Shown here: positions 1 through 64,000 of the stretch, in pieces
Numbering within the stretch: position 1 is the stretch's first letter
Layout of the letters: every line of letters starts with the position of its first letter
Source: Candidatus Omnitrophota bacterium
Lineage (GTDB): Bacteria; Omnitrophota; Gorgyraeia; Gygaellales; JAQTUX01
Length of the DNA: 64,000 nucleotides
Reading direction: 5' to 3'
NCBI GenBank assembly: GCA_028707125.1
Contig: JAQTUX010000002.1
Coordinates: forward strand, 433,872 to 497,871
The notes under the pieces: model-generated
What the model saw: only the letters and a program-made list of their open reading frames with translations
The model's database searches: none
What the model was told of the DNA's origin: nothing
Made by a program: the position numbers and the translations under genes

Positions 1-3000
1 TCTGGAAATTGTCAATTATATTGGTAACACTGCTTATATTGCTTTCCAGCTGGCTTAGCGCGTCTACGACGGATTGCATCTCCAGCACGTCTGCCTGATA
101 TCCGGTCTCTGTTATACCCGGGTCGGCTATGCCCAACCGCTGCCTGCGTTCCAGTTCGGTTTGAAGCGCTTCCCTCTTCTCTGCCAGGTCCTCAACCAGC
201 CGGTTCCAGGCCTGTAAAAGGCCGCTGCCGCCTGCCGCCAGCACCACCGGGTCTTCTTCCCAGGAGGCGATCTCAAGGCCAAGCGCGATACGCAACTGCA
301 TCTGAAGCCAGCCAATAGCGCCGATCGCCAGCGGATTGGTTTCAGTGTCGCCTTCCAGCCAGACCCTGTAGTTCTCGCGCACATACTGGAAGAAGATTTT
401 GTAGCGCATATCATCCCAAACGCGCTTGGCATCCTTTATGACCCTGATGCCGCCCATAACCCCCTGTATCCTTGCCGCGTGATACATAGGCACATACTTG
501 CTGAAGAACTCCTTCTGCATCCTGATATATTTGCCGTATTCGTTCTTGATCCTGGTGTATTCTGCCGCCTTTTTGTTCAACTCCTCAAACGAGGCAATGG
601 CCTTCTTGCGGGAAGCGGGGTCGTTGCCGTTCTTGAACTTATCCTCAATGATCTCCTTGACGATCGGTACCGACGGCGGGTTATCCAGATAGGTCTTGTT
701 GCCGTCCTTATCCATCAGCACCCAATTATGTGTCTCGGTCCCTTCGTCATAGGCGTATTCAACGATGGCCGGCAGCACAGCGGGCTTGCCGTCAATGAGC
801 CCGTCGGCGATAAAGCGCATGTCCCTGGTGATCACCGTGCCGGGCTTGAGCGTTATCTTCAGGCCGTTATCAAACTCAACTACCATCGCCTCCCTGATTA
901 TCTCCATATGGAGCTCCATCAACTCTTTGGCGTCGTTGATCAGGTAGATGCCGGGCAGTTCAGGGAATTGTTTGAAGGTAATGACTTTTGCCAGCGGCAC
1001 CTGCATTGTCTGGCCGCCCTTCAGGCGGGCGCCTTTGACCATAAGCGCATCGTAGTCCTCAGGTTTGACGGCCTTACCGCCCAGGCCGTTCCGCATCGCC
1101 CAGTCAATGCGCGCCATATAAAGGGAAGGTATGACCACACTCCCGCTGTAAGGATTGATGTCGGCGTCATATGCCTCGGCAAAGTTTCCGTCCGACTCGA
1201 TCTTATAGAAGCCGTTGTCATAGCGCAGGACGCTGCCTTTGGCCGCTACGCGCATGTCCCCGACGCCGCTATATGCGGTGATCTCCCCCGGAAGGACCTT
1301 GAGCTCGTTGTCCTTGTCATCCTTGTAGGTTAAGGTATCGTTGCCGTTGATCTCGCCCCCGAAATTAAGCATCGCGGTAAGGAAATCATTGAGCCGCTCA
1401 TAATCTATTATGCCGGGTATTATATAGTCACCCAAAGGCAGCCAGGCCTCGCCTGATGTGGTCTCTGTCTCAAAGCCGTACTTTTCTATGGATTCCTTTG
1501 TATTGGGGAAGAATATCCTTAAAGGAGCGGTGGTGGTAAAGCGCTTTTCATTATATTCGCCGTTTTCATTCTTAAGCGGAACATTTAAGTCCTCCCTGAC
1601 TAATCTGCCGATGACGCTCTCTTGCCCTGTTCTCTGATCTATCTCCCGCACCAGATGATAGCGGTAAGTCGGATCGTAATTCAACCTCGCGTCTATCAAT
1701 GACTGTCTCTGCCACTCTGAAGAGAATGGATAGGCGGCATAAGGGCCGGCCTTTTCCCGCGGCATGCCCTCAAATATATGCTTGATCCACTGGTTGGGAT
1801 CAGGCCCTTCGAAAATGAATAACTTATCGCTCTCCAGGTCATCTACTTCCTTAAACCACTTTATGTCTATGCGCGGGTTATACAGGACAGCGGACGTCCC
1901 TGCTTCAAAGATCTTAAATCCGGACGGCTTGACATTTAACTTATGGGGGACCATCACGCCGCCGTAGTGGCGCAGCTTTCCCATTACCGGCATATTCATT
2001 ATATGGGTAATGCTTGAGATGAGCGATATGCCGGAAAGCGGGTTGAACATACCTTTGGCGAATAAGCCGTATAAGATATTTATCACGTTTATGAAATCAT
2101 AGCCCTGGCCGCCCAGGCCGAATCCCAGGAATACGCTCTTTGCCACCCTCAACTGCGCCAGGGCGCCTGCTGCCTGCGTATCCAGGGTCACCATAAAGCT
2201 CACCGGGTCAAAGGTGATCTCCTCGCCGGCCAGGTATCTCTTGTAATTCTCAAGGTATCTCTTGATATTGTCGCGCGTCTCACTGATGCGCTGCTCAAGA
2301 TATGCCAGGGCGCGCGCCTTGCTTTCGTCAATGGCGAATTTGATCCTGAGTTCTCTGGGGTCTTCGGGCGCCTGCCTGCCTTCGTCATTGGCAATGGTCA
2401 GAGGGTTGTCTCCGGACTTCTCAAGGAGGTTCATCACTGTGGAGGCGAGGAAGACCGACGAATCCTCAGGCGTATAAACATCGCCCCAGGCAGGCACGCG
2501 CCTGTCTGTCTGCGTGGCAAAAGGAAGCGTGTCTTCGAAGGCCATCGCGTCCAGGCTCTTGCGGTATTTATCAACAAGGTCGTCCCTGCCTGCCTTCTTA
2601 TAGAACATCATCGCCTCGATCGTACGTTCGGGGCTGCCCAGGTTAAGCGCGTCTTTCTCTTTAAGCTCCTGCTCCAATTCCTTGATCTCATCCGTAAGCG
2701 CGCCTATCTTCCAGGCGATCTCATCCAGCTCTTCTTTTGTCTTCTTCTTGTCCTTCTGCTGCTCCTTGAGACCCTTGATCTGCCGTTCCTTGAAATCCAT
2801 CAGCTCTTTGCGCGACTTGTTATATGAATCAAACAGCCGCTTTCTCTCCTGACGTCCGGCAAACGCGATCAGCGTGACATCTGCCTCTTTGACCCCCTCT
2901 GCCCTGGTCTTGTATTTCGTGCCCACGCTTGCCTCTGTCTCCAATGCCTGCGCGAGCTCCTCATAGGTCAAGCCGATACCTTTCAATTCTTCTCTGGTCA

Positions 3001-6000
3001 TTGCCAGCGCCGGTATTGCCTGGGCATCGGAATAGAATGTCTTGTCTATCTCGTTACGCGTAATGCCGCCGAAGAACCTCTTCTCCTTTTTATCCGCGAA
3101 CAATCCCATTGCCGCGATCACCTGCCGGGCCTTTATCCCAAAGCTGACCCCTGTCTTATCCTCGTATGCCTCGTAGGCCTTTAACAAGGCGATGGCGCGG
3201 CCGTTCTCCTCAGTCGAGACACCGCCTATCAGGCGCGGCTCTATGAAATTGCCCGCCTTATCCATACGCAGGTCATAGCCCTGCTGCAAGAGCACCGGTT
3301 CCCGCGACATATCTACGCCGCCCAATTCCTCTGCCGTAAACATATCCTTTAGATCGCTCAGGCGCAGCGGCCGGCTCATAACGGCGTTGGTGATCTCCTG
3401 CGCCAAGCCAAGGAACGCGTTATCGCCGGTAGCAATGGTATAGGCGAGCATGCTCAGCGCCAGCGCCGAATCCACGCCTGTCCTGGTCCTGTATATCTCT
3501 ATCCTGCCTGTCTGGGCGTTGAAAGCCTCCGGTATACCTCTGAAATACTGTTTCCTGTCTGTCTTTACGTAATTATTCTCGTAGAACTTAAGATAGAAGG
3601 AAAGCACTGCCTTTGCCTCATCCTTCCTGTCTTTATTGAGCAGCCACATCACCAGCACTGCCTGGTCAAAGGTAAACGCCCTGTTTGCCTCAAGCGCAAA
3701 ACCCGGATGGGACACCCACAGCCCTGTCTTTTCCAGCTTGATGATACCGGCCTCGATCGCCTTTATGCTCTCCTCATATACCTCTCCGGTCTCTTTCCAT
3801 ATGGTTGCGGCACCCGCGTGTGACTGGGCGTTCTTGAATGAGACATCCAGCCACTCCTTGAGCGACTTCCAGTCATCCATTACCTCGCGATAGCGTGCCC
3901 TGAAATTCTTCTCAACCATACCGAAATCCATCGCTGTCAGGTCAGCCGCATTCTCAACAATAGCGTTTATGTCCGTATATACCCTGCCCACAAACGCCTC
4001 TTTCCGGGCAGCGTTAAGATCTTCTGACAGCTGCGCGGCGACAAACAGGTCAAGTATCTCTTTATATTTGGCGATAATGCCGTCCCTTCTCTGCGTGATC
4101 AAGCTTAATTCCTGCCTCTCCTGGGCGCCTATACCCTTATCGTTCTTCTTGTCATCAAGCGCCTTCTTGGCCTTTTCAAGCACGGATGGGGCAGGGAGCA
4201 GGGCCTTTAATTCTTTTACCTTGTTTTCAACGGCCTTCTCTATACCGTCTTTGCCCAGGCGCGCCTGAATGTCCTTGTAATTGTCTGACGGCTGCCACAA
4301 ATCATCCGGCCCTATAGCCCTGGCTGCCAGATCGCCTCTTGCCTGCAGTTCTTTCTTGGCATCTTCTACGTTCGCCTTCATCTCATCAATCTTCGATGCT
4401 TCAACCTGCAGGGGCTGGACCTTTTGTTTAGAAACCGCCTCTTTGGATGCCTTAACTAAATAATCCTCTGGATCAACTTCTCTGCCGTTGATGCCGCCTT
4501 TTCTGATCTCAAAATGTAAATGGGTCTGAGGTACATTATAGGCATTGCCTGTTCTGCCCACTGCCCCTAAGACGTCTGTCTGTGTAACCTGCTGTCCTTT
4601 CTTCACCTTAATTGAATCTAAATGAGCGTAAAGCGTATAGTTTTTGTCCTTGTGTTTAATTATCACTGTCTTGCCATAGTCCGTCTTTGAGCCGGCAAAG
4701 ACGACCTCTCCTTCTAACGCAGGATGCACGTCCGTGCCTTTTTCGGCCTCTATATCAATGCCTTGATGTTTATGGTTGTTCCTGCTGCTTACTCTATAAT
4801 CGCCGAATTCACTTACAATGTCTCCTGCAACCGGCCATGTGTAAATATTATTTTCTACTCTCCTGTCTCTCGCTATGGCGCTGAATACGATCAAATGAAG
4901 CGGTATCCTCCATGTCCCACCCGAAATCTGTTTTGTCCGCGGCGCCAGGGCATCATTCAACTCCTCTATTCTGGCGTTAATGCCGGTTGATATGCGCTTT
5001 AATACCGCCTGGTGCGTCTGCCTGCTCCACTCACCGGTCTGCTCAAGGCCCAGGCCCTTCTGCAGCGCCTTGACCTGAGAAGACAAGAGCTCGGTGTAAA
5101 TGGCGTTTGTCTCCTCATTCAGATATTCGCCGTATAACCTGATGCCGTCCAAGCCGTATTCCTTTTCTGAAGAAGAAACCCTCTTGTTCTCTAACCATTT
5201 ACCCACGATCTCCCGTATGCCGATCACCCTCTGGTCTTTCTTATTGCCGTCCACCTTGAATATATCTGAGTCATCGCCCTGCCATTTCAACTCTTCCAGC
5301 CCGGCCTTCTCTTGTTCCAGCACAAGCAGGTCGTTAAGTTTCTTCAGCTTATCCTCGGCCGCTTTTATGCCGGCATCGTTTTTCTGGGAATCGTATTCTA
5401 ATTTAAGTGAATTGATCTCAAGGCGGGCTTGGATCACCCTCTCTCTTAAGTCCTTAAATTCGATGCCGGCCCTATGCAGCAAGGCCTGCTCGGCAAACAG
5501 CCCCTTCCTCTCATCCATCAATGTATTGGCCCTGCCTTCATAAACGGCGGTCAACTCCTCCCGCAGGTTCTTCCAGTCATCTTCGTCAAGGTTCTCGGTC
5601 AGCTTATCGCGGCCGTGTATCCTGTAGAAGATATTAAGCGCCAGCACGGGGGATTTATCTACGGGATAACCCGCTTCCTTAAGTAAGCTCATCAATATAC
5701 TATCGCTGTCGGATGAGGAAGCGCCGTATTTACTGAAATCAATGGCCAGATCATCAAGCGTAATGGCCTCAAGTTCTGCCTTCTTAAGTCCTGCCTTAAT
5801 GCCCTTTATCTCCTCATCGATCGCCTTTATCAGGCCTGCCCTGTCCTGCGCTGACCTGGCGTCAACTTTTTGTCTATCCTCAATTTCCTCTTCAAGGCCG
5901 GCGATCTCTTTCCTGATTTCAAGCAGCCGCAGATTCTCTCCGGCGGCCCTGTTCTCTTTTACCTCTAACGCCTCTTTCTCTTTATTTAAGGCCTCTATCT

Positions 6001-9000
6001 TCTCTTTGTTGATGCCCTGTTTCAACTGCGCCATCTCTTCATCCAGCGCCTCAACCTGCTCGTCGTCTTTGTTCGCTGCCTTAATAAGGGCGTCCCTGTT
6101 TATCTCAAGCAGCCTGATGTCCTCTTCCGCGGTCCTGTATTCATTCGCCTCCAATGCTGCCTTTTCCGCGGCAACTTCCCTCTCTGCCTTTATCCTGCCT
6201 GACTCTGCCTCAATAGCACTCCACTTCTGGACTAACCTTCTGTACGCGCTGTCTTCGCTGCCCTGCGGATCATTCCAATATTTCCACAGGCCGTTGGCAA
6301 CCTCGCGCGCCGCTGAGCGCTCCTTGTAAGTAGGAAGCTCTGATATGGCCTCTTCCTGGCGGCCGCGCGCCTGCTTCTCTAACTCTGAATACCAATATTC
6401 GCCCTGCTGCCTCTCCTGCTCCGCCTTTTGCCTCTCGCTCAGGTCCTCTTTCCCGCCCAGGGTATAATGGATGAACTGCGGTATAGACGCTCCGGCTATG
6501 GTCTGCGGTAGAAGAACGTGCCCCAGGCCGATGGCGCCCGGAGGAACAATGAGTTCTCCGTCCTCGCTGAACTGTCCCGCGCCTTCCAGGCCGTTTGCCA
6601 ACGCCATTGCCTGCTTACCGCCGTAGTCCTTGAACAGAGGATGGTTGCCCATTGCCTGGCCGGCGTCAATGATCAATCCGATCTCAGCCGAGATCAACCA
6701 CATATGCCACAGGCCGATGTAGAAATCCTTGCCCGCCCGCACCAGAGCCATATAATATCCGTTACGATCCTTTGTCTCTATGGCGGACAGGTCGAATAAC
6801 TTCCTGATGCCCTTGTCCCCATAGAATGCCGCGGTGAGGATTATTAACGCGGGCGCGGCAACAACGGTCAAGGCCGCGGCTATGTCAAATCCGGCAAACA
6901 ACACACCCTTCCTGACGGCGCCGGCCGGTATTGACCCGCCTCTTTCTTCATATATCTTAAGGTAACTGTTACGCAGCTGCGGTATTTTCTTCAGGTTAAG
7001 GGAGATGACTATAATCGCCAGCCGGAACATCTCTTCCAGCGTATACTGCAAATGCAGCCCTGTCAGCAAGCGCTTCATCAGCATATTGCCGCCGACTATT
7101 GAAGGCGGATTGGCGATATTCCAGCCGAACAATGCCGCCAGGGGCCCGGCAACATAATCGCCGGCCAGGGCAAGCACAGCCCTGCCGATAATAAACCTGA
7201 CAATTCCGGAAGCAATAGGAAATGCCGCTTTAGCGGTTGTCCTGATGTTCTTCAGGGCATACACGGCCCGGCCTGCCAGGTCTGTGTTGGACACAGCGCC
7301 TACAGCCAGGTATTTGTCCTCCACGAATTCGGCAAACTGAATATTGGTCCAGATATAGTCAAAGAAGAAGTTCCAGAGCACCGATGCCAGATACGGCGAG
7401 ATAACGCCGAATATGGCGCCATAGAGGATGCCCGGAGCGCCTAAATAAGTCCCGCCTACGACAGCGCCGATCGCCGCCAGGGCCTTTATGTAAGCGCGGC
7501 GGTTAAGCACATCGTACGCGAAACTTAAGAAATCCTTCTTAAGCGGCCTATTATATTCTTTTGATTTTAAGAATCTCTGCCAGTCATCTTTGGTGGCGTT
7601 CATCAAGGCAATGATCAGGCAGCCGGAGAATAACAGTTTGGCGGGCTTGCCGCGGGAAAGGCGGCGGATGTCCTGCGCCAACTTGCCGATACCTAACAAT
7701 AACACTATGGAGGGGAACACGTAAGGAAATACACCGGCGATATAGGCGAGAACGGGAATGTTTGAATGAAGTATTGCTGCCGGAAGCGCTGCTTTTGTGG
7801 AGCCGGCGAACAACTGCAGGCCGTAAGAAAGGACGGAGATGCTTGTGATCAAACCAAATGACTCTTTGAGGAATTTGCGCGCCTGAGAAAGGTATCCCCT
7901 GTCAGGGCCCCTGATCCCGCCGTGCTCCACGCGCTGCTGCGTGACGCGCGCTGCCTGCGACAAGAACATTACAGAAGTATAAACGAAAGGAATGGATAAC
8001 AGAAATGCCGCGATACCCACGATTGTCAGAGGATTGGCAAAGGCGTAAAATGCCATTGCCGCCACCGGAATCAGGGCTACAACGCTCATAGCCATTGAAC
8101 CGCCGGCAGTAGCGCTGCCGGGAATGCGCTCAGAAGCGGAGCTGGAGGCCTGCTCCCGGCGCTCAGCATTTACAATACCCAGATCTTTGAATACATCGGC
8201 GGGGATAGTCGGATAGATTGCGCTGCCGCACAATATCCTGAGGAATCTTTCCTTATCCTCTGACGAGATATTCCCGGGAGCGCCTTTATAAAAATCAGGG
8301 CCCTTGATTATGGCGGAATGCAATATATCCTGAGCAGCATAGCACACAACAACATAGAAGCTCTTTACGGCTTTGTTCTGAGGAGACGCCGTATTACGTA
8401 TCATATCCCAGGACGCTTTGACGGCGCACTTCAACAAGGCCTTGCCCGGCTTACTGATCTTCTGCGTATCCTCTGCTTTAAGGTTTGCTTTGACCCAACC
8501 GTTCATAATAAACATATCTAAAAATTCGGAAAATGCCTGCACGGCAAGCGTTAAGTCATTGGGCATCACATAAATGCTGCCGCCTCGCAGCAGAAGCCAG
8601 ACGGCTGAGGCCTTCAACTCCTCGGGAAGACGGCCCTCCCTTATCTCTTGAGGAATCTGTTTCTTCTCTTTATATGCCTCCATATATTGATTGCGGAGAC
8701 GCGCGTACTCTGTGCCTATTGTGATCTCTCTATCGCCGCTCTTGACCCGCTTTGTTGACCTTATAAGACGCTCCTCAACCCAGCTGTAAAATTTGTCCTT
8801 ATCCCTGTTTTTATATAACAGATCCTTCTTTTCCCTTAGCCACGCATTCTCCCAGAGATACTGCTTTACCAGGTTATCTATGTAAGCCGGGCTTAAACCG
8901 GATGACAGTATCGCGGTATTTACCAATTCCCTGACCGTCTTTGAAATCCGAGGGCTCTTCTGCACCGCAATTTCAACGTCTAACATACCATTCAAAAATT

Positions 9001-12000
9001 CAGGAAGAATATGAAATTCGGAATCCGCCCTGTCTTTCTTCTCCCGCCTCAATCCCTCTATATAAACATTTACCACTTTGTCTATATAAAATACCTTTTC
9101 AATAATATTATAGAGATTTGTGGTCTTTAATTCCTTTGACTTGGCATGTATCGCCTGTTTTTGCGCCTCACCTTCAAGGCCGCTTAATTCACACCAGTCC
9201 TTGATCAAGCTGACAAGCACCTTAGATGTGATCCTCGCGACCAATTCCTGTTTATTAAGCGTCCTCTTAGCGGTAAGGAACCCGAATAATCCTCCGCCGT
9301 TGCCGTTCCCTGAAGAGCTTGCCTTTGGATTATTTTCCGCTAACGGCGGGGCAATGCTTATGTTAACCCTGGGCTGATCTTTGGTGCCGTTTTGTATATC
9401 TATATGGATCTGCCGCAGTACATTTAATATCGCGGTTGCCAGATCAACTGTCTGAGAAAACACATCCATGCCGTCCAGGTCCTCAACAATGACCTCTTCC
9501 GGCATATCCAGCTTCCCGGAGGGAGTCAGGAAGGAAAATTCCAATCTGCCTCCGTTGTTTACGGCGGCCCTGGGTACCACTATACCTGCCTTGCCGGACG
9601 CGAAAAGCTCGCGCGCGCCTATGTGATCAAATCCGGGGAACATCGCTTCTATTTGCGCCGCGTGCGATGCTAATAACGGATGCAGCGTTACGCACGAATG
9701 GTCTAAATGCGGATTGTCTCCTATGGTTACCAGTATGGCATCGTTAAAATAATGCTGCATCTGATGTGACTCATAAAGCGCGTCATTTACAAAGGCGAGC
9801 GAGGCCAATTTAGTAATGGTATATTTCTCCTTCTGGTCTATCCTGATCAACGCTTCTGATATGGGATTGCCTTCCCTCCACCTGTTCCTTACCCTTACAT
9901 ACCTGAAACACTCCACCCCGTTGTCTCCCGCGAACATCACACCCATAACGACGAAGTCAAAATCATCAACGGTAACATCAAGCTGCCCTAATGAATGGGC
10001 CAAACCGCTGAATCCCTGGCTTTGCCTGAATGCCTGCAGCAACTCGTCTGTCGTATTCTCTTCCCGGATATTGACTACCGCGGTCCTGTCCGTATTAAGG
10101 CCGACAAAGTGCCTGCCGTTCCTTAAGCTTATAATTAACTCTTTCAGATCTGCTACCTTGGGGCTGTCATTGCTGTCTACCAAAGTATTATCTAAGTCAA
10201 TAGAGAATATCACCGGGATCTGAATGCCCTCCAGGATGCTATTTATCTGTTCGCGCATATCCTTCTGTGATGCCATACCAAGACGCGTGAGAAGCCAATT
10301 AGTAACAGATGAGGAAGATGATTCTCCCTGTCTCTCCTTATAGGCCTGTGTGTATTCCTCCCTGTCCTTTTCGCGTAAGCCGACATACAAGGCAAGCAGG
10401 CCAACCCCGAAATCCGCCCCCTCTGCGTGGTCCATAAACCACTCTGAGATCAGCGTCAGCGCGCGCTCTGTTTCTAAGAGCGCCGGCCCCTGGTCATTCT
10501 TGCCTAAGGCCTGCAGCTTATTCCTGATGACGGCCTTAAGATAAGCCGGCAGGCCCAGCAACGCGCCTTTTTTGAACGACTCCGCGCCTATACTGTGGTC
10601 AACGCCGAATGTCTCAAAATCTATCCGCTCATTCTCCCCGTGGAATTTCATCTTAAATAACACCCAACGTATAAAGTTTACATATGATTCTATCGCGGGG
10701 CCGGTAATGCCGCTGTTAAGAGGCCTGCCGTTCTCTAAAGTAACTATTTCCACCGGGCTATTATCTAATAATTGCTCTAAAGAAGGCATTGCCCTGCGGA
10801 CCGCGTATCTAATGGGATATGTGGTGGTTAAAATACTGAAATGCCTTCCTGCCAGTTCTCCCTCCTGAATCTTCATTTCCTTCTTAAGGGCATAAGACAG
10901 CGCGATCTCGTCGCCTTCCGGCACGTTATGGCCTCTATCGCGAAGGATACCCTCCAGCTTCATTATTTTATTGCGTATTATATCCACTGCGGAAGACGCC
11001 ACGGTCACCCGGTTCCTGCCGTTTTCCTTTGAAGCATACAATGCCTCTTTGTCTGCCTTATACTCTAATGTTGCCCGGTCATTGCCATGTTCCGGAACAG
11101 CGGCAACTCCCAGGCTTATAGTAACGTTAAGGGCCTCGCCTTTATATTCTATCTTGAGGTTCTCAACCGCCGCCCTTATTCTCTCGGCAACTATTTCCGC
11201 GCCTTTGGCATCAGTTTCGGGCAGTATTACCGCCATCTCTTCGCCGCCGTAACGCGCTACGAAATCATTGGGACGTACGGCATTCTGAATAGCCGCGGCC
11301 ACCGCCTTCAGGACTTCATCCCCTGCCTTATGGCCGTGTGTATCATTAAATCTCTTGAAATGGTCTATATCGATCATTATGAGTCCAACAAAATAACCTA
11401 CGCCACGGTGAACGGCGCGTTTGAGCTGCTTATCCAGCTCGGAGTCATACGCCCTCCTATTATTCAGGCCTGTCAAGGCGTCTGTGGATACCAGCCTTTC
11501 CAAGCGTTTTATCTTGTTATTAAGCGCCAAGTAAGTCGCGGCTGCTCCCATGACTATGCCGACTGCCACACCAACCACTACCGCCGAAGAACTTGGCTTT
11601 TCCGGCACAGCCACGCCTGATACGGAGTTTACCTGATCAGGCGTGGTCTGTGTGGTTGCCGTCGATGCGGTAGACAGGGATATGGTTGTTGCGGCTGAGC
11701 TGGACCTTGCCGCGGATGGTGTCTGCGTCTGTGCCTCCGACCTCTTCCCAGGATTCTGCTGTGCCGTTACGGGCGTAGACGCGGCCCGCGCCATCGTCAA
11801 ACACAAGGAAGATGCGGGTCTTTCCGCTGGGTTCCTTTCCCGCTCCGAATACTGTCCTGTCCTTGCTGAAGATGACGAGGTGGTCAAACTGGAACTCTGC
11901 GAAGTTGATCCTGCACATTTTAATGCACCTCCTTCAATTAAATAGCGGGCGCGCTCGGTGGGGGTCAGGCCCCGGAGGTATCGGGCCACCAAAGCAACGC

Positions 12001-15000
12001 CCGCTATTATATTTGCCGCTGTAATCACGAGCCCAGCCACGGGTAGGGTGATCCCTGGCGGCGAACTTGTTCTTTCTAATAATTCAAAGGCATTCCTGGC
12101 CTTTTCTATCCTCTGCTCATCGGTCAATCCTTCTTCTTGCGCCGCGGTCAGATTTACCATTACCGGAGAGACCTCTTCAATGACATGCGGCCTGGTAAAG
12201 TAGGCGTCATCCTGCGCGCCCAGGTAATTTCTGCACCATGCCTGCGTGACCATAGTTATGCGAACAGCATTGATGTACGGAAAGCGCTTATACACGAAAT
12301 CAGTTGCCCTGTAAATATCTTCGGAATTAAGAGGACCGTAGCCCAAATGCGTTGTGCCTTTAAGGCTAGGGTGGGTATGCGCCATTTCCAGGAGGTCTAC
12401 GAACTGCACGCCTTGTTTCTCATACAATTCGGCCAACCACTGCATTATATAATAAACAGGGATCGCGTTTCTTCCGCCTTCAATGAATCTGGTATGTGTC
12501 GCGCCCCCATATACAGCCGTGATCATCGCGACTTCGGTATTCTGGGTATTCCTCCTCTTGTTGCACTCTTTATGAAGAGCCCACAAGCGGACTGCCCTGC
12601 CAACCTCTACCTCTGCCGGTATGATCCTTATAACTGAACGCTGATGAAGTATAAGCTCATCTACATCTGCTCTGCTTATAATAGCTTCTCCGTCAAACGT
12701 AGTGGATTTCCCGTCTTTTCTGATTAATATGGGGTCAAATTCCGGAACTTCGTTATGAGGGACTGTTTTGAACAGCGAACCTGCGTATACACGAATTCCA
12801 CCTGCTGTTTGCTCTGTATTCTGCTCAACAGCGACAGGTGGACTGGTTTCGTAGCGCTCTATTACCGCGGAACTCGCAACAAGAACAGCGTCAGCCGCCC
12901 TTTGTAACTGTTCAACCGGCGGCAGGATCGGCGCTATATAGGCCTTTCCGGTGGTCGCACTGCTGGAACCACTGTTTCCGTTACCGGAACCTGAACTTAC
13001 ACTCTGGGCGCCTTGGCCTCTGCCTGTATTTTCCGCAGGCAGGCCTGATTCATTCGCGTTCTTGCTGTCTGCTACTGCACTTCCTGCACCTCTACGATCA
13101 ATATGTTTGCCCGCTTCTGGCTCGACGACCTGGCTTTGGGCAAAGCCAGCCGCCCCGCTTATCCCGCCTGCTCCGGTAGCGCTTGAGCTTCCGCTCAACA
13201 TGGCGAACATCTGGTCAAGCGGAATACCCATACCCACCGTGGCTGGCATGGGAAGTATTATCGGGCTCTGTAAGATTGTCTGACTTGCGGCCGAACCGGC
13301 TGTATTAGAAGGACTGTTACCTATATTATTGCCGCCTGTGGGCGCCTGAGGCATACCCAACGGTTGCTGCGAGCTGGCAGGCGTGCCTGTTGGTCCATCC
13401 TTGGGCGCCTGTTGGCTATTCTTTCTGGCTTTATCCCTGCCCGCAGAGAAAAATGACTTAAGCATGTACTGAGAACGGACCAGTATATCTGTATTCCCCT
13501 CAACTGTATACCGATACGGATGATCACCTTCAAGCGCAACCAGGGCATTACCTTCCGGAATCTTAAATTCACCTACGATTTCTCCTCCCTTGTACCAATT
13601 CACACCCATATGGCCGACTATTTCCGCGGCTTCATTTGTTCTCAAAACACGGAATTCTCCGCTGTATACTGATGCCCCCTTAGGATATACATCAACGACC
13701 AACGTCTCATGGCCTGTTCCCGGAGTTACATACAGGTACCAATGCGCGTCATTATTTACCAACTCTACTTCCCATGCCGGGTCAAATATCTTTAATAACT
13801 GGCCGAATACAGTGTTGCGGGTCATGCAGGCAGCGCCATCCGGTAAATACATATTAATATGCCCGTATAATGATTCCACGACCTTCTCTAACGCGTCGAT
13901 CCTGGTTATCGCGGTAATATCTTTTTGTTTCTTCAGGTTACTCAACTCACTTTCCGCGATGGCAAGATCATCTTCGGCATGAATGTCTTTAAATTGACTT
14001 ATCGCCTTATCATATAAATCTATCGCGCCAATTATGTCCCCTCTTTCTGCCAACACCCTGGCCTTCTCAACTTTTGCTTCTGCCGTTGAGCTGGAAACAG
14101 GGCCTACGGGCGTAAGGGCGATGCTGCCGTCCTGCTGAAGCGCTATCCTGAAGAAATGCTTTAAATCAGCGGTGCTGGCAAGGGCCTCCGGCGGTTGAAG
14201 CGCGCCGTTAACTATCGCCCCTATTTTCAGCTCTTCTCTGAGTACCAGGGGCTGCCCCTTATAATCGTCTATCGGGGTGCCGACAGGTATTATTTGCACC
14301 GGCCTGATATTCCACGGTTGGATATCCATCTCGCCGTTATTATCCAGGGTTACCTTAAATTCATTGTCTTCTTTATCAGCGGCCATTACCTCTTTTGTCA
14401 CTGATTTTATGCTGCCGTCCTTGCCCTTCAATATATTGATCTCGCCCTGCAGGATAAGCGGATGCTCATCGTCGCTGCTGATATTCTCTCCCTGCTTGCG
14501 GGTTATCTTTAAAGGCATAAATACAGTATGGCCGTCTTTGCCTGTTTCGCTTACAATCCAGGGATCACCCTCATTATCTACAAGGTCTATGGAATCAACG
14601 CCTGTCTTTCTCTCAAAACCGTAAGGAAGATATCCTCCGGCAGCGGGCCTTAACACCTTGCCGTCGTCCAGTTTTATCTCTGCAAGTATTGTTGCCTTAT
14701 CATCGTCAAGGCACAACCAGCCGTTTATCGCCGCTGCCTGCTGCCTGGCCTTTTTCTCTATCTGCGGCTCGGTCAATTTATCCTTATTCTGCTTAGCGTC
14801 ATTAACGGCGTTCAGCGCCTCCCGCGCCATTTCAACGCTCACCACGCCCTTATTAGCCGCGATCTTATCCATCATTTCATCTATTGCGGCTATGCCTGTC
14901 CTGGCTGCCGCGGGAAGGCCTTTAACCGTCGCCGCGATGCCCAATTTCCCAAACCTGCGCATATTCTGCCACAATAAAGGATTGATCCTCAATATACCCG

Positions 15001-18000
15001 CGTCTAACTCTATTATCTGTTCGGCGCCCTCTGCCAGGAACTCAACCCCCGCGGGCAACTGAGCGCCGCTTATGCCTAATTCCTTGAACAGGGCGGGGAT
15101 CAACAACTGCGTCCCTTTCTCAAAGCCCCTGGCCGTAATATCCTTACCGTCAACCTTGAGCGGCTGTTCAGCGATAACAGCGGTGGCCCTTGATATGGCC
15201 CTGCCGTCCAGGAACTGGAAGCCGTCCTCTGTCACCATTATCTGCATGCCCACGCGGAAACCCTCTGCTCCGGGTATTGAGAGGAACGGCTGGAGAGATA
15301 CTATGTCTCCGTTGCGGACGATGCCGGATAATTCAACCCTGTCGTCATAATGACCCATTGGGAAGCTGTGCCTTTCCTCGCTGCCGAATACCTCATGTAT
15401 CTTCTGCCAGAATCCGTAGCGGCTGCCCAGGCCGCGCCTGGAGGCGTTAAGTATCCTTCTCTCCTCCGCCTCCAACCCTTCTAATGCCGCCTCTTTTTCT
15501 TCGTCGCTGAGGCCCAACAGAGGTATTGATTTCTTCTTAAGCCTGATCTGCACCAACGCCTCGCCGCCTGCCATACCGGCAGCAGCCAGGCCCGAAAGGT
15601 CTTCCCAGGTAGGCGTAAAGGGATTCCTGAGATTATCGAGCACTGCCCAGAGCGCGTCATACTGCCTCAAATGCGCGTCTTTCTGAGTATGCGTGAGCCC
15701 GCTCAAACTCTCCTCAAAGCTGTCTCTGTTACCATTACTGTAATCTATCTCTTTAAGCTGTAGTTTAGCGCCTTCGCCCTTGACCACCGCGAAGACATAG
15801 GACTGGTCAACGCGCTCGCCGCCCACATCAACAACCGCGTCTAATCTAAAGGTATCGCCCGCCCTCAAATACCTGTCCGGGCCCTGGTAACCCATGATCG
15901 AGGTATTCCTTCCGGAAGATGCCGATGTATCCCGCTGCACGACTATCGCGGGGGCATCCTCGGCAGCGCTGCTGGAAGAAATCCCGTAGACCTCGTTTAC
16001 AAAGGCGCCTCTTAATTGCGCCCCGGTCATATTATTGTCTTCTGCGAACACGGCAACGACGCTATCCTTTGCCGCGTTGGATACCTCGTATGCCCGGCCT
16101 TGCAGGTCAAGCTGCTCCTGTGTCTTGAACTTAAGGCGGGATAATTCATAGTTGTGGGTAATGCCTATTGCCTGGTCGGCGGAAAGGCCGGCAACCGTCT
16201 CAAACACATTGGTGCCGGGGTCCTGCTTTGCCCTGTGCATCAAGCGCATAAAGTAAAGCGAGATCCTGTCATCTATGCCTGTCATAAGTTCGGACGCCAT
16301 ATTAATATAATCGGCCGCGGAAATGGCGCTTAACGCCTCGGTTATGACTTCGTTAGGATTATGCTCTTTCAGGTCAAGTGAATCAAGGTCCCAATCTTCA
16401 GCAGGATTGCCCATTCTTTGTTCTAACGCGCTAAGGAAAGGACGCGTGTAAGGATTGTTCCTCAAGGCATCCACGCGCGCCTTGTGCAGCTTCCTGGCGT
16501 AATCTACATCGGTATCACCCGGCATTCTGGTGACAGCGGCCTGTCCCAGCACGTTTTTAACTATGGAGTGGTCAAGTTCGTGAATAACATCGTGGATGCC
16601 TGTGGGATTCAACGAGATAGAGACGCTGCCGCCATCGTATCGCCTGGAGAACAGGTCTTGTCCGGCGTCTATCTTTATCGGCCTGGCCTCGTTCGGCTGG
16701 TTCTGCGCGGTTACCATACGGCCCTCATCCCAGAGCGTGCCGTATTCCACAAGCTCATAGGACTGCGTATCCATAAGCTGCCCGGCAGCCGTTGCGCCGC
16801 CGCCTAAATGCTGCGTAAGATAAGTCAGGGCAATGTTTCGGCCGTCTTTATTTACGTTCAGATTCAAAACCGGGATAAGCGCGTTATATACGCTCTTTGT
16901 GTCGTATTCCGCGCTGTTCTCCACGTTTCTTTTTACCTCAGCCAGCTTAACTTCGGCGTCATCCGCGCTCATACCTGTGCCTATAAATTGCTGTTTATAT
17001 GCATCGTGATTGCTTGCCAGGAAATCTAATGCCATCCTGCGGCTGATATATCCCTTATTCCTGCCCAGCAGTTCAAACTCCGCCTTCTGGCTGTAATGAT
17101 GCAGGGCGATCTCATCCAGGCCAACCATCTTCTTCAGCCCCCTGATATTCGTGAGCTGCTTTTCCCTCTTCTTAAGCTCCTTTAGTTTGTCCTTCCTGGT
17201 CTGGGCGTCCATCGCCGAGTTCTTAGCGATCTTGTCCCTTTCCTTAGCGAGCTGCTTCAATTCCACGCTGAACTCAGCGTCCTTAAACTCGCCATCTTCT
17301 TTCTGCAACTGTTCCCTTAATATGCCTCTGAGCTCTCCTGCCTTGCCCAGGCCCAGCCGCGATAAGCTGTACCAGTTCAACTGCAAGAGGCCTTTTCTAA
17401 AGAGACCCATATCCTGCCTGTTCACGCCGGCCAGCTCTTCTTCAAGCGCGCGCACGCCCATAACGCGCCTTGCCTCTGTTTCAAACCACTGCATCCTCTG
17501 CAAATGGCGGCTCTGGCCGCTGGTGAGGTATTGCGCGTAAGAATGCAGCATCTTTGCCTCTGCGTTCTCAAGCTGAGGACGCAAGGCGCGCGCTAGGGCC
17601 GACCTCCAGGTCACTTCATCCTGATAAAGCGAGCCGCCCGGAAGGGTATAGGCCGCTAAATTCCCCACCTCCTGCATAACGCTTCTGCTGAATGTCTCAT
17701 CCCCTGCCAGGCACTCTTCAACAATCGCCTGCGTATTTACCTTAAAAGGCAGGATGTGCTCATCCGCAACGTCTGAATTATACGCGCTGAAACCGTCATT
17801 GCTGATAATGATGACTTTTCTGCCGGTCATCGCCCCTGCTATCATCCTTGCCGCTCCGTCTTCGCCTTTAAGTTTCGCGGCGACAAACAGATTGGCTGCC
17901 TCCGCCCTTATGGGGTTGGTTTCCGTAGAGGCGCGCGCCTGTATCTCGGCGAGTTTCGCGTGCCTGTCTTCAGGCGCCGCTGCCTGATACTCTGCCTCCA

Positions 18001-21000
18001 GCGGCACCATTTCCGCCTGCGCGCCAAAGAACTCCCGCCATTTATTCTCGCTGCCTACTTCAAAAGTGCGGATATAGCCGTTCTCATCCACAATGATCTC
18101 GGTGCCCGCGGGCAGCCCCTCATCGGCGATTGCCTGGAGGGCGTAACGGTCGTTCTTCCAACTATCCCAATTACCGCCGGTCAGGCAATCCTCTGCTGCC
18201 GTCTTCTGAGAATCCATAGAGCCGCTGAAGCTCACGCCTATTACCCTGCTGTTCTGCCGCGACAAGCTCCTCTTCAGCGCCCAGGCGCTCTTGTAAGTAT
18301 TGCCGATGCCCCCTTCAGGGGTAAGGATCTCCTCTAATAACTGGACGTACTGCGCGGGCAAAGGCAGGAAATTAAGCAGCACGATATCTATTGCCGGCTC
18401 ATGCAAGCTCTCCTGCAGGGTGCCGTTGACAACCAGGGTGCCTAACCTCGCTCCCAAAAGCCGCGTCCTCTCCATAAAGCTCAAGGATGACTTGTTTGAC
18501 TGCTCAAAGACCTTCTTAAACGGCGTTTCAAACACCTCCAGGCCCTCTGCCAGCGCCTGGTATTTCGCCCCCATATTGGCGAACTTGATATTGGGGAAGG
18601 AATGGCGCGCCAGAGGGAACAGCAGATTCAGGGCGACGGCGAATGATACGTTGGACTTTTCCAGGTTCTCCCACTGATCTTTTAGAGAAGCATTCTCCAA
18701 TAATTCAGCAAAAGAACCGATCTTTGCCTTGCCGTCCTTCTCGCCGTATAATCCCACTGAATACGACCTGGTGAACATCTCCGCGGCGAATTTGACTATG
18801 TCTGTAAGCTTGTTAAATGAAGGATACCTGTCCAGTATGTCGCTGTAGACCTCTTTGGTGGCCTTGATGCCAAGCAGAGCAGCGTCTCTTTGCGTGATCC
18901 AGAACTGGCCTAATGTCTGAGACAGCAGGCCCTTGGCAAAATTGGTATATTGGGAGGGTATCATAATTTCCTGTGCCACGGCGCCGGTGGCTGTGATGGC
19001 GATATACAACGGCGCGATCACGCTGAGGATATTCCAGGCGCTTCTGGCGGTCACGTCATAGAACAGGCCCTTTGTGGCTGCCAGCCCTGTTCCGCCTATG
19101 CGCTGGGACAAAGAAGGTTTATTAATATCATATCTGCCGAAGGGATGGGCCAGCAGGCTCATCGCCCCCAACGCGGCAATAATCCCGCCGGTTACGCGCA
19201 GCGCCTCTGCCGGAGCCCTGCCCTTTAAGCTCAGGGCGTCAACTACCTTAAGGGCGGTTGTGTTTTCAATACCCAGGCCTTTCAGGTCGGCGCTGTCAAA
19301 GCTGCCCATAGCATACAACAGGCCGCCCGCTCCTATTAATCCCAGATCGCTGAACACCGGATGCTCAACGCCCCTTCTATACCAGCTGCTAAGGCTCTGC
19401 CGCGTGCCCTCCCACATACCTGACACGCCTTCTCTGATCGCGCCTGACTGTACCCGCTCGCCTCTGGCATTTGTATAGAACGCCTTTTCCGGACGGCCCT
19501 TCCTGTACGTCTCCCAGGCGCGGGCGCCGAATCTTGTAACGCTCTTAACCAGCGCGCCTTCAATAAGGGCAGTGGTCAAATCAGCCGGCATACCTTTATA
19601 TTCGCTGAACAGATGTGGCGTTGAGGCGTCTTTCCAGTTAAATCTTTCGGGATGGCGGCTGATCCAATTCTCGGTAAGCGACACCGCGGGGTCAAACACC
19701 GCTTTTTTGGCTCCGTAGACCAGGGCCGCGACTGATACGGTATCTATGGCAAAAGAAGCGATCCTGGGAGTATGCCTGGCTAACATTCCGGCTATGGCGC
19801 CTGCTGCGGCATAAGCAGCCAGATCCAGCGGCTCTGTAATATCATTATTATAAAAACCGTAACCCAGCCCGGCAGCCGCGCCCAACAAACCATAGGTAAG
19901 AGGATAACTTATACCCTTGGATGTATCCCAGGCCCTTTCTGTCCTGATAAAGCTCTCGCCGAAGACCCTGCTCAAACCTGACTTGGGATTGGAAACGACG
20001 GGGCTGAAGCGGATATTCCTGGCTAAAAGCATTCCGCCCAGGCCGCCGATCATCAGGCCGGCGTTGGCAACATAATTGGCGAAGACCGAATCTCCCTGTT
20101 CGCCGCTATGATACAACGCTAAACCGGTTGCCATCATCGCCGCCGGCGTAAGCACTGTGCGCTCTGCCGCGGCCTGGACAATATTGCTCTGCGCTATGGC
20201 GCGCGCAAGATTGGAATTGGCCGCCTTAAAGTATCCTGCCCCGGCAAAATTCCAGATCGCGGCAGCGCCGATGCTGGCAGAGGCCACCTTATCCAGGCCG
20301 TAGGCAACGTAGGCCGACTGGTTTTTGATCGCGCCCCACTTCTGGCTCCAGTCCTCTCCCTGCATAGGCCAGGCAGGGATGCCGATGCTCAAGGCCGTAT
20401 TCAGGCGCGTAAGGTTGGCCGCCTGATTGTAGACGCCGGCGGCAATGTAACCCCACTGCTGCGCGGCGGATAACTCACTGAATAACATGTTGCTGCCGTC
20501 TGCCATCCTCATCAGCCAATCGGTCTTCGTCTTACCGCTGAACAGCGGTCTACTGTAAGTCATTCCCAGAGGAGTATATTCAATGAAGACATTTCTCTCA
20601 GCCAGCAATCTTTCCGGCGCGTTAGTTGCTTTGGTTATCTGCCTGCCGGCATACCTGAAGCCAAGAACGCCCAAGGTGAAGCTGCCTGCCAGACGACCCA
20701 TGTTCGCGGGATTGGCCTTTATCTCTTCGCCTATGCCGGCGGCGATCTGAGGCATTATCGTAGAAAGGGTTAATGCCTGCTTCAGGGTCTCTAAAGGATT
20801 GGAAAACGCGTAAATGGTGTAGCTGTGGCTTGCCGCCTGTAATGCAAGATCAAGCGCTCCCGCGACATAGCCGGGGATGAAGGCGTAATACCCGAATTTT
20901 TCATTCATCGCCTGGTCAAACGCCTTGCGCTCTTTCAGTTTAACCGCGTCTACCCTGCCCTCAAGATTCTCGCCAAAACCCATCCTGCCTGCCGAGGCGA

Positions 21001-24000
21001 TCAACGTCCTGCCCGGGTCCAGCATAATGCCGCTTATCTGCGCTCCCCAGCCCAGGGAATTCACCAGAGGACGATACATCTCATCCTTGGCGATCACGGT
21101 TGAGCCGGCAAGAAAACCAAGTGTGTTTTTAGTCAAGCCGGTCATTTCATCAAAACCCCTGCCTAATGCCTTTGGATAATAAACGGCAAGGTCTTTTGCC
21201 TTTACGGCAAGACCGCGGCCGTAATCTAATCCCTTATATACCCGCAGTAACAGGTTGTGGACTATCTGCGGATTATTTTTTATGGCGGGGATAAGAAAAT
21301 TCAGCGCCTTGCCGCCTGCCCATGACACTCCTGCCAGCGGAAGAGTGACCTGCAGGCCCTTAAGATGCAGGGCTAATTGGCCTGATAAACTGTTCGGCAG
21401 CTTCCAGGCATCTTCTTTGCCGCGGTTCTCTATGCCGTTAAGAATGTATCCCGCGGCCGCATTAAATGTAACTATCTCCGCGATCTTGAATAGCGCCTTG
21501 GCCTCTGCGCTATACTTGCTTACAAGGTCCATTGCCAGCCGAGGAGTGTTGAGCGCGATGACGGTCGCGGCGCCGTAGCCAAGCGACCTTCCGGCTTCAG
21601 ACCAGCTGTCTAAACTCCAATCCTTTTCATAGAGGCCTTTCTCCGCGTAGCCGATAACAGGGGCTGCCAAGGCGTTAAGCGTTATCTGCGGATGCTTCGT
21701 GACAAAACCTGTAAGCTTCGCGGGTATGCCGCGGCCATACCACAGGCCGTTGGCTATGCCGACGGTGGCTGCGCCGTAGGCCCCTATCTTTCCTATGTCA
21801 GATAAACTGTCTATACTCCAGTCATTTCCGAATACGCCATTTTCAATATAGCCAACGACAGGAACGGCTAAGGTGTTAAGCGTTGCCTGCGGGTGCTTGG
21901 TGACAAAACCGGCGACATTCGCGTAGAGCTTCGGCGCCAATTTCATTATGGCCGTTCTCCAGCGATACCCTCCCAAAGCCGGCAGAGTGACCATAAGCCC
22001 TTTAAGCGACAGATCTATAAGATCAGAACTGCTGTTCGGCAGCTGCCAGGCATCATCCTGGCCGCGATTCCATATTCCGTTTACTCCGTATCCGCTGGCG
22101 AGGGTGCCCGCGGCCGCGCCTGTGGTCCAGAGCAGGCCTTTACCGGTTTTGACTAAAACAGGGTATTGGCTTAAGAACCCGAACATCTTACCTGGAATAT
22201 TGCGTCCGGCATACAGCAGGTTGGCTGCCACTACAGTCGCGCCGCCATAAGCGAAGGTCTTGCCGGCGTCAGACCAGCTGTCCATGCTCCAGTCCTTATC
22301 ATACAGGCCCTTTTCCGCGTAACCGACAACAGGGACTGCCAAAAGATTAAGCGACAACTTCGGATGAGCCGCGGCGCTGCCGCTCACCACGCCTATCTTT
22401 GAAATACCCTTGATTATAATGCCGTTCTTATCAAGTATCTGCCGGATTTCGGGAGTATTGATACCTTTTGTAATATTGTGCTGGGCCTTGACTGCCGTGG
22501 CCGTCCTTAAAGCGCTGTCTCCGGTCTTGAAACCGGCTTTATAAGCGGCCTTTAACAACGGCTTTGTAATGGCGTTGGCTGCTTCCTGCACGTTCTCTCC
22601 GCGCATGCCGCCGGCAAAACCAGAAGCAAATTTCATTATGGGCTTTCTTAACAGATACGTCGCCAAAACCGTCAAGGTAATCGGCAGCCCCTTAACAGAC
22701 AGGTCTGCTATATCCGAGATGCTATCCGGCAGGGCCCAGGCGCCATCCTGCCCGTGATTCCATATACCATTCACTGTATAGCCGGCAACAAGATTACCTG
22801 TTGCTACCGCGCTGCTCCAGAGCAGCCCCTTGGCAAGCTTGCCGGAAACATTATATTTTCTGGCGAAGTCCCCTATCATCCCGGGTATGCCGCGGCCATA
22901 CCACAGGCCGTTGGCTATGCCGACGGTGGCTACGCCGTAGGCCCCTATCTTGGCTATGTCAGACAAGCTGTCTATGCTCCAGTCGTTTCCGAATACGCCC
23001 TTTTCCGCGTAGCCGATAACCGGAACGGCCGCGATGTTAAGCAACGGCCGCGAATGGAGGCCGGCCCAGTTCATTACGCCGGCAGACATCCTTCCTACGG
23101 CGCTCGCATTCACCCACTTAATGCCTGCCTTTGCCCAGCTGCCAGCATAACTACCCGCGCCTTTCAATATCTTCCATGTGCCGCCAGCCAGGCCCCTGAC
23201 AGCAGATACGCCTAATCCCTGATATAGATACGTCTCCGCGACAGTGCCCACGCTTTCGCCTATTGTCATCGGCCGGCCCAGGTATTGCGCGCTGTTATAA
23301 TGCCCGTAGCCAAGGAAGGCGCTCGTCCAGAAAGGAACTCCCGGAGCGCTGGTCGCGCTCTTTATCAGATTACCTGTTGCCGTGCTTGCCCTGTATAAGA
23401 AGCCGGCTCTGCCCGTTATCTCCGCTCCCGCAGCCCCCCAACCCAGGAATTTAGCGCCCAAAGAAGTGCCCATCTTGCTGCCGGCGCCCGGGAGCAGGAA
23501 TGTCGCCGCCAGCAAACTATCCTCTCCGAATGATAAAGGCCTGCCCTGATATTGCATAGATGCCCAGTTAGCCGCCACATCTGTGACGGCAGCGGCTGAA
23601 GGGATCATCAATCCCCTCGCGCCGACACCCAGCTTAAGCAACTGGCTGCCGTAATATACTTCAAGAAATGTCTGTCCTGCCTTGCCCCAGTATCCGATAC
23701 CCCTCACCCAGGGATTTTCAGATTGCAATGCGGAATTCATCGGGCTGTATCCTTTTGTCCAGGCATCTTTCCCGTAGGCGCCGACGTAGTAGGCATTATT
23801 GAACCAGTAAGGCGCGGCATCAGAACCATGCAACCTGCCTAACGTCTTATCATAGGCCCATACGATCCCGCCGATGCCATACTCTATGCCGCTCTGCCCA
23901 TACGTCAGGCCGGAGTTCAAGGCGCTGCCTACCGTGTTTATCGCAGCCACTATTTCCTGAGAACCGCCAAGGGTGTATAACTTCACTGATGTGCCGTCGG

Positions 24001-27000
24001 ATTTGCGCAGTTCCCAGAATCTCCAGTTTTCATCCGGCAGGCCTTTTGTATCAATGCCTTTGCCGTCCGCGGTCCTGATCATCCTTCCTATCTCTGCGTC
24101 GCTGTATATGTAAGGCCCGGCGCTTGTCAGCATAAGCAGGTGATTCTCTTCAAGGGCCCCGATTGCCGCGCTGCCCGTATCCGCTACCGGCCTCCAGGCC
24201 CTGCCTAAAGCCCCCCTTGGCCTGCCGCCTTCGTCAAAATACAGCACACCCTGCGCCCGGCCGGTGAGGGGATTGACCTGCGCGCTGCCCGGGGCGATCT
24301 GCCACAAGACATCCAGACCCTTCTTGTCCAAAGCAATATTGACATGACTGCCCGGTTCAACAAGTGAATGGTCAGCGATCGCTTCCTGCGCTCTCGCGAT
24401 GTCCTTCTGCGCGTTAAGCGACATATTGGAAAGGATATCGCCTATAGAAAGCTGCAAGCCATAGGCGTCTTCGGGAATATTGCTTGCAAGGTTACGCAGG
24501 TCTTTCATATCTTCGGGAATACTGTTGATCAATTCCTTTTGTTTCTGCGAAGCGGCATCCTTCTTGCCCGTATTGATATAAGCCAATAACTCCATAAATC
24601 CCTGCTGCACTCCGGGAAGGACCTTATCCAATTTTTCTTTTTTCTGTTCGGCGTATTTCAGGTCACCCTTGAGCTGGGCATTCCCGATCTCTATGGCCCT
24701 GGCCTGGTCCTGTGCCGTGTATTCCCCTTTTACCGGGAAGATGCCGTTTCGGGCCTCCCATTCACTTTGCGCGGTGCGGGCAGAGGCGATGGCCTGCGCG
24801 GATACCTGCTGGCCGCTGATCAGGTCCCAGCCCCTTCCCAAACTGTCTACGATTATGTTCCCGTAATTGTCTGTAACACGCGCCTCTTCCGCGCCATTCT
24901 TCAGTACGATAGCGGGCTTGCCTTCTGTGGCCTTATCATCCACGACCAATAATATGCCGCTGCCGGGCGCGCCCAATTCCCTTGAGACAAAATACTTTTC
25001 ATTATTGACAAAGGTTACCAGGCCCATCCCGTTCTCGCCGGACTCAAGGGAGGTGCCCGCGGGGACCGCCTGATTGAGCGCGGCAAGGTAAGGATCAAGC
25101 GGTATGGAATTGACGAGCGCCTTGCTGAGCGCTGCTATGGCAGTGGGCAGGGCCGTCCCGGACGGAGCCAAGGCCGCCTTTAATTGCGCCGCGAGGGCAA
25201 CGCCGTCGGCGTCTCCGTATAACTTGAATAACTCCTCTGCCTTATTTATGTTCTGCAGAGCGACGTCATTTTTGCCGTTATTGTAATTGTATAAAGCCAG
25301 ATTGTAGAAATTATCAGCCAGGCCTATTACATTCCTGCCGGTATCGTAGGCGTTGTCCGCGCGCGTCTGCGCGTCCGCGTACCTGCCTACCTTAAGATAA
25401 TACTGCGTTAACTGTTCATCAACGATCGCCTGCGGGGCAAATGCCTCGCCTACGATGCTCTTAAGCTTATCCTTATCGCCTGCCGCCAATTCCTTGTATT
25501 TGCCCCAAGTTATCTCCTGGGATTTATCCGGCCCGAACTTTAACACGGCATCCTTGGAATATTCCACGAGATAGGTCAGGTCAGATATCTCAAGGGTGTC
25601 GGTGTTTACTATGAACGCGTGGTCCCACTTGCCGTCCTTGTCCATATCGCCGTATGCCAGGCGCAAAGGTATGCCCAATTTAACGGCTATCGCCGCGCCC
25701 TCGGCGTTAAAGTTAACGCAGGGGCCGAGCATCTCCTGCTTGAGCTTGTCGTTATATTTCATCTCGGTGAAGATGAAGCTTACCAGTTTGCTGTCATTAT
25801 CCACTTCAGCCCTGAGGTTCTCAACATTAAGTTCTCCTCTGGCCTTCAACTCGTCTATCTTGTCATAGACCGGCTTTGATTCCGCCGCGCCTATCCTCTG
25901 TATGGCCGGCTCATTGGCGATCAAAGGAAGCAGGACATCCAGGACCTTGCCTATGACCCTTTCAGGCAGGACAAATTCCGCTTTTAAGGGGCTTTCATCC
26001 AGATTGGTAAATCTGGCTGTGAAGGGGCTGCTCAATTCCGATATGGTTCCGTCCAAACTTATGGACCCGACTCCGGATATGGCATTTCCGTCAACGCCGA
26101 TCCTGTCCTTGACCTCCCATGCATCAACCACTGCTTTTGAAGGAAGGCCTACTCTTGTCATGCCTGTAACCTCTACCTTACCTTCGGCGTTGGTGTAGAG
26201 TTTTGACCCATCCTTTATAACATCAAGATAGGCGTCTATTGTGTCCGCGCCCTCGGCATCCTTGCCTTTACCTATATTATATGTAAGCGCCAGCTCCTCT
26301 GCCCTGTATCCGCCCACGTTCACCGTGCCGTCCTTTGCCTTGAATACGTGCAGGATGAGCTGGCCCAGATCATCCGTGCTCTTCAGATGATGTATACCGG
26401 TGAAATAGGACAATTGCCCGTTCTCGTTAAAATATATGTTTGAGCCGTTGGCAGCCAAGAGGTCTGCGGTAGGAAGCCCTAAAGGACTGACGGCCTTCGC
26501 GTATACAGTGTTATCTCCGGCGTTATTCAACAGCTTGAGCCCCTGCGTATCCTGGGATATGGAGCCGTTCAGCAGGCCGCTGAGGTTGACATTCAACCAC
26601 TGGTCTTTACCCATAAGCATGCCGTTGGCGGTGTCCCTTACCATCTCCACCTCGTGGAAATTGGTCTTGGCCTTATGAAGGGCATCATATTCCGCGTCAA
26701 AGGCCTGCCTCAATTCAGCCGGCTTATCGGCAATACCCGCCCTGGCATCCGCCACATCATTGACGAGCTTGGCAAGCTCTGTCTTCTGGTTCTTTACATG
26801 TTCAAGGTATGCTTCATCCATTTCCTCCACGGACAGATCCTTGTGCTCTGCTTCAAACTTGCTCCTTGCCTCCCTGTCTGATTCAGCGATGTTCTGGAAT
26901 ATGTCCTGCACAACGGCAAGGGTCAGCCTGTCATTTGCCATCTGCGCGGGCGGCAGGAAAGGAGCCAGGCCCTGCGGCTTCAACCTCAACATACCCACCT

Positions 27001-30000
27001 CTGAATCAGGCCCGTATCCGGGTATATCCTTGAAATCCAGGGCAAACGGCACATCCACCGTGCCCGCGTCGCTCATATCGCTATAAGTGCTTGAGCCGGA
27101 GAGTTTCACGCTGTCCTTCACCACGCCGTTATACAACCGCCCGTCCCTGCCCATGACAAACTCTTTGGCGATCGCGTCTACGCGCTGCGCTACGTTGTGA
27201 TAGTTACCCTGCTCATCAATGTAGTCCTCAGACACAAGCAGGCCTTCCGTACCCTGCTTTTCCAGCGATAACCGCCCGGAATATAGATCGATCCTTCCGT
27301 CTTTGAAATACACGGTCTTGTCTTCAGCCACTACTGCGTTCCCTGCCTGTTTGCCCTGAGGGTCAACAAGCCGTATAAGCGCGGCATCGGCTCCGGTGGT
27401 GTTCTTCATAATCAGGCCGGTGGTATCCTGATAAGCGCGCGCGTTGAACTCCGTGGAGAAATCCAGGACGATCCTCTGGCCTGAAGCAACCATGCCGTCA
27501 GGCCCGCTCTGGGGATACAGATAATGGATGTTCCTGCGGTCGGCGTCCGAAACAGGAAGCCCCATGCCATAGACCATATGGTATGTGTCGCTATACGCCG
27601 CGAAGGCGGCATCCTTGTTGGCATTGAATTCCTCGTCGCTGCCAAACATTATTTTATTCATAAGTTGAGGGTGGCTTTCCCACATCCCGCTGAAGACCGC
27701 CTCATCCATGCTCACTGCCCCGGCTGAATTACCGGAATTCAAGCTAAGCAGGTTCATCGCGTTCTGGGCCAGCGCCTTTTTCTTGTCAGGATTCTTCAGT
27801 ATCTCCTCTTTCTCCTGATCGGAAAGATTCCTGAAATTCTCGATCAACTGATTGCGGGACTCTTCTATTCTCTGTTTACCCTCTTCAAACGCCTTCTGCT
27901 GGTCTGACTGCACCAGCTGCTCCGGAGGCGTAAACCTGGAAAGGTCGGAATCAACTAATTCAAGCTTACCCTGGTGTCTTACCGGCTCGCCGTTCTTATT
28001 CAACCGCTCAACCGCGGCTACGGCCGCCGTCCTTAAGAATTTCTGTTCGCTGATATTTTTACCGTCATATATCCTGCGCTCCGGTGAGACCAGAGAATTA
28101 TCAAGGTCAACGTCAAGATAAACCCTTCCGTCAATACCTATATTAAATGTATGCGTGAGTTTCGGCGCGGGAGTGCCGGCGGCAATAAGACCGCCGTCTG
28201 GATCATACGAGATATCGTTTATGTTGTAAACTTCTCCAGGTATTGCCGTGATCGAGCTTTCCGCGTCAGGCCTGAATCCGGCATAGCCGCCCTCCGCGTC
28301 AAAATACAGCTCTTCGCCTGTCTTGTTGGCGATGTGTTTGCCGTTCTCATCAACGATCTTTATGTAATGGGAATTGCCCAGCGTGAGCTTGCTGGTATTC
28401 TGCGATAACTGCGCGCTGAATGGCGTAATCAATGTGGACAACAGCGACTGCCCGCTCACCATGCCGTCTTTCAACGGGCTGAGCTTATGATTATCCTTGA
28501 AGCGTTCGGCATAGGCAACAGCCAATTGCTCCAGTATCTTCTGGCCGTCCTGCTTATCAGGCGCTGACCTGACCTCGCCGGGTATGCCGCTGTCCTCGGC
28601 TATCTTGTTTAACTCTTCTAATTCCGTCGCCGGGCCTTTGGCAGTGCTTTTAGCGGATGCCTCTACATTATCGTAGAACTTCTTAAGGTCGGAGAAGCTG
28701 GTCAGGACCGGCGGGACGTAAGCCATATCGCCCATTTTCTCCAAGAGGATGCTGCCTATCTTTGCTTCACCTATCTGCTGCTCTATCCTCTTGTAGGAAT
28801 CGAACGTGGTTTGGCCTGTCTCGATCTTGCCGTCTTTCTGTGCAGCCCAGTAAAAGTTATTATCGTATAATTCTACGCCTTCGTCGACAGAAACGTATTG
28901 CTGCGCGTCGGGGCCGCTGCCGGAGAACTCAAAGGTAAAGGGCAATCCTTTGACTTTGTATCCGCCGAAGGTAGGCAGCCCATTCGTGGTATAGCTATGG
29001 CCGACGATCCTTCCTTTGGGAGAAAACTCCTCAAACCTGCCTGTGCCGGAGAAGAAACTGCCATTTTCATCAAAATACGCCTCCTGCATAGTGCCGTCGG
29101 CAAGCGTACCCTCGGACATAGCAATACTACCCACATTATGAATCTTGCTGTTATCCTCAACAGTTATTAAAGTAAGGAAATCATCCAGCGGCCCGCTGAT
29201 ACTGGCGTACCTCATATTGCGCTGGTCTAAGGACATTGAGCCGGAGAACAGGGTGCTTAAACTGTCTATTTTTACGCGCTGGCCTATCGCCTTGTTACCT
29301 ATGGCAGTAACGAGGTAATCGCCGGCAGCTGCCTTCTCAACGTCGGCACTTGTGGTGGTAGGCGTGGCCTTGCCTGCCTGCTCAAGTTGGTCCTTAAGCC
29401 CCTGCTCAACGCCGGGCACAACAGAACCGACAACAGGTAGACGGGTCATCTTATCGTCGATGTTTCTTGAAACAAAGGTTAAGTCTCCTTCTTTGATCCC
29501 GTCGCCAGGTTTAACCGAACCGATTGAGGCGGCAACATCGTGCCAACCCTCTGCGTCAAGGTATCTGTCCAACCCTTCTGCCTTCCTGAAGAACGGCCTG
29601 CCTTGATCGCCTTTTTCCCACTCAAGCCGGGCGACCTTTGTCTTGCCCTCTATGCCGTCAACCGGGTCTTTTAAGACAACACTCACCTGTTGGCCGTCAA
29701 AGGCCTTATAACCCTGTATCTTGTAATCAGTGGCGTTGCCATATTTATCGAAGGTAACGCTGTTGGAGCCGCCAAGGTAGTTAAAGCCGTTATATACCCC
29801 GTCCGATCCCTGCTGGATAGCAGGCATAAACGGATGCTGACTGTCAAAACCCTCTAAACTGACCCGCGCGTTGCGAAAAGCCGGAGAAAAATCTATCTGC
29901 CCCAGCGAATAGTTGCCGGTTGTATCTGTAAATGCCAGTTTCGGGTCGTATTCAATGCCCAATTCAGGGCTGCCTTTCGTCACCTCATAAATGGTGTCCC

Positions 30001-33000
30001 TGAACCTCCTTAAGGAATAAAGCCTGTCTGCAAGCTCCGGCAGCTCGCTGCCTCCGGATGAATCTTCCGGCACAACCTGCGGCTGAAGATAGAGCTTGCC
30101 GTTATTGGCGTTATCGTTATCTGTATAAGAAAGCTCCTTGGGCCCAAGCGCAACCCTCCCCTCTGCCTTCTGAATATCTTCCAGAGGATTGCCGGCCGCA
30201 TCGTAGGCGCGCTGATACCTGGTAGCCCTGCCGTCCACTACCTGCTTTCCATACTGCCAGTCCCCTCCTGCTTTTGCAGATGCCACCGTGCCCCAGCCGT
30301 GAGAGCCCTCTTCAGGCACTATCGCGCTGATCAGCCGTTCATTGATATTGCTTCCTGTCAGCCCCGTATTTATCGCCGCGGCCTGCTGTTTATATGCTAC
30401 TGTGGAATACATATCGGGCCTGGTGGAAGGGCTAAGCAGGCCGTTGGATAATACCCTGTTCCCCTTGAGATTCCAATAATCTATGCCGTTTATTCTTATG
30501 GCTGTTTCAAAATCCTCTTCAACAAGGCCTATGCCGCCGCTAAAGGTCAGGTTGTTAGAGCTGACCAGCGTTCCCGGCGTCTCGCTGAGCAGGAAATACG
30601 CCTTGTTTGCCGGCCCGGCTATAATATCAAGTTTGCGGCTGACAAACCTTATAACGCCCTCATCGGACATAAGGCTTAAGTCCGAATCCGACAGGCGCGT
30701 GGATATGGGGAGCATATCCTGCGGCAGGGCTGATGCGCCTATGTCGCCTCCCAGCCCGGACGCGGACGCTGCCTTTGCCTCTATCGTGGCTTCCAGGCAA
30801 TCGCTTTCCTCAAATTGGACCGCTAATTTATCATTGCTGTGCATAACGTCGCGCTCAACACCGGCGCCATCAACAAGCTTCATTGAATCCGCCTGAAGCA
30901 GGTCATTGGATACGAAATACGCGGAAAGCCCGGGGTCCTGCGCTAATTCATCCTGCCCCCGCTTCCTCAGGTCAAATTCTAACGTAGTAACATCCGTCAT
31001 ACGCAGCGTAAAGGGCTCCCTTGCTCTCAGGACATTAAAGGATGTATCCAGCCGCTCAACACCCGCGTCTTTGTGCGTGCTGTAGCCGAAATAAGATATG
31101 GGATTTTTGCTATCGTGCGGCATAAACGGCGTGACAGAATAATCCGCGTTAACGAAGCTCACGGCGTTACCCAATAACATATCACGCTTATCTTCTATCG
31201 CGTTGCCTGACGCGTCTATCTGCGCGATCGTCTGCGTATTCGCATCTTTCAGGTTGCCGGGCAGAGTGTAACCGGCTAAATTACCTGCCGGTGTAGCGGC
31301 AGCAGCGTCAAACGCGGGCGAATGGACCACGGACCCGGGCGCCACCACGAGGCGGATATCCACATCCCTGGTCAATTCGGCTAAATCGCCTGCCTGTCCT
31401 GCCCCCGCAAATGTGGTCTTACCCTCAATAAGGTCCAATCCCGGCGCGTCGTCCCTCTGACGGGCGCTGAATTCAGAGGCGCCTATAAGGCCTGTCAGGC
31501 CGCCCAGCTTCACGTCGGCCTTGCTGCTGATCGCGGTTTCTCCGTTGACATATGCCACGGCATAGGGCTGGCTGCCTGAGAAGCCGACCTGCATCAGGCC
31601 CTCTGCCGGCTTAAGCGACTTCGAACCAACAGAAGTGGTTATGGTTACAGGGACCGGCACCTCCTGTCCGCCCATATACGGCGTCGCGGCCAGGAATGAT
31701 TCTCTCCCTTTCTCGGGGGCGAACCCAACGGCATAAATGCTGTCTTTAATGCCTAACGACTGCGCCAAGCCTTCTGCGCCGCTCTCAAGCATGCGAAAGC
31801 CCTTTGTGATCTCCCGCTCATAGTGGCTTAAATTAGCTTCCTTGACCAACTGCTTCGCCTCTTCAGCGCTGTTGACCGCCTGATTGGCATACACCCGCGC
31901 TCCGTCAATCAAGCCCGTATATGTGCTGAGATTGCCGGTCTGGGTAAAATAATACTGAGCCGGCGACGAAGGCATATTGACCTGCCAGGTCATGGCAGAT
32001 GCGTCAAATCCGGCAGGACGGGTGATCGTGCCTGATACGCCGGAGGCATTGACAAAGTTCAAAGGATGCGCTGTTACATAAGCGTTGAAACTGACGCCCA
32101 AGGCCGAAAGTGTGGTGCCGGAAAATTCCACCGCGCCTGTAATGCCCTGTTTGGCTGAATCAACTACATTGATGCCTGCACGCGCGAAATTTTCTATGAC
32201 CTCGCGCACGCCTTCCTTAAAATCGCCGTATTTCTTCAAGTTAGCGAAAGAAGTCAATCCCGAACCTAAAAGCGCCATGTCCAGGCGGCTGCCGCCTTCA
32301 TAAGCGCTCTGATACATCGCCTGTATAAGCGCGGCCCCTTGCTGCTCATGCAGAGAGGCAGCGGGCTGAGCAGAGCGATCATCCATCATAACCGCGCCGA
32401 TTATATTATTCGCGCCGTCTTTGCTGCGCCACAACGCCTTGACTATATCGGCGTCGGTATTTCCTGCCGAGGCCTCTAATGAAGAAATGTCGGAAGGCAA
32501 AGCGGGGATATCTGAGAGAGGTATCTCTTTCTTGAACTCCTCGCCGGTGGCTGAGAGCGTCCCAGTGATGATAATACCTTTGTTATCCTCTTTAACATTC
32601 CACTCGCTCAACGCGGGAGTAGAGAACTTCCCGGGCAGGATAAAGGATATATCGGCGCCTTTAGCCCCTTTGGCCAGACGGTCAAAATAGGCTCCGACCG
32701 CGGCGCCGCCCTTATTGAACGCCTCGGGCAGGTTTGTTCCGAATAATGTCTGGATGCCTGACTTGATGTCAAAATACAGGTTACTTTCACCCTCTGTTAC
32801 CTTCCATTTCAGGGCATCCCCTTCCTTAAATACCGCGATATTGCCGATCTTGCCTTCCTGCTTATCTCCCAGGACACTCTTTATTATGCCGCGGTCTTCC
32901 AGGCCGAGAATGACATCCCTTGAGCCGTCTTCAGGCCCAAGCGTGATCTTTAAGAGCGAGCCGTCGTCGCTGACGCCTAACTTATGCGGGTTGCCTCCGT

Positions 33001-36000
33001 CAATACTGACCGTGCCCTTTACCGAAGCAGGGTCTATTGTCGCCTTGCCGTTAATATCGTATGCCGCCTCCCAGTAGGCACCCGAAAATTCCATGTTACG
33101 CGTCTTTAGCTTTCCGTCGGTATCCTTTACCTGATAATCCAATGATGTTGAAACCGGCGCCTCGGGGGTGGCGATCATAGGATCAATAAAGGTTATCGCG
33201 CCCTTGTGGGTCTTCACGTAATCCTGCTTGTTATCTACGCGGGACTGGAATTTATATCCCCAGGCGTTCAATGTAGCCCCTTCCTTGAAGTTAACCCTGG
33301 TATTGTCGCGGAAAGTAGTCGAGTAATCGAAACCGGGAGCTGATGTCGAACTCATCAGGGATATCGGATTGAACAGCACATAACCGTCTTTCTGGAAACG
33401 ATGGCTGTTGCCATCAAAATAAAGTATGTTCTCCGCGCTGCCTAAGTTTTTCTCTCCCTTAAGGTCGGTAAAATACGGCTGGGCATCTGTCTGGACCTTT
33501 GGAACGCCGTTAACGGCTAAATTGTCTTCATCGTTAAACTCAATCTGCCTTCTGTCAGCGCCTTCAACGAAGTAACTCTGGGCGATAACCGACTTAAGTT
33601 CATTGGCATTGTTTATTGCCTTACCTGCCTCTACCGGCCGCGCCAGCATCAAATTGTCCGTTGTTGTCTTGAACGGCTCTAATTTCTTAAGTTCAATATC
33701 CTGCGCGTTGCCGTTATTGTCAAACTGTGTCGTAAAATCGGCCTTGATGTCCGCGCTGGCAAACTCTGCCACCTTGCCGTCATTTATCTTAAAGGACAAC
33801 GCGTTCATGGCAAATCTGTCCTCTAAGAGGTTCTTTCCTGAACCGCCCACAAGCCTCTTGGTAAAGGTGGTATCTCCGTTCCATTTGTTTATGCGCTCAA
33901 TGTCAAGGGAAGCTACGGCGTTGCCGGCAACGGCTATCTCGCCTGTGGCATGGTAAAGCGCCTTGAAATTATCTTCGGGCTGGATCCTGAGGGAACCGAA
34001 AGGTATGCCTTCTTTAGGGGCGTTCCTAAAACTAAGATCTATGTTGTTCCTGTGAAGCGTGCCGCTCCAGTCAACGTTCCAGCCGTAGCGCGGGTCATGA
34101 GGCACCTGGACCAGTATGCTCGCTCCGGCAGCCGGGGTGAATTCCGTATTGTCGGCCTTGTAATCTTCAACAGCGGCGTTGCGCACAACCTTACTTAATT
34201 CCGCGGGAATTTCAGTAGTGGCTGTCTGGTTCTTGTTGACCGCCCTCTCCTTTCTTTGCGCCCACTTGTTATCAATCTTTGCCAGATAGCCGGCGGCCTC
34301 ATACTGTTTATCCGGCAAGGCCGATATGGAGACCAATTCGGGAGGCAGCTTGGCGATTATACCGTCTTTTATAAAGGATTGGGGAATATCAACGGCAGGC
34401 ACAGGCACCTCTCCTGTCATATCCAGGGTTAATTCCAAATAAGGCGGCTCGCTGGAATCCTTAAGGCGCATGTCCAGCATTTTAAGTTCGCCGTTTAATT
34501 CAAAGGGGCGCGTGCCTGTGGCCAGGTCATGCTTCTCTTTAAGATATATATCCTTGAAAATATTCTTTCCCTGTTTAACCTCACCCTGGCGGAAATAGCT
34601 GCTTTCAAAACCGCCGTACACTATGCGGTCTGCCGCCTTATTGTAGGCGATGGTAAAATTCTGCCCCGGCAGCTCTCTATGTATATTCTGACCGACCAGT
34701 AAGTTGTTCTTACCGGTTATGTTATCAACGATGCCGATGATACCCTGGGTGAGCACTCTTTCGCCCTCGGGATTGATCACGTATCCTCCCAGATCCCTGC
34801 CATTCTCATAACTATGCTGATGCACGATCTGCTTGCCAAGTATCATCTCATGTCTGAGCCCCTCTGATACATTGATGCCGCCGAAGGGAGTGGTCGGCCC
34901 GATCACGGCGTTAACGCGCATCCTGTTGTCTCTTCCGTTGCCTTCAAATATAGCAAAGTCGCCCTTGCTGTTGGGGATCATATTGATCTTATCGGACTTA
35001 GCTATCGTTTCATAGTCGGCAGGCACGTTGGGCTTATTAGCGGCGCCATAGCTTGCAATGTGGCGCTGAAGATCCCTCACCGCTGCCTGGTGCTCAAAGG
35101 GGTCGGAATATGCCGGGTCAAGTTTTACGATGTCTCCTTTCCAATTACTGTCAAGCGCCGCGGCTTGCAGGGTATTCTTATCAGCCGTGTCCGCGGCAAC
35201 GAAGTTCTGAGGAAGAATGTTCAGATCGCTTACGTGCGCGCCGATGCCGTTACTGAGGACAAAATCGCTGGCGGCCTGGCCTCTCTCATTCCATGTTTCA
35301 ACCCCTAATATCTCACCTGTCTTGATCAACCCGGGTATGGCATTCTTCTTTCCATCTAATGCCTTCCAGCTATACTGGGCGCGGCCCGCGGGCAGGATGT
35401 CTTTGCTTTCTCCGGGAATTATAGTATCAAACATCTTGCTGAAGAAAGACCGCTTGATATCGCTGTCCCGGTTGGGATCTCCATCCAGGAGTTTCCCGTT
35501 CTTGTCAAATAATACGCCGCCGTTGCCGCCGAATGAAAACACCCAGCTGCTGTCCGGCCTGACCAGTTTTTGATCTATCTTGGAAGATATGTTTTCGGGG
35601 ATTATTATTGATTTATCCTCATACTGGAAGCCGCGGTGCTCGGTTATGCCGCCCTTGTGCATTTTTATCGCGCCGGCTATGACCTCTTTGAACGAGCCGT
35701 CCGGGTTGAAAAGCACGGAACCGCTGCTTGGGCCCCAGATACTGTTACCCACAACGCGCCTTACGTTCCCCGCGTCAGACCAGGCCCATTTCTGCTGATC
35801 TATGTCCCAGGCCTTCTGCCGGGACATATCCAAAAGGAAAGAACCGCCTTTATCCGTATCAAAACGGTGGTATATTATCTTTTCAGGCAAGATGCCTGTC
35901 TGGGACAGGCCCGCGTGCAATGTCTGTGTAAGTATGCCGGAAGCCGATGAACTCAAGGTCGTGCCGGTATATTTTGCCCAGCCGCTGAAGGCGTTTGGCA

Positions 36001-38338: not shown

Positions 38339-38346
38339 AGCTTATC

Positions 38347-39243
38347 CTAAAATCCGAACGTCCCTCCCCGCATAAATTGCAACAATATCGGCCCGGCCAC
38401 CATGATCAAAACCATCGGCAGAATGCAAAACAACAAGGGAAACAGCAATTTGATCGGCGCCTTCAGGGCCATCTCTTCCCCGTTCTGAAAACGCCGTATG
38501 CGCATCTCTTCCGACTGTATCTTCAGCGCCTCTCCCATAGGAGAACCCATCCTGTCCGCCTGAAGCAGCGTCCTTGTGAAAGACGACATCTCTACCATGT
38601 TGACCCTGTAAGAAAGGTTCTTCAGCGCCTCCCTCCTTGTGCGGCCCACCTGCGTCTCTCTATACATCATCGCCAGCTCTTCAGTTAGAGGGCATTTCTT
38701 AAAATCCCTGATGACCCTGCCCACCGCGAGCATAAAATCAAGGCCGGCGCCGACGCACAGGTAGAGCAGGTCAATGACAAAAGGCAGGTCTCGTGATATG
38801 GACCTTTGCCTCTTTTGCACCCGGCTCCTTAACCAGAGGTCAGGAAGAATAAACCCGATCGCCAAGCCCGCCGCTATATACAGCGGCCGGTTAAAAAATA
38901 TTATGGAAACAACAATGCCTGCTAACGCGGTTGAGACAAACTTGAAGCTAAGGAACTCCAAAGGATTTAAAGGATATCCCGCCATAAGCAGTTTCCTCTC
39001 CAACCCCTTTAATTTAAGGCGCTTGCTTAACGGCCTGACAACAGGCAGGAACGCGTCAAGAAATTTGCGCAAAGGGTTCCTCTCCCTTTTTTCGGATTCA
39101 AGAGCGGCGATATCCAGGCTTTCCTGTTCATCCTCGGAAAGATACGCCTCTTCTCTTTTGGTAAAAGGAGACGACAGCTCAAAGGCGAGAAGGACTATCG
39201 CCGTAAAAATAAGGCAGTACGCGGATATCAATAATATGCCCAT
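38347..39243 (-). CDS. tadC: Tad pilus inner-membrane platform protein TadC (T2SS-F/GspF-like domain)
   Basis: 298-aa track ORF with 3+ TM segments and a GspF-like core. It lies directly downstream of tadB, and its stop sits 8 nt before the giant-ORF start. Confidence 0.8.
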   Translation of the reverse strand: MGILLISAYCLIFTAIVLLAFELSSPFTKREEAYLSEDEQESLDIAALESEKRERNPLRKFLDAFLPVVRPLSKRLKLKGLERKLLMAGYPLNPLEFLSFKFVSTALAGIVVSIIFFNRPLYIAAGLAIGFILPDLWLRSRVQKRQRSISRDLPFVIDLLYLCVGAGLDFMLAVGRVIRDFKKCPLTEELAMMYRETQVGRTRREALKNLSYRVNMVEMSSFTRTLLQADRMGSPMGEALKIQSEEMRIRRFQNGEEMALKAPIKLLFPLLFCILPMVLIMVAGPILLQFMRGGTFGF

Positions 39244-39244
39244 C

Positions 39245-40093
39245 TCACACCTCTACCTTGCTGAACTTCATAATTAAAAATATACCTATTATATAAAGCG
39301 CGGCGCCCCCGCCTAAAAGCATCTGCCCCATCTGGTCGTTAAGCATTACCTCAAAAAAGGCGTTGTTCATGGTATAGACAAAGAACCCGAAGGCGATCGG
39401 CAGAATACCCATGATCGTGCCTTGGAGCTTCCCCTGGATGCAGAGCGCGTTGACCTTGCCTATAAGCTTGTTCCTTTCCCTTATGGTAGTCACCAACTCA
39501 GAAAACGTGTCGGTAAGGTCTCCGCCGGATTCCCTGGCCACAAGTATCGCCGTATTGATCAGATCAAGCTCATCGATCGGCATCCTCTTCTTAAGATTGT
39601 TCAAGGACTGCTCAAGCGGCATACCCACGCGGTTCTCCCTCACCACCAGCCCGAACTCCTGAGATACGGGCGCGGGCATCTCTTCAACTAATGCCTCAAA
39701 TGCCTGAAGCAAGCTCAGGCCCGCCTTAAGGGAGCCCGAAAGGATCATCAAGGCGTCAACCAGCTGCTGGGAGAACATTTGCCTGCGTATCCTCTCCATC
39801 TGCTTTATAACCAAAGTAGGCACTATGAGCCCGATGAAACCCGCAGCAGCGGCAGCGAGTATATTACGGAAAACCAAATACGCCCCGAACGCCAGGACAA
39901 CGGGTATTAATACATCAAGGACCATGATCTTGTTAATGGGCAGGTTCAAAAACATCCTGTCAAGCTTAGGCGCGTATTGTTCCATGCGCCTCTGGCGCTG
40001 CCTTTCATACAGCTCTACTGCCAGCGGTATGCACTCATTAATAAGCAGCCCCACCGAACCAAAACTCAGGATAAATATGGCGAATTTGATCAT
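39245..40093 (-). CDS. tadB: Tad pilus inner-membrane platform protein TadB (T2SS-F-like)
   Basis: 282-aa track ORF with a GspF-like domain and TM segments at both ends. There is a 1-nt gap to tadC. Confidence 0.8.
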   Translation of the reverse strand: MIKFAIFILSFGSVGLLINECIPLAVELYERQRQRRMEQYAPKLDRMFLNLPINKIMVLDVLIPVVLAFGAYLVFRNILAAAAAGFIGLIVPTLVIKQMERIRRQMFSQQLVDALMILSGSLKAGLSLLQAFEALVEEMPAPVSQEFGLVVRENRVGMPLEQSLNNLKKRMPIDELDLINTAILVARESGGDLTDTFSELVTTIRERNKLIGKVNALCIQGKLQGTIMGILPIAFGFFVYTMNNAFFEVMLNDQMGQMLLGGGAALYIIGIFLIMKFSKVEV

Positions 40094-40452
40094 TCCTGCT
40101 CCTCTTGTCCGTCTTCCGGTTGTGTCGCGCTTACGTATTCTCCGTGCAACCTGTCGTAATCCTCAACCTCTGTAAATTTGTTGCTATGCATTAGTTCCGA
40201 AGATGCTTCATCCGGCCCGTCTACGTTTACAGCGTTGCCATATAACCCACTTAGAACTTCGCTGCTGATCGGTTCAGAGGCCCCAGGGTCGGTTGTCACT
40301 TCATACTGCCAGCCGAAACCGATCGCGTCTGCGGCAGTCCGCCACCTTCCCTGCATAGCGCGCTTAAGGTAGACCTGCATGGTCATGACCGCCGCGACCA
40401 TCACGATCACCAACACGCAATACTCAATCGCACTGATACCTTGGTTTTTCAT
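40090..40452 (-). CDS. Flp/TadE-type class III prepilin-like protein (MKNQG/ISAIEY…)
   Basis: Carries the G/XXXXEY prepilin-peptidase motif followed by a hydrophobic helix and 'MQVYLKRAMQGR', which is shared with the paralog array. Confidence 0.65.
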   Translation of the reverse strand: MKNQGISAIEYCVLVIVMVAAVMTMQVYLKRAMQGRWRTAADAIGFGWQYEVTTDPGASEPISSEVLSGLYGNAVNVDGPDEASSELMHSNKFTEVEDYDRLHGEYVSATQPEDGQEEQE

Positions 40453-43228
40453 AGTTCGCGTCCACCATTCTTGCCAGGTCGTTCGCCCGCCAGTAATGAT
40501 AGGCGTATGAGCGCGACCTTATGCCCTTGCCTAAAAGCCGCAGCGCCTCTATTTCGCTTAACCTGTTATCCGGGGTTATCCGCCCCAAGTCAACAGCGTC
40601 GCCGTATCTGGAATTCCAGAAACCTATGGCGTTCTTCGGCTCATCAAACCTCTGCACTTCAACCGATACCTTGCCTTCTTTATTCCTGAGATAGACGCAC
40701 CTCTTTAATCCGCCCCATTTCTTCTTCGCCTGCAGATACGGCACCTTGAACGGATACACGGTGACGTTTATAACGTGTATGCCCGCTTTGTCATCCCAGG
40801 CATACAGGGCGTTGGGAGTAAGATTCCATTTATCCTGCAACGCCTCTACCTCACCGTTGAACAACTCAATATCATCCCTGAACTGCTGGATCGCCTTTAT
40901 AAAAGCGGTCATACTTCCATCCTGCCCCTGCTGCAACCTTGAAGGCCTGTCGGATGCGGGGTCAACGTCTTTATCGTATATTTCTTCGTTGATCTCATCT
41001 ATTATTGCCTCTTTGATCACCTTGTCCGCGTCCCAGTTCCCATACCTGAAAATCCCATAGTAATTTTGATTTTGGATTGAATCAGGCAATGCATCCCTCA
41101 TCGCGTCCCTTATTCCTGTTAACTTCAACTCCCATGCCTCTAATGACTGCAGCCACCCTTTCTCAACAACCGGTGTCTCACCTTCAAGCAATTCGCCCTC
41201 TCCGGTGCACCAGTTATCAGGAACCCAGCTTATCTCGTCATACCAGTTGTCATAATTAATCTCTGCTGAGCTTTGGTTAGGGTGGCCGGCAAGCGGCTTA
41301 TATCTAGTTCCTATTTCGGGTTCAAGCCGTGCGATTTCACCTTCCGCCAGGCCTTCGGGAATATCAAGCAAATCATACAATTGGCTCTGCCACATTCCAA
41401 AAGTCGCCAGCAGGTCCTTATCGCTGATCGTCATCTGCCCCTGGACAGGCCGGTAATCCCTCTGGAGACGGCCATTAACATATTGATAACCCCAGAAATA
41501 CCTGTAGCCGTAGCCGGCCGGTATATATGCGCCGCCAAAGAATGACTGCATATAGTCCTCAAATGCCTCGGCACCCCATTTTAACAAATCAACCTGGTCA
41601 ACCTTATTGTATTCGCTGCCGCTGTCAGAGCGGTATTTTGCATCAAAATCTATCCAGGTCGCTGTCTCGTCCTCATCGATAAGCTGCGCTCGCAAAACAG
41701 ACAGGATTGCCGAAAGATCGCTGCCGAACACCGCCGACATCGCGCCCTGTTCCAGGTCTAAACCTATATTTAAACGCACTTCTGTCTGGCTTACCTGCTC
41801 AGCCCAACCGTTTTCTGTCAATTTTCTGGAAATGCTGTCCCACTCAAGCCCGGCCTGCTCAACTAGATCTCGTGTAACTATCCCCGCGTCGGGATAAAGT
41901 TCGCTGAAGGCGCGCTCTTCCGTCGCGTTACCGGGCACATAAAACGGAAGGGTTTCTCCCGTAAGAACCAGATTATTTGCCGGTAGAGTAATATTAAAGT
42001 CGTAGGAATGATAATAAGTATAGCTGCCTCTGGAGCTGCCCCACTGCCAGCTCCAGACAGGCGCGTTGATATCTCTTGCCAGCTCTTGCATATACCGCCA
42101 AATATCACTGCTGCTGACAGTAATTGTATCGGCGTGGTCCCTGAACAACACGCGCAATAATTCGTTAAGTTTTATATCCGTATCGTTAAATGTTTCTATC
42201 AAATCGCTTCTATAGATGCTGGAACTTATATTCTGATATGAATACTTGCCGCCGGACCTGTCATAACCATAGAATTCCAGGTGATCGCTTATGCGGAAAT
42301 TTCTTAACACAAATAATTTGGCAAGAAGACGTTTGATATTTGCTTCATCCGCCGCCTCTCCAGCAATATCAGGCCACTCCTCTTCATACAGGACCTGATA
42401 TTGCCCGTCTTCATCCCGCTCCAGTTCTATCCTGAAGGAATTCTGCATGAATTTCTGCTCAGCGTCCCAAAACGCCTTCATCTTAAGCTTAAATTGCGCG
42501 ATCTTGGCCTCTAAATCCTTATTATAGCCGTCCACGTTCTTCAGCCGCTCCACATACCATCTGGAAAACCGGCCGATCTTATCGCCTTTAATACCAAGGG
42601 GTTTCTCCCTGATATCGCGGCGGCGCTCTCTGCATACCGGCTCTTGGCCGGGATTAGGAGCGTCATAATAATAACAGCCCACCTCGCCGTCCTCATCCAG
42701 GTCAAACTCATCAGCCACCTTAACCGGGTCATCAACTATCTTGAACAGGGCGGTCTGTATCGCCCCTTCCCTGAATTTCATCTGCTCGGTCATCTTGGCA
42801 AACTGCCGGTTTACAGCCCGGACCATTGCCGGCTCGATCAGAATTGCCTGTGCCGCGACTCCTATGGTCGCTAAAACCGCTCCTACCTGGGCGCCGGTAA
42901 GCGCCGCGCCTGTTAAACCTAAAAAGCCGCCGAATCCAACAGCCATGAGAAAGGCCGCAGCCACTATTGAAAAGAAGAAGCCCCAGTTGAACTTGCACTT
43001 ATGGTCTCTGTCGCCTATAAATTTATGAGAAAGATAATGGGCAAAACTGCCCAGGTTATTGGCTAAATTAAATGACGCGGCGTCTGCCGCCTGCTCTACG
43101 GAAAGCTTCCTCTGTGAAAGGTGGCCTATATTGATCGCCACGGCAGCAAACAGTATCAGCGCCGCCAATAAAAGCGTTATCAGCGTGGCGATCTGGCCCA
43201 TCTTCTTTCTTTTGCCGCAGAGCATCAT
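40424..43228 (-). CDS. TadG-like large pilus-associated protein (N-terminal Tad/TadG membrane-anchor motif)
   Basis: 934 aa. The N-terminal TM segment is followed by 'HLSQRKLSVEQAADAASFNLANN', resembling the TadG N-terminal domain. The remainder is unassigned. Confidence 0.55.
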   Translation of the reverse strand: MMLCGKRKKMGQIATLITLLLAALILFAAVAINIGHLSQRKLSVEQAADAASFNLANNLGSFAHYLSHKFIGDRDHKCKFNWGFFFSIVAAAFLMAVGFGGFLGLTGAALTGAQVGAVLATIGVAAQAILIEPAMVRAVNRQFAKMTEQMKFREGAIQTALFKIVDDPVKVADEFDLDEDGEVGCYYYDAPNPGQEPVCRERRRDIREKPLGIKGDKIGRFSRWYVERLKNVDGYNKDLEAKIAQFKLKMKAFWDAEQKFMQNSFRIELERDEDGQYQVLYEEEWPDIAGEAADEANIKRLLAKLFVLRNFRISDHLEFYGYDRSGGKYSYQNISSSIYRSDLIETFNDTDIKLNELLRVLFRDHADTITVSSSDIWRYMQELARDINAPVWSWQWGSSRGSYTYYHSYDFNITLPANNLVLTGETLPFYVPGNATEERAFSELYPDAGIVTRDLVEQAGLEWDSISRKLTENGWAEQVSQTEVRLNIGLDLEQGAMSAVFGSDLSAILSVLRAQLIDEDETATWIDFDAKYRSDSGSEYNKVDQVDLLKWGAEAFEDYMQSFFGGAYIPAGYGYRYFWGYQYVNGRLQRDYRPVQGQMTISDKDLLATFGMWQSQLYDLLDIPEGLAEGEIARLEPEIGTRYKPLAGHPNQSSAEINYDNWYDEISWVPDNWCTGEGELLEGETPVVEKGWLQSLEAWELKLTGIRDAMRDALPDSIQNQNYYGIFRYGNWDADKVIKEAIIDEINEEIYDKDVDPASDRPSRLQQGQDGSMTAFIKAIQQFRDDIELFNGEVEALQDKWNLTPNALYAWDDKAGIHVINVTVYPFKVPYLQAKKKWGGLKRCVYLRNKEGKVSVEVQRFDEPKNAIGFWNSRYGDAVDLGRITPDNRLSEIEALRLLGKGIRSRSYAYHYWRANDLARMVDANYEKPRYQCD

Positions 43229-43256
43229 TTTATCTCACCTTCCATCTTTATGATCC

Positions 43257-43604
43257 TTAATCCCTGTGTAACGCGGGATTTTCCCGGTCAAAAACATAAA
43301 GCGGCTTTGCTGTATAAAATCCTGTTGACCAGGGGTATAATCTCTGGCGCCTTGTACCTCTCCCTAATTCTTCATCATCTCTTTTCTCGTTCTCTACTGT
43401 CGTCATGTTAAAAATCCTGCCCGACTGATAGTCGGTATGCCTGTATTTGAAATTATTGCTAAACCAGAGCAGGATATTGAACGTCCCCAAAAGCAGAACC
43501 ACAAAGGCGATAAAGGCAACCGTTGATTCTATGGTTACCTGCCCCGTACCTTTACCACGGACCTTCAACCTTATGCCCTGTTGCCCATCCCTTATCTTTA
43601 TCAT
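43257..43604 (-). CDS. TadE-like pseudopilin (…GKGTGQVTIESTVAFIAFVVLLLG…); start probably at internal Met ~43604
   Basis: Class III signal-peptide-like N-terminus. The track ORF 43257..43643 overlaps the upstream gene, so the likely true start is the internal Met. Confidence 0.45.
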   Translation of the reverse strand: MIKIRDGQQGIRLKVRGKGTGQVTIESTVAFIAFVVLLLGTFNILLWFSNNFKYRHTDYQSGRIFNMTTVENEKRDDEELGRGTRRQRLYPWSTGFYTAKPLYVFDRENPALHRD

Positions 43605-44859
43605 AACGTTTCTCCGTAAACACAAGTAATCCAAAACCCTCATTGCCCTCTATATTATCGTTGGCATTGTTTCTCGCCTCTCTCAACTTTAAGTCCAGAT
43701 TACTGGGGGTAACATTATTAGTTGCCCAAAGCACTTGAAAGAAAATCATCAAGTGGCTGAGGTACTCTGGATCGGCGATGACAGCCGCCTGATAATCGCT
43801 TACCAAAACAATAAATGCTTTAACGTTGGAAAAATCGCCTTCTCCGGTATTGGTTTCAGCTATATCTATGCTTGGATTCTCTGTAAATGTGTCCGGGGAT
43901 ATATTATGAAGCCCAAGGGGATAGATAAAATGTTCTTTCCCGTTTATCTTTACCAGGTTATTTACCAAGGCAAGCGTTTCATGTTTTAATATAAATGAAC
44001 CGCTGTTTATATTCCTTTGTATCCAATAAGAATTATATCTTTCCGGCTCATTTTTGGAATCTTGCCAGACCTCACCTTCCTGGCTGTCTATAACCCTTAT
44101 ATAATCAACCACCTCGCGGCTGCCCATGCCGCTTCCCTCTCTCCTGTTCTCTACGCTCAACACGCTTTCCTCTTCGCCGTCGCCGTCCAGGTCAAGGCTG
44201 TCGCCTTTAGAAATCTTGTCTACGGCAACATCTTCCCACTCCCAGCTTCTAAGGCGGTCGCCATTTTCAGCAACCCAACGCATCTGTCTGACATTTACGC
44301 GCGAATCCACGGCGTTGTCTTTATCCTCAAAGAACACCGGTTTACCGTCGGCGTTCTTTTTGGGGTCAATATCTTTTCTCTTCCTGGGCATAGCCGACAA
44401 AACAGTCCCTTCCGGCGACTCTAAATGTCCGTCCCTTACATATATCGTCCGGAACCCCGCGGTTGTAAAGGTGTATCTTTTATCGCCGAAATCATAAATT
44501 ACCCTGGGCAAGTCCTCTTGTTTGTCCCAGGTAATGTTGTAAAACAACTTCTGCGTCCAGACGGCAGAATTGAACTGCACAAAAGGCGTACGCTCCGCGT
44601 ATCCGCTCAAACCCAGGGGGTTGCCCGGGTCAGGAACCGGCAGCTGCGTGAATCTGGCGTAGGTTATGGTCCTCGCGTCATTCCGGGCATCGTATGCCTC
44701 TTTATACGACTGCCTGAATACCTGCATAGACAGGCCATGGTTATAGTTAAGCGTCGTCCCGTATTTAACAAAAAACCCTATCACCAGAAACAGCGCCGTG
44801 CCGAATAACGCCAGCTCTGTCAAGGCCTGCCCGGATTTTTTAATTACCGAAATACTCAT
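43552..44859 (-). CDS. Long (435 aa) TadE/TadF-like pseudopilin (…KSGQALTELALFGTALFLVIG…)
   Basis: N-terminal G-Q-x-x-x-E-(L/F) followed by a hydrophobic helix. It is unusually long for TadE/F. Confidence 0.55.
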   Translation of the reverse strand: MSISVIKKSGQALTELALFGTALFLVIGFFVKYGTTLNYNHGLSMQVFRQSYKEAYDARNDARTITYARFTQLPVPDPGNPLGLSGYAERTPFVQFNSAVWTQKLFYNITWDKQEDLPRVIYDFGDKRYTFTTAGFRTIYVRDGHLESPEGTVLSAMPRKRKDIDPKKNADGKPVFFEDKDNAVDSRVNVRQMRWVAENGDRLRSWEWEDVAVDKISKGDSLDLDGDGEEESVLSVENRREGSGMGSREVVDYIRVIDSQEGEVWQDSKNEPERYNSYWIQRNINSGSFILKHETLALVNNLVKINGKEHFIYPLGLHNISPDTFTENPSIDIAETNTGEGDFSNVKAFIVLVSDYQAAVIADPEYLSHLMIFFQVLWATNNVTPSNLDLKLREARNNANDNIEGNEGFGLLVFTEKRYDKDKGWATGHKVEGPW

Positions 44860-45178
44860 ATTTGGATTGCCTCACCTTCTCATCTCCTTTGCGCAATGTT
44901 ACGCTGCTAACCTGCTCTGTAGTGCTTCTATTGCGACCATCCGCCTGGTTCCGCGGATTAATAATACTTGATACAGACACCGAGCCGGTTTCCAGATACG
45001 TATACATACCGGAGTAAGTGTTCCCCGGAGAATACTGCTGGCCTATGTCGTCCGCGGCAAGCCGCATCCTGCCCTGGATCGCGCGCTTAACATAGGTCTG
45101 CATGGCGATCAAGGCGCCGACAATAACGATCACCAGCACGCATATCTCTAACGAGGACTGGCCTGATCTACGCATCAT
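44840..45178 (-). CDS. Flp/TadE-type prepilin-like paralog (…MMRRSGQSSLEICVLVIVIVGALIAMQTYVKRAIQGR…)
   Basis: Track ORF 44840..45217. The likely start is the internal Met. G/QSSLE + hydrophobic helix + conserved 'AMQTYVKRAIQGR'. C-terminal 'KYEYFGN'. Confidence 0.6.
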   Translation of the reverse strand: MMRRSGQSSLEICVLVIVIVGALIAMQTYVKRAIQGRMRLAADDIGQQYSPGNTYSGMYTYLETGSVSVSSIINPRNQADGRNRSTTEQVSSVTLRKGDEKVRQSKYEYFGN

Positions 45179-45188
45179 CTTTCCTTCC

Positions 45189-45650
45189 TTATTCAACCGG
45201 CTGAGTTGCCTCAGCATAAGATTTTGTCCACGTTACTTCTCCGCCTATCGGCTCTGCGCCATCCGGAAGATCGGAATGATCCGAAGGGCCAATCTCCAGC
45301 ACGGTAGCGAATTCCTCATTTACAGCCGGACTGTCAACGCCGTATTGCTCATCTTTTTCGTTGCCGGCCATGAATTCGGTATCTTTAGTGTTGCTTAAAC
45401 TATACGACTCTGCGGCCGATCTTGATATCTCACCCAGCATCAGGTCACGCTCAGGGACGTACTGGTCACGCTCAATATCAAACTCGGGGCCTAATTTTAA
45501 AATACTATTAGCCGAGTTAGCTATGCCGCCCTGGATCGCGCGCTTGACATAGGTCTGCATAGCCACAAGCGCTGCCCCCACAAGAGCGAATACGATAGCG
45601 TATTCGCTCAAGCTCTGGGCTTTAGTCCTCCTGATAGAACCTCCGGCCAT
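45189..45650 (-). CDS. Flp/TadE-type prepilin-like paralog (A/QSLSEYAIV variant)
   Basis: 153 aa with the same N-terminal architecture and an acidic C-terminal extension. Confidence 0.55.
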   Translation of the reverse strand: MAGGSIRRTKAQSLSEYAIVFALVGAALVAMQTYVKRAIQGGIANSANSILKLGPEFDIERDQYVPERDLMLGEISRSAAESYSLSNTKDTEFMAGNEKDEQYGVDSPAVNEEFATVLEIGPSDHSDLPDGAEPIGGEVTWTKSYAEATQPVE

Positions 45651-45692
45651 AGCTGAACACTCCCTGTGAAGTTAAAACTGCCATAAAACACT

Positions 45693-46169
45693 TTAATTGC
45701 TAACGGCCTGTATCCATCGATTATGACTATCAATGGTCACATTACTCGTTGGGCTCGAGGCCTCAGGTATCGTGTCTTCGTCTGAAACAAAACCACCGTA
45801 ATCCGTTGTTGCCGGCTCCGGCTCTTCGTCGCTATCCGGATCCTGTCCCCAGAACTCATGTTTTTGCTTGGCAACGATCTCCCATCCTTTACGGTTCTGC
45901 TGCTGCGTATCGATCTGTGAACCTGACCGTTCAAATTCTCCACCACTCAATTGCACCCAGTCCCTGCTAACTGTGTAAGAATCGGTCTGATGAGCGCTCT
46001 TGGTATAGCCCGGTGAATACTGCTCGCCCATATCATCGGAAGCGCTTCTCAGACGGCCCTGGTAGCCGCGCTTGATGAACGTCTGCATGGCTATGAGGGC
46101 GCCGATGATGACTACTATAAGTATGGCGAATTCCAACGTGGATTGGCCTTTGTTCTCTTTAATAAACAT
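45693..46169 (-). CDS. Flp/TadE-type prepilin-like paralog (MFIKENKG/QSTLEFAIL…)
   Basis: Track ORF 45693..46283. The likely start is the internal Met at ~46169 with an AAGGAGGTGA RBS. The N-terminal half is identical to the next paralog. Confidence 0.6.
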   Translation of the reverse strand: MFIKENKGQSTLEFAILIVVIIGALIAMQTFIKRGYQGRLRSASDDMGEQYSPGYTKSAHQTDSYTVSRDWVQLSGGEFERSGSQIDTQQQNRKGWEIVAKQKHEFWGQDPDSDEEPEPATTDYGGFVSDEDTIPEASSPTSNVTIDSHNRWIQAVSN

Positions 46170-46193
46170 TTCTTCTATCACCTCCTTACTATT
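46008..46193. repeat. 186-bp perfect direct repeat, copy 1 (pilin paralog 5' end + RBS)
   Basis: Identical to 46526-46710 by eye ('cccggtgaatactgctcgcccatatcatcggaagcgcttctcag…cctccttactatt'). Confidence 0.8.
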
Positions 46194-46686
46194 GAGGAAT
46201 TGGCGACGTCTCTGCAGTAGCCAAATTCGTATTGAATTCTGTTGAATATCTACCACTATGCACGGCTGCCTGATCTGCGGCACTCACGCCTTCTAACGCG
46301 TCGGGTGTCTCTCCGCCAGTAATCGTGTGTTTCCGACCTTCGTTTATCTCTTCCGGAACTTCACCCCAGAATTCAAAATTTGACTTTGCCACTGACTCCT
46401 TATTGATCCTGTCTTGATGCTGGTTCTTTATCTCGGAAATAGAAATTATTTTGTTATTAGCGTCGGCCTTTACCCTCTCCTCGTTATGCGCAAAACTTAT
46501 ATTATACTCATCGGATTGCGTGTATCCCGGTGAATACTGCTCGCCCATATCATCGGAAGCGCTTCTCAGACGGCCCTGGTAGCCGCGCTTGATGAACGTC
46601 TGCATGGCTATGAGGGCGCCGATGATGACTACTATAAGTATGGCGAATTCCAACGTGGATTGGCCTTTGTTCTCTTTAATAAACAT
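46189..46686 (-). CDS. Flp/TadE-type prepilin-like paralog (MFIKENKG/QSTLEFAIL…)
   Basis: Track ORF 46189..46716. Internal Met start with the same RBS. Its 5' 186 bp is a perfect copy of the downstream paralog. Confidence 0.6.
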   Translation of the reverse strand: MFIKENKGQSTLEFAILIVVIIGALIAMQTFIKRGYQGRLRSASDDMGEQYSPGYTQSDEYNISFAHNEERVKADANNKIISISEIKNQHQDRINKESVAKSNFEFWGEVPEEINEGRKHTITGGETPDALEGVSAADQAAVHSGRYSTEFNTNLATAETSPIPQ

Positions 46687-46710
46687 TTCTTCTATCACCT
46701 CCTTACTATT
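46526..46710. repeat. 186-bp perfect direct repeat, copy 2
   Basis: See copy 1. Confidence 0.8.
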
Positions 46711-47083
46711 GGTCAACCGGAGCGTGGAATTTCTGCGCCCCCTTTCTCGCTATCTCCTCTCTGTTAATATTTCTCTCAACCTCGCCGCCTTCCTTTACTT
46801 TAGTATCTACCTCGTCGGCTCTACCGGTAGCAAACCTTGATTCAAGATAATACGGCTCATATTGCCCTGTCTGAAAACTCAATTCTGTGGTATTGCCAAC
46901 ATCGGTAAGCGTTATTCCCGTCTCTGTTCCGGCTATTGTCGGCTGAAGCTGCGTAGATTGCTCTATCCTGCCCTGCAGGCCTCTTTTTACGTATGTCTGC
47001 ATGGCGATCGCGGCAGCTACTACCAGCCCGATAAGAACCGCGTATTCCGCGGTATTCTGCCCCTCTCTATTCCGTAGTAACAT
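46706..47083 (-). CDS. Flp/TadE-type prepilin-like paralog (MLLRNREG/QNTAEYAVL…)
   Basis: 125 aa. RBS GGGGGTG 7 nt upstream. Confidence 0.65.
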   Translation of the reverse strand: MLLRNREGQNTAEYAVLIGLVVAAAIAMQTYVKRGLQGRIEQSTQLQPTIAGTETGITLTDVGNTTELSFQTGQYEPYYLESRFATGRADEVDTKVKEGGEVERNINREEIARKGAQKFHAPVDQ

Positions 47084-47120
47084 TTATTTTCACCCCCTTT
47101 AAGCGAATGAATGACTCTGA

Positions 47121-47582
47121 CTATGTGCCGTTAATGGTCCGATTAGCTGTTGCCCCGGGTTTTTCCTGCGTCTGGTATCCTATTCTCTTTGTCTTAGTGT
47201 CGGATTCAGCGCGTAAAACAGCGCCTCCCAGACCTACATGTTCATGTTCAGGCGTTCTGCTGGCGCTTACGAAATCCGAACGAAGATATTCTGGTTCATA
47301 CTGATGCCCGCTTGCGAACAGGTTCTCAGCACCGATAAAAGGCACCGTAGCATTTATGGTCGTATTTGTCGTTGTCGTATTGTTTACGGGATTGGTCGTC
47401 CGCAATACACCCGCAAGACTAAAAGTGCTTACTGTATGCGGCCTTGCGTCTACCGCGTCTTTCACCTTCCCTTGTATGCTTCTCTTAACCAATGTCTGCA
47501 TGCCAATCGCGGCAGCTACTACCAGCCCTATCAGGACGGCGTATTCCGCGGTATTCTGCCCCTTTCTATTCCGTAGTAACAT
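47121..47582 (-). CDS. Flp/TadE-type prepilin-like paralog (MLLRNRKG/QNTAEYAVL…), Thr/Asn-rich C-terminus
   Basis: 153 aa. The N-terminus and 5' leader are near-identical to 46706..47083. Confidence 0.65.
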   Translation of the reverse strand: MLLRNRKGQNTAEYAVLIGLVVAAAIGMQTLVKRSIQGKVKDAVDARPHTVSTFSLAGVLRTTNPVNNTTTTNTTINATVPFIGAENLFASGHQYEPEYLRSDFVSASRTPEHEHVGLGGAVLRAESDTKTKRIGYQTQEKPGATANRTINGT

Positions 47583-47619
47583 TTATTTTCACCCCCTTTA
47601 AGCGAATGAATGACTCTGA

Positions 47620-47847
47620 CTATGTAGTGCCGTTTACTGTTGGCCTTTCTCCTTCTAAAGGCGTATATGTTGCCCTGTAGCTCTCGGTCTTGTCTTGCAT
47701 TTCTCCCGCAACATGCGCTACACCCAACTCAAGATGCTTCTTCATAAGAGCGCTGATGACCACTACCGCAGCCACAATGGCTGTGAATACTATCACGTAT
47801 TCCATTATTGACTGGCCCTTCTTCGCGTTGAACTTCATTTCTTTCAC
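47620..47847 (-). CDS. Short Flp-type prepilin (MKEMKFNAKKG/QSIMEYVIVF…)
   Basis: 75 aa, classic Flp size and motif. Confidence 0.65.
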   Translation of the reverse strand: MKEMKFNAKKGQSIMEYVIVFTAIVAAVVVISALMKKHLELGVAHVAGEMQDKTESYRATYTPLEGERPTVNGTT

Positions 47848-47896
47848 CTCCTTCTTTTAACAAAAAATCCCGGCAAAATTACCGGGATAAATCCTG

Positions 47897-48061
47897 TCAG
47901 GTATTCAGCGGCTCGGCGTTGATCTGATTCTCCAATGCCTTCAGATTCGCCTGCACAGCCCGCTGCACATAAACGCGCATAGCCACAAACGCGCTGACCA
48001 CAATAATTATTAAGACAGCATACTCAAGTGAGGCCTGACCCCTATGCCATCTATTTACCAT
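47897..48061 (-). CDS. Short Flp-type prepilin (MVNRWHRG/QASLEYAVL…); start at internal Met
   Basis: Track ORF 47897..48175 overlaps the upstream gene. The internal Met gives a 54-aa prepilin. Confidence 0.5.
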   Translation of the reverse strand: MVNRWHRGQASLEYAVLIIIVVSAFVAMRVYVQRAVQANLKALENQINAEPLNT

Positions 48062-48063
48062 CG

Positions 48064-48282
48064 CTACCTCCGGATTGACTCTGCTATGCCGCTGAAAAAA
48101 CCTCTCAATCCAAACGCGCTTTCGCTTTTCAAGTAAGCCGCGAACATCACAAAGGTCACCACCGCGAAGGCACAAAAGATCAAAAAATATTCTACTGTTG
48201 CTTGGCCTTTTTTAATTCTTAAGCACTTTGTAAAAGTTTTGTTTAAGTGCCTAATAAAAAAACCGAAAGTTTCTTTCATCAT
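48064..48282 (-). CDS. Flp-type prepilin-like ORF (…RIKKG/QATVEYFLIF…) with uncertain start
   Basis: Has the G/XXXXEY motif, but its first 10 codons coincide with a hairpin + T-run terminator-like structure. Confidence 0.45.
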   Translation of the reverse strand: MMKETFGFFIRHLNKTFTKCLRIKKGQATVEYFLIFCAFAVVTFVMFAAYLKSESAFGLRGFFSGIAESIRR

Positions 48283-48300
48283 TTCCTTTCGGCTTTCGGT
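48250..48300 (-). terminator. Hairpin (CCGAAAG…CTTTCGG / GAAAG-AAA-CTTTC) followed by T7 run on minus strand
   Basis: The minus strand reads '…ccgaaagccgaaaggaaatgatgaaagaaactttcggtttttttatt'. It lies ~170 nt downstream of the 532-aa gene stop and inside the first codons of pilin ORF 48064..48282. Confidence 0.4.
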
Positions 48301-48466
48301 AGCCCGGCCTACCTTGATAACAATGTTGTCAAGGTACCGTGGCTTTGCGCATCCCGGCTTACGCCGGGAATTGCCCTTTTCGCTGCCGTTCTACTTGCAC
48401 TTAAAATATACCATATATACTACTATATGTCAAGCGCAAAACTGCCTGAAATTGAAAGCGGTTACA

Positions 48467-50065
48467 TTATTGTGAGAACCAGAAACGGCGGCCGGTTTTA
48501 TCAACGCTATTTAGTTCGTTGGCGCGCTTAGAAAGATAGGCAATATCGTTGGTATGGCCTTGCGGCTGGAATTTGATGAGGTTGTATTTATCCTGTTGGA
48601 TCGATCTGCCGCGTAGTTTGAAAACCCGCTCCGTTATATCGTTTAAGGCAATCTTATCATAACCTATTGGCAATAAATGTGTTGCGCAATACTTTATCAG
48701 GCCCCAGCGCCAGGCCTTAAGCACGCTCTCAAAGGATAGCGCCTCAGGTATGTATCCCCTCTCCCCCTGCTTGCGCGTTTCCTCCGTCGAGAAAACATTC
48801 TTCAGGCCGAATGAGAAAAACTCGATCCTCTTGTTGAAATCATCCAGAGCATCCTTGAAATCAGGCCATTTGTTTAAATACGCCCGGGCAACGTCCTCTT
48901 TGCTTAACGACTCTTTATCCATATCTGTCAGCAACACAAGATAATACCTGTCCCGCGAGGCCTTCTTAATGAAAATGGCCCTTAACGTAACTAATTGATT
49001 TAGCTTATGTTGCGTGAATTGAGCCGTCCCTTCCGACAATACGATCTCCTCAAGATCGGGTCCTGGCCGGAAAAAAGACCCTTCTTTTTTATCCTCTAAG
49101 GCGATTTCGGAGGCGTATTGCCCTTCAGGCAGCCCTATTATAAAGTCGGTTTTAAGGCGCGGTATCTCGCAGGCGCTGCTTATCTCCTCTCTGCCAGAGG
49201 TGAAGAACGATATGTTTTTAACGTAGAGATGCGAGGGGAACTTACAGCAGCCGATGAAATCAAGCAGGCCTTGCGGCATCTTGCTCGCTAAGGGGGCGAT
49301 AAAGATAACAAACGGCTCTGTCTTGTTTATGAAGGTATTTTTTATATAAATCTCTGTATTGTAATATGTTGCGTAAAAATCTGACGGGATATTACCATAA
49401 GGCCAGATCGTCCTCGCGCTTGCGTCAATATATATTGAAGAGTCGTCTGATAACACAAATTTCAAATACTGCACCTCTCGGATACGCGGCATAAGCTCTT
49501 TGTATAACCTGAAATTGATTGCTGTATTATATTGCAATTGTTCAAGATAAGATACCAACCCCCCATAATCTATGCCGGCTCCTGTAAGGCGCTCAAACGT
49601 CTCTTTTATATAACTATTTGATTCGTAATCGTTTACGTCACCAAATAGGGAGATGTACAATAAAGTTTCCACGAGCGCCCTGATGTTTCCAGGGGCATTT
49701 TCGGCAGTGGTTTCTTGCAATAAATTCGTTATATAATCAACCCCTCCCAAAGTGTTTTCAATTGCCTTGAGCAAATATAGGCCCATATTCAATTCGCCTT
49801 CTTGAGGGAGTTTTGGGGGCTCCGGTTTTATCTCTGGCCTTATCTCAGGAAGGGGCGGCACAGGCGCCCCCTTCCTGCGCCTGCCAACAGGGCTGCTTAG
49901 ATTTAATTGTTTGATTATATTATTTACTGTGGACTTTGATATTGTCTTATTGAATCTCTGAGAAAGCGTAGCGGATATTTTCCTCGCGCTCAGGCCGGGG
50001 TTTTGCTTCTTAAGATCAGAAATGCTCTGTTTGAGCTCTTCAGTTACTTTGTAGATAACGCCCAT
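48467..50065 (-). CDS. Hypothetical 532-aa protein with N-terminal HTH-like segment
   Basis: Track ORF. The N-terminal '…LSARKISATLSQRFNKTISKSTVNNIIKQ…' resembles a helix-turn-helix, followed by a Pro/Lys-rich linker and a large unassigned domain. Confidence 0.55.
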   Translation of the reverse strand: MGVIYKVTEELKQSISDLKKQNPGLSARKISATLSQRFNKTISKSTVNNIIKQLNLSSPVGRRRKGAPVPPLPEIRPEIKPEPPKLPQEGELNMGLYLLKAIENTLGGVDYITNLLQETTAENAPGNIRALVETLLYISLFGDVNDYESNSYIKETFERLTGAGIDYGGLVSYLEQLQYNTAINFRLYKELMPRIREVQYLKFVLSDDSSIYIDASARTIWPYGNIPSDFYATYYNTEIYIKNTFINKTEPFVIFIAPLASKMPQGLLDFIGCCKFPSHLYVKNISFFTSGREEISSACEIPRLKTDFIIGLPEGQYASEIALEDKKEGSFFRPGPDLEEIVLSEGTAQFTQHKLNQLVTLRAIFIKKASRDRYYLVLLTDMDKESLSKEDVARAYLNKWPDFKDALDDFNKRIEFFSFGLKNVFSTEETRKQGERGYIPEALSFESVLKAWRWGLIKYCATHLLPIGYDKIALNDITERVFKLRGRSIQQDKYNLIKFQPQGHTNDIAYLSKRANELNSVDKTGRRFWFSQ

Positions 50066-50077
50066 TTAGTCAGCTCA

Positions 50078-50180
50078 AAAATGTCCAATCTAATCTTTAA
50101 GTCAGATTGGACATTTATGCCTCCACATCAAGTATAATACAAGAGTTAACTAAAGTCAAGTTAATTCAGATTGGACAATT
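50078..50180 (-). promoter_or_regulatory. Sigma70-like promoter (-35 TTGACT / 17 nt / -10 TATACT on minus strand) with palindromic operator ATGTCCAATCT-N12-AGATTGGACAT and a third half-site
   Basis: Plus-strand IR arms sit at 50081-50091 and 50104-50114, and the third half-site 'cagattggacaa' at 50167-50178. The -35 is the revcomp of 50154-50159 and the -10 the revcomp of 50131-50136. The element sits between the DUF192 stop and the start of the HTH-protein gene. Confidence 0.5.
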
Positions 50181-50190
50181 ATAGGAGAGT

Positions 50191-50532
50191 TTACTGAAAG
50201 GTAATGACATCCCCTGTTTCAGTGCGGGTCTGGCGAGCAGTTCCGGAAGGAAGTTCTATGCAGTAATAAGCCCCAAGATAAATGCCAGAAAGGCGCCAGG
50301 GCTGGAGATCATGCAAAACCTTGATAACCCTGCCCTGCCTTGTGGTAAAGACAGCGTCAATGCTGAATTTCATAAAAAAGGTGTGAATGGAGGTGCAGGC
50401 GGCTATGACCAGGCCCTCTCCCTGATGAAGGGACGTCTTTCCCAAAAGCCCCTTCATGCGCGAAACCAGGGTATCGGCTAAGGCGGCGTTTTCTGCCAGA
50501 ACCGTGCCCTTACCCTGGTTGATTATTTTCAT
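50191..50532 (-). CDS. DUF192-family protein (commonly encoded in tad loci)
   Basis: 113-aa track ORF whose sequence pattern (…GLLGK…GEGLVI…CTSIHTFFMKFSIDAVF…) is typical of DUF192/COG1430. Confidence 0.7.
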   Translation of the reverse strand: MKIINQGKGTVLAENAALADTLVSRMKGLLGKTSLHQGEGLVIAACTSIHTFFMKFSIDAVFTTRQGRVIKVLHDLQPWRLSGIYLGAYYCIELPSGTARQTRTETGDVITFQ

Positions 50533-52691
50533 TACTGCTTGAAGAGGTTATCAGGGACTTCAACACCGTGGGACTTTATTTCCTCTATAAATGAAGGGAT
50601 ATATCCTGTGGGGATGTAGGTGCCGGTGATCCTTCCGTCCTTATCAAGCCCTGTCTGCTTGAATGTAAAAATGTCCGCCATATCAATATGCACGTCGTCC
50701 TTCATGCCGGTGATCTCGGTGATCTGCATGATCTTCCGGGAGCCGTCAGAAAGCCGCGCCGTATGCACGATTATATCAACTGCCGAGGCGATCATTTCGC
50801 GTATGGCGCGGATAGGCAGTTCTGCCCCGGACATCAGTATCATTGAATCAAGCCGGGAAAGGACATCGTGAGTGGAATTGGCGTGTATGGTGGTAAGCGA
50901 ACCGTCGTGGCCTGTGTTCATTGCCTGAAGCATATCCAGGGATTCCGGGCCGCGGCATTCGCCTATTATTACCCTATCAGGCCTCATTCTCAGGGTATTC
51001 CTGAAAAGCTCCCGTATGCTGATGCCGCCCTTGCCTTCTATATTGGGCGGCCTTGACTCAAGCCGCCCCCAATGCTCCTGGCGAAGCTTCAACTCTGCCG
51101 CGTCTTCAATGGTTATGATCCTCTCATTCTCCGGTATAAACTCGGAGAGCACATTCAAAACCGTGGTCTTGCCTGAGCCGGTTCCGCCGGACACTATCAG
51201 ATTCTTACGCACGATCACGCATATCTTTAAGAAATCCTTCATCTGTTCGCTTAAGGTGCCGAACCTCAGCAGATCATTGATATTGAACCTCTCTACGCCG
51301 AATTTCCTTATGGTAAGCATTGGCCCGGTAAGGGAAAGCGGCGGGATGATCGCGTTCACGCGGGAGCCGTCAGGAAGGCGCGCGTCCACCATGGGAGTGG
51401 ACTCGTCAATATGCCTGCCGAGAGGGGCGATTATCCTCTCAATGATCTGCCGGACCTGATCGTCCGAAAGAAACCTCTTGCTGGTCAATTCTATCCTGCC
51501 GCGCCTTTCTATATAGATCTGGTCCTTATTATTGACCATTATGTCGGTTATGTCTGGATCGCTGATAAGGTCTTCCAGCGGCCCTAACCCCAGCGCTTCA
51601 TCCGTGATCTCTTTTATAAGCCGCTTTCTAACCTCAAAACTGGAGAGGAATGCTCCGGTCTCGGCAGCCAGGGCGTTTGACACGGCCTTCTCGGTCTTCT
51701 CCTTTATCTGGCTCACCTTATTCGGATCGATCGTATTCAGATCAAGCCGTTTCAGATCCAATTCTTCTATGATACGCTGGTGCACCCTTTTCTTAAGGAT
51801 GATGACTTCGTCCCTCTCGGACTCTACTCTTTCCGCCAGGCGCAGCGGCTCAGCCAACCCCAGGCGCCGCCAGAAATCTCCTTCCTTGGCCAAAACAGAT
51901 TCTCTTGCCCTCTCCAGCGCCACCTCCTGGTGTTCAATGTACAGGTCCGCCTTCTCAACAAGGACCTTGCCCAGGCCCTTGATCACATTGCTTACCTTTG
52001 AGCGCGGGGCGTCAATTACGATGGGGACCCTTCTGTTCACGGAATAACCCACTGCCTTGCCTTCCGAGGGGATCTTGGCCAGTATCTCACAGGGAAGCGC
52101 TGCCCTTACCTCCTGCCAGGTAACACCCCCCACGCTCTCTGAACGGTTGAGGAGAAGCTTTACCATTTTCAGGGGGAAGTGCAGCGATTGCAGAACATCC
52201 AATGACCACTTGGTCTGATACACGGAAAGTATGTCGGGGGTAACCACCAGGAGGACAAGGTTTGACTGATTAAAGGCATAAAACAGCATCTCAGAAAAAC
52301 CCTTACCCACATCCATAATAACGTAGTCATATTCCTTATTGAGCATCGCGAAGACGTCGCTTATGTATTTTTCCTCAAGGTGCACGCTCTGGCGGGGGCG
52401 GGAGACCGCGGCAAGGAAATCAATTTTCAGATCGGGGAGTTTCAGCATAAACTCCCTTATAGACGCCACCGGCGGCTGTTTCTTAAGGCCGACTATCGCG
52501 TCAAGAAAGTTATACGACGGGCTTATGTTAAGCATGCGCGCCATATCTCCCGGCGCCTGAGTATCCAGGTCAAGCAGGGCGACCTTCTTGCCCTGGTCTT
52601 TTGCTATGCTTACGGCAAGATTGGCGGCGATAAGGGTTTTCCCTACCCCACCCTTAGTGGAGAAAATCGCGATTGTCTTAGCGGAAGGCAT
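50532..52691 (-). CDS. tadA: Fused TadZ/CpaE-like ParA-type ATPase domain + TadA/CpaF secretion ATPase (719 aa)
   Basis: The N-terminus 'IAIFSTKGGVGKTLIAANLAV' is a deviant Walker A of the MinD/ParA/CpaE type. The C-terminus 'IVSGGTGSGKTTVLN…' is a CpaF/VirB11-type Walker A, followed by the His-box region. Confidence 0.8.
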   Translation of the reverse strand: MPSAKTIAIFSTKGGVGKTLIAANLAVSIAKDQGKKVALLDLDTQAPGDMARMLNISPSYNFLDAIVGLKKQPPVASIREFMLKLPDLKIDFLAAVSRPRQSVHLEEKYISDVFAMLNKEYDYVIMDVGKGFSEMLFYAFNQSNLVLLVVTPDILSVYQTKWSLDVLQSLHFPLKMVKLLLNRSESVGGVTWQEVRAALPCEILAKIPSEGKAVGYSVNRRVPIVIDAPRSKVSNVIKGLGKVLVEKADLYIEHQEVALERARESVLAKEGDFWRRLGLAEPLRLAERVESERDEVIILKKRVHQRIIEELDLKRLDLNTIDPNKVSQIKEKTEKAVSNALAAETGAFLSSFEVRKRLIKEITDEALGLGPLEDLISDPDITDIMVNNKDQIYIERRGRIELTSKRFLSDDQVRQIIERIIAPLGRHIDESTPMVDARLPDGSRVNAIIPPLSLTGPMLTIRKFGVERFNINDLLRFGTLSEQMKDFLKICVIVRKNLIVSGGTGSGKTTVLNVLSEFIPENERIITIEDAAELKLRQEHWGRLESRPPNIEGKGGISIRELFRNTLRMRPDRVIIGECRGPESLDMLQAMNTGHDGSLTTIHANSTHDVLSRLDSMILMSGAELPIRAIREMIASAVDIIVHTARLSDGSRKIMQITEITGMKDDVHIDMADIFTFKQTGLDKDGRITGTYIPTGYIPSFIEEIKSHGVEVPDNLFKQ

Positions 52692-52700
52692 AGTTATTCT

Positions 52701-54311
52701 TCAGCGTCTTTTATAAACAATGGGGACGTCAACCCAGAGTTCTCCATCCTGGATCTGGGGCGGAAACGGAGGATAGGGGGACTGCGCTTTGGCAACGGAG
52801 ATCGAGGCGTCATCAATGATCTTGTAGCCGGATGACTCGGTTAATTTTATATCCCCGAGCCGGCCGTTACGCAGGATGCGAAGGCTTAATTTCACTACCC
52901 CTTCCCATCCCGCGTCGCGGGCAACCTTAGGATAATACACTGACCTGGATATCTTGGTCTGCACTGCCTTGACGTATTTGTACACATTTTCGTTGCCCAG
53001 AAAATATGAAGGAGAGACGATATCCGCCTCAAATGAGGCATCGCTCCTCTGCCGGGACATCCCCCCCTTGCGCAGGGAAAGATTGCCGATGTCCTCTTCC
53101 TTTATAACGTGAGGGGTAAGAGTGATCACCAGCTCCGTCTGGTTATTGGTAAAACTTTTTGACCTGAACAGAGCGCCTAAAACCGGCACATCTCCCAGGG
53201 CAGGCCACTTAGTCAAGGTATCGCTGTCTTTATTCTTAATTAAACCCGCCAGAAATACGGTCTGTCCGTCCTTAAGATATAGTTCGCTCTCCGCCTTGCG
53301 CGTGTCAAAGCCGGGTATGTTGATACCGCCTGCCGTTACTGAATTAGCGGTATTTATCTCGCTTACCTCCATTGTCAGCTGGGTAATGATCGCCTCGCTT
53401 TTTGTGTAAGTAGGCTTGATCTTCAAAGAGATACCTATATCCCTGTATTCCACATTAGTGGTAAAATTCTCTCCCAGCGTGCTGGTAGTGACAATGGGCA
53501 CCTCTCCGCCGACAAGGAACTCCGCCTCTTTACCGCTTAAACATACGAGTTTTGGCCGGGAAAGCACCCTGCCCTTGCCGCGCTTGATATACATGTTCAA
53601 TGCCGCGGTCACGTCTGTGCGGGTAAGGTAGCCGATCCTGAATGCCTCCGCCACCCTGTGGCTGAGCGGCTCTGTGGCTATGCCTTCAAAGGGGTTTTCC
53701 GTTACGGTTGTAAGCGGCTGGAGCGTCCAGCCGACGCCCAGATTATCGGCGTCGTCTATAGTCAACTCCAGGATCTGGACGTCTATCTCAATAGAGGTCT
53801 TTGACTCCTCGGTAATAACCGTGTTTACTACATATTGTTTCAAATCGCCCAATACGTAGTCAAGCTTCTCTTTTTCCGCTTCATTCACTACCTGTCCGCT
53901 CAGAAATACCTTCCTCTCATCCTCGTTTATCTTTGTCTGAACTTCGGAAAAACCCGTATCCGCGAGGACCCGCTTGATCCGCGCGTTAACCTGGTCCAGA
54001 TCCACGCTGAATACCTTCAGGCGGAAGGAGTGCTCGCCGAATTTATCCCAGTAAACAAAGGTGGTGGTGCCGTCCGCCTTAGCGTTCACTACTATATCTG
54101 TTTCAGTAACCTCGGCGACATCCGCCACAGCGGGATTACCGATCACCACCCGTGTCGGCTCTTGCGCTTCAAAATGCCTGACCTCATTCACCATCAGCAT
54201 TATCTCTTCAACGCCTTCTATCTCCCCTATATCAAACAATGCCGACGCGGGAGCGGGATGCGACAGTGCCAGTAAACCAACCAGGATAGGAACTAACAGC
54301 GCTTTTCTCAT
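52701..54311 (-). CDS. cpaC: CpaC/RcpA-type secretin with C-terminal TonB_C-like domain
   Basis: Signal peptide. Secretin core '…LVCLSGKEAEFLVGGEVPIVTTS…ISLKIKP…VFLAGLI…'. C-terminal 'YPKVARDAGWEGVVKLSLRILRNGRLGDIKLTESSGYKIIDDASISVAKAQ…PFP' resembles the TonB C-terminal domain. Confidence 0.8.
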   Translation of the reverse strand: MRKALLVPILVGLLALSHPAPASALFDIGEIEGVEEIMLMVNEVRHFEAQEPTRVVIGNPAVADVAEVTETDIVVNAKADGTTTFVYWDKFGEHSFRLKVFSVDLDQVNARIKRVLADTGFSEVQTKINEDERKVFLSGQVVNEAEKEKLDYVLGDLKQYVVNTVITEESKTSIEIDVQILELTIDDADNLGVGWTLQPLTTVTENPFEGIATEPLSHRVAEAFRIGYLTRTDVTAALNMYIKRGKGRVLSRPKLVCLSGKEAEFLVGGEVPIVTTSTLGENFTTNVEYRDIGISLKIKPTYTKSEAIITQLTMEVSEINTANSVTAGGINIPGFDTRKAESELYLKDGQTVFLAGLIKNKDSDTLTKWPALGDVPVLGALFRSKSFTNNQTELVITLTPHVIKEEDIGNLSLRKGGMSRQRSDASFEADIVSPSYFLGNENVYKYVKAVQTKISRSVYYPKVARDAGWEGVVKLSLRILRNGRLGDIKLTESSGYKIIDDASISVAKAQSPYPPFPPQIQDGELWVDVPIVYKRR

Positions 54312-55201
54312 TGCTCTCCCTTTCCGCCTGTCAGCGAAACGGTTTCCTTGCTAAGCCCTCTATATATCTCCACTTGCCTTGCCTGCGCCGGAGCCGTAGC
54401 TGCCTCCTGCGCCTTCTGGATCAACTCGGGATAGATATGCTGTAAGACCATATCCCAGCTTGCGGGCGGGGCCTTGGTAACCTTACTGTCCGCGGGCGAA
54501 CGCAATGACAGCCGGATCTTTCCCTGTTCATGCACAAAAGAGATCAGCGTGGCCTCTTCGGGGCTGACCGCTAGCGTTATAGGCGGGTTTGCCTGGGCGC
54601 TTGAACTCTCGCCGCGGGAGGTCTGCCCCCCTACCGCTAAAATAAGTATATTCTGGAACATCGTCATTGTGGTATTCTGGACGACCTGGTTGCCGTCAGG
54701 GCCGCGCATAGGTATGGGCACGTCTCCCAGCACATCTACATAGTCACCCGGCCGTATCATTCCGCCTACCGCGGCAATATTATCTATTATCAAAGTTATG
54801 GCGCGTTTTCCAGCCGGTGTCTTCATTGCCAGGGTAGTCTCATCTCCCGGCAGTTTGATCTTATTGCTCAGAATATGCTCGCCGCTGGATATATCCAGAG
54901 AGGCGATCTTGCCGATCGCGGCTCCCGTGTGGGTTAATGCCCTGGGCTGTATGGCTGACTTGGGAACCGATTCTACCTTAACGTCCCTCTCTTCTAAAAC
55001 CGTGCCGACGGAAATATCGCGCGCGGCAACAACGACATTAGAGTAATCTTCTTTCTGCGCCCGAGCCATACTCTTTAACCCCTCTTCTTTTTGCTTTATA
55101 TAAGTATTAATAAGCAAAACGGCAAGCGCGCCCGCGATTATGGCTATGGCCAGAGGCATATGTTTCTTGATACCGGAAACGCCAAGGGAGGGGATCGGCA
55201 T
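54308..55201 (-). CDS. cpaB: CpaB/RcpC Flp pilus assembly protein (SAF domain)
   Basis: 297 aa with an N-terminal TM segment and a SAF-like region. It overlaps the secretin start by 4 nt. Confidence 0.75.
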   Translation of the reverse strand: MPIPSLGVSGIKKHMPLAIAIIAGALAVLLINTYIKQKEEGLKSMARAQKEDYSNVVVAARDISVGTVLEERDVKVESVPKSAIQPRALTHTGAAIGKIASLDISSGEHILSNKIKLPGDETTLAMKTPAGKRAITLIIDNIAAVGGMIRPGDYVDVLGDVPIPMRGPDGNQVVQNTTMTMFQNILILAVGGQTSRGESSSAQANPPITLAVSPEEATLISFVHEQGKIRLSLRSPADSKVTKAPPASWDMVLQHIYPELIQKAQEAATAPAQARQVEIYRGLSKETVSLTGGKGEQ

Positions 55202-55206
55202 AAATA

Positions 55207-56127
55207 TTACTCCACCTTATCTTCGTACACTTCTATTTTGGACTTACTGGAAAGACCGCCTATCAATTCTTCGATCTTCTGTTGCTGCTTGAGGAACCTC
55301 AGGCCGTTCTTAATATCATCCCACATCTGCGCCAGCGAGCGCGTCTGTCCGCCTTTCTTCTCTTCTAATTTAATAATGTAGTAGCCGTCAGGGCCTTTAA
55401 AAATACTGCTGGTCTTGCCCTGCTCAAGCGTGGGCGAAAAAGCGACATCCTCAAACTCTTTGAATTTCTGGCCCGCGGCCACAAACCCTATATCTCCGCC
55501 GTTCGCGGCTGAAGAGTCCTTGGAAGAGTTTCTGGCTACCGTCGCGAAATCAACCCCCTGGAGCAGCTGGATCAAGGCCTGCTTCGCCTCATCTTCCCCC
55601 GCCGTGACGATTATCCTGAAACGCCTCTGCTCGGGCTCGCGCAGCTGCTCTTTGAACCTGTTATAGTACTCCTCTATCTCCTGCGAGGTCACGTCTATAT
55701 TGGCCGTCTCTTCCCTGACCAGCTCGGCGACCACGAGGTTCTGCTTCAATTTATTCAGCGCCACCTCTACCTCGGGGTTATCGTCAAGGTTTCTGGCCAT
55801 ACCCTCCTGATAGAGAAGCTCCCTTCTAACCAGTTCATTCCTGAGATAATCCAGTTTTTTATCCCGCGTATCTATCTTAAGCTCTGGCCTGTCCGCGGGG
55901 ACCAGGTTGTTGTAACCCGCAACCTCCTGATTTAAGTCCTCCAAGGTCACGAATGAATCGTTGACCTTGGCCGCGATGGTACCCTGGGGCTTAGCCGCCT
56001 TCGCTTCTGTTGTCTTTTTTTCTGCCCCGGCCTGCTTTTTTAAAAAGGGGATCTGGTCGCATCCCCACAACATAGCTGCTGATAAGATCACGAAAGAAAG
56101 AAAAACATGACTGCCCCTGCCCTTCAT
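55207..56127 (-). CDS. Parvulin-type peptidyl-prolyl cis-trans isomerase (SurA/PrsA-like), probable lipoprotein
   Basis: Signal peptide ending …AAMLWGC (atypical lipobox). A SurA-like chaperone N-region is followed by a PpiC domain ('…GGDIGFVAAGQ…FSP…GKTSSIFKGPDGYYIIKLEEK'). RBS GGAGGT 6 nt upstream. Confidence 0.7.
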   Translation of the reverse strand: MKGRGSHVFLSFVILSAAMLWGCDQIPFLKKQAGAEKKTTEAKAAKPQGTIAAKVNDSFVTLEDLNQEVAGYNNLVPADRPELKIDTRDKKLDYLRNELVRRELLYQEGMARNLDDNPEVEVALNKLKQNLVVAELVREETANIDVTSQEIEEYYNRFKEQLREPEQRRFRIIVTAGEDEAKQALIQLLQGVDFATVARNSSKDSSAANGGDIGFVAAGQKFKEFEDVAFSPTLEQGKTSSIFKGPDGYYIIKLEEKKGGQTRSLAQMWDDIKNGLRFLKQQQKIEELIGGLSSKSKIEVYEDKVE

Positions 56128-56313
56128 ATGATTACCTCCCCGTAAAAAGAAAAAGCCAGCCGGTAATTTTTACCGCGGTGCTGGCCGTCCTCATAAACAA
56201 TATCCTTTCTCATATCTTGTTTATATTCTATAACATAAATATAATAAGAGTGCAAGAAAAATTTTAATATAAATAAAAAACTTTTAAGAAGAGAAATATG
56301 GTATATAATCTTA
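56128..56313. promoter_or_regulatory. AT-rich divergent intergenic region with promoter-like elements for the minus-strand tad operon and the plus-strand glycosyltransferase cluster
   Basis: 186-bp AT-rich spacer between divergent genes containing several TATAAT/TATATA matches (e.g. 'ggtatataat' ~56,290). Confidence 0.4.
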
Positions 56314-58308
56314 GTGAAAATGGCTGACAGGTCTAAGTTCATAAAAAACACTGAGTTCGCGTTAGGGGCAGCCGCCCTTGCCTTTCTCTTCGCTCTTTTA
56401 TACCTGAATATGCTCATCCAGTCGCGCGATCCGGATATCTGGCTGCATCTTAAGACCGGAGAATATATTGTCCAGAACCGGGCTGTGCCGCAAGAAGACA
56501 TATTCTCCTCTACGGTATCCGGAAAAGAATGGATCGACCATTCCTGGCTTGTGCAGGTGATCTTCTATTCGGTATTTCATCTGTCGGGAATAAACAGCGT
56601 TGCCTCTCTCTGCGCCGTCATAGTCCTGCTTGCCTTTCTTTTCCTCTTTCTAAGCACCTACGAGCAGCGCGAGTATTTGGTCTTAAGCGTACTCATGCTG
56701 ACAATAACGCTCCTGGCCTCGCTTATAAGGTTCAACCTGAAACCGGAAAACTTCTCCCTTCTGTTTTTTGCTATTTATCTATACATATTAAGGAAGCATC
56801 CGCATAATAAAATCGTCTTCATCCTGCCCCTGATACAGGTTATCTGGGCAAACTGCCACGGATTCTTTATATTGGGCCCTCTTTTATTGTTGATATTTAT
56901 CGTCGCGGAAAAGACAAAACGACATCTGTGGCCGGTCTTCCTGCTGGCCTGCGCCGCGTCTTTCCTGACCCCATACGGTTATAAAGGGGTGCTGTATCCC
57001 TTCACCATAATATTAGGATCCACAGGAAAGATCGGCATATTTTATAAACATATAATCGAGCTTCTGCCCACCTGGCAATTAGGCCCGCGGGCGTTCCTGC
57101 CGTATCTTGCTTTGATCATAATCTCTCTATTCTCATTTTTACTAAATCATAAAAAACTTAATCCCGCCTATATTATAATCTGGCTGTCGCTTTTGGGCAT
57201 ATCGCTCAGGATCAACCGGAATGTCATCTTCTTCAACTTCGCGGCCTGCCTATTCACCGTGGATAATATCAGGGCATTTTGGGAAAAGGAAGGCCCTAAA
57301 TTCTCCCGGGGCATTCCGGGCAAAGCCATCTCTGCATCTAAATATATCCTGATCATCTTTACAGCCGGCTGGCTGCTGCAAAAGAACGCGGCCATATTAA
57401 ATAATAACCCGTATTATTATATCTCCGCAAGGGACTGCCCTGATAAAGCGGCTGAGTTCATCCTGAAAGAAGGCCTGCCGGAAAATATATTCAACGTCTT
57501 CAACCACGGTTCCTATTTTATCTATAAACTGTTCCCGCGGGAAAGGGTCTTTATTGACGGAAGGACCGAATTATACGGCGGAGGGTTCTTTGAGGACTAC
57601 CAGAAAATACTTAATATCAATGAGCCGGCGATAAATAACCTGCTTGAGCGATACAAGATAAATACGGTCATATTAAGCGACAACTTGCCTACGGTATCCG
57701 GCCTGATGGCATACCTCTATCGCAGGCCGGACTGGGCCCTGGTCTATTTTGATGAAGACGCGCTGATATTCTTAAGAAATAACGAACGAAACAAAGCGCT
57801 TATCAGCCGGCTGAAAGTTGATTTAAATAACCGGCCGGTTACAAAGACGGGCCTCTCCGCTACGCACGCAAGATTTGCCTGGATGTTTTATTATCTGGGC
57901 CTTAAGGAACAGGCAATAAACGAGGCCAAAGAGGCATTAAAAATATGGGAGAGGTCTGCGGATGCCTATAATGTCCTGGGCAGGATCTATACCGCGCAAA
58001 AGCGCTACGCAGAGGCATTGGAAAATCTGCGCCTTGCCCGCGCCTATGCTCCGTCTAATATGGAAACCCTCATCGGCCTTGGCGATCTTTATATGGAAAA
58101 AAGAGAGTATGCCGAGGCGATACGGATATACAAAAAACTGGTTGATCTCTACCCTTATAAATCTGAACCACATTATCTGTTAGGAAAGGGTTACCACGCG
58201 GCAAATAACCTGAAGGCGGCTATCAAATCCCTGAAGAAGGCAGTCGGATTAAATCCCTACAAGGATAAATATCATAAAGAACTTGTACGGGTCTATAATA
58301 AAGGATAG
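56314..58308 (+). CDS. Polytopic membrane GT-C-like glycosyltransferase (PMT/ArnT-like architecture) with C-terminal TPR repeats
   Basis: 664 aa (GTG start at 56314 or ATG at 56320). About 11 TM helices with extracytoplasmic loops, then >=3 TPR repeats. Family assignment is by architecture only. Confidence 0.5.
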   Translation: MKMADRSKFIKNTEFALGAAALAFLFALLYLNMLIQSRDPDIWLHLKTGEYIVQNRAVPQEDIFSSTVSGKEWIDHSWLVQVIFYSVFHLSGINSVASLCAVIVLLAFLFLFLSTYEQREYLVLSVLMLTITLLASLIRFNLKPENFSLLFFAIYLYILRKHPHNKIVFILPLIQVIWANCHGFFILGPLLLLIFIVAEKTKRHLWPVFLLACAASFLTPYGYKGVLYPFTIILGSTGKIGIFYKHIIELLPTWQLGPRAFLPYLALIIISLFSFLLNHKKLNPAYIIIWLSLLGISLRINRNVIFFNFAACLFTVDNIRAFWEKEGPKFSRGIPGKAISASKYILIIFTAGWLLQKNAAILNNNPYYYISARDCPDKAAEFILKEGLPENIFNVFNHGSYFIYKLFPRERVFIDGRTELYGGGFFEDYQKILNINEPAINNLLERYKINTVILSDNLPTVSGLMAYLYRRPDWALVYFDEDALIFLRNNERNKALISRLKVDLNNRPVTKTGLSATHARFAWMFYYLGLKEQAINEAKEALKIWERSADAYNVLGRIYTAQKRYAEALENLRLARAYAPSNMETLIGLGDLYMEKREYAEAIRIYKKLVDLYPYKSEPHYLLGKGYHAANNLKAAIKSLKKAVGLNPYKDKYHKELVRVYNKG

Positions 58309-58311
58309 GAT

Positions 58312-59073
58312 ATGCTGGAAGGGAAAAAGATTATCGTAGTTCTACCGGCATTTAACGCATCCGGGACGCTAAAGAAGACATACGAGGACATCCCCGAAGG
58401 CATTGTAGATCAAGTCCTATTAATAGACGACTATAGCTCCGATAATACCGTAGAAATCGCCAGGAAGTTAGGCATTGAGGTCTTTGTCCACGAAAAAAAC
58501 AAAGGGTACGGAGCTAACCAGAAAACCTGCTATAAGGAGGCATTAAGAAAAGGGGCGGATATTATAATTATGCTGCACCCTGATTACCAATATCCCCCGC
58601 GGCTCATAACTGCCATGGCAGGGCTTATATGTTCGGGGATATTTGATATCGTGCTCGGCTCAAGGATACTGGGCGGAACGGCCCTTAAGGGCGGCATGCC
58701 GTTATACAAATATGTTGCTAATAGGACGGGGACATTCATAGAGAATCTCATGTTAGGGCAAAAGTTATCCGAATACCATACCGGCTACAGGGCCTTTGCC
58801 AAAGAGGTACTGCTGAACCTTCCCCTGCTTGAGAATTCCGATGATTTTGTGTTTGATAACCAGATCATCGCCCAATCCGTTTATTTCGGCTACCGCATCG
58901 GAGAAATAACCGCCCCTTCCCGATATACAAATGAATCTTCATCTATCTCTTGCATAAGAGGCATAAAATATGGTATAGAGGTAATGATAACTGCCTTGAA
59001 ATTCCTGCTGCAGAAACATTCTGTGGCTAAGTTCCGTATTTTTAATAAAGATGGGGGGAAGCTCCTGCAATAA
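58312..59073 (+). CDS. GT2-family glycosyltransferase, polyprenol-phosphate sugar synthase (Dpm1/GtrB-like)
   Basis: 'IVVLPAFNASGTL…LLIDDYSSDNT…' DxD-containing GT-A fold with a C-terminal amphipathic tail. There is a 4-nt gap after the GT-C gene. Confidence 0.75.
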   Translation: MLEGKKIIVVLPAFNASGTLKKTYEDIPEGIVDQVLLIDDYSSDNTVEIARKLGIEVFVHEKNKGYGANQKTCYKEALRKGADIIIMLHPDYQYPPRLITAMAGLICSGIFDIVLGSRILGGTALKGGMPLYKYVANRTGTFIENLMLGQKLSEYHTGYRAFAKEVLLNLPLLENSDDFVFDNQIIAQSVYFGYRIGEITAPSRYTNESSSISCIRGIKYGIEVMITALKFLLQKHSVAKFRIFNKDGGKLLQ

Positions 59074-59205
59074 CATAACGGCCAGGCCCTGCCTTCTGAT
59101 ATGTTTCCTCGTGCTGATCGCTTCCTAATATGGCTGAATATCATAAGGAACTGGGACGGGTTTACGAAATAACCCTCGATCCCGGTATGGCCACCGAGAA
59201 ATCCG

Positions 59206-61557
59206 ATGACGCACCAACCCGCTAATCAGATCTCAAGACTCTTCTATTCCGGCATATTTATTCTTAGTTTTTGTCTGTTAGCACTGGAAATCCTGCTAAC
59301 CAGAATTCTCAGCGTAATATTCTGGTATCATTTTGCATTCTTAGTGATATCGGTTGCTATGTTCGGAATGACAACCGGCGCTCTTATTATATATCTTATT
59401 CCAAAGGCCTTCTCGCCTCATTTAACCCAAAAACATATAGCGCTTTATGCCTATCTCGGTTCTTTCGCTGTTGCCATAAGCCTGCTGTCTTTATTTTACC
59501 TGCCGGCGCTATTTGCCTTGCTAAATGCCTCCGGCATGCTTCTGCCGGTATTGTATATTTTGCTATCCCTGCCGTTTATAGCTATTGGCATATGCCTATC
59601 TTTGGGCCTTACAAGATTTCCCGAACATACGGGAAAGATCTACAGCATAAATCTTATTGGCTCTGCCCTGGGTTGTATCGGCATAATCTTTATCTTAAAT
59701 ACCCTCAACGCGCCTTCGGCCGTATTATTCATCGCCTTCCTCTCAGTATTAGCGGCCCTGCTATTTGCTTTTAGCGCGGGGATGGGTAGAATATTCAAGC
59801 TTTTATGTATCTTCACACTCCTGTCGGCATATGCCCTTTGCCTAAGAAATGAGTATTATAATCATATAAGGCCTCTATGGGTAAAGGGTGAAATACGCGA
59901 GAGGCCGCCCTTATACAGCAAATGGAACTTCTTCTCCTACATAACTGTTGATACACCATCAAGAAAACCTTTTGGCTGGGGATTCAGCTCAAAAATATCC
60001 TCAGCTGAAATTAATACGCAGGAGTTAATGCTGCTTATCGATGAGGGTGCCGGAACGGTCTTGACCAAGTTCAATAAACTCTCGGATTTAGAATATCTTA
60101 AATTGGACGTCTCTGCCATAGCATACTATCTGGGCCACAATGAAGATGTGCTTGTATTGGGCTCCGGAGGGGGAAGAGATCTATTGACCGCCGCGCTCTT
60201 TGGGGCAAAAAAGGTCGTGGGGGTAGAAATAAACAAAGATATAAATGAAACCGCTTTTAATAAACTTAAAGATTTTTCGGGAAAGATAAACGATTGTGGC
60301 CAAATACAATTAGCAGTGGATGAAGGTAGAAGTTACGTCTCAAGGTCTAAAGAAAAATACGATATTATACAGGCCTCCTTAGTCGATTCTTTCGCGGCTT
60401 TCGCGAATGGGGCTTTTGCCCTCACGGAAAACGGCCTCTACACGAAAGAGGCATGGGTTATTTTCCTGGAACATTTAAAGGAGAAAGGTATTTTAACGTT
60501 TTCCAGATGGTACGACATGAACAATCCTTCAGAAATATACAGGTTGATCTCGTTGGCAAGAACTGCCTTGCAGGAAATAGGCATAAAAGACCCGAGGCAA
60601 AATATTGTCCTAGTCCGCTACCTGTGGCCCGGAAGCAACTTGGGTGTGGGAACGATCCTGGTAGGAAAAAATCCTTTCTCGGATTCAGAGTTGGCGACTT
60701 TGGAGAATATAACCGATGATTTAGAATTTGAACTGGTTTTATCATCGAAGGTATCTAAGGACAGCAATTTTATTTCCATCCTGGAAGGCGCTCCCTATCT
60801 CTTTTTAAACATCAGCCCCCCCACGGACAACAAGCCGTTTTTCTTTTATTTCGCTGAGTTCCGCGACCTTTTTTCAAAGAATATATCTGATCAAGGAATA
60901 ATCGTCCTAAGAAAGACCTTCTTCAGTATATTAATCTTTGGGACAATCTTTATTTTGATACCGTTGATATGCAGACCGCGCCATAAAGAAAACAACCCGG
61001 TATCTGTAAATATGTTGGTCTATTTTGCTTCGATTGGTTTGGGGTTTATGCTGATTGAAATACCTTTAATGCAAAGATTGGGGATATTCCTGGGACAGCC
61101 CATTTATGGATTGACCATTGTTTTATGCTCTTTACTCTTTTCTTGCGGCATAGGCAGTTATTTAACAAAATATTGCAAAAGTAACGCTAAAAAGATATTG
61201 CCGTTTTTGGTATTATTACTAGTTACTTCTATTTTACTGAATTTATTACCCTTGGTCATTAAACTGGCTACTCCCGCCCCTATACCTATAAAAATAATCT
61301 TATCTCTTTCGGCTGTAATTCTAATCGGTTTGTTTATGGGCATGCCTTTCCCCATAGGGATGGCAAATGCCGGAGGAGAGGATGCGTCGCGCGTACTTTA
61401 CTGGGGAGTAAACGGTTTTACTTCTGTTTGCGGTTCTGCCCTGGCTGCGGTTATATTGATCAATTTCGGTTTCCAAAAAGCCCTTATAGCAGGCGCTATA
61501 TGTTATCTAATAGCCCTCTTATCGCTATTGCCTACTTTAAAAAAATCCGCCGCTTAA
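59206..61557 (+). CDS. Membrane protein with spermidine-synthase-like (Rossmann methyltransferase-fold) domain flanked by multi-TM regions
   Basis: 783 aa. The N-terminal ~7 TM segment is followed by the central motif 'VLVLGSGGGRDLLTAALFGAKKVVGVEINKDI' and a C-terminal multi-TM region. Confidence 0.55.
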   Translation: MTHQPANQISRLFYSGIFILSFCLLALEILLTRILSVIFWYHFAFLVISVAMFGMTTGALIIYLIPKAFSPHLTQKHIALYAYLGSFAVAISLLSLFYLPALFALLNASGMLLPVLYILLSLPFIAIGICLSLGLTRFPEHTGKIYSINLIGSALGCIGIIFILNTLNAPSAVLFIAFLSVLAALLFAFSAGMGRIFKLLCIFTLLSAYALCLRNEYYNHIRPLWVKGEIRERPPLYSKWNFFSYITVDTPSRKPFGWGFSSKISSAEINTQELMLLIDEGAGTVLTKFNKLSDLEYLKLDVSAIAYYLGHNEDVLVLGSGGGRDLLTAALFGAKKVVGVEINKDINETAFNKLKDFSGKINDCGQIQLAVDEGRSYVSRSKEKYDIIQASLVDSFAAFANGAFALTENGLYTKEAWVIFLEHLKEKGILTFSRWYDMNNPSEIYRLISLARTALQEIGIKDPRQNIVLVRYLWPGSNLGVGTILVGKNPFSDSELATLENITDDLEFELVLSSKVSKDSNFISILEGAPYLFLNISPPTDNKPFFFYFAEFRDLFSKNISDQGIIVLRKTFFSILIFGTIFILIPLICRPRHKENNPVSVNMLVYFASIGLGFMLIEIPLMQRLGIFLGQPIYGLTIVLCSLLFSCGIGSYLTKYCKSNAKKILPFLVLLLVTSILLNLLPLVIKLATPAPIPIKIILSLSAVILIGLFMGMPFPIGMANAGGEDASRVLYWGVNGFTSVCGSALAAVILINFGFQKALIAGAICYLIALLSLLPTLKKSAA

Positions 61558-61561
61558 ATAA

Positions 61562-61636
61562 TAGCCCCAACCGGATTTGAACCGGTGTTTAAAGGCTGAG
61601 AACCTTCCGTCCTGGACCAGGCTAGACGATGGGGCC
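61562..61636 (-). tRNA. tRNA-Glu (anticodon CUC)
   Basis: Minus-strand sequence GGCCCCATCGTCTAGCCTGGTCCAGGACGGAAGGTTCTCAGCCTTTAAACACCGGTTCAAATCCGGTTGGGGCTA folds as a cloverleaf. The D-arm is almost identical to E. coli tRNA-Glu. The anticodon loop is TTCTCAG and the T-loop GGTTCAAATCC. No CCA is encoded. Confidence 0.8.
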
Positions 61637-61656
61637 AAGAGGCCAAAGTTTTTATT

Positions 61657-61684
61657 ATTTTAACAGACGCGACTACTTAGTCAA
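61657..61684 (-). promoter_or_regulatory. Sigma70-like promoter for tRNA-Glu (-35 TTGACT, 16-nt spacer, -10 TAAAAT)
   Basis: Revcomp of 61679-61684 = TTGACT and revcomp of 61657-61662 = TAAAAT. The tRNA 5' end is ~20 nt downstream. Confidence 0.4.
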
Positions 61685-61701
61685 TATAAAATAAGAGGGC
61701 G

Positions 61702-64000
61702 CTACTTGCGGATCTTGATCAGGCCTGACTCTTTCCAGCCGGAATCATCGCCATTTTTGTCAATTGCCCGCAGGAATACTTTTTTACGTATGTTGCGGCC
61801 GCCATTGTTCACAAACCGCAAAGATAATACCATTTGCAACATCCTGCCGGACTCTTTCATCTCCCCTAATGCACCAGCCCAGTTAATTAAAAGTATCTCT
61901 CCTGAAGAATACAATCTCTTCTCTGATACATTATATCTAAGTTGGGCCCCTGAGTTGCCCTGAGGGCTATCTCCGATAAACAGATACACATCCTGCAGGT
62001 CCTGCCAGCCGGCATTATCAAGATAAGTGGCTGTAAGCGTCAAGTCTTCTCCTGAGCGAACCATCTCCCAGTCAGGAGAAAGCCCTCCTATGCGCGGCAC
62101 AGAGCGCACAAACTCAGACCTTGCGGAAACTGTAACGCTGATGGGCTCTTGGGAAACATCGGATTCGTTATAAAAGGTTATGGTGCCGGCATTCAAAGTG
62201 GAGGAAAGCTGTTTTCTATCAATCGAAATTTTAACCGGAGCTGATGCCTGAGAGAATACTTGGATACGATTATTGCCTGCATCACTGATATACATATTAC
62301 CTAAAGTGTCGACGGCTATATCATTTGGTTGCTTGAATTCCCCTTCCCACGTTCCCCACCTTCCAAAATAAAATAATGAATTGCCATCTTGGTCAAATTT
62401 ATAAATTTCGCCGTTATCAAGCACCAAATAAACAAAACTATGTGAATCACAGGCAATTCCCGTTATATCTATGTTATTTTCCCATGGTTTAATCCTGTCG
62501 TTTAATTGGTCAAGCGTCCAATTGTCAATCAAATCTCCATCCTGATTTAATACTGCGAGACCAAAATAGCGATCGTTGGAGTGGCCGCGGTTATAAGCAG
62601 CGTAAATGATATCTTGGGAGGTTATAGCTATCGCATAAGGCCTAGTGAACATATCCCATTCCTCTATAACGTCGCCCTTTGAGTCATATTTAATGAGAAA
62701 CTCGCCAGACTCTGGATCAGAGATATACATATTATTCTCGGAATCGATAGCAATATTTTCTACTCGGCCGTCTTGACCGTGAAACTGATTATTTAAAACT
62801 ATCTCTTTGATCAAATTACCTTCGTTATCAAACTTGAATACATTCCGAAAATAAGGAATATATATATTATTCTCTAAATCCAAAGTTATATCATCGCTTA
62901 TTACTGATGGAATAGCCACAGACCATTCCTTGACTTTGACAAGCCCGCCTTTTATACCAAATTTTTGGATAAGCAAATCTTCTGCAGACGTGTTCTGTGC
63001 GGACCCGATGTAAATATTGCCCTTTTTATCAACATCTAACCATAACGGACCATTATAAAATATATCCCCTGACTGCTTATTATAACTTCCCCACTCAGCA
63101 ATAATCCTGCCTTGAGAATTAAACTTAAGGATTTTTGTATTGAGCTCATCAGGTGTTGAATACGGACACATATATATATTACCATCTTCGTCTATTGCCA
63201 CATCTCCTGTATAATGCAAGTGAAAATCTATATAATTGCCTGAGAAATCGACAATGTTCCAACCGGAAGAAGACTGAATAAGGCGGCCTTCAGTGTCAAA
63301 CTTACCTAAGAATCGTTTGTGCTCATGACCTATATAAATTACATCTTTAGAATCTATGGCAAAAACTTCGCCATATTGATAATCGCTGCTATTATGATTG
63401 GGATTGCTGGTTTCAAATCCCCATCGCTTCATATAATTTCCGTCTGAATCAAATTTCCAAATTCTCATATAATGATTATCGGCTATGTATATATAATCTC
63501 CAGAATCAATAACTATGCCTATAGGCTGGCCATAATAGCCTAATGTCGCACGAAAACTCCCCCAGCGTTTAATATAATTTCCATTTTTACCAAATTTATG
63601 CACGCAAAAGTTCTCATAATCAGTTACGTAGATATTATCTTGAGAATCAACAGCTATATCATATGGCTTCCAACTGGATCCGGGCTTAAAACTTGTAATA
63701 AAATTGCCGTTTCTATTAAATTTTTTAATCCTTGCTTGATCATTATAATAATAGTTATAATCAGTCACTACATAGAAATTATTCTCGGAATCAAAAGCAA
63801 TATGATGAGGATAATAAACATAGCTGTTACTTGATGGATTGTCATTCCCTACTTCAAGTATAAATTCACCATATTTGTTAAACTTTTTTATGCGCTTATG
63901 ATAAGTATCAACCACATAGATATATCCCTCGTGATCGACTCCAATACTGTGCGGATGGCTGAAATACCATGGATTCGGCAACTTTGGCCACATATTGGAA
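61702..64000 (-). CDS. NHL-repeat beta-propeller protein (>=763 aa; N-terminus may extend beyond window end)
   Basis: Repeated '…YIYV(A/T)D..N.RI.KF…G…' NHL-like blades, e.g. 'GNNRIQVF'. The track ORF runs 61702..63993. Confidence 0.7.
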   Translation of the reverse strand, partial: SNMWPKLPNPWYFSHPHSIGVDHEGYIYVVDTYHKRIKKFNKYGEFILEVGNDNPSSNSYVYYPHHIAFDSENNFYVVTDYNYYYNDQARIKKFNRNGNFITSFKPGSSWKPYDIAVDSQDNIYVTDYENFCVHKFGKNGNYIKRWGSFRATLGYYGQPIGIVIDSGDYIYIADNHYMRIWKFDSDGNYMKRWGFETSNPNHNSSDYQYGEVFAIDSKDVIYIGHEHKRFLGKFDTEGRLIQSSSGWNIVDFSGNYIDFHLHYTGDVAIDEDGNIYMCPYSTPDELNTKILKFNSQGRIIAEWGSYNKQSGDIFYNGPLWLDVDKKGNIYIGSAQNTSAEDLLIQKFGIKGGLVKVKEWSVAIPSVISDDITLDLENNIYIPYFRNVFKFDNEGNLIKEIVLNNQFHGQDGRVENIAIDSENNMYISDPESGEFLIKYDSKGDVIEEWDMFTRPYAIAITSQDIIYAAYNRGHSNDRYFGLAVLNQDGDLIDNWTLDQLNDRIKPWENNIDITGIACDSHSFVYLVLDNGEIYKFDQDGNSLFYFGRWGTWEGEFKQPNDIAVDTLGNMYISDAGNNRIQVFSQASAPVKISIDRKQLSSTLNAGTITFYNESDVSQEPISVTVSARSEFVRSVPRIGGLSPDWEMVRSGEDLTLTATYLDNAGWQDLQDVYLFIGDSPQGNSGAQLRYNVSEKRLYSSGEILLINWAGALGEMKESGRMLQMVLSLRFVNNGGRNIRKKVFLRAIDKNGDDSGWKESGLIKIRK

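Follow-up and report, generated by a model that had tools for sequence, protein, structure and literature searches.

The pilin array and its Tad-like locus

In the window, the whole 64-kb stretch of DNA that was analyzed, ORF calls and an N-terminal alignment reveal ten minus-strand ORFs with a prepilin-type N-terminus, p1–p10. Genes p1–p9 are contiguous and p10 lies apart; because three larger genes, of 934, 128 and 435 aa, fill positions 40424–44859, the layout is nine plus one and not the ten consecutive genes of the first-pass annotation, which was right about number and strand. The sizes of 72–165 aa with long C-termini given there hold for p4–p10 (112–165 aa), whereas p1–p3 are of ordinary Flp size (54–75 aa) and bear no long tails. 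Pilin gene sizes vary with the choice of start codon; the NCBI products for five of the ten genes measure 112, 120, 153, 158 and 165 aa. The window belongs to a Candidatus Omnitrophica MAG, in which the region has the locus tags PHR44_08095–08130. The pilin genes and their cleavage-site motifs are as follows.

48064–48282, minus: p1, short Flp-sized prepilin, 72 aa, long 25-aa leader, GQATVEY, without the MQTYVKR motif
47897–48061, minus: p2, short Flp-sized prepilin, 54 aa, GQASLEY, variant core AMRVYVQRAVQAN, candidate major pilin
47620–47847, minus: p3, short prepilin, 75 aa, GQSIMEY, without the core motif
47121–47582, minus: p4, extended pilin, 153 aa, GQNTAEY, QYEP type, N/T-rich insert NNTTTTNTTINAT; tandem duplicate of p5
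46706–47083, minus: p5, extended pilin, 125 aa, GQNTAEY, AMQTYVKRGLQGR and QYEPYY
46189–46686, minus: p6, extended pilin, 165 aa, GQSTLEF, DDMGEQYSPG...FEFWG type, acidic tail; tandem duplicate of p7
45693–46169, minus: p7, extended pilin, 158 aa, GQSTLEF, subfamily of p6
45189–45650, minus: p8, extended pilin, 153 aa, AQSLSEY, AMQTYVKRAIQGG, acidic tail
44840–45178, minus: p9, extended pilin, 112 aa, GQSSLEI, AMQTYVKRAIQGR...DDIGQQYSPG...YEYFGN
40090–40452, minus: p10, pilin, 120 aa, classical Flp-like GISAIEY site, MQVYLKRAMQGRWRTAADAIGFGWQYE; candidate adapter pilin

The start of p2 overlaps the p1 stop, and the mature p2 product would measure about 46 aa if cleavage falls after Gly. In the window, p10 stands immediately before TadB. 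The remainder of the locus comprises the genes below.

55207–56127, minus: Rotamase_2 peptidyl-prolyl isomerase (PPIase), first gene of the conserved locus (Pfam PF13145, E = 3e-17)
54308–55201, minus: RcpC/CpaB (Pfam PF16976, E = 3e-23)
52701–54311, minus: RcpA/CpaC-like secretin with C-terminal TonB_C (Pfam Secretin 7e-46, T2SS-T3SS_pil_N, TonB_C 6e-16)
50532–52691, minus: TadZ/CpaE-like ParA/MinD domain fused to a TadA/CpaF-type ATPase, 719 aa (Pfam T2SSE 3e-64 and AAA_31/CbiA)
50191–50532, minus: DUF192 protein, 113 aa (Pfam PF02643, E = 3e-18), found in 50 loci
48467–50065, minus: conserved 532-aa protein with N-terminal HTH (HTH matches only sub-threshold), candidate regulator
43552–44859, minus: TadE-like large minor pilin, 435 aa, GQALTEL and hydrophobic helix, candidate tip subunit
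43257–43643, minus: small TadE-like minor pilin, 128 aa, GQVTIES and hydrophobic helix, candidate tip subunit
40424–43228, minus: TadG-like large protein, 934 aa, N-terminal hydrophobic helix, candidate tip backbone
39245–40093, minus: TadB-like platform protein, T2SSF (Pfam PF00482, E = 1e-16)
38347–39243, minus: TadC-like platform protein, T2SSF (Pfam PF00482, E = 3e-13)
2–38341, minus: giant ORF, at least 12,780 codons, a stop-free frame directly downstream of TadC that runs past the window edge

Judged by sequence, the surrounding genes form a complete, bona fide Tad-like locus, and RcpC, the secretin, the TadZ–TadA fusion (best NCBIfam match TadA family TIGR03819, 337 bits vs a cutoff of 373) and the two T2SSF proteins bear out the earlier placement of the pilins in such a locus. 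West-Roberts et al. 2023 (bioRxiv 10.1101/2023.11.21.568195) count the PPIase among the components of the locus. Among the larger pilin-like proteins, the 435-aa protein has no match to Pfam TadE and the 934-aa protein scores 18.7 bits with Pfam PF13400 (Tad), below the cutoff of 22.3. No Peptidase_A24 prepilin peptidase gene was found within the window, nor within ±10 kb of 81 related loci.

The giant ORF, which carries an N-terminal hydrophobic segment and a Peptidase_C39 domain (E = 5e-9), lies behind TadC on the same strand, as do members of its family in at least 35 related loci, and in the account of West-Roberts et al. 2023 (bioRxiv 10.1101/2023.11.21.568195) the locus encodes a secretion system, has gspD/E/F homologues and stands ahead of giant genes phylum-wide. 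These observations speak for a short periplasmic pseudopilus acting as a piston that drives the giant protein, or its C39-released fragments, through the secretin, with the paralogues as GspG-K-like major and minor pseudopilins and not as subunits of an external adhesive fiber. The secretin finds its best NCBIfam score with GspD (152 bits, below cutoff), and T2SS systems employ about five distinct pseudopilins. We nevertheless regard this reading as rather unlikely: the ATPase, TadZ-like domain, RcpC, split TadB/TadC platform and Flp-sized pilins are a Tad and not a T2SS signature, the AF2 models of the pilins lack a GspG-type globular domain, the giant protein carries a hydrophobic segment of its own at the N-terminus and lacks a prepilin signal, and the Tad-derived machines studied so far build external pili, such as the Kil pilus (Herrou et al. 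2025, PMC12075869).

Prepilin motifs, profile matches and predicted folds

In all ten genes a Glu occupies position +5 after the G/A cleavage position and a hydrophobic stretch of about 20 residues follows the cleavage site, so that the N-terminal alignment upholds the processing motif and hydrophobic helix first described. A profile built from family members matches nine of the ten (E = 4e-9 to 2e-37; p3 4e-9, p4 2e-34, p5 2e-37, p8 8e-19, p9 7e-25, p10 7e-16), while p1 is picked up through its motif and sub-threshold Pfam matches alone (Class_IIIsignal 16.9 bits, Flp_Fap 11.7 bits). Of the two Pfam models that the first-pass annotation proposed to search, Flp_Fap matches only below threshold (best 14.6 bits, p10, vs a cutoff of 32.2) and TadE matches none of the ten pilin genes; Class_IIIsignal is likewise passed by none (best 21.3 bits, p2, vs 23.7), and no curated Pfam or NCBIfam pilin model exceeds its threshold for any of them. 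The sub-threshold Flp_Fap and Class_IIIsignal matches sit exactly on the prepilin segment. Taken with the motif and the Tad-like locus, they agree with the original description of these genes as Flp/class III prepilin-like, and the failure of all ten to reach the Flp_Fap threshold agrees with its remark that this is not the standard Flp signature.

The segment MQT(Y/F)(V/I)KR..QG(R/K/G), said to be shared by most members, occurs in seven genes (p4–p10) and as an MQTYVKR variant in the p2 core; in the DNA it is also visible as a 50-nt repeat family with seven copies. The motif (F/Y)E(F/Y)(W/F)G, said to end several members, is carried by three of the ten (p6, p7 and p9) and is conserved across their subfamily. 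AF2 models of two subfamilies display a confident N-terminal helix of 37–40 residues, followed by a β-hairpin of moderate confidence in one (pLDDT 80–88) and poor confidence in the other (<50). Thus p5 is modeled as helix 9–45, a loop and a β-hairpin 80–96/102–119 (mean pLDDT 74), and p9 as a confident helix 9–48 with two long strands of low confidence.

The extended pilins depart from Flp pilins in having 100–150 mature residues and a C-terminal part predicted to be non-helical, and some or all of them might be class III signal-peptide substrates, membrane-anchored or released, that serve in surface binding or as accessories to the giant protein or to carbohydrate uptake. The model here would be the Sulfolobus bindosome, whose sugar-binding proteins bear class III signals and whose ATPase, BasE, is weakly similar to that of the window (136 bits vs a cutoff of 1000); carbohydrate import systems have been reported downstream of giant genes (West-Roberts et al. 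2023, bioRxiv 10.1101/2023.11.21.568195). We find a non-filament role scarcely plausible, as a binding-protein fold would need larger and more complex C-terminal parts than these, the basic MQTYVKR..QGR collar directly prolongs the pilin helix and recurs in variant form in Flp-sized p2, and the extended genes are embedded between other pilin genes in fixed order.

Conservation across Omnitrophota and local duplication

A total of 125 genome loci were matched and 80 of these compared, including the Tad locus of Velamenicoccus archaeovorus LiM. These 80 loci hold 3–12 pilin family members each (mode 8), so that ten pilin genes are normal for Omnitrophota and the rarity implied by a comparison with the usual one to three flp genes does not stand. 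The gene order is conserved: two to four short pilins, three to seven extended pilins, a TadE-like, a small TadE-like and a TadG-like gene, one final pilin and TadB/C. At least one QYEP-type extended pilin (p5 type) is present in all 53 complete loci, p1 belongs to a cluster found in 79 loci, and p10 to one of 60 members in 57 loci that lies behind the TadG-like gap in every locus that covers this part. The 532-aa HTH protein, adjoining the array upstream, keeps that position in 67 of 80 loci, the 435-aa TadE-like family lies directly behind the small pilins in 62–63 loci, and the 934-aa TadG-like family is found in 25; the position of the 128-aa gene is taken in other loci by similar genes of families f13/D.

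The closest relative, locus L081, displays one-to-one positional orthology with the window: p1 corresponds to q157 (53% identical over the N-terminus), p3 to q71 (61%), p8 to q137 (49%), p9 to q115 (56%), p10 to q99 (49%), the 128-aa TadE-like gene to q127 (58%) and the HTH protein to its ortholog (58%), while p2 and q59 share 89% identity, the highest of the whole locus (TadZA, 81%). Over 1263 locus pairs, median identity among the pilin classes is highest in short pilins that carry the core (54.5%); extended pilins reach 46% vs 49% for TadB/C and 46% for the secretin, the 435-aa TadE-like protein evolves fast (31%), and the TadG-like protein fastest of all components (28%).

Two lineage-specific tandem duplications with homogenized 5′ ends can be read from the sequence of the window. 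Genes p4 and p5 have a 156-nt 5′ tract in common (90% identity) and both map to the single L081 gene q124 (38% and 54% identity, respectively); p6 and p7, which both map to q163, are 99–100% identical over a 192-nt 5′ segment including the RBS, after which similarity falls sharply, leaving small islands of conservation, the EFWG codons among them. Such mosaics, near-identical at the 5′ end and diverged at the 3′ end, are what gene conversion or recombination between copies would yield, and together with duplicated units in other loci (such as IHIH) and the very divergent C-terminal halves behind conserved N-termini they speak for a diversified repertoire of alternative major pilins, differentially expressed or recombined for host or prey range or for phage or immune evasion. 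The paralogous pilins PilA1-6 of Haloferax volcanii, whose hydrophobic domain is identical while their tails differ, are a precedent. This reading, close to the antigenic or host-range variation suggested initially, is nonetheless very unlikely, given that paralogue types and order are kept in 80 loci with one-to-one orthologues in L081 and that the divergence rate of extended pilins does not exceed that of TadB/C or the secretin. Every copy possesses an RBS and a start codon of its own, so none is a silent cassette; the genes scanned showed no recombinase, and the promoter flanks hold no invertible element or inverted repeat. Two signals flank the first pilins.

48405–48433, minus: best sigma-70-like promoter match, TTGACA-17-TATATT with TG, 11/12 matches, upstream of p1
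47867–47888, minus: best intrinsic-terminator-like hairpin, 9-bp stem and T-tract, directly 3′ of p2

The promoter is no more than a consensus match, the best in 39900–50300; sites there are, in all, as numerous as shuffled sequence would give. The terminator-like hairpin after p2 carries little weight because, in a stricter scan, just some 10 of the 80 related loci have a comparable hairpin behind their early short pilins.

A proposed fixed pilin set and its likeness to the Kil pilus

We favor, with a probability of roughly 60%, the reading that the ten genes encode the prepilins of a phylum-wide Tad-type (type IVc, Flp) pilus machine whose locus lies immediately upstream of a giant surface-protein gene, the paralogues forming a fixed, ordered set with divided labor. 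Of the possibilities raised at first, one major pilin accompanied by many minor ones is what synteny supports best. A prepilin peptidase encoded elsewhere would remove the short basic leader at G|Q..E, after which the hydrophobic N-terminal helix of each pilin would be extracted from the inner membrane, subunits being polymerized by the TadZ–TadA ATPase and the TadB/TadC platform and the fiber leaving through the RcpA-type secretin. The paralogues would not be interchangeable variants. Whereas the sequences demonstrate homology, membership in the locus, the kept order and relative conservation, we infer cleavage, polymerization and each individual role, taking the Kil Tad pilus of Myxococcus as the model for the roles. 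The main fiber subunit would be a short, highly conserved Flp of the p2 type, p2 itself being a candidate on the basis of its conservation and one promoter/terminator consensus match. The 435/128/934-aa TadE/TadE/TadG-like trio may form the fast-evolving tip, with p10, encoded right behind it, as putative tip adapter. The extended pilins p4–p9 may act as accessory or alternative fiber subunits; their architecture of helix, basic MQTYVKR..QGR collar, QYEP or QYSP loop, predicted β-hairpin and variable or acidic tail would expose variable surfaces of non-helical structure on the fiber exterior, where they would probably touch prey or host cells.

The array is the standard pilin set of the Tad-type locus upstream of giant genes throughout Omnitrophota, as already noted in the literature, and the small class III signal-peptide genes of such loci have been mentioned before (West-Roberts et al. 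2023, bioRxiv 10.1101/2023.11.21.568195). For these reasons only the long-tailed pilins seem new: with 5306 representatives at E ≤ 0.001 and no passing Pfam or NCBIfam model, the extended Flp-like pilins look like a new, large uncharacterized family, whose members are predicted to place a long β-hairpin behind an N-terminal helix. Seymour et al. 2023 (PMC10066038) state that V. archaeovorus expresses its Tad complex when co-cultured with Methanosaeta. In the experimentally studied predatory Tad pilus of Myxococcus, the major Flp is KilP, KilK and KilO are adapter Flps, one of the two being encoded in a tip cluster, and the tip consists of TadE/F/G-like trimers (Herrou et al. 2025, PMC12075869). 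It is to this arrangement of major Flp, adapter Flps and TadE/F/G-like tip that the proposed Omnitrophota roles are here likened.

The ten prepilin genes and their family

Between positions 40090 and 48282 of the window, ten minus-strand open reading frames carry a prepilin-type N-terminus. Numbered along the direction of transcription, they are:

48064-48282, minus strand: p1, 72 aa
47897-48061, minus strand: p2, 54 aa
47620-47847, minus strand: p3, 75 aa
47121-47582, minus strand: p4, 153 aa
46706-47083, minus strand: p5, 125 aa
46189-46686, minus strand: p6, 165 aa
45693-46169, minus strand: p7, 158 aa
45189-45650, minus strand: p8, 153 aa
44840-45178, minus strand: p9, 112 aa
40090-40452, minus strand: p10, 120 aa

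The proteins are identical to NCBI entries PHR44_08095-08130 of a Candidatus Omnitrophica MAG. Their aligned N-termini comprise a short basic leader, the residue at the cleavage position, four residues, a Glu and some 20 hydrophobic residues, with Glu at +5 in all ten, Gly at −1 in nine (Ala in p8) and Tyr or Phe at +6 in nine (Ile in p9). The array thus carries the Flp processing signature (basic leader, Gly −1, Glu +5, Y/F, helix of about 20 residues), with deviations in p8 and p9. After the helix, seven genes (p4–p10) encode a basic segment, MQ(T/V)(Y/F/L)(V/I/L)KR..QG(R/K/G), which we call the collar and which at the DNA level is a 50-nt repeat family of seven copies with 66-82% identity; p2 has a variant form of it, AMRVYVQRAVQAN. 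The motif (F/Y/H)E(F/Y)(W/F)G occurs in p6, p7 and p9, and a profile built from family members matches nine of the ten window pilins (E = 4e-9 to 2e-37). The ten-gene prepilin array proposed by the first-pass annotation is therefore real, the N-terminal motif (10/10), the shared segments and the profile matches (9/10) taking it far beyond chance. The genes had also been called consecutive, and this they are not: three larger genes, encoding a TadE-like protein of 435 aa, a small TadE-like protein of 128 aa and a TadG-like protein of 934 aa (the trio), separate p9 from p10, and two of these three have a G|Q...E site as well.

Three features of the array region are recorded here in their own right. 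p4 contains an Asn/Thr-rich insert, NPVNNTTTTNTTINAT, with many N-x-T sequons, and genes for a TPR protein and a family-2 glycosyltransferase lie just beyond the upstream end of the Tad locus, in divergent orientation (56314-59073, plus strand); pilin glycosylation is conceivable. A 5′ untranslated region of about 120 nt (48283-48404, minus strand) is predicted from a promoter-like site to the p1 start codon, and within it a GC-rich stem-loop, CCCGGC-GTAA-GCCGGG, was spotted by eye.

Flp/Fap pilins are processed by a dedicated A24-family prepilin peptidase and polymerise into an extracellular filament. The two Pfam models named in the first-pass annotation were run on the ten genes: PF04964 (Flp_Fap) stayed below its gathering score of 32.2 bits for all of them (p10 14.6, p5 13.5 and p1 11.7 bits, no match at all for the other seven), and PF07811 (TadE) gave no match at E ≤ 1. 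The gathering score of PF04021 (Class_IIIsignal), 23.7, was likewise missed (p2 21.3, p1 16.9, p4 15.0, p7 13.7 and p6 13.6 bits), the NCBIfam model classIII_w_PIP, whose cutoff is 65, gave about 13-14 bits, and DUF4244 is also among the sub-threshold Pfam/NCBIfam matches. In the trio, the 435-aa and 128-aa proteins have no PF07811 match at E ≤ 0.01, and the sole match of the 934-aa protein, to PF13400 (Tad), scores 18.7 bits where the cutoff is 22.3. The earlier claim that the ten are not standard Flp pilins stands in so far as all fall below the Flp_Fap threshold, and gives way at p1–p3 (54-75 aa), which alone lie within the 50-80 aa of an entirely α-helical Flp prepilin; p4–p10 measure 112-165 aa. 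Class III signal-peptide substrates that build no filament would be another reading of such proteins, one that we hold very improbable. Weighing the processing motif, the hydrophobic helix and the tad-locus setting against the missed thresholds, we can best place the ten proteins among Flp-like pilins, as a divergent branch that is in part extended.

An A24-family prepilin peptidase gene (TadV/CpaA/FppA) was found neither in the 64-kb window nor within ±10 kb of 81 loci, and searching the window genes and the conserved locus families gave no candidate. A scan of all loci for GxGD[VI]K returned one match, in locus L045 from another genome, which was rejected as repetitive, non-coding-looking sequence.

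Structure prediction was applied to two of the extended pilins (p4–p9, in which the N-terminal helix and collar are followed by a long tail), and the AlphaFold2 models, being monomers of putative filament subunits, are to be read with caution. In p5, modelled with 46 homologues (mean pLDDT 74), a helix at 9-45 spans the hydrophobic segment and the collar and is followed by a low-confidence loop with QYEPYY and a long β-hairpin (80-96/102-119, pLDDT about 80-88). For p9, which belongs to the DDIGEQYSPG...EYWG subfamily, the model has a confident helix at 9-48 and two long strands with pLDDT below 50. The helix is thus confident over the processing-site and hydrophobic segment in both models, and both depart from the all-helical Flp in their predicted long β strands. 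Given the difference in pLDDT between the p5 hairpin and the p9 strands, the helix-plus-hairpin fold is moderately supported by modelling, and for the p5-type subfamily only. A PDB sequence search with the family profile returned nothing significant (top match geopilin domain 1, E = 0.46).

The Tad-like locus and its conservation in Omnitrophota

The phylum Omnitrophota is widespread, has not been cultivated and includes many ultra-small members; a predatory or parasitic life is assumed for it, and what its genomes reveal about the attack on hosts comes mainly from a Tad-like locus and the giant genes adjacent to it. In the window, a single co-directional minus-strand locus runs from a PPIase gene through p1–p10 to TadB/TadC and then into a giant frame:

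55207-56127, minus strand: Rotamase_2 PPIase, first gene of the locus
54308-55201, minus strand: RcpC/CpaB
52701-54311, minus strand: secretin with C-terminal TonB_C domain (Pfam E = 6e-16)
50532-52691, minus strand: ParA/MinD (TadZ-like) domain fused to a TadA/CpaF-type ATPase, 719 aa
50191-50532, minus strand: DUF192 (COG1430), between the ATPase and HTH genes
48467-50065, minus strand: HTH protein, 532 aa, between DUF192 and p1
38347-40093, minus strand: TadB and TadC, two T2SSF proteins, after p10
2-38341, minus strand: giant stop-free frame of at least 12,780 codons, directly downstream of TadC and running past the left window edge

Omnitrophota giant genes generally follow a conserved secretion locus of more than 10 subunits (West-Roberts et al. 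2023, bioRxiv 10.1101/2023.11.21.568195), an observation on giant-gene flanks that a 2026 preprint repeats, and in Velamenicoccus archaeovorus Seymour et al. 2023 (PMC10066038) describe the same locus as a complete Tad complex and state that it is expressed when the bacterium grows together with its host, Methanosaeta. The window contains the components of that published locus (secretin, GspE-type ATPase, GspF-type platforms, RcpC, Rotamase_2 PPIase and small class III genes), in the published order, upstream of and co-directional with a giant gene, and in an Omnitrophota genome; the TadA/CpaF ATPase, TadB, TadC, RcpA secretin, RcpC and TadZ all lie on the same strand within 38347-56127. The V. 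archaeovorus LiM locus (L036) was retrieved directly by the pilin profile and matches the window in layout, with its pilin orthologues at 8953-11572 and 15812-16051 in L036 coordinates. Since the published Tad/secretion locus includes small class III signal-peptide genes, the array was known in outline; at locus level we see no difference from the published examples, to which the window adds one more, and the frame at 2-38341 is a typical Omnitrophota giant gene (cf. West-Roberts 2023). A Peptidase_C39 domain (E = 5e-9) accompanies a hydrophobic segment at the N-terminus of its product. We considered whether it might be a giant pilin and rejected this, the N-terminal segment being an ordinary hydrophobic one lacking a G/XXXXE site. 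The adjoining giant gene would also suit a T2SS-like pseudopilus that exports the giant protein, a reading we find doubtful; the top NCBIfam match of the fused ATPase is the TadA family. We conclude that the array is the ordinary pilin complement of the published Omnitrophota Tad-like locus tied to giant genes.

The motif AMQ[TV]Y[VL]KR[GSA], searched for in a single genome of each species, led to 125 confirmed loci, 80 of which were fetched. These are labelled Omnitrophota/Omnitrophica (49), Candidatus Velamenicoccus, Kappaea or Gygaella (3), 'Planctomycet*' (20) and other or generic (8, several on short contigs). The 20 read 'uncultured Planctomycetia/Planctomycetales', and Dehalococcoidia, Eubacteriales and Pseudomonadota labels occur as well; L008, L011, L015, L025, L030 and L035 are among the loci that bear labels of these kinds. 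The Planctomycete-labelled loci examined in detail share the locus layout, and the array of L035 is laid out like that of V. archaeovorus; all four kinds of label, or the bins behind them, are probably wrong.

Related loci share a layout that opens with 2-4 pilins of Flp size (about 50-70 aa) and continues with 3-7 extended ones (about 100-130 aa), the TadE-like, small TadE-like and TadG-like genes (or an alternative gene pair), one more short pilin and TadB/TadC, with a giant gene next in at least 35 loci. Profile-positive pilin genes number 3-12 per locus (mode 8, 80 loci), and a permissive count gives a median of 10 in the 53 loci with both the HTH gene and TadB/C. Ten pilins, which had been taken as unusual against the one to three flp genes of typical tad loci, are thus the norm of the phylum. 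Strings of paralogue clusters are clade-specific and pass almost unchanged from locus to locus (AGGAIHJEBD~C and AFTALKFNBD~C are two such strings). In a set of 1.84 billion representatives of clusters at 50% identity, the family counts 5306 members at E ≤ 0.001 and 2351 at E ≤ 1e-10, typically 100-130 aa long and essentially devoid of precomputed Pfam domains; they are annotated as hypothetical because current Pfam/NCBIfam models miss them.

The HTH gene belongs to this conserved setting. The sole recognisable part of its 532-aa product is an N-terminal transposase-like HTH, and we therefore considered a transposase inserted into the locus; with the family at the same place, the DUF192–pilin junction, in 67 of the 80 related loci, that was rejected and the gene is a conserved locus component. 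Its product is a possible regulator. An inverted repeat just 5′ of its start (50076-50091/50104-50119, 16 nt, 94% complementary) could be a putative operator. Antibody heavy-chain matches of the protein (PDB phmmer, E ~5e-4) are weak and were judged spurious. In L045 (3883-7323) the homologue reaches 1146 aa owing to an insertion of about 600 aa, E/K/A/R-rich and coiled-coil-like, between the HTH and the conserved C-terminal domain. Other members of the locus have features of their own: TonB_C on a Tad secretin is an unusual fusion for the RcpA/CpaC type, and the ortholog in L081, a related locus discussed below, is built alike; the fusion of a TadZ/CpaE-like domain with TadA/CpaF (TadZA) recurs in 54 related loci (median length 719 aa); and a DUF192 gene lies between the ATPase and HTH genes in 50 of 80, making it a conserved locus member.

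Our literature search found no published description of the pilin family signature, the paralogue order, the extended architecture or the HTH gene. New relative to the literature found are accordingly the large unannotated extended Flp-like family defined here, the fixed order in which five or more types of paralogue follow one another, the HTH gene conserved 5′ of the array and, in the window lineage, recent duplications with homogenised 5′ ends.

Duplication and divergence of the pilin genes

L081, a contig from a JGI metagenome, is the closest relative, with a TadZA 81% identical to that of the window. It holds the same locus with 7 + 1 pilins and the first part of a giant gene (at least 4018 codons), and its pilins are 1:1 orthologous with those of the window by position.

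Identity of window pilins to their L081 orthologues
p2, q59: 89% (most conserved gene of the locus)
p3, q71: 61%
p9, q115: 56%
p8, q137: 49%
p10, q99: 49%

The remaining extended pilins pair up: p4 (38%) and p5 (54%) map to a single L081 gene, and p6 (46%) and p7 (55%) to another single gene. Two recent tandem duplications have therefore occurred in the window lineage, which has 10 pilins against 8 in L081. The duplicates are direct repeats at their 5′ ends. For p7/p6 (46003-46194/46520-46711), 192 nt covering the RBS and the first ~50 codons are 99-100% identical, and past this tract similarity drops sharply save for short conserved islands such as the EFWG codons; for p5/p4 (46971-47126/47470-47625), 156 nt covering the RBS and the first 40-55 codons are 90% identical, and here too the remainder of each gene is highly diverged. 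Such a mosaic suggests 5′ ends homogenised by gene conversion and, less probably, an assembly artefact.

Evolutionary rates were compared over 1263 locus pairs with TadZA 60-85% identical, as the median identity of reciprocal best hits.

Median identity by gene class
Short pilins with core (collar) motif: 54.5%
RcpC: 51%
TadB/C: 49%
Short pilins without core motif: 47.6%
Extended pilins: 46%
Post-TadG pilin: 46%
Secretin: 46%
TadE-like: 31%
TadG-like: 28%

Judged by these identities, the hypervariable proteins are the tip-like TadE- and TadG-like ones and not the extended pilins. This bears on the suggestion of the first-pass annotation that the array, with its many diverged paralogues, is a pilin repertoire for antigenic or host-range variation. 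The synteny of paralogue types and the 1:1 orthology with L081 speak against it, as does the ordinary rate of the extended pilins (median equal to that of the secretin), and so does the lack of a switching element: inverted repeats, sought as signs of an invertible promoter or of phase variation, are absent from the array. We consider a repertoire quite unlikely and retain the ordinary pilin complement.

Proposed roles and comparison with known systems

The Kil Tad pilus of the predator Myxococcus xanthus is Tad-derived (Seef et al. 2021, PMC8460266; Herrou et al. 2025, PMC12075869). Its major Flp is KilP (97 aa, with a G/XXXXE site), its adapter Flps are KilK and KilO, of which one has its gene inside a tip cluster, and its tips are TadE/F/G-like heterotrimers with variable distal domains whose gene families are confined to Myxococcota (Herrou et al. 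2025, PMC12075869). Kil is the best experimentally grounded analogue for mapping roles onto the window. The window resembles it in having several pilin classes: the trio, one Flp-like gene (p10) right after it, and further Flp-like genes. By this analogy the trio, fast evolving and with a TadG-like largest member, would form the tip, and p10, encoded directly after it at a position conserved in 57 loci, may be the adapter. Its length of 120 aa is unusual; the family median, taken on trimmed, near-mature sequence, is 66 aa. The trio, with its pilin-like N-termini and the conserved order of trio then p10, is a candidate counterpart of KilL/M/N. The likeliest major subunit would be p2, which has the size of an Flp and is conserved more strongly than any other gene of the locus; it lies behind the best promoter-like site (48405-48433) and directly 5′ of the best terminator-like hairpin, although few related loci (about 10 of 80) have a terminator at this point, behind the early short pilins. 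The six extended pilins may serve as accessory subunits of the fibre or as alternative ones, exposing surfaces that are not helical.

A bolder proposal is that the extended pilins, with helix, basic collar and long hairpin, are a new class of filament subunit that co-assembles with the short Flp pilins in a fibre coupled to the giant protein. We regard this as unlikely. Such a fibre would be a heteropolymeric or sheathed Tad fibre, mechanistically tied to getting the giant protein (at least 12,780 aa) exported, anchored or delivered onto prey cells, and, if true, an undescribed kind of Tad-derived predation or secretion machine. The array alone leaves the general view of type IV filaments unchanged, the locus type and its small class III genes being already published; what it does provide is an ordered set of at least five pilin types, one of them a large unannotated extended Flp-like family, as concrete targets for proteomics, cryo-ET and AF-multimer modelling.

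Set against Kil, whose single major pilin and two adapter Flps are α-helical throughout, the window has six extended pilins with a predicted β-hairpin and no Kil counterpart. Kil tip genes are scattered over four clusters, whereas the window has a single trio inside the locus; its tip-like genes, as the fastest evolving, parallel the variable Kil tips. With canonical Flp pilins (PF04964; Aggregatibacter flp-1/flp-2, Caulobacter PilA) the array shares G|XXXXE(Y/F), the hydrophobic α1N helix, the tad-locus position and, in p1–p3, size; a plain Flp fibre is about 4.5 nm in diameter. It differs in the seven pilins of 112-165 aa with basic collar, QYEP/QYSP loop and non-helical C-terminal parts, in having ten copies per locus instead of one to three, and in a locus without tadV. 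Archaeal class III signal-peptide pilins (Methanococcus Epd, Haloferax PilA1-6) also come as multiple paralogues with a conserved N-terminus and divergent C-termini, and the mature start Q-x-(S/T)-x-E...L of the window pilins resembles the archaeal QXSXEXXXL (PF04021), Class_IIIsignal being their commonest weak Pfam match.

Follow-up and report, generated by a model that had tools for sequence, protein, structure and literature searches.

How have two adjacent pilin-like genes come to share their 5' ends letter for letter when their 3' halves differ so widely? The question is raised by a 64-kb stretch of DNA (64,000 nt, referred to here as the window) from an Omnitrophota metagenome-assembled genome (MAG), in which a ten-gene pilin-like array is found in a Tad-like pilus locus, with a giant gene (>12,780 aa) downstream. 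The first-pass annotation of this DNA described the shared 5' ends as a perfect tandem duplication of 186 bp, produced by recent gene conversion or duplication and generating chimeric pilins.

Organization of the pilin-like array

All features of the locus described here are located on the minus strand. Upstream of the array are the genes for RcpC/CpaB (positions 54308-55201), a secretin with a C-terminal TonB_C domain (52701-54311), and an ATPase that fuses a ParA/TadZ-like domain with a TadA-like T2SSE domain (50532-52691). Downstream are genes for larger proteins with pilin-like N termini (43552-44859, 43257-43643, and 40424-43228) and two T2SSF (TadB/TadC-like) platform genes (39245-40093 and 38347-39243). 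The T2SSE gene with its N-terminal ParA-like domain, both T2SSF genes, and those for the secretin and RcpC are found in one strand block, and locus L001 from another genome displays the same Tad synteny as the window. A 532-aa "transposase-like" HTH protein encoded in the neighborhood might have indicated an insertion of an IS element or transposase beside the array; it has matches to HTH domains only, is syntenic in L001, and is found in 67 loci, and this possibility was rejected.

The array begins with three short Flp-like pilins that have class III signal peptide-like N termini, g9 (48064-48282), g8 (47897-48061; 54 aa), and g7 (47620-47838). These are followed by the A-type pilin-like genes g6 (47121-47582; 153 aa), the product of which starts with MLLRNRKG/QNTAEY (the slash marks the predicted cleavage point) and contains a QYEPEY motif, and g5 (46706-47083; 125 aa), whose C-terminal half most resembles the A gene that L001 has in single copy. 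Next come the B-type genes g4 (46189-46686; 165 aa; PHR44_08130, MDD4910624.1) and its paralogue g3 (45693-46169; 158 aa; PHR44_08125, MDD4910623.1), and then the pilin-like paralogues g2 (45189-45650; 153 aa) and g1 (44840-45178; 112 aa). A tenth small pilin-like gene is located at 40090-40452. Every array copy has its own SD/RBS, ATG, and leader peptide.

The g4 product starts with MFIKENKG/QSTLEF and combines a DDMGEQYSPG motif with a variable acidic C-terminal half. Its N terminus, MFIKENKG/QSTLEFAILIVVIIGALIAM, carries the signature of Tad/Flp pilins, a basic leader followed by a hydrophobic helix. All nine genes from g1 to g9 encode Gln at position +1 and Glu at position +5, and their products are predicted to be cleaved after the Lys-Gly pair and assembled into a filament. 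The Pfam Class_IIIsignal model gives 22.8 bits for g8 (cut-off, 23.7) and 16.9 bits for g9. Matches to g8 are found by tblastn in 93 loci; strongly conserved among the related loci, it is the likeliest candidate for the major subunit. Searches of g3 to g6 against Pfam and NCBIfam, with Flp_Fap, TadE, and Class_IIIsignal among the models, yield no significant match. The AF2 model of g4 contains a helix at residues 11 to 44 (pLDDT of 83 to 87 in its first part) and, at low confidence, a β-hairpin at residues 56 to 99; derived from a 9-sequence alignment and with an overall pLDDT of 55.7, this model was too poor for a fold search.

Extent and boundaries of the repeats

The exact direct repeat on the minus strand spans 186 nt, with positions 46009-46194 identical to 46526-46711 at an offset of 517 nt; together with its flanks, it covers 192 nt at 99% identity (46003-46194 versus 46520-46711). 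Its length and content agree with the first-pass annotation, but the coordinates given there (46008-46193 and 46526-46710) were off by one position and inconsistent with each other. The copy that is upstream with respect to transcription (46526-46711) reads as the last codon (CAA) and stop codon (TAG) of g5, a 19-nt spacer with the SD sequence AAGGAGGTGA, the ATG, and codons 1 to 53 of g4 plus 2 nt. Comparison of the sequences shows that the downstream copy (46009-46194) consists of the last codon and stop codon of g4, the same spacer and SD sequence, and codons 1 to 53 of g3 plus 2 nt. Between the two copies are 331 nt of dissimilar sequence (15 to 62% identity per 40-nt block). The word "tandem" therefore applies to the two minus-strand genes that share matching 5' modules; the repeat itself is not head to tail, as its copies are offset by 517 nt and similarity does not extend over the whole unit.

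The first 56 residues of g3 and g4 are the same, and the remainder shows 31% protein identity. Codons 54 to 56 (Gly-Tyr-Thr), located just past the 186-nt tract, display three synonymous third-position differences. Since these differences appear while the proteins are still identical, the edge of the tract marks a recombination boundary and not a selection boundary. Both the identity of the tract and the sharpness of its boundaries are directly observed.

A second repeat, also on the minus strand, comprises 156 nt at 90% identity (46971-47126 versus 47470-47625). Its g6 copy (47470-47625) contains the last codon and stop codon of g7, a 37-nt spacer with an SD sequence, and the first ~37 codons of g6; the g5 copy (46971-47126) contains the last codon and stop codon of g6, a spacer with an SD sequence, and the first ~37 codons of g5. 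The exact core of 61 nt (47066-47126, identical to 47565-47625) includes the leader quoted in the first-pass annotation and the first six codons. This repeat was correctly recognized, at 90% identity, though it begins about 20 to 30 nt before the point where it had been placed. The description of both repeats as the RBS and 5' coding regions of adjacent pilin paralogues with differing 3' halves is borne out by the sequence comparison.

Runs of identity of this length are not expected from the overall similarity of the genes. In a Sawyer-type permutation test, in which the differing columns of the paralogue alignments were shuffled, the longest identical run was at most 31 nt for g4/g3 and at most 24 nt for g6/g5, compared to the observed 186 and 61 nt, which were reached in 0 of 20,000 trials.

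Comparison with other genomes

Between g3 and g4, there are no differences across the first 53 codons (100% identity), whereas comparison of these genes with the related sequences P0003, P0004, and P0005 over 56 codons reveals 22 to 26 synonymous and 6 to 10 nonsynonymous codon differences (74 to 79% nucleotide identity). The C-terminal core scores are 105 for g4 and P0003, 100 for g3 and P0004, and 74 for g4 and g3. As the cross-genome scores exceed that of the g4-g3 pair, the duplication that produced g3 and g4 appears to predate the divergence from the ERZ781361 organism. The apparent orthology signal for g3 and g4 is of moderate strength: P0003 and P0004 have a mutual C-terminal score of 120, and they come from two short contigs of low coverage whose origin from a single genome is presumed. 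The 5' identity of the A-type genes g5 and g6 is 0.92 within the window genome and 0.98 in the ERZ pair, compared to 0.75 to 0.78 between genomes.

A similar pattern is seen in loci L006, L011, and L009. Here, the 3' parts of the genes and their upstream DNA group by orthologue (0.77 to 0.88, versus 0.44 to 0.49 for paralogues), whereas the 5' 165 nt group by genome (0.93 to 0.96 within, versus 0.84 to 0.93 between), as do the LT and SK variants of the leader. Judging from these alignments, the three related species represent a textbook case of concerted evolution of the same 5' module. This grouping by genome at one end of the gene and by orthologue at the other is directly observed, as is its recurrence. 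A mosaic pattern, in which identity is high at the 5' end and low at the 3' end, is also found in L023, L042, L049, and L050; in such other loci, the pattern is partly due to plain purifying selection on the N-terminal module. Exact repeats of 40 nt or more number 19 in ~97 loci, and 11 of them are located at the 5' ends of pilin genes. The A and B genes are arranged as AABB in the window, AB in L001, and ABAB in L006, L011, and L009, and an XYZXYZ arrangement is found in L023. When metagenomes were scanned with the B-type alignment, no relative was closer than ~48%, and protein searches found no second strain.

Probable gene conversion between adjacent paralogues

Among the explanations offered in the first-pass annotation, gene conversion fits best, in view of the 0 differences in 53 codons, the cross-genome clustering, and the permutation test. 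Specifically, both repeats were probably left by ectopic gene conversion within one chromosome, between neighboring pilin-like paralogues that arose by ancient duplication. The N-terminal module would consist of the leader with its K-G/Q-x-x-x-E processing motif, the hydrophobic α1 helix, and a conserved KRGxQGR...DDxGxQYSPG linker. Strong purifying selection on this module would allow the 5' ends of the paralogues to retain enough nucleotide identity to seed homologous recombination. The 186-nt tract, which begins at the final codon of the gene before it, takes in the SD spacer, and reaches codon 53, would then have been copied from one gene junction to the other, erasing all synonymous differences, and conversion would have ended at the divergent 3' halves, where homology is lost. 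The g6/g5 pair might reflect a similar event that was older or patchier. The resulting subunits would be identical in their translation initiation regions, processing sites, and assembly helices and would differ in the C-terminal parts that are exposed. A RecA-type mechanism is presumed, as would be any selective benefit, and the conversion pattern may be a neutral by-product. As donor and recipient, g3 and g4 are indistinguishable.

Alternative explanations

A recent tandem duplication of one pilin gene might have given two copies, one of which then diverged very fast in its 3' half or had it replaced, for instance through diversifying selection or through recombination that was anchored in the conserved 5' modules and brought in a foreign 3' module. 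Copy number does change between lineages, as seen from the single A and B genes in the syntenic L001 and the pairs in the window, and the variable module of g4 has the identical 186-nt module at either end, as an insertion would leave it. However, the absence of substitutions in 186 nt next to saturated nucleotide divergence would imply an implausible difference in rates, two letter-perfect flanks are not expected from foreign import, and in the three species of L006, L011, and L009, each of the two 3' types is stably orthologous while the 5' ends homogenize. With the 3' halves sharing only ~31% protein identity and each being closer to its counterpart in another organism, just the 5' identity is recent and the duplication is old, contrary to the first-pass annotation. 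This explanation is quite improbable.

An assembly artifact, with two strain alleles stitched in tandem or two near-identical copies collapsed to one consensus, is less probable still. Concern arises from the source being a MAG, from the exact 186 nt exceeding the usual k-mer sizes, and from two contigs of another assembly, L003 and L004, that end at or near such repeats, L003 inside one. Nevertheless, the stop codon of g4 lies within the downstream copy and that of g5 within the upstream copy, so that the repeat (R) has two entries and two exits and g5-R-g4-R-g3 is the sole linear path. Both gene types also occur separately in another organism, and comparable exact tracts (83 to 197 nt) are present in independent assemblies from other assemblers. 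Further evidence comes from Logan assemblies, which use k = 31, so that a graph branch is expected k - 1 = 30 nt into a repeat. The Logan contig SRR22315508_785550 (L097) matches the 11,438 nt of window positions 34601-46038 without a mismatch, and its end falls exactly 30 nt into the copy at 46009-46194. Such a break in an independent assembly, right at the repeat edge, indicates that the 186-nt repeat is present in the reads. The g3, g4, and g5 products have no exact match in the contig index and are presumably encoded on fragments broken at the repeats. Bubble-popping by the assembler could have made the identity over 186 nt look slightly more exact than it is, and the copies are placed in this order by one MAG assembly.

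Still more improbable is programmed pilin variation, in which the 5' modules would serve as handles to shuffle, delete, or amplify 3' cassettes, either in the manner of Neisseria pilE/pilS or through phase-variable copy number. Direct repeats of 186 nt around a 331-nt variable module would be good substrates for RecA-mediated unequal crossing-over, the copy number and order of the A and B genes vary among genomes, and the host organisms are thought, according to Seymour et al. (PMC10066038), to be predatory or parasitic. The array and the Neisseria system are alike in showing nonreciprocal recombination among the pilin copies of one genome. The pilS donors of Neisseria are silent, 5'-truncated, and promoterless, it is the variable 3' part that is converted, and a G4-forming sequence is required. 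In contrast, all array copies are complete genes with an RBS, ATG, and leader, and the exchange homogenizes the constant 5' part, leaving the variable part untouched. No truncated silent or partial pilin copies are found within the 64 kb, no G4 motif, (G3+N1-7)x4, is present on either strand of 43000-50500, and no shared tracts were found between the 3' halves. No recombinase is evident, the neighboring "transposase-like" protein being a conserved syntenic component. As it is the conserved N-terminal module that is affected, conversion removes variation instead of creating it, which disagrees with the view of chimeric pilins or cassettes for variation proposed in the first-pass annotation.

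Nucleotide-level selection on a shared RNA element (a regulatory hairpin or small RNA target) in the leader and early coding region, acting without recombination, would account for an identical tract that covers a noncoding spacer and the translation initiation region, but it is scarcely credible, as the 186-nt RNA folds no better than its shuffled versions (z = -0.71), the repeats match no Rfam family, and orthologues differ there at 22 to 26 synonymous codons, which argues against any such constraint.

A diversity-generating retroelement was also considered and rejected: the first pair has no mismatches, those of the second pair are of mixed types, and no reverse transcriptase domain was detected in Pfam scans that covered the larger ORFs, the giant ORF in part.

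Relationship to known systems

Gene conversion between tandem paralogues of prokaryotes (PMC6053082) displays the same features, namely, identity that is higher within than between genomes, a bounded tract with sharp edges, identical synonymous sites, and orthologous flanks. Compared to gene conversion in general (PMC6053082), the tract is confined here to the 5' module (the spacer and ~53 codons), and the rest of the gene escapes. Literature searches found no earlier report of 5'-module conversion in Omnitrophota pilin arrays. A type II secretion/Tad-like locus has been reported to be conserved upstream of the giant genes of Omnitrophota (West-Roberts et al., bioRxiv 10.1101/2023.11.21.568195), and Omnitrophota Tad complexes have been described as well (Seymour et al., PMC10066038); the passages of these two papers that deal with the locus describe it and make no mention of internal repeats, conversion of the small genes, or a c-di-GMP-I riboswitch. 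Thus, gene conversion in this array appears to be an ordinary new instance of a known process in an already described type of locus.

The Flp/Tad (type IVc) and archaeal EppA-dependent (Epd) pilins share with the array proteins a short basic leader, Gly at position -1, Glu at position +5, a hydrophobic helix of ~20 residues, and genetic association with homologues of TadA/B/C, RcpA, and RcpC. Their K-G-Q motif for processing is that of Methanococcus maripaludis EpdB to EpdE (KGQV, KGQL, and KGQI; PMC4371748). The pilin-like proteins of 112 to 165 aa are longer than classical Flp and contain a family-specific MQxYxKRGxQGR motif, and no prepilin peptidase (Peptidase_A24) gene was found among the window ORFs scanned. 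The haloarchaeal pilins are also similar, with several per genome, a near-identical N-terminal hydrophobic domain (the H-domain) that is needed for assembly, and an exposed part that differs in sequence and adhesion. However, their genes are dispersed and the similarity has been described at the protein level, whereas the array genes are in tandem and the identity is at the nucleotide level, including a noncoding spacer.

Regulation of the array

The 5' leader of the array contains a c-di-GMP-I riboswitch aptamer (48295-48385, minus strand; RF01051), which scores 53.5 bits (gathering score, 35) and ends 12 nt upstream of the g9 start codon. This riboswitch is found at homologous positions in L001, L006, L011, and L034. 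In one related locus, a c-di-GMP-I riboswitch heads the giant gene. Short exact repeats upstream of the arrays in L034, L045, L058, L064, and L091 were tested as possible tandem riboswitches and proved not to be.

The sole strong promoter-like site of the region, TTGACA-17-TATATT with a TG (11/12 matches; 48433-48405, minus strand), is located upstream of the whole array; it is the best σ70-like match of the region and a consensus match only. The same consensus scan, made against a background of uncharacterized Omnitrophota promoters, found no promoter-like match in the shared leaders, which are the 19-nt and 37-nt intergenic spacers with their SD sequences. The duplicated regulatory regions and independent promoters suggested in the first-pass annotation are thus not supported; a single promoter-like site and riboswitch precede the array. 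A terminator-like hairpin, a 9-bp stem followed by a T-run, is found between g8 and g7 (47867-47888, minus strand).

Implications for Omnitrophota pili

Exact repeats of 60 to 200 nt break short-read assemblies of Omnitrophota Tad loci, two of which (L003 and L097) end inside such repeats, so that pilin copy number can be miscounted. The repeat findings overturn no current views. A uniform N-terminal assembly module combined with diverging exposed halves fits a single machine supplied with several alternative subunits or tips, in organisms that are thought to attach to prey. A broader and rather unlikely conjecture is that the 5' modules are recombination handles at which RecA-mediated crossing-over and conversion would expand, delete, and reorder adhesin-like pilin tips in populations, tuning the attachment of predatory Omnitrophota to prey or hosts under the control of the c-di-GMP riboswitch, with the differences in A/B copy number and order as its trace. 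The c-di-GMP-I riboswitch ahead of the array is probably a more useful lead than the repeats: its positions offer a testable link of c-di-GMP signaling with pilus production and the expression of giant proteins.

Pilin array and its repeats

The array comprises nine small pilin-like genes (g9 to g1 in transcription order) on the minus strand, from 48282 down to 44840. It includes the A-type genes g6 (47121-47582) and g5 (46706-47083) and the B-type genes g4 (46189-46686; 165 aa; PHR44_08130, MDD4910624.1) and g3 (45693-46169; 158 aa; PHR44_08125, MDD4910623.1); the contig that carries g3 and g4 belongs to an Omnitrophota MAG and is 510,045 bp long. Repeat finding, a base-by-base check, and blastn self-comparison, with both strands read, agree on an exact 186-nt direct repeat (46009-46194 and 46526-46711; offset 517; 192 nt at 99% identity with its extension) and a second repeat of 156 nt at 90% identity (46971-47126 and 47470-47625) with an exact 61-nt core (47066-47126 and 47565-47625). 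The repeats reported in the first-pass annotation are thus real and correctly described, except that its coordinates were one base out in the first pair and began 20 to 30 nt late in the second. The 186-nt copies are separated by 331 nt of dissimilar sequence (15 to 62% identity per 40-nt block), which rules out a head-to-tail arrangement. Permuting the differing alignment columns in 20,000 trials gave identical runs of at most 31 nt for the first pair and 24 nt for the second.

Read on the minus strand, each 186-nt tract contains the end of the preceding gene (its final codon and stop, CAA-TAG), a 19-nt spacer bearing the Shine-Dalgarno sequence AAGGAGGTGA, and, from the ATG, codons 1 to 53 and two bases of codon 54. 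Just past it, codons 54 to 56 (G-Y-T) specify the same residues in g3 and g4 and differ in all three third positions. At g6 and g5, the second repeat is built in the same way, with a 37-nt spacer.

All nine proteins have a short basic leader, G or A, Gln at +1, Glu at +5, and a hydrophobic helix, followed by a family-specific motif, MQxYxKRGxQGR. Their processing motif (genes at 44840-48282), K/R-G|Q-S/N-x-x-E, equals the K-G-Q motif given for the EppA-dependent pilins of archaea (PMC4371748) and is unlike the usual bacterial Flp motif G|A/T-x-x-x-E-Y. Searches of Pfam and NCBIfam matched g3 to g6 to no family; g8 and g9 alone come near the Pfam Class_IIIsignal model. AF2 modeled g4 with low confidence (pLDDT 55.7) as a helix (residues 11 to 44), a β-hairpin (56 to 99), and a disordered tail; on this layout, the shared tract corresponds to the leader, the α1 helix, and a conserved linker. 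A tenth pilin-like gene (40090-40452, minus strand; 120 aa, MKNQG|ISAIEY...) lies between genes for a 934-aa TadG-like protein and a TadB-like protein; its 5' part is 77% identical to that of g1 over 94 nt (40326-40419 versus 45049-45142).

Probable gene conversion between adjacent paralogs

Comparisons were made with 80 further Omnitrophota loci from a scan of species-representative genomes and 12 from a metagenome scan, none of which contained a relative of g4 closer than ~48%. A JGI locus (L001) is fully syntenic with the window, except that the A-type pair and the B-type pair of the window are each represented there by one gene. Two short contigs of ERZ781361 (ENA; L003 and L004) carry two A-type genes together with P0003 and P0004, which are B-type.

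There are no differences between g3 and g4 in the first 53 codons, and the remaining protein is 31% identical. Against the ortholog-like genes P0003, P0004, and P0005, g3 and g4 show 22 to 26 synonymous and 6 to 10 nonsynonymous codon differences in the first 56 codons (74 to 79% nucleotide identity). Outside the 5' part, similarity scores are 105 for g4-P0003, 100 for g3-P0004, and 74 for g3-g4. Because each 3' part is nearer its ERZ781361 counterpart than its neighbor, these comparisons indicate that the duplication is old and that only the 5' identity is recent. Over the first 64 coding nucleotides, the A-type pair has an identity of 0.92 within the window and 0.98 within ERZ781361, versus 0.75 to 0.78 between genomes.

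The cleanest demonstration of gene conversion, judged from sequence relationships, is provided by three related species with the gene order A1-B1-A2-B2 (L006, L011, and L009). In their B1 and B2 genes, the 3' parts and the DNA upstream cluster by ortholog (0.77 to 0.88 versus 0.44 to 0.49), whereas the 165 nt at the 5' end cluster by genome (0.93 to 0.96 within, 0.84 to 0.93 between), and the leader variants MFIRLTK and MFIRSKK follow the genome, not the gene. L023, L042, L049, and L050 show this mosaic too, with high identity at the 5' end and low identity at the 3' end. Across all loci there are 19 exact direct repeats of 40 nt or longer, and 11 of them lie at pilin 5' ends, including those in L023 (4240-4436 and 5397-5593; 197 nt), L006 (5265 and 6010; 124 nt), and L011 (5212 and 5999; 92 nt). 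A paralog pair with at least 90% identity or a long exact run is present in ~8 of ~80 genomes, the others being at 0.5 to 0.7. By these cross-locus comparisons, the window and L023 are the two strongest instances of a recurrent process, and the first-pass suggestion of gene conversion between adjacent paralogs is supported. The exact repeats of L023, L006, and L011 given above belong to duplicated multigene pilin units (XYZ-XYZ and AB-AB) of other Omnitrophota genomes.

Proposed variation cassettes and possible assembly artifact

It had also been proposed that the repeats are recombination cassettes for pilin variation. The evidence does not support this: all pilin copies in the array are complete genes, blastn self-comparison found no truncated copies elsewhere in the 64-kb window, no G4 motif occurs on either strand of 43000-50500, and conversion here homogenizes the constant part, leaving the variable part undiversified. 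On the same evidence, the array is not a Neisseria-type system. The six PilA pilins (PilA1-6) of Haloferax volcanii, in which the H-domain is almost fully conserved and needed for assembly and adhesion differs, may offer a functional analogy. As identical 186-nt modules flank a 331-nt variable module, the geometry would permit g4 to be deleted or amplified through RecA; pilin gene number and order vary among genomes, and a copy-number role at the population level is therefore possible.

The repeat could instead be an assembly artifact, against which there are three arguments. Each of g5 and g4 has its stop codon within one of the two copies, giving an assembly graph with two entries, two exits, and a sole linear path, g5-R-g4-R-g3 (R, the repeat). 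Both gene types occur separately in another organism. Finally, run SRR22315508, assembled independently in Logan, yields an 11,438-bp contig (L097) identical to 34601-46038 that stops exactly 30 nt inside the repeat, a forced branch point of the read graph if the repeat has two continuations; with k = 31, which we assume for Logan, 30 nt is k - 1. The assembler may have slightly overhomogenized the copies. The other end of this contig, at 34601, lies inside the giant gene downstream and may mark a further repeat or strain-variable site there.

Surrounding locus

Upstream of the array are genes for a PPIase, RcpC, a secretin with a C-terminal TonB_C domain (52701-54311, minus strand), a T2SSE ATPase with an N-terminal ParA/MinD (TadZ-like) domain (50532-52691, minus strand), DUF192, and a 532-aa HTH protein (48467-50065, minus strand). 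The same ATPase and secretin fusions are present in L001. A tRNA gene (RF00005, 54.8 bits) is located at 61562-61636 on the minus strand; L001 also has one (60-134), ahead of its PPIase gene. Downstream are larger proteins with pilin-like N termini, two T2SSF genes, and the giant open frame. The latter, an Omnitrophota-type giant gene, begins immediately beyond the TadC-like gene and continues past the start of the window (2-38341, minus strand; at least 12,780 aa). In its first 8,000 aa, the sole Pfam match is a Peptidase_C39-like domain (residues 177 to 255); a 50-nt exact repeat occurs at 21721 and 22882. Seymour et al. (PMC10066038) regard loci of this type as Tad complexes.

The only domain matches of the HTH protein are N-terminal transposase-type HTH domains (HTH_Tnp_Tc3_2 and HTH_32), both below cutoff. 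Its syntenic counterpart in L001 is 58% identical, and homologs adjoin the array in 67 of ~97 loci, which rules out an IS insertion and argues against a "transposase-like" recombination factor; the protein may be a dedicated regulator. Short exact direct repeats (42 to 90 nt, spacing 45 to 232 nt) are found a few hundred to ~2,800 bases upstream of the pilin match in L034 (3244/3399), L045 (3853/4015), L058 (3940-4030), L064 (3943/4111), and L091 (3669/3901), apparently in or near the gene for this protein; they were tested as riboswitches and rejected.

Regulation

Duplicated regulatory regions with independent promoters, the remaining first-pass proposal, find no support: a consensus scan gave no promoter-like match in the shared leaders, which are ordinary intergenic spacers bearing a Shine-Dalgarno sequence, and the best sigma-70-like site (48433..48405, minus strand) lies upstream of the whole array. 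RNA structure of the 186-nt tract is nothing unusual relative to shuffles (z = -0.71). Between the promoter-like site and g9 is a c-di-GMP-I riboswitch aptamer (RF01051; 48295-48385, minus strand; 53.5 bits versus a gathering threshold of 35). Homologous riboswitches precede the pilin arrays of L001 (8473-8557), L006 (3747-3884), L011 (3696-3834), and L034 (5218-5324), and L002 has a c-di-GMP-I-GGC variant (9261-9356, 67.5 bits) just upstream of its giant gene. A strong terminator-like hairpin (47888..47867, minus strand; 9-bp stem, then a T-run) follows g8, a short, highly conserved Flp-like gene, and precedes the rest of the array. This suggests that g9 and g8 are highly expressed and that read-through into the longer pilin-like genes is attenuated; with the promoter-like site and riboswitch ahead of g9, the array looks like a single riboswitch-controlled operon with an internal attenuator.

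The process at the repeats is classical concerted evolution by gene conversion. As such, the finding is an ordinary one, another case of a familiar process in a locus type already described, and the riboswitch is the more useful side observation.

Follow-up and report, generated by a model that had tools for sequence, protein, structure and literature searches.

A candidate autoregulatory TGTCCA operator at a fixed, possibly transposase-derived helix-turn-helix gene in the Tad-like locus of Omnitrophota

Introduction

Omnitrophota are uncultured, ultra-small bacteria that are thought to be predators or parasites, and the main genomic clue to host attack is a Tad-like secretion locus that precedes giant genes (PMC10066038; 10.1101/2023.11.21.568195). 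Published descriptions of this locus list an ATPase, a secretin, RcpC, a rotamase and pilins. The locus analyzed here also has, just before the pilin array, a gene for a helix-turn-helix (HTH) protein with repeats at its promoter. What is this protein, how did its gene come to be there, and what do the repeats do? The gene, its operator and the neighboring c-di-GMP riboswitch are mentioned in neither paper (PMC10066038; 10.1101/2023.11.21.568195), and a literature search of papers on Omnitrophota Tad loci or giant genes found no description of the gene.

We analyzed a stretch of DNA of 64 kb (hereafter, the window) and compared it with related loci. We use the label FAM for the product of the 532-aa open reading frame and for its family.

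Results

FAM combines a transposase-type HTH with a disordered linker and a large C-terminal domain

FAM is encoded on the minus strand at 48467..50065 (532 aa; NCBI MDD4910629.1, "helix-turn-helix domain-containing protein", Candidatus Omnitrophota). From the N to the C terminus, it is made up of three parts: first a transposase-type HTH, then a disordered linker and finally a domain of 440 aa.

The N-terminal DNA-binding domain (aa 1-65; 49871..50065, minus strand) contains a three-helix HTH at aa 9-53, followed by a basic arm, LSxPVGRR, that is near-invariant in the family. The original prediction described this N terminus as HTH-like. We found sub-threshold matches to Pfam HTH models (HTH_Tnp_Tc3_2, E = 2.4e-5; HTH_32, E = 1.9e-4) and a confident AF2 model of a three-helix bundle (pLDDT ~96), both in agreement with a DNA-binding fold. 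HTH_32, HTH_33 or HTH_Tnp_Tc3_2 was matched by 27-34 of 82 family members. In alignments, the N-terminal sequence MGVIYK is kept in all homologues. The HTH is the best-conserved part of the protein, with a mean pairwise identity of 53%, compared to 30% for the C-terminal domain.

The linker (aa 66-91; 49793..49870, minus strand) is rich in Pro, Glu and Lys and is predicted to be disordered, based on pLDDT values below 50 at aa 64-77 and on alignments. Its length varies hugely, from ~25 aa in the window protein to ~650 aa in the homologue at locus L027 (alignments and L027 translation).

The C-terminal domain (aa 92-532; 48470..49792, minus strand) was modeled with a pLDDT of 92.9 and a pTM of 0.91. 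In order, the model has a helical bundle, an alpha/beta core with an invariant aspartate (D214), a beta-rich insertion and a helical tail. No Pfam family matched this domain, even when the isolated domain was searched at E≤10. Sequence searches with FAM (Pfam, NCBIfam, PHROGs, and the PDB by phmmer and hmmsearch) returned HTH matches and noise only. Comparison with the canonical Tad/Flp Pfam families (TadZ, TadA, RcpA/C, TadB/C, TadD-G, Flp and TadV) gave no match, the HTH being all that was recognized. A search of the protein database with a profile of the C-domain alignment added no transposase-annotated relatives, and Foldseek of FAM against BFVD gave nothing meaningful.

Three half-sites bracket the FAM promoter

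We found that FAM is preceded by a sigma70-like promoter (50131..50159, minus strand) consisting of TTGACT (50159-50154), a 17-nt spacer and TATACT (50136-50131). It matches the consensus at 10 of 12 positions, in keeping with the near-consensus promoter originally predicted, and ranks second among promoter-like sites in 48000-50700.

This promoter is bracketed by three half-sites: one lies just 5' of the -35, and two, inverted relative to each other, lie between the -10 and the ATG. Site A (TGTCCAATCTGA, direct orientation; 50166..50177, minus strand) is 6 nt upstream of the -35 and is the third half-site that had been noted there. Site B (ATGTCCAATCT, direct orientation; 50104..50114, minus strand) lies in the 5' UTR region. 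Site C (50081..50091, plus strand) is an inverted half-site that reads AGATTGGACAT on the minus strand and ends 15 nt before the ATG. Sites B and C are the left and right arms of an 11-bp perfect inverted repeat, ATGTCCAATCT-N12-AGATTGGACAT, located at 50114-50081 with its spacer at 50103-50092, just as it had been predicted. The repeat was also said to follow the promoter immediately. It is indeed downstream of the -10, but "immediately" is loose, because site B starts 16 nt after the -10. With a repeat finder, the arms could be extended to 16 nt at 94% complementarity. Sites A and B are contained within a 22-nt direct repeat (91% identity, 64 nt from start to start). As RNA, the B/C inverted repeat is predicted to fold into a 5' UTR hairpin of -23 kcal/mol (z -4.9), and none of 200 shuffled sequences folded as well. 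There was no terminator-like site on either side of the FAM gene.

The octamer TGTCCAAT occurs at three places in the 64-kb window, all at sites A, B and C. Similarly, there are three copies of the 12-mer with at most one mismatch, all inside 96 nt. With up to two mismatches, the number of 12-mer matches in the window is at the chance level (5 found, 4.3 expected). The decisive test of the sites against chance is the comparative one.

The half-site is conserved with the FAM family

We found that the half-site is strongly enriched upstream of FAM homologues. The comparison used 64 homologous upstream regions and 773,531 nt of related loci. The 12-mer, with at most one mismatch, occurred 69 times in the 773,531 nt, compared to ~3.4 occurrences expected, and 55 of the 69 were within 300 nt upstream of a FAM homologue. 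The TGTCCA hexamer was present in 54 of the 64 upstream regions and in 5.9% of 12,019 control windows. At least two copies were present in 35 of the 64 regions, compared to 0.23% of the control windows. Within ±6 kb in the 64 loci, the only consistent location of the site was the upstream region of the FAM gene itself.

The usual place of the conserved half-site is between the -10 and the ATG, and site B is the homologue of this near-universal site. In most homologues it overlaps the Shine-Dalgarno region (TGTCCAATCTGGAG). A direct copy upstream of the -35, the counterpart of site A, recurs in many loci. Site C is different: the long-spacer palindrome of which it is part is limited to close relatives of the window, with hexamers 12 (L009), 20 (window) and 41 nt (L001) apart. 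Seven distant members (L013, L040, L057, L058, L063, L064 and L065) have a perfect palindrome with a short spacer, TGTCCA-N3-TGGACA. Most loci have only direct repeats ~54-66 bp apart around the promoter, or the 15-bp palindrome. A perfect palindromic operator, as originally proposed, is not supported as the essential geometry. Across the family, the common element lies between the -10 and the ATG and is either a TGTCCA half-site or TGTCCA-N3-TGGACA; a second, direct copy is often found 5' of the -35.

The presence of the half-site tracked that of a promoter. An equivalent promoter (TTGAC..TAtAnT) was found in 41 of the 64 upstream regions, and the association with the half-site was significant (counts 40/14/1/9; Fisher p = 2.3e-4). 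The half-site was missing in 10 of the 64 loci. These were mainly loci in which FAM has no promoter of its own, but they also included L002, which has a strong promoter.

FAM occupies the same position throughout the phylum

The gene order is rotamase-RcpC-secretin-TadZ/TadA-DUF192-FAM-pilin array, and the neighboring genes match the Pfam families T2SSE plus CbiA, Secretin, RcpC, DUF192 and Class_IIIsignal. The location between tadA/DUF192 and the pilin array was therefore as predicted. The claim that the gene had been inserted there did not hold. A FAM homologue is found in the same slot in essentially every related locus with flanks (~50 of 64), including loci whose homologues have 23-28% identity (down to ~23%), and nearly all of these loci are from Omnitrophota metagenome-assembled genomes (MAGs). 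Across the phylum, FAM has a fixed place in the pilus/secretion locus and is not an insertion. The family comprises 618 clusters at 50% identity, and almost all of its members are from Omnitrophota. Genome contigs were scanned with a profile made from a 10-sequence alignment. There was one FAM locus per MAG, with the exception of one MAG that has two pilin loci.

The flanks of the gene likewise did not resemble those of a mobile element. No repeat was found at the 3' end of FAM in the window, and of 57 loci, 8 had the hexamer in the 400 nt after the stop codon, equal to background. A tblastn search gave no match to FAM relatives on plasmids or phages. It had been considered that the palindrome might be the terminus of a mobile element present in many copies. 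We rejected this: the window has no half-sites other than the three at the promoter, downstream repeats are at background in the 57 loci, and FAM loci are single in all MAGs except the one mentioned above.

In three loci (L019, L034 and L039), the FAM gene and its promoter keep their place but have the opposite orientation with respect to both arms of the locus. In these loci, the sites are on the promoter side only.

A separate promoter and a riboswitch precede the pilin array

We found a separate promoter between FAM and the pilin array (48405..48433, minus strand). It consists of TTGACA, a 17-nt spacer and TATATT, has a TG extension, matches the consensus at 11 of 12 positions, and is 34 nt downstream of the FAM stop codon. 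This promoter is predicted to drive a riboswitch and the pilin array. The riboswitch is a c-di-GMP-I aptamer (48295..48385, minus strand; RF01051, 53.5 bits compared to a gathering score of 35) located between FAM and the first pilin gene. A c-di-GMP-I riboswitch was directly after the FAM homologue in 8 of 20 other loci tested.

The original prediction raised the possibility that FAM is a locus-specific regulator of pilin expression, and suggested a search for further half-sites, for example upstream of the pilin array or the giant gene. We searched for such half-sites in the window and in related loci. Beyond sites A, B and C, the window had none at the pilin/riboswitch promoter, at the start of the operon or elsewhere in the 64 kb. 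This result, together with the separate promoter and riboswitch of the pilins, argues against regulation of the pilin genes by direct binding.

Two loci, L020 and L021, have an inverted copy of the motif inside the pilin signal-peptide coding region, where it encodes QIGQS. Binding at this position was rejected as a candidate; the copy is no general feature of the loci and does not occur in the window.

The C-terminal domain resembles Tn5 transposase weakly

In structure searches, the six best Foldseek matches of FAM in the PDB were the six entries for the Tn5 transposase and its inhibitor. This was true of both the full-length and the domain-only models, over ~436 columns. The matches were weak, with E from 3e-3 to 6e-2 (none ≤1e-3), TM of 0.21-0.25 and an rmsd of ~15 Å. 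Alignment (hhalign) of the FAM family profile with Tn5 and with a 38-sequence Tn5-family profile was non-significant (E = 0.13 and 0.29, respectively). Twice, the best local alignment paired the family sequence ILTN..YLxRWP with Tn5 LLTSEP..IYTHRWR, the stretch that leads into the YREK motif. Neither PF01609 (DDE_Tnp_1) nor the NCBIfam IS4 model matched FAM, 82 relatives, or the isolated C-domain at E≤10.

We compared catalytic residues of Tn5 with FAM by motif rather than by superposition, and the reading that residues have been lost is conditional on this mapping. D214 is invariant in the family (201 of 204), and the other acidic positions are conserved in 62-72%. All four acidic positions are kept in 82 of 190 members (43%), and D214 alone is kept in 17 of 190. 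The window protein has D214, S261, K399, K404, D405 and R413, that is, Ser at 261 and Lys at 404 where the family is commonly acidic, and Asp at 405 where the family mostly has Glu. By motif mapping, neither the D-D-E triad nor the Y-R-E-K signature is intact in the window protein. The correspondence of D214 to Tn5 D97 is not proven, because D214 seems to sit on the second strand of the sheet.

The best candidate origin of the C-terminal domain is a transposase core of the Tn5/IS4-like kind, from which it would have diverged, with catalysis probably lost in this organism. Since 43% of members keep the four acidic residues, catalysis may persist elsewhere in the family. The suggestion in the original prediction that FAM is a domesticated transposase-like protein is plausible, given the transposase-type HTH and Tn5 entries as the sole structural neighbors of the C-domain, but those matches are weak. 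FAM was possibly derived from a Tn5-like transposase.

Discussion

We think it reasonably probable, from the patterns of conservation described here, that FAM is a fixed, probably catalytically dead and possibly transposase-derived autorepressor that acts at conserved TGTCCA sites on its own promoter. We read FAM as a lineage-specific protein with a fixed place in the Tad-like pilus/secretion locus in front of the Omnitrophota giant genes. The best reading of the sites is autoregulation by the adjacent HTH protein, as had been predicted. This is consistent with a half-site that is conserved with the family across the phylum, lies on or beside the FAM promoter, and is absent mainly where FAM lacks a promoter of its own. 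It is from this co-conservation that the sites are assigned to FAM.

Autoregulation might work as follows. The HTH would recognize the half-site (A)TGTCCA(AT), and the C-terminal domains would hold at least two subunits together. With flexible linkers, the HTHs could then bind half-sites that differ in spacing and orientation. Occupancy of the sites would block initiation or escape by RNA polymerase. It might also stop read-through from the upstream assembly operon, since there is no terminator-like site on either side of the gene. The expected outcome is negative autoregulation of FAM, with the sign uncertain because site A, 5' of the -35, is placed where activators typically bind. The far better conservation of the HTH than of the rest of the protein matches the almost invariant DNA target. 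The TGTCCA sites are plausibly a fossil of an ancestral transposon end beside the transposase promoter.

FAM could instead act directly on transcription of the pilin array or of the Tad genes; its linkage with the locus is strict. There is no terminator-like site between the FAM stop codon and the pilin/riboswitch promoter, so transcription from the FAM promoter could run on into the pilin array. We consider direct regulation unlikely: the riboswitch/pilin promoter, the start of the operon and the rest of the 64 kb have no half-site, FAM upstream regions are the only consistent location in 64 loci (±6 kb), and the pilin leader already has a c-di-GMP-I riboswitch. It is distinctly unlikely, in our judgment, that the repeats are not FAM operators, and are either bound by another regulator or, in the case of sites B and C, form a 5' UTR hairpin that makes the mRNA more stable or governs its translation. 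The predicted hairpin is strong, and in most homologues a site lies over the Shine-Dalgarno region. However, site A and its homologues lie 5' of the -35, outside any transcript from the FAM promoter, and most homologues have a single half-site or a mini-palindrome of 6 bp with a 3-nt spacer, from which no stable hairpin is possible. In addition, the motif is essentially limited to FAM upstream regions, and its conservation parallels that of the HTH.

The invariant D214, the four acidic positions kept in 43% of members, and the location next to the pilin array would also fit a site-specific recombinase or invertase. By analogy with Piv, FAM or its catalytically intact relatives might cut or recombine DNA at the TGTCCA repeats and thereby switch expression of the pilus locus. 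The repeats occur in both direct and inverted orientation, and three loci have the gene and promoter inverted in place. Nevertheless, we regard a recombinase as very unlikely. In the window protein, positions 261 and 404 are Ser and Lys, and Asp 405 replaces the usual Glu. The direct repeats ~54-66 bp apart or the 15-bp palindrome in most loci have the geometry of operators rather than that of recombination sites. No sites flank the FAM gene or the pilin genes, and even the three inverted loci have sites on the promoter side alone. Finally, the transposase-type HTH, the weak Tn5-like fold and the location of the repeats beside the FAM promoter, as at the left ends of insertion sequences, might be taken as signs of a mobile element. 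An insertion sequence would then have landed between DUF192 and the pilin array, and the repeats would be its termini. We give this almost no credence, in view of the shared position in ~50 loci across the phylum, the absence of a repeat 3' of the stop codon (any hexamer in 8/57 loci, at background), the confinement of the octamer to sites A, B and C in the window, the single copy per MAG (apart from the MAG with two pilin loci), the absence of plasmid or phage homologues, and the degenerate acidic positions.

The autorepressor reading can be extended, tentatively, to a history of the family. An ancient DDE (Tn5/IS4-like) transposase may have been captured once, early in Omnitrophota, and fixed in the Tad-like locus, where the old transposon end became an operator. 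FAM would then represent a new class of transposase-derived regulator, whose C-terminal domain might sense or connect to the pilus, c-di-GMP or the giant-protein system. Members that keep the acidic residues may still cut DNA. We view this scenario as possible rather than probable. If the transposase ancestry is true, FAM would be among the few bacterial DDE transposases exapted to a fixed cellular function, and would be a natural case of an HTH that, tethered by 25-650 aa of linker, accommodates widely differing distances between half-sites. Found throughout the phylum and with a 12-bp DNA target that is nearly invariant, FAM provides a concrete handle on regulation of the secretion machinery.

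Some transposases bind a terminal repeat that lies over their own promoter and thereby repress themselves, as is known from the biology of insertion sequences. Piv, the pilin invertase of Moraxella, is related to the IS110/IS492 transposases. It is a recombinase of the DEDD type, and the inverted sites at which it acts lie on either side of an invertible pilin segment. Like Piv, FAM is a transposase-related protein encoded beside pilin genes. Unlike Piv, it has no DEDD/IS110 Pfam domains, its sites are all on its own promoter, and the window protein lacks acidic residues at 261 and 404.

The HTH of FAM (aa 6-65) is best matched by transposase HTHs of the Tc3/IS630/IS481 type (HTH_Tnp_Tc3_2, HTH_32 and HTH_33), in all cases under curated cut-offs. 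The basic arm PVGRR that follows recalls the minor-groove arms of this class, whereas the domain after it is not of the IS630, IS481 or IS3 type. For FAM as a whole, the only structural neighbors found were the Tn5 (IS50) transposase and Inh, of the IS4 family (PDB 1MUH, 3ECP, 4DM0 and 1B7E). The likeness lies in a shared order of elements: an invariant Asp that follows a beta-strand, an insertion rich in beta structure, a strand with LLT(N/S) and, ~18-20 aa on, Y-x2-R/K-W. The FAM consensus YLxRWPNLEExFxDFSRK resembles Tn5 YTHRWRIEEFHKAWK, with the difference that the Y..R..E spacing in FAM has an extra residue (WP). FAM also has an N-terminal Tc3/IS630-type HTH and a disordered linker, neither of which is present in Tn5, and it has a fixed syntenic position and lacks both mobility and inverted repeats at both ends.

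FAM is similar to classical autorepressed dimeric HTH regulators in having a palindrome (the 15-bp TGTCCA-N3-TGGACA) or half-sites directly 3' of its own -10, and in that the HTH and the site co-vary in presence with the promoter. It differs from them in that its HTH is of the transposase/homeodomain type and is tethered by a disordered linker of 25-650 aa to a 440-aa domain, the spacing of its half-sites is highly plastic (3, 12, 20 or 41 nt, or direct repeats ~64 bp apart), and no other target was found nearby. A precedent for the proposed origin is provided by the TldR proteins, TnpB-derived, nuclease-dead repressors of flagellin genes that are RNA-guided and have a RuvC fold (PMC10705468). 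In that case, a transposon-encoded nuclease was exapted to a catalytically dead transcription factor linked to a gene for a surface appendage. FAM differs in using a protein HTH with no guide RNA, and its ancestry, if anything, would be of the DDE/RNase-H type.

The FAM promoter is bracketed by three half-sites

The family gene (FAM; 48467-50065, minus strand) encodes a 532-aa HTH protein with the N-terminus MGVIYK (NCBI MDD4910629.1, from a Candidatus Omnitrophota MAG). We found that both the FAM promoter and the repeats lie within the 125 nt that separate FAM from the DUF192 stop codon (50191). The promoter, TTGACT (50159-50154) and TATACT (50136-50131) separated by 17 nt on the minus strand, scored 10/12 and was among the two best promoter-like sites within 48000-50700. 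It is bracketed by three copies of a half-site with the core TGTCCA. Site A, TGTCCAATCTGA (50177-50166), lies 6 nt upstream of the -35. Site B, ATGTCCAATCT (50114-50104), and site C, AGATTGGACAT (50091-50081), are the left and right arms of an inverted repeat with a 12-nt spacer; the arms can be extended to 16 nt with 94% complementarity. Sites A and B share a 22-nt direct repeat, 64 nt start to start. The ORF, its own promoter, the inverted repeat and the third half-site were all present as originally predicted. Across the whole 64-kb window, TGTCCAAT was not found outside these sites.

As a transcript, the B/C repeat (50081-50114, minus strand) forms a strong predicted 5' UTR hairpin (-23 kcal/mol, z -4.9 versus shuffles) that ends 15 nt before the FAM start codon. 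This hairpin could add an RNA-level effect in the window lineage.

The half-site is conserved upstream of FAM

We found the 12-mer ATGTCCAATCTG upstream of homologues with only ~25% protein identity. At ≤1 mismatch there were 69 matches in 773,531 nt of related loci, versus ~3.4 expected, and 55 of the 69 were ≤300 nt upstream of a FAM gene. We also counted the hexamer (TGTCCA or TGGACA) in the -130 to -1 upstream regions of 64 loci and in 12,019 control windows. At least one copy was present in 54/64 upstream regions versus 5.9% of control windows, and at least two copies in 35/64 versus 0.23%. In the most frequent layout, a copy at -20 relative to the ATG followed the -10 directly, and another copy in direct orientation, 54-66 nt farther upstream, stood shortly before the -35. 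When we searched for further half-sites, the region upstream of FAM was the only recurrent location within ±6 kb of the 64 loci.

The perfect palindrome of the original prediction is present in the window, but its long-spacer form was limited to close relatives, with hexamer gaps of 12 (L009), 20 (window) and 41 nt (L001). The promoter-proximal site was a perfect TGTCCA-N3-TGGACA palindrome in seven distant members (L013, L040, L057, L058, L063, L064 and L065), and in most others it was TGTCCAATCTGGAG, a degenerate palindrome overlapping the ribosome-binding site. Presence of the site was linked to an own promoter (Fisher p=2.3e-4): 40/41 loci with a promoter scoring ≥10/12 had the site, and 9/10 site-less loci lacked such a promoter, FAM abutting DUF192 in several. 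Judged by sequence comparison, the repeats form a conserved cis element that is linked to the FAM gene.

Two distant homologues, those of L029 (5053, 5122) and L032 (1747, 1816), had two near-perfect 12-mer copies inside the FAM coding sequence. The copies, spaced 69 nt apart, are in frame, and each of them codes for N-V-Q-S at homologous positions. This is unlikely to be due to chance and could reflect internal operator sites or an internal promoter. In L027, three direct ATGTCCAA sites (2654, 2744, 2799) precede a Fic-domain gene (ORF 2896-3927, motif HPFRDGNGRVSR) that lies just upstream of the FAM ORF (4027-7320) and may be a second target. An inverted copy, CAGATTGGACAA, was seen within the signal-peptide coding region of the first pilin only in the related loci L020 (7165) and L021 (8107), where it encodes Q-I-G-Q-S at the prepilin cleavage motif; it is absent from the window.

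FAM is a fixed component of the locus

An exhaustive HMMER search for relatives (E≤1e-3, clustered at 50% identity) gave 618 clusters, all with an N-terminal HTH, a variable-length linker and a conserved ~440-aa C-terminal region. A scan of one genome per species yielded 59 loci, nearly all from Omnitrophota MAGs; the 'uncultured Planctomycetales' labels belong to third-party bins. Mapping the window's neighbours with phmmer reproduced its synteny in ~50 loci with enough flank, and the order rotamase-RcpC-secretin-TadZ/A-DUF192-FAM-pilins was kept on contigs with homologues at 58%, 26-28% and 23% identity. FAM is a fixed component of the locus and not, as first described, a gene inserted between tadA/DUF192 and the pilins. 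In one MAG there were two FAM copies, both adjoining pilin arrays.

FAM and its promoter were inverted in place in L019 (6001-7710), L034 (5796-7829) and L039 (6001-6621), leaving FAM on the other strand from the DUF192/TadZA arm as well as the pilin arm. TGTCCA sites were on the promoter side only. This state could reflect either a single ancient inversion or several.

The FAM protein has a tethered HTH and a C-terminal domain of probable Tn5/IS4-like ancestry

An AF2 model of the full protein (82-sequence alignment, pLDDT 90) contained a three-helix HTH (aa 9-53) followed by a near-invariant LSxPVGRR. After a disordered linker (aa 64-90), the chain forms a helical bundle (aa 96-195) and then an alpha/beta region that carries a long beta insertion (aa 200-380), with helices from there to the C-terminus. 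Between HTH and C-domain, the linker spans ~25 aa to ~650 aa across the family (the longest, in L027, is E/K/A/R-rich). The HTH matched transposase-type families (HTH_Tnp_Tc3_2, HTH_32, HTH_33), IS481, IS630 and IS3 models, and PHROG transposases, all with scores short of the curated thresholds. Together with the three-helix model, these matches agree with the predicted HTH-like N-terminus. Conservation within the protein is highest in the HTH (mean pairwise identity 53% versus 30% for the rest), as would be expected if its target is nearly invariant.

The C-terminal 441 aa had no Pfam match even at E≤10, and no sequence relatives in the PDB were found. A domain-only model had pLDDT 92.9 and pTM 0.91. 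With both models, the six best Foldseek matches in the PDB were the six Tn5 transposase/inhibitor entries (~436 aligned columns), with weak statistics (E 2.6e-3 to 6e-2, probability ≤0.85, TM 0.21-0.25, rmsd ~15 A). Using hhalign, the family did not significantly match a single Tn5 sequence, confirmed against the PDB (E 0.13), or a 38-member Tn5-family profile (E 0.29). Both best local alignments, at these non-significant E values, paired the family ILTN..YLxRWP with LLTSEP..IYTHRWR, which in Tn5 makes up the strand and helix just ahead of the YREK catalytic motif. The consensus YLxRWPNLEExFxDFSRK resembles Tn5 YTHRWRIEEFHKAWK, with one extra residue in FAM.

We determined residue conservation over 212 family sequences. 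Position 214 was D in 201/204 (D in the window protein), position 261 was D in 102 and E in 30 (window S), position 404 was E in 124 (window K), and position 405 was E in 140 (window D). All four acidic residues were retained in only 82/190 members; 17/190, including the window protein, retained D214 alone. Based on the Foldseek and hhalign comparisons and these residues, we judge Tn5/IS4-like ancestry to be probable but unproven, and the window protein is very likely not an active transposase. The suggestion of a domesticated transposase-like protein is plausible to that extent.

A proposed model for autoregulation

Sequence comparisons showed that the half-site is kept with FAM across the phylum at operator-like positions. 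We suggest that the HTH and a basic arm bind (A)TGTCCA(AT) and that the C-terminal domains multimerise. The flexible linker would permit binding at half-sites 3-41 nt apart, or at direct copies ~64 bp apart (~six helical turns), and the promoter might be looped out in the process. With sites B and C occupied, RNA polymerase would be blocked, giving negative autoregulation. Because no terminator-like site was detected in our scan of the coding strand before or after FAM, the bound complex could also gate read-through from the assembly operon through FAM into the riboswitch and pilin array.

Other explanations fit less well. That FAM is a mobile IS is extremely improbable, and we rejected it: conserved synteny refutes it and the second end is absent. 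No repeat copy was found downstream of FAM (any hexamer ≤400 nt past the stop codon occurred in 8/57 loci, which is background) or elsewhere in the window, and we rejected a repeated mobile-element terminus on this evidence; tblastn gave no FAM match on plasmids or phages. It is very unlikely that FAM is a recombinase or invertase; the invariant Asp, the acidic residues that some members keep and the in-place inversion of FAM in three loci would suit such an enzyme, but the site geometry and the window protein's residues do not.

The repeats might instead act as an RNA hairpin, as the stable 5' UTR structure in the window would allow, or serve a different regulator. Site A, however, is untranscribed and the hairpin is impossible in most homologues, and we consider this unlikely. 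Direct regulation of the pilins, the locus-specific role originally proposed, is unlikely, as the pilin promoter has no half-site.

The locus and its relation to known systems

The same-strand genes upstream of FAM encode a PPIase (rotamase), RcpC, a 536-aa secretin with a C-terminal TonB_C domain (52701-54311, minus), a 719-aa fusion of TadZ-like ParA/CbiA and TadA (T2SSE) ATPase (50532-52691, minus), and DUF192. Both fusions were kept in L001, L002 and L008. A tRNA-Glu (anticodon CTC; 61561-61637, minus) was identified by ARAGORN and Rfam.

A second promoter, stronger than that of FAM (11/12; 48405-48433, minus), lies 34 nt past the FAM stop codon. Between this promoter and the first pilin gene is a c-di-GMP-I riboswitch (RF01051, 53.5 bits; 48295-48385, minus). 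Given this near-consensus promoter and riboswitch, the pilin array of the Tad-like system appears to be gated by c-di-GMP. A riboswitch of this class was directly 3' of the FAM homologue in 8/20 other Omnitrophota loci tested (L001, L006, L013, L018, L020, L021, L033 and L046). In the window, the riboswitch is followed by small genes encoding class III signal peptides, more unnamed ORFs and, at 38347-40093, a pair of ORFs with Pfam T2SSF in their L001 and L006 homologues. Downstream on the same strand, an Omnitrophota giant gene (2-38341, minus) extends past the window start; its ORF has at least 12,780 codons.

The whole locus corresponds to the conserved secretion system described ahead of giant genes in Omnitrophota (West-Roberts et al., 10.1101/2023.11.21.568195; Seymour et al., PMC10066038). 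Neither paper mentions the FAM gene, a transposase, an HTH protein or a riboswitch. The FAM family, its strict place in this locus, the conserved operator and the tethered-HTH architecture appear to be undescribed in the searchable literature. Gating of the pilins by c-di-GMP would agree with the PilZ and GGDEF links that have been reported for the giant genes. An autoregulated HTH protein, possibly an exapted transposase, is an already known kind of regulator.

Follow-up and report, generated by a model that had tools for sequence, protein, structure and literature searches.

A receiver-less TadZ-type ATPase fused to a complete TadA/CpaF motor in the Tad pilus locus of an Omnitrophota bacterium

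Background

Omnitrophota are a widespread phylum of uncultured nanobacteria that probably live as predators or parasites, and Tad pili have been proposed as the device by which they attach to their hosts. The Tad loci of this phylum and the giant genes adjoining them have already been published, the PPIase of the locus was described by West-Roberts 2023, and the published locus descriptions label the ATPase "gspE" or TadA. In most phyla tadZ and tadA are, as a rule, neighbouring but separate genes. A fused form has been described in Bdellovibrio bacteriovorus, in whose tad locus 1 a July 2026 preprint named an 'atypical TadZA fusion ATPase' (bioRxiv 10.64898/2026.07.08.737194); according to the same work, predators proliferate less when tadZA-tadB is knocked down, and the TadZ part and linker of TadZA bind RomR, a polar hub. 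We found the term 'TadZA' in this preprint only, and the published Omnitrophota papers, which give Tad or 'gspE', make no mention of a TadZ-TadA fusion. Here we describe such a fusion in an Omnitrophota contig, of which a stretch of 64,000 nucleotides (hereafter the window) was analysed. Thousands of copies of the architecture can already be found in the databases, and a preprint describes it, so that the present case is one of added detail rather than discovery.

A single ORF encoding two ATPases

The fused gene (Table 1) is a single ATG-initiated ORF without internal stops, whose 719-aa product comprises a ParA/MinD-type ATPase (aa 1-250), a spacer of ~40 residues and a TadA/CpaF motor (aa 289-719). 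An earlier note on this DNA had placed both Walker A motifs in one continuous ORF, and this is what we observe, with KGGVGKT and GSGKTT lying in the same uninterrupted frame. The region at ~51,900, where the note had considered a hidden frameshift or stop, corresponds to codon ~264 within the inter-domain spacer, and the frame is open there. In a Pfam scan aa 5-174 were matched by AAA_31, CbiA and ParA (E 1.6e-15 to 2e-12) and aa 367-647 by T2SSE (E 3e-64), while NCBIfam models gave a MinD-type match on aa 5-257 and a TadA-type match on aa 324-658. Considering ATG starts only, no Met codon occurs between aa 177 and aa 384 and hence there is no such start for a separate TadA near the junction. 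An identical protein is present in NCBI, where it comes from a 510-kb contig in a MAG of a Candidatus Omnitrophica bacterium. Both objections that the note had raised against itself thus fall away, in that the ORF is not a merge of two and ParA HMMs do match its N-terminal region. The 719-aa fusion is genuine, conserved and one real gene.

The C-terminal part is, as had been claimed, a TadA/CpaF ATPase. Its T2SSE match scores 217.3 bits against a Pfam gathering cut-off of 24.9, and its Walker A motif, GGTGSGKTT (aa 502-510), conforms to the pattern GxxGxGK[ST]. The motor also contains RMRPDRVIIGECRG (aa 568-581) and MNTGHDGSLTTIHAN (aa 591-605), which we take to be the Walker B/Asp box and the His box of secretion ATPases, and whose core residues are invariant in the homolog alignment. 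In the AF2 model NTD1 is made up of helices 289-311, 323-348 and 352-367, after which follow an alpha/beta NTD2 and the CTD. Foldseek searches matched the CpaF structures 8RJF, 8RKD and 9E24 (E 6e-48 to 6e-43, 42-45% identity), with the match to Caulobacter CpaF (8RJF) having an E of 6e-48, 45% identity and a target TM of 0.82. The genomic context is likewise that of a Tad motor, with rcpC, rcpA, tadB/tadC and flp pilin genes all nearby.

The full-length AF2 model (pLDDT 88.3) shows two rigid blocks connected by a hinge at aa 286-291, which is the sole segment with a pLDDT below 50. Following the nomenclature NTD0, NTD1, NTD2 and CTD established for CpaF (PMC11300603), the spacer corresponds to the variable NTD0; hhalign places residue 1 of stand-alone TadA at aa ~250, the alignment being of low confidence as far as aa ~293. 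Among the homologs sampled, those from Omnitrophota conserve the FW motif of the spacer, which the linkers of Bdellovibrionota lack. The motif includes a short predicted helix (272-276), and aa 271-280 have a mean pLDDT of 86 when the full-length protein is modelled, as against 60 in a model of the N-terminal part only. GDFWRRLGL may bear some resemblance to the membrane-targeting helix of MinD, an idea that we considered but set aside. The FW motif might also be a vestige of the N-terminal motif MSLLxR[IL]E of stand-alone TadA, although a global hhalign alignment placed residue 1 of TadA elsewhere, at about aa 250, its confidence there being close to zero.

Table 1. Features of the fused gene and its surroundings in the window
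Feature	Position	Strand	Remarks
SurA-like PPIase (Rotamase_2), first gene of conserved locus	55207..56127	(-)	Pfam; same place in L001, L082, L083
RcpC/CpaB	54308..55201	(-)	Pfam RcpC 2.9e-23, SAF
RcpA/CpaC-type secretin with C-terminal TonB_C	52701..54311	(-)	Pfam Secretin 7e-46, T2SS-T3SS_pil_N, TonB_C 5.5e-16
Fused TadZ-TadA ('TadZA') ORF	50532..52691	(-)	719 aa + stop; Pfam and NCBIfam domain sets of both ATPases
TadZ-type ParA/MinD ATPase domain, no receiver/ARD in front	51942..52691	(-)	aa 1-250; AF2, fold match, phmmer
Deviant Walker A KGGVGKT	52635..52655	(-)	aa 13-19; signature Lys13 and P-loop Lys18 both kept
Inter-domain spacer, equivalent to variable NTD0 of stand-alone CpaF	51828..51941	(-)	aa 251-288
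Spacer motif GDFWRRLGL, Omnitrophota-specific	51855..51881	(-)	aa 271-279; consensus G-[DE]-F-W-x-[KR]-x-G-L
Complete TadA/CpaF motor	50535..51827	(-)	three-helix NTD1 aa 289-367, NTD2 aa 368-475, CTD aa 476-719
Canonical Walker A GSGKTT of motor	51162..51179	(-)	aa 505-510; S501-T509 invariant in 102 homologs
DUF192 protein	50191..50532	(-)	Pfam DUF192 2.7e-18; same place in L001, L082, L083
532-aa protein with N-terminal HTH	48467..50065	(-)	weak HTH matches; homolog in same place in L001 (E 8e-30)
Seven Flp-type pilin-like ORFs, G/xxxxEY(A) class III signal motif	44840..48175	(-)	motif read by eye, e.g. RNRKGQNTAEYAVLIGLVVAAAI
Large TadG-like protein of 934 aa (pseudopilin or tip protein)	40424..43228	(-)	weak Pfam Tad (TadE/G-like) N-terminal match, E 0.002
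Two T2SSF platform proteins (TadB/TadC type)	39245-40093 and 38347-39243	(-)	Pfam T2SSF 1e-16 and 3e-13
Giant ORF, at least 12,780 codons	2..38341	(-)	starts just downstream of second T2SSF gene; runs off window

The surrounding Tad locus

The gene order PPIase, RcpC, secretin, fused ATPase and DUF192 is shared with three related contigs (L001, L082 and L083), none of which has a separate tadZ, and the fusion of the secretin to a TonB_C domain recurs in all three. The N-terminal domain of the fused protein occupies the tadZ slot between rcpA and tadA, its start lying 9 nt past the stop of the secretin gene. The fused gene as a whole fills the place of tadZ and tadA, with the secretin gene on one side and the remainder of a complete Tad locus on the other. 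At the other end, the start of the DUF192 gene overlaps the stop of the fused gene (TAATG), an arrangement that suggests translational coupling. The position of the HTH protein is taken by a gene of similar size in L082 and L083; its interpretation as a transposase insertion was ruled out, since the homolog at the same position in L001 marks it as a conserved member of the locus. The one pilin-like ORF scanned out of the seven gave no Pfam match. The TadG-like gene has equivalents in L001 and L083, and the giant ORF next to the locus reproduces the published association of giant genes with this locus in Omnitrophota. We detected no other ParA or TadA homolog, nor a separate tadZ or tadA, within the window, no prepilin peptidase (TadV) among the window ORFs scanned, and no minC or minE near the fused gene.

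The N-terminal ParA-type domain

The N-terminal domain is predicted by AF2 with a pLDDT above 90 (pTM 0.88 for the model of this part only), and its best fold match is PDB 3EA0 (TM 0.91, rmsd 2.3 A), followed by MinD, FleN and FlhG. A fold search with this domain cannot separate the ParA subfamilies. The solved structure of E. rectale TadZ was neither among the sequence matches with E <= 0.001 nor among the top 50 fold matches. The deviant Walker A motif agrees with the Walker-A-like consensus of TadZ, K/RGGxGx[ST], as quoted in the Bdellovibrio preprint (bioRxiv 10.64898/2026.07.08.737194). When 102 fused homologs from Omnitrophota and Bdellovibrionota were aligned, K13, G14, G15, G17 and D127 were found to be invariant, and K18, D41 and D43 to be conserved in at least 90%; D41 and D127 are kept in fused and unfused TadZ alike. 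These alignments show the nucleotide-binding residues to be retained in both ATPase modules.

Neither Pfam nor NCBIfam detected a receiver or ARD in front of the ParA domain, which begins at aa 5 and so leaves no room for an ARD. The unfused TadZ controls have 135-180 extra N-terminal residues, in which Response_reg is found with E of 1e-26 to 1e-30 in loci L011 and L012, the closest examples from Firmicutes. The earlier description of the N-terminal half as TadZ/CpaE-like therefore stands as regards its ParA/MinD fold and its greater closeness to TadZ than to MinD (see below), but it does not extend to the receiver/ARD by which canonical TadZ is defined, and which is absent.

Distribution of the fused form and alternative explanations

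Comparison with related genomes, as suggested in the note, recovered the same two-domain architecture almost throughout: among the 120 best-scoring clusters at 90% identity (mostly from Omnitrophota MAGs, 62-81% identical), 118 match the protein in length and contain both domains, and 119 of 120 clusters of a Bdellovibrionota clade have both domains in about 720 aa. Fused proteins number 64 among the top 150 50%-identity representatives. An ORF-level check of 80 species-representative loci identified 10 true single-ORF fusions, the remainder comprising 54 loci with adjacent tadZ and tadA genes and 16 with a match to the TadA part only. A tblastn reading of the same 80 loci, which had the fusion spread over about 20 phyla, was dropped because the 54 'full-length' matches were two ORFs joined by tblastn. 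Judging from these sequences, the fused form is the normal one in Omnitrophota and is standard in Bdellovibrionota as well. The label 'non-canonical architecture' given to it in the earlier note hence holds relative to model organisms but not for these two lineages, and the form has been described by preprint in B. bacteriovorus.

In our judgement it is quite probable that the protein is the motor ATPase of the Omnitrophota Tad (Flp, type IVc) pilus, in which a full-length TadA/CpaF has an ARD-less TadZ permanently attached at its N-terminus. One could instead suppose that a frameshift, or an error of sequencing or assembly, near 51,900 has run neighbouring tadZ and tadA genes together, given that separate genes prevail in most phyla and that in 54 of the 80 loci the two ORFs sit a few to about 130 nt apart, so that a single-base error could in principle merge them. 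However, beyond the open junction frame in the window, the fusion is encoded by a single gene in the three related contigs and by the same single ORF in the complete genome of a cultured Bdellovibrio, and neither chance nor a sequencing merge can account for the constancy of length and domains across the 118 clusters, which are independent and derive from assemblies of NCBI, JGI, ENA and Logan. Furthermore, the fused proteins are consistently without the 140-180-aa receiver extension of unfused TadZ, an absence that no error could yield; the probability that we leave to such an artefact is vanishingly small.

The other two alternatives concern the nature of the N-terminal module. It might not derive from TadZ at all, but represent a MinD/FlhG/ParA-type ATPase recruited independently, resulting in a MinD-TadA chimera with a different logic, such as a membrane-binding or division-site-sensing switch. 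The best named matches in both the NCBIfam and PDB sequence searches are indeed MinD and not CpaE, with archaeal and bacterial MinD models at about 73 bits as against 46 bits for CpaE_hom_Actino, and Aquifex MinD at the top of the PDB search; the N-module is without an ARD, and its full MinD-type P-loop has the second lysine, which is missing in 34 of 54 canonical TadZ sequences. Yet this lysine is also kept in the other 20 of the 54, and the MinD models miss their cut-offs by about 130-140 bits (TIGR01968, 72.5 vs 212.9; TIGR01969, 73.2 vs 201.75), whereas the receiver+ParA proteins encoded just upstream of tadA (the unfused TadZ of L012 and L011) reach 138 bits against the N-domain in phmmer, about twice the 60 bits of the best MinD in PDB, and 141-170 bits in BLASTP against the N-domains of Omnitrophota members. 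As the gene additionally follows the secretin gene at precisely the place of tadZ, with no minC or minE nearby, we consider independent recruitment quite unlikely; at the sequence level the comparisons support a TadZ-type domain, closer to the proteins encoded upstream of tadA than to MinD. A degenerate, non-catalytic scaffold, that is, a structural NTD0 extension tuning the TadA motor (for example its extension/retraction balance) without a role in positioning, would be in keeping with the replacement of the P-loop lysine in 30 of 85 fused sequences and the loss of GG in some of them, and the higher model confidence of the FW block in the full-length prediction would fit a motor-contacting motif. 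[quoted passage not shown]

Proposed function

Under our preferred reading of a TadZ-TadA motor ATPase, the TadA part would, by homology to CpaF, form a hexameric motor for extending and retracting the Flp pilus by way of the two T2SSF platform proteins, and each hexamer would carry six tethered ParA-type modules in a fixed 1:1 ratio. These modules could dimerise on ATP, as other ParA/MinD ATPases do, an idea consistent with the intact Lys13, Lys18, Asp41 and Asp127, and would connect the motor with a cue for positioning or assembly. Since the ARD is missing, such a cue would have to come from another protein, as RomR provides for Bdellovibrio TadZA. Omnitrophota cells are reported to be ultra-small, and polar positioning may therefore not be the relevant function. 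The hexamer, the dimerisation of the ParA modules, ATP hydrolysis by either module and a localisation role in Omnitrophota are what we infer by homology. The simplest origin of the protein would be a read-through fusion of neighbouring tadZ and tadA genes accompanied by loss of the receiver domain, in which case the 'linker' would be the variable NTD0 segment from the N-terminus of TadA itself. Attachment to host cells is the most likely task of the machine in these nanobacteria, themselves probably predators or parasites, and the machine may also help to deploy the giant protein encoded downstream.

Naming the ATPase as a receiver-less TadZ-TadA fusion corrects the published annotation and also links Omnitrophota to the experimentally tractable Bdellovibrio TadZA, with the prediction that positioning depends on a partner protein. 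A hexameric motor with six built-in ParA modules would also be a handy natural construct for the study of TadZ-TadA contacts.

Comparison with known systems

With MinD, FlhG and FleN the N-terminal domain shares its fold, the deviant Walker A with the signature lysine and probably the logic of an ATP-dependent dimer, but it falls short of the MinD cut-offs and its neighbours are Tad genes, without minC/minE or a flagellar context. 3EA0, a structural-genomics entry for a ParA-family ATPase of Chlorobium tepidum, is like the N-domain without an ARD and, besides being its best fold match, is its second-best PDB sequence match (57 bits, full length); it differs in being a stand-alone protein and in its P-loop, KGGDGGS, from which the second lysine is missing.

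The Bdellovibrio TadZA resembles the Omnitrophota protein in combining an ARD-less TadZ, a linker and TadA in one polypeptide with a P-loop KGGVGK[ST], and in being encoded right after rcpC and rcpA in the Tad locus of a probably predatory lineage. The protein described here is 41% identical end to end to a single-ORF protein of the cultured Bdellovibrio sp. HCB288; the locus there (flp, rcpC, secretin, fused ATPase, tadB) corresponds to tad locus 1 as published for B. bacteriovorus. However, the N-domains of the Bdellovibrionota proteins are only 20-28% identical to the query in the alignment, and in BLASTP the query N-domain resembles unfused TadZ at least as closely. The linkers, which cannot be aligned, are unrelated, being of constant length with the FW motif in Omnitrophota and variable and of low complexity in Bdellovibrionota. 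Beyond the Bdellovibrio genes, the Omnitrophota locus has those for DUF192, the HTH protein, the TonB_C-tagged secretin, both T2SSF proteins and the giant protein. In either domain the fused proteins of one lineage resemble unfused proteins at least as closely as the fused ones of the other, and neighbor-joining trees of both domains have bootstrap values near 0 at the deep nodes. One may tentatively read all this as two things at once, namely that the fusion arose independently in Omnitrophota and Bdellovibrionota and that the FW helix couples the ParA module to the motor, a combination that we would sooner doubt than accept. Its first half would imply a convergent hard-wiring, with the receiver lost each time, in two lineages that both attack cells with Tad pili; in the second, a Helix-0-like FW helix would dock on TadA and relay the nucleotide or dimer state to the active site of the motor, for example as an extension/retraction switch.

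The canonical TadZ/CpaE and TadA/CpaF of Aggregatibacter actinomycetemcomitans, Caulobacter crescentus and loci L008-L081 consist of the same modules in the same gene order, adjoined by rcpC, rcpA, tadB and tadC, and share the NTD1/NTD2/CTD layout of the motor, while the ParA part of canonical TadZ is homologous to the N-domain. They differ from the Omnitrophota fusion in that their two genes are set apart by a stop and by a few to about 130 nt, and in the N-terminal receiver/ARD of 140-180 aa that their TadZ carries and the fusion lacks.

An authentic fusion of two ATPases

The earlier note had proposed that a TadZ/CpaE-like ParA ATPase is fused to the TadA/CpaF motor in one protein of 719 aa, with both ATPase motifs in a continuous ORF. 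This is borne out by a single ATG-initiated frame of 719 codons with zero internal stops, in whose product residues 13-19 read KGGVGKT and residues 505-510 GSGKTT. Pfam profiles for AAA_31/CbiA/ParA match aa 5-174 (E 1.6e-15 to 2e-12), placing the N-terminal region among ParA/MinD-family ATPases as had been anticipated, and T2SSE matches aa 367-647 (E 3e-64). NCBIfam models of the MinD type cover aa 5-257, and those of the TadA, VirB11 and FlaI types aa 324-676.

The position where a hidden frameshift or stop had been suspected, ~51,900, corresponds to codon ~264, within the spacer that joins the two domains, where the frame stays open. As no Met codon occurs from aa 177 to aa 384, a separate TadA would have no possible ATG start near the junction. 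An identical protein is present in NCBI on a 510-kb contig as [quoted passage not shown]. Among the 120 best 90%-identity clusters, which are 62-81% identical to the query and derive from NCBI, JGI, ENA and Logan assemblies, 118 have lengths of 702-730 aa and show both the ParA-type and T2SSE Pfam matches, which rules out an error merging two ORFs. When 1.84 billion cluster representatives were searched exhaustively with HMMER, 64 of the top 150 50%-identity representatives were fused proteins. The fusion is not an artefact.

Identity and structure of the two halves

The AlphaFold2 model of the full-length protein (102 homologs) has a mean pLDDT of 88.3 and a pTM of 0.55, implying two confident blocks whose mutual orientation is not fixed; pLDDT drops below 50 only at aa 286-291. 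The C-terminal block comprises helices 289-311, 323-348 and 352-367 followed by two alpha/beta domains, the counterparts of NTD1, NTD2 and CTD of CpaF (PMC11300603). Foldseek pairs it with three cryo-EM structures of Caulobacter CpaF, 8RJF, 8RKD and 9E24 (E 6e-48 to 6e-43, identity 42-45%, target TM ~0.8). Modelled alone, the N-terminal block (pLDDT 90.7, pTM 0.88) assumes a ParA/MinD fold, with 3EA0 as top match (TM 0.91), followed by MinD, FleN and FlhG.

The fold alone does not name the ParA subfamily of the N-terminal domain, which can nevertheless be named from its sequence. In phmmer comparisons it reaches 138 and 132 bits with the products of the genes immediately preceding tadA in two Firmicutes loci with unfused genes (L012 and L011, respectively), both with the Response_reg+ParA layout of canonical TadZ/CpaE. 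Scores against 50 other proteins encoded upstream of tadA are 48-115 bits, with two lower (37 and 30 bits), and that against the best PDB MinD is 60 bits. Because the Response_reg+ParA proteins outscore MinD, and the MinD NCBIfam models are missed by ~130-140 bits, the domain can be assigned to the TadZ type without the receiver domain (ARD). In open frames encoding unfused TadZ the ParA part begins no earlier than residue ~135-180, compared with residue ~3-50 in 9/10 fused ORFs. Together with the match of the C-terminal block to CpaF, these scores support the TadZ-TadA reading.

The query retains the signature Lys13, the P-loop Lys18 and Thr19, Asp41, Asp43 and the Walker B Asp127. Among 102 fused homologs from Omnitrophota and Bdellovibrionota, K13, G14, G15, G17 and D127 never vary, and conservation of K18, D41 and D43 is 90% or higher. 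In the wider family the P-loop lysine is found in 55/85 fused and 20/54 unfused TadZ sequences; on these counts its retention is a trait of the query's clade and no argument against TadZ identity.

The junction

Profile-profile alignment with 21 stand-alone TadA N-termini is confident from ~aa 293 (DEVIILKKRVH) on and places TadA residue 1 at ~aa 250, directly after the last ParA helix, with near-zero confidence over the first stretch. Since residue 1 maps there, the apparent linker is best read as TadA's own variable N-terminal segment, NTD0. In unfused loci tadZ and tadA are separated by a few to ~130 nt, and this adjacency, with the spacer as NTD0, fits a read-through fusion.

Omnitrophota spacers have a near-constant 47-53 residues between alignment columns 250 and 300 and share the conserved sequence G-[DE]-F-W-x-[KR]-x-G-L (aa 271-279 in the query), whereas Bdellovibrionota linkers vary from 35 to 61 residues, consist largely of Ala, Gly, Ser and Pro and do not contain this FW motif. 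The pLDDT of the FW-helix block falls from 86 in the full-length model to 60 in a model of just the N-terminal 290 residues, which suggests that it may pack against the TadA part.

The surrounding Tad locus

The gene lies inside a complete Tad/Flp locus on the minus strand (Table). No other ParA-like or TadA-like ORF occurs in the 64-kb window, and a prepilin peptidase (TadV) was not identified among the window ORFs scanned.

Table. Features of the Tad/Flp locus in the window
Feature	Position	Strand	Remarks
SurA-like PPIase	55207-56127	-	
RcpC/CpaB	54308-55201	-	
Secretin, RcpA-type	52701-54311	-	C-terminal TonB_C domain (E 5.5e-16)
Fused ATPase	50532-52691	-	between secretin and DUF192
DUF192	50191-50532	-	own ATG overlaps ATPase stop as TAATG
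HTH protein, 532 aa	48467-50065	-	weak transposase-type HTH matches at N-terminus, then large unannotated domain; local GC lower (~44%)
Seven consecutive Flp-like pilin ORFs, 92-196 aa	44840-48175	-	conserved N-terminal G/xxxxEY hydrophobic segment; neighbours 45693-46283 and 46189-46716 overlap, ~65 N-terminal residues near-identical
435-aa protein		-	
TadG-like protein, 934 aa		-	
T2SSF platform protein	39245-40093	-	
T2SSF platform protein	38347-39243	-	
Giant ORF, at least 12,780 codons	2-38341	-	stop-free; starts a few nt downstream of second T2SSF gene; runs off left window end

Comparison with related genomes, which the earlier note had advised, agrees with the fusion: the Omnitrophota contigs L001, L082 and L083 share the order PPIase, RcpC, secretin with TonB_C, fused ATPase and DUF192, and have no separate tadZ in these loci. 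A homolog of the HTH protein occupies the equivalent place in L001 (9967-11946, E 8e-30), and because both sequence and position are conserved it is a locus component rather than an insertion. The TonB-type C-terminal domain, out of the ordinary for a secretin, recurs in these relatives (L001 5643-7304, L082 7299-8909, L083 8384-9991) and was not detected in the secretin of Bdellovibrio sp. HCB288. DUF192 keeps its place after the fused ATPase in all three contigs, where the Bdellovibrio locus instead has tadB directly next, and may be an accessory part of the Tad machine in Omnitrophota. L082 (910-4596) and L083 (445-4086) carry, shortly before the Tad locus on its upstream side, a conserved and divergently oriented module of a FIST sensor, a histidine kinase and a Response_reg-GGDEF protein, which hints at c-di-GMP control; in the window this place is taken by a TPR membrane protein and a glycosyltransferase.

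This locus has been published with gspD, gspE, gspF, rcpC and a Rotamase_2 PPIase (West-Roberts 2023) and is the same as the Tad complex that Seymour et al. 2023 describe in Omnitrophota; neither paper mentions the fused ParA domain. The position of the giant ORF agrees with the published association of Omnitrophota giant genes with this secretion/pilus locus.

Distribution and origin

A scan of species-representative genomes at first appeared to place the fusion in ~20 phyla. This was dropped when 80 loci were checked at ORF level: true single-ORF fusions number 10/80 (six from Bdellovibrionota or relatives, two from Omnitrophota, one each from WOR-3 and Eremiobacterota), 54 loci have neighbouring but separate tadZ and tadA, and 16 match the TadA part only. 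Atribacterota is the name on one 50%-identity cluster representative.

Either independent fusions or one ancient fusion followed by divergence would be compatible with the BLAST scores and the unrelated linkers. In an all-against-all BLAST the N-terminal domains of Omnitrophota score 107-144 bits to the best N-terminal domain of fused Bdellovibrionota proteins versus 141-170 bits to an unfused Firmicutes TadZ; for the TadA domain the ranges are 438-503 and 432-487 bits, respectively. Neighbor-joining trees with 100 bootstraps support local clades (Omnitrophota 70-90, Bdellovibrionota 63-100), and parsimony on them requires at least 3-5 changes between fused and unfused states, with deep-node support near 0.

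Other architectures were also encountered. An Eremiobacterota MAG (L018, 9059-12904, plus strand) has one open frame of 1282 codons with ParA (CbiA), T2SSE and T2SSF, which could reflect a triple fusion TadZ-TadA-TadB or misassembly of a high-GC genome. In the database proteins P0121, P0122, P0124-P0126, P0129, P0137 and P0140 (821-1605 aa) the complete TadA/CpaF module occurs two or three times in a row, and most modules have a Walker A of their own. These proteins share 42-55% identity with the TadA part of the query and might be motor subunits joined covalently or artefacts of gene calling. In Proteobacteria, Myxococcota, Spirochaetota and Lentisphaerota, stand-alone TadA proteins (loci L032, L039, L040, L042, L044, L046, L047 and L071) have a different N-terminal extension of ~100 aa, FHA-like by eye, in place of the ParA domain, and many others start with a conserved MSLLxR[IL]E motif.

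Proposed role and relation to Bdellovibrio TadZA

These results establish a conserved single-chain protein that keeps both nucleotide sites intact, has a flexible hinge and fills the tadZ-tadA slot of a complete Tad locus. In the established picture of the two families, TadA/CpaF works as a hexameric bifunctional motor, whereas ATPases of the ParA/MinD type are positioning switches that dimerise on ATP. We propose that six TadZ modules would be tethered to each motor hexamer, in a fixed 1:1 ratio, and that they could dimerise and tie the motor to a cue for positioning or assembly. As the fused ATPase lacks the ARD, this cue would have to come in trans, like RomR in Bdellovibrio. The role is probably host-cell attachment by Tad pili in what is probably a predatory or parasitic nanobacterium, and is possibly linked to the giant protein encoded downstream.

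In the searchable literature the fused architecture is named only in a July 2026 preprint (bioRxiv 10.64898/2026.07.08.737194), which describes an "atypical TadZA fusion ATPase" from tad locus 1 of B. bacteriovorus, in which a ParA/MinD-like TadZ region devoid of the ARD is joined to TadA by a flexible linker. According to this preprint, TadZA binds the polar hub RomR via TadZ and the linker, and knock-down of tadZA-tadB reduces predator proliferation. With a Bdellovibrionota query 119/120 best clusters are fused, so the fused family is large in that group. The cultured Bdellovibrio sp. HCB288 (complete genome) encodes the protein as one ORF, 41% identical end to end with our query over 720 residues, in a locus with flp, rcpC, secretin, fused ATPase and tadB. 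This locus has no tadC next to it, which agrees with the description of B. bacteriovorus. The Omnitrophota family, whose surrounding locus is itself published, thus joins a kind of fused ATPase that is already known and partly characterised.
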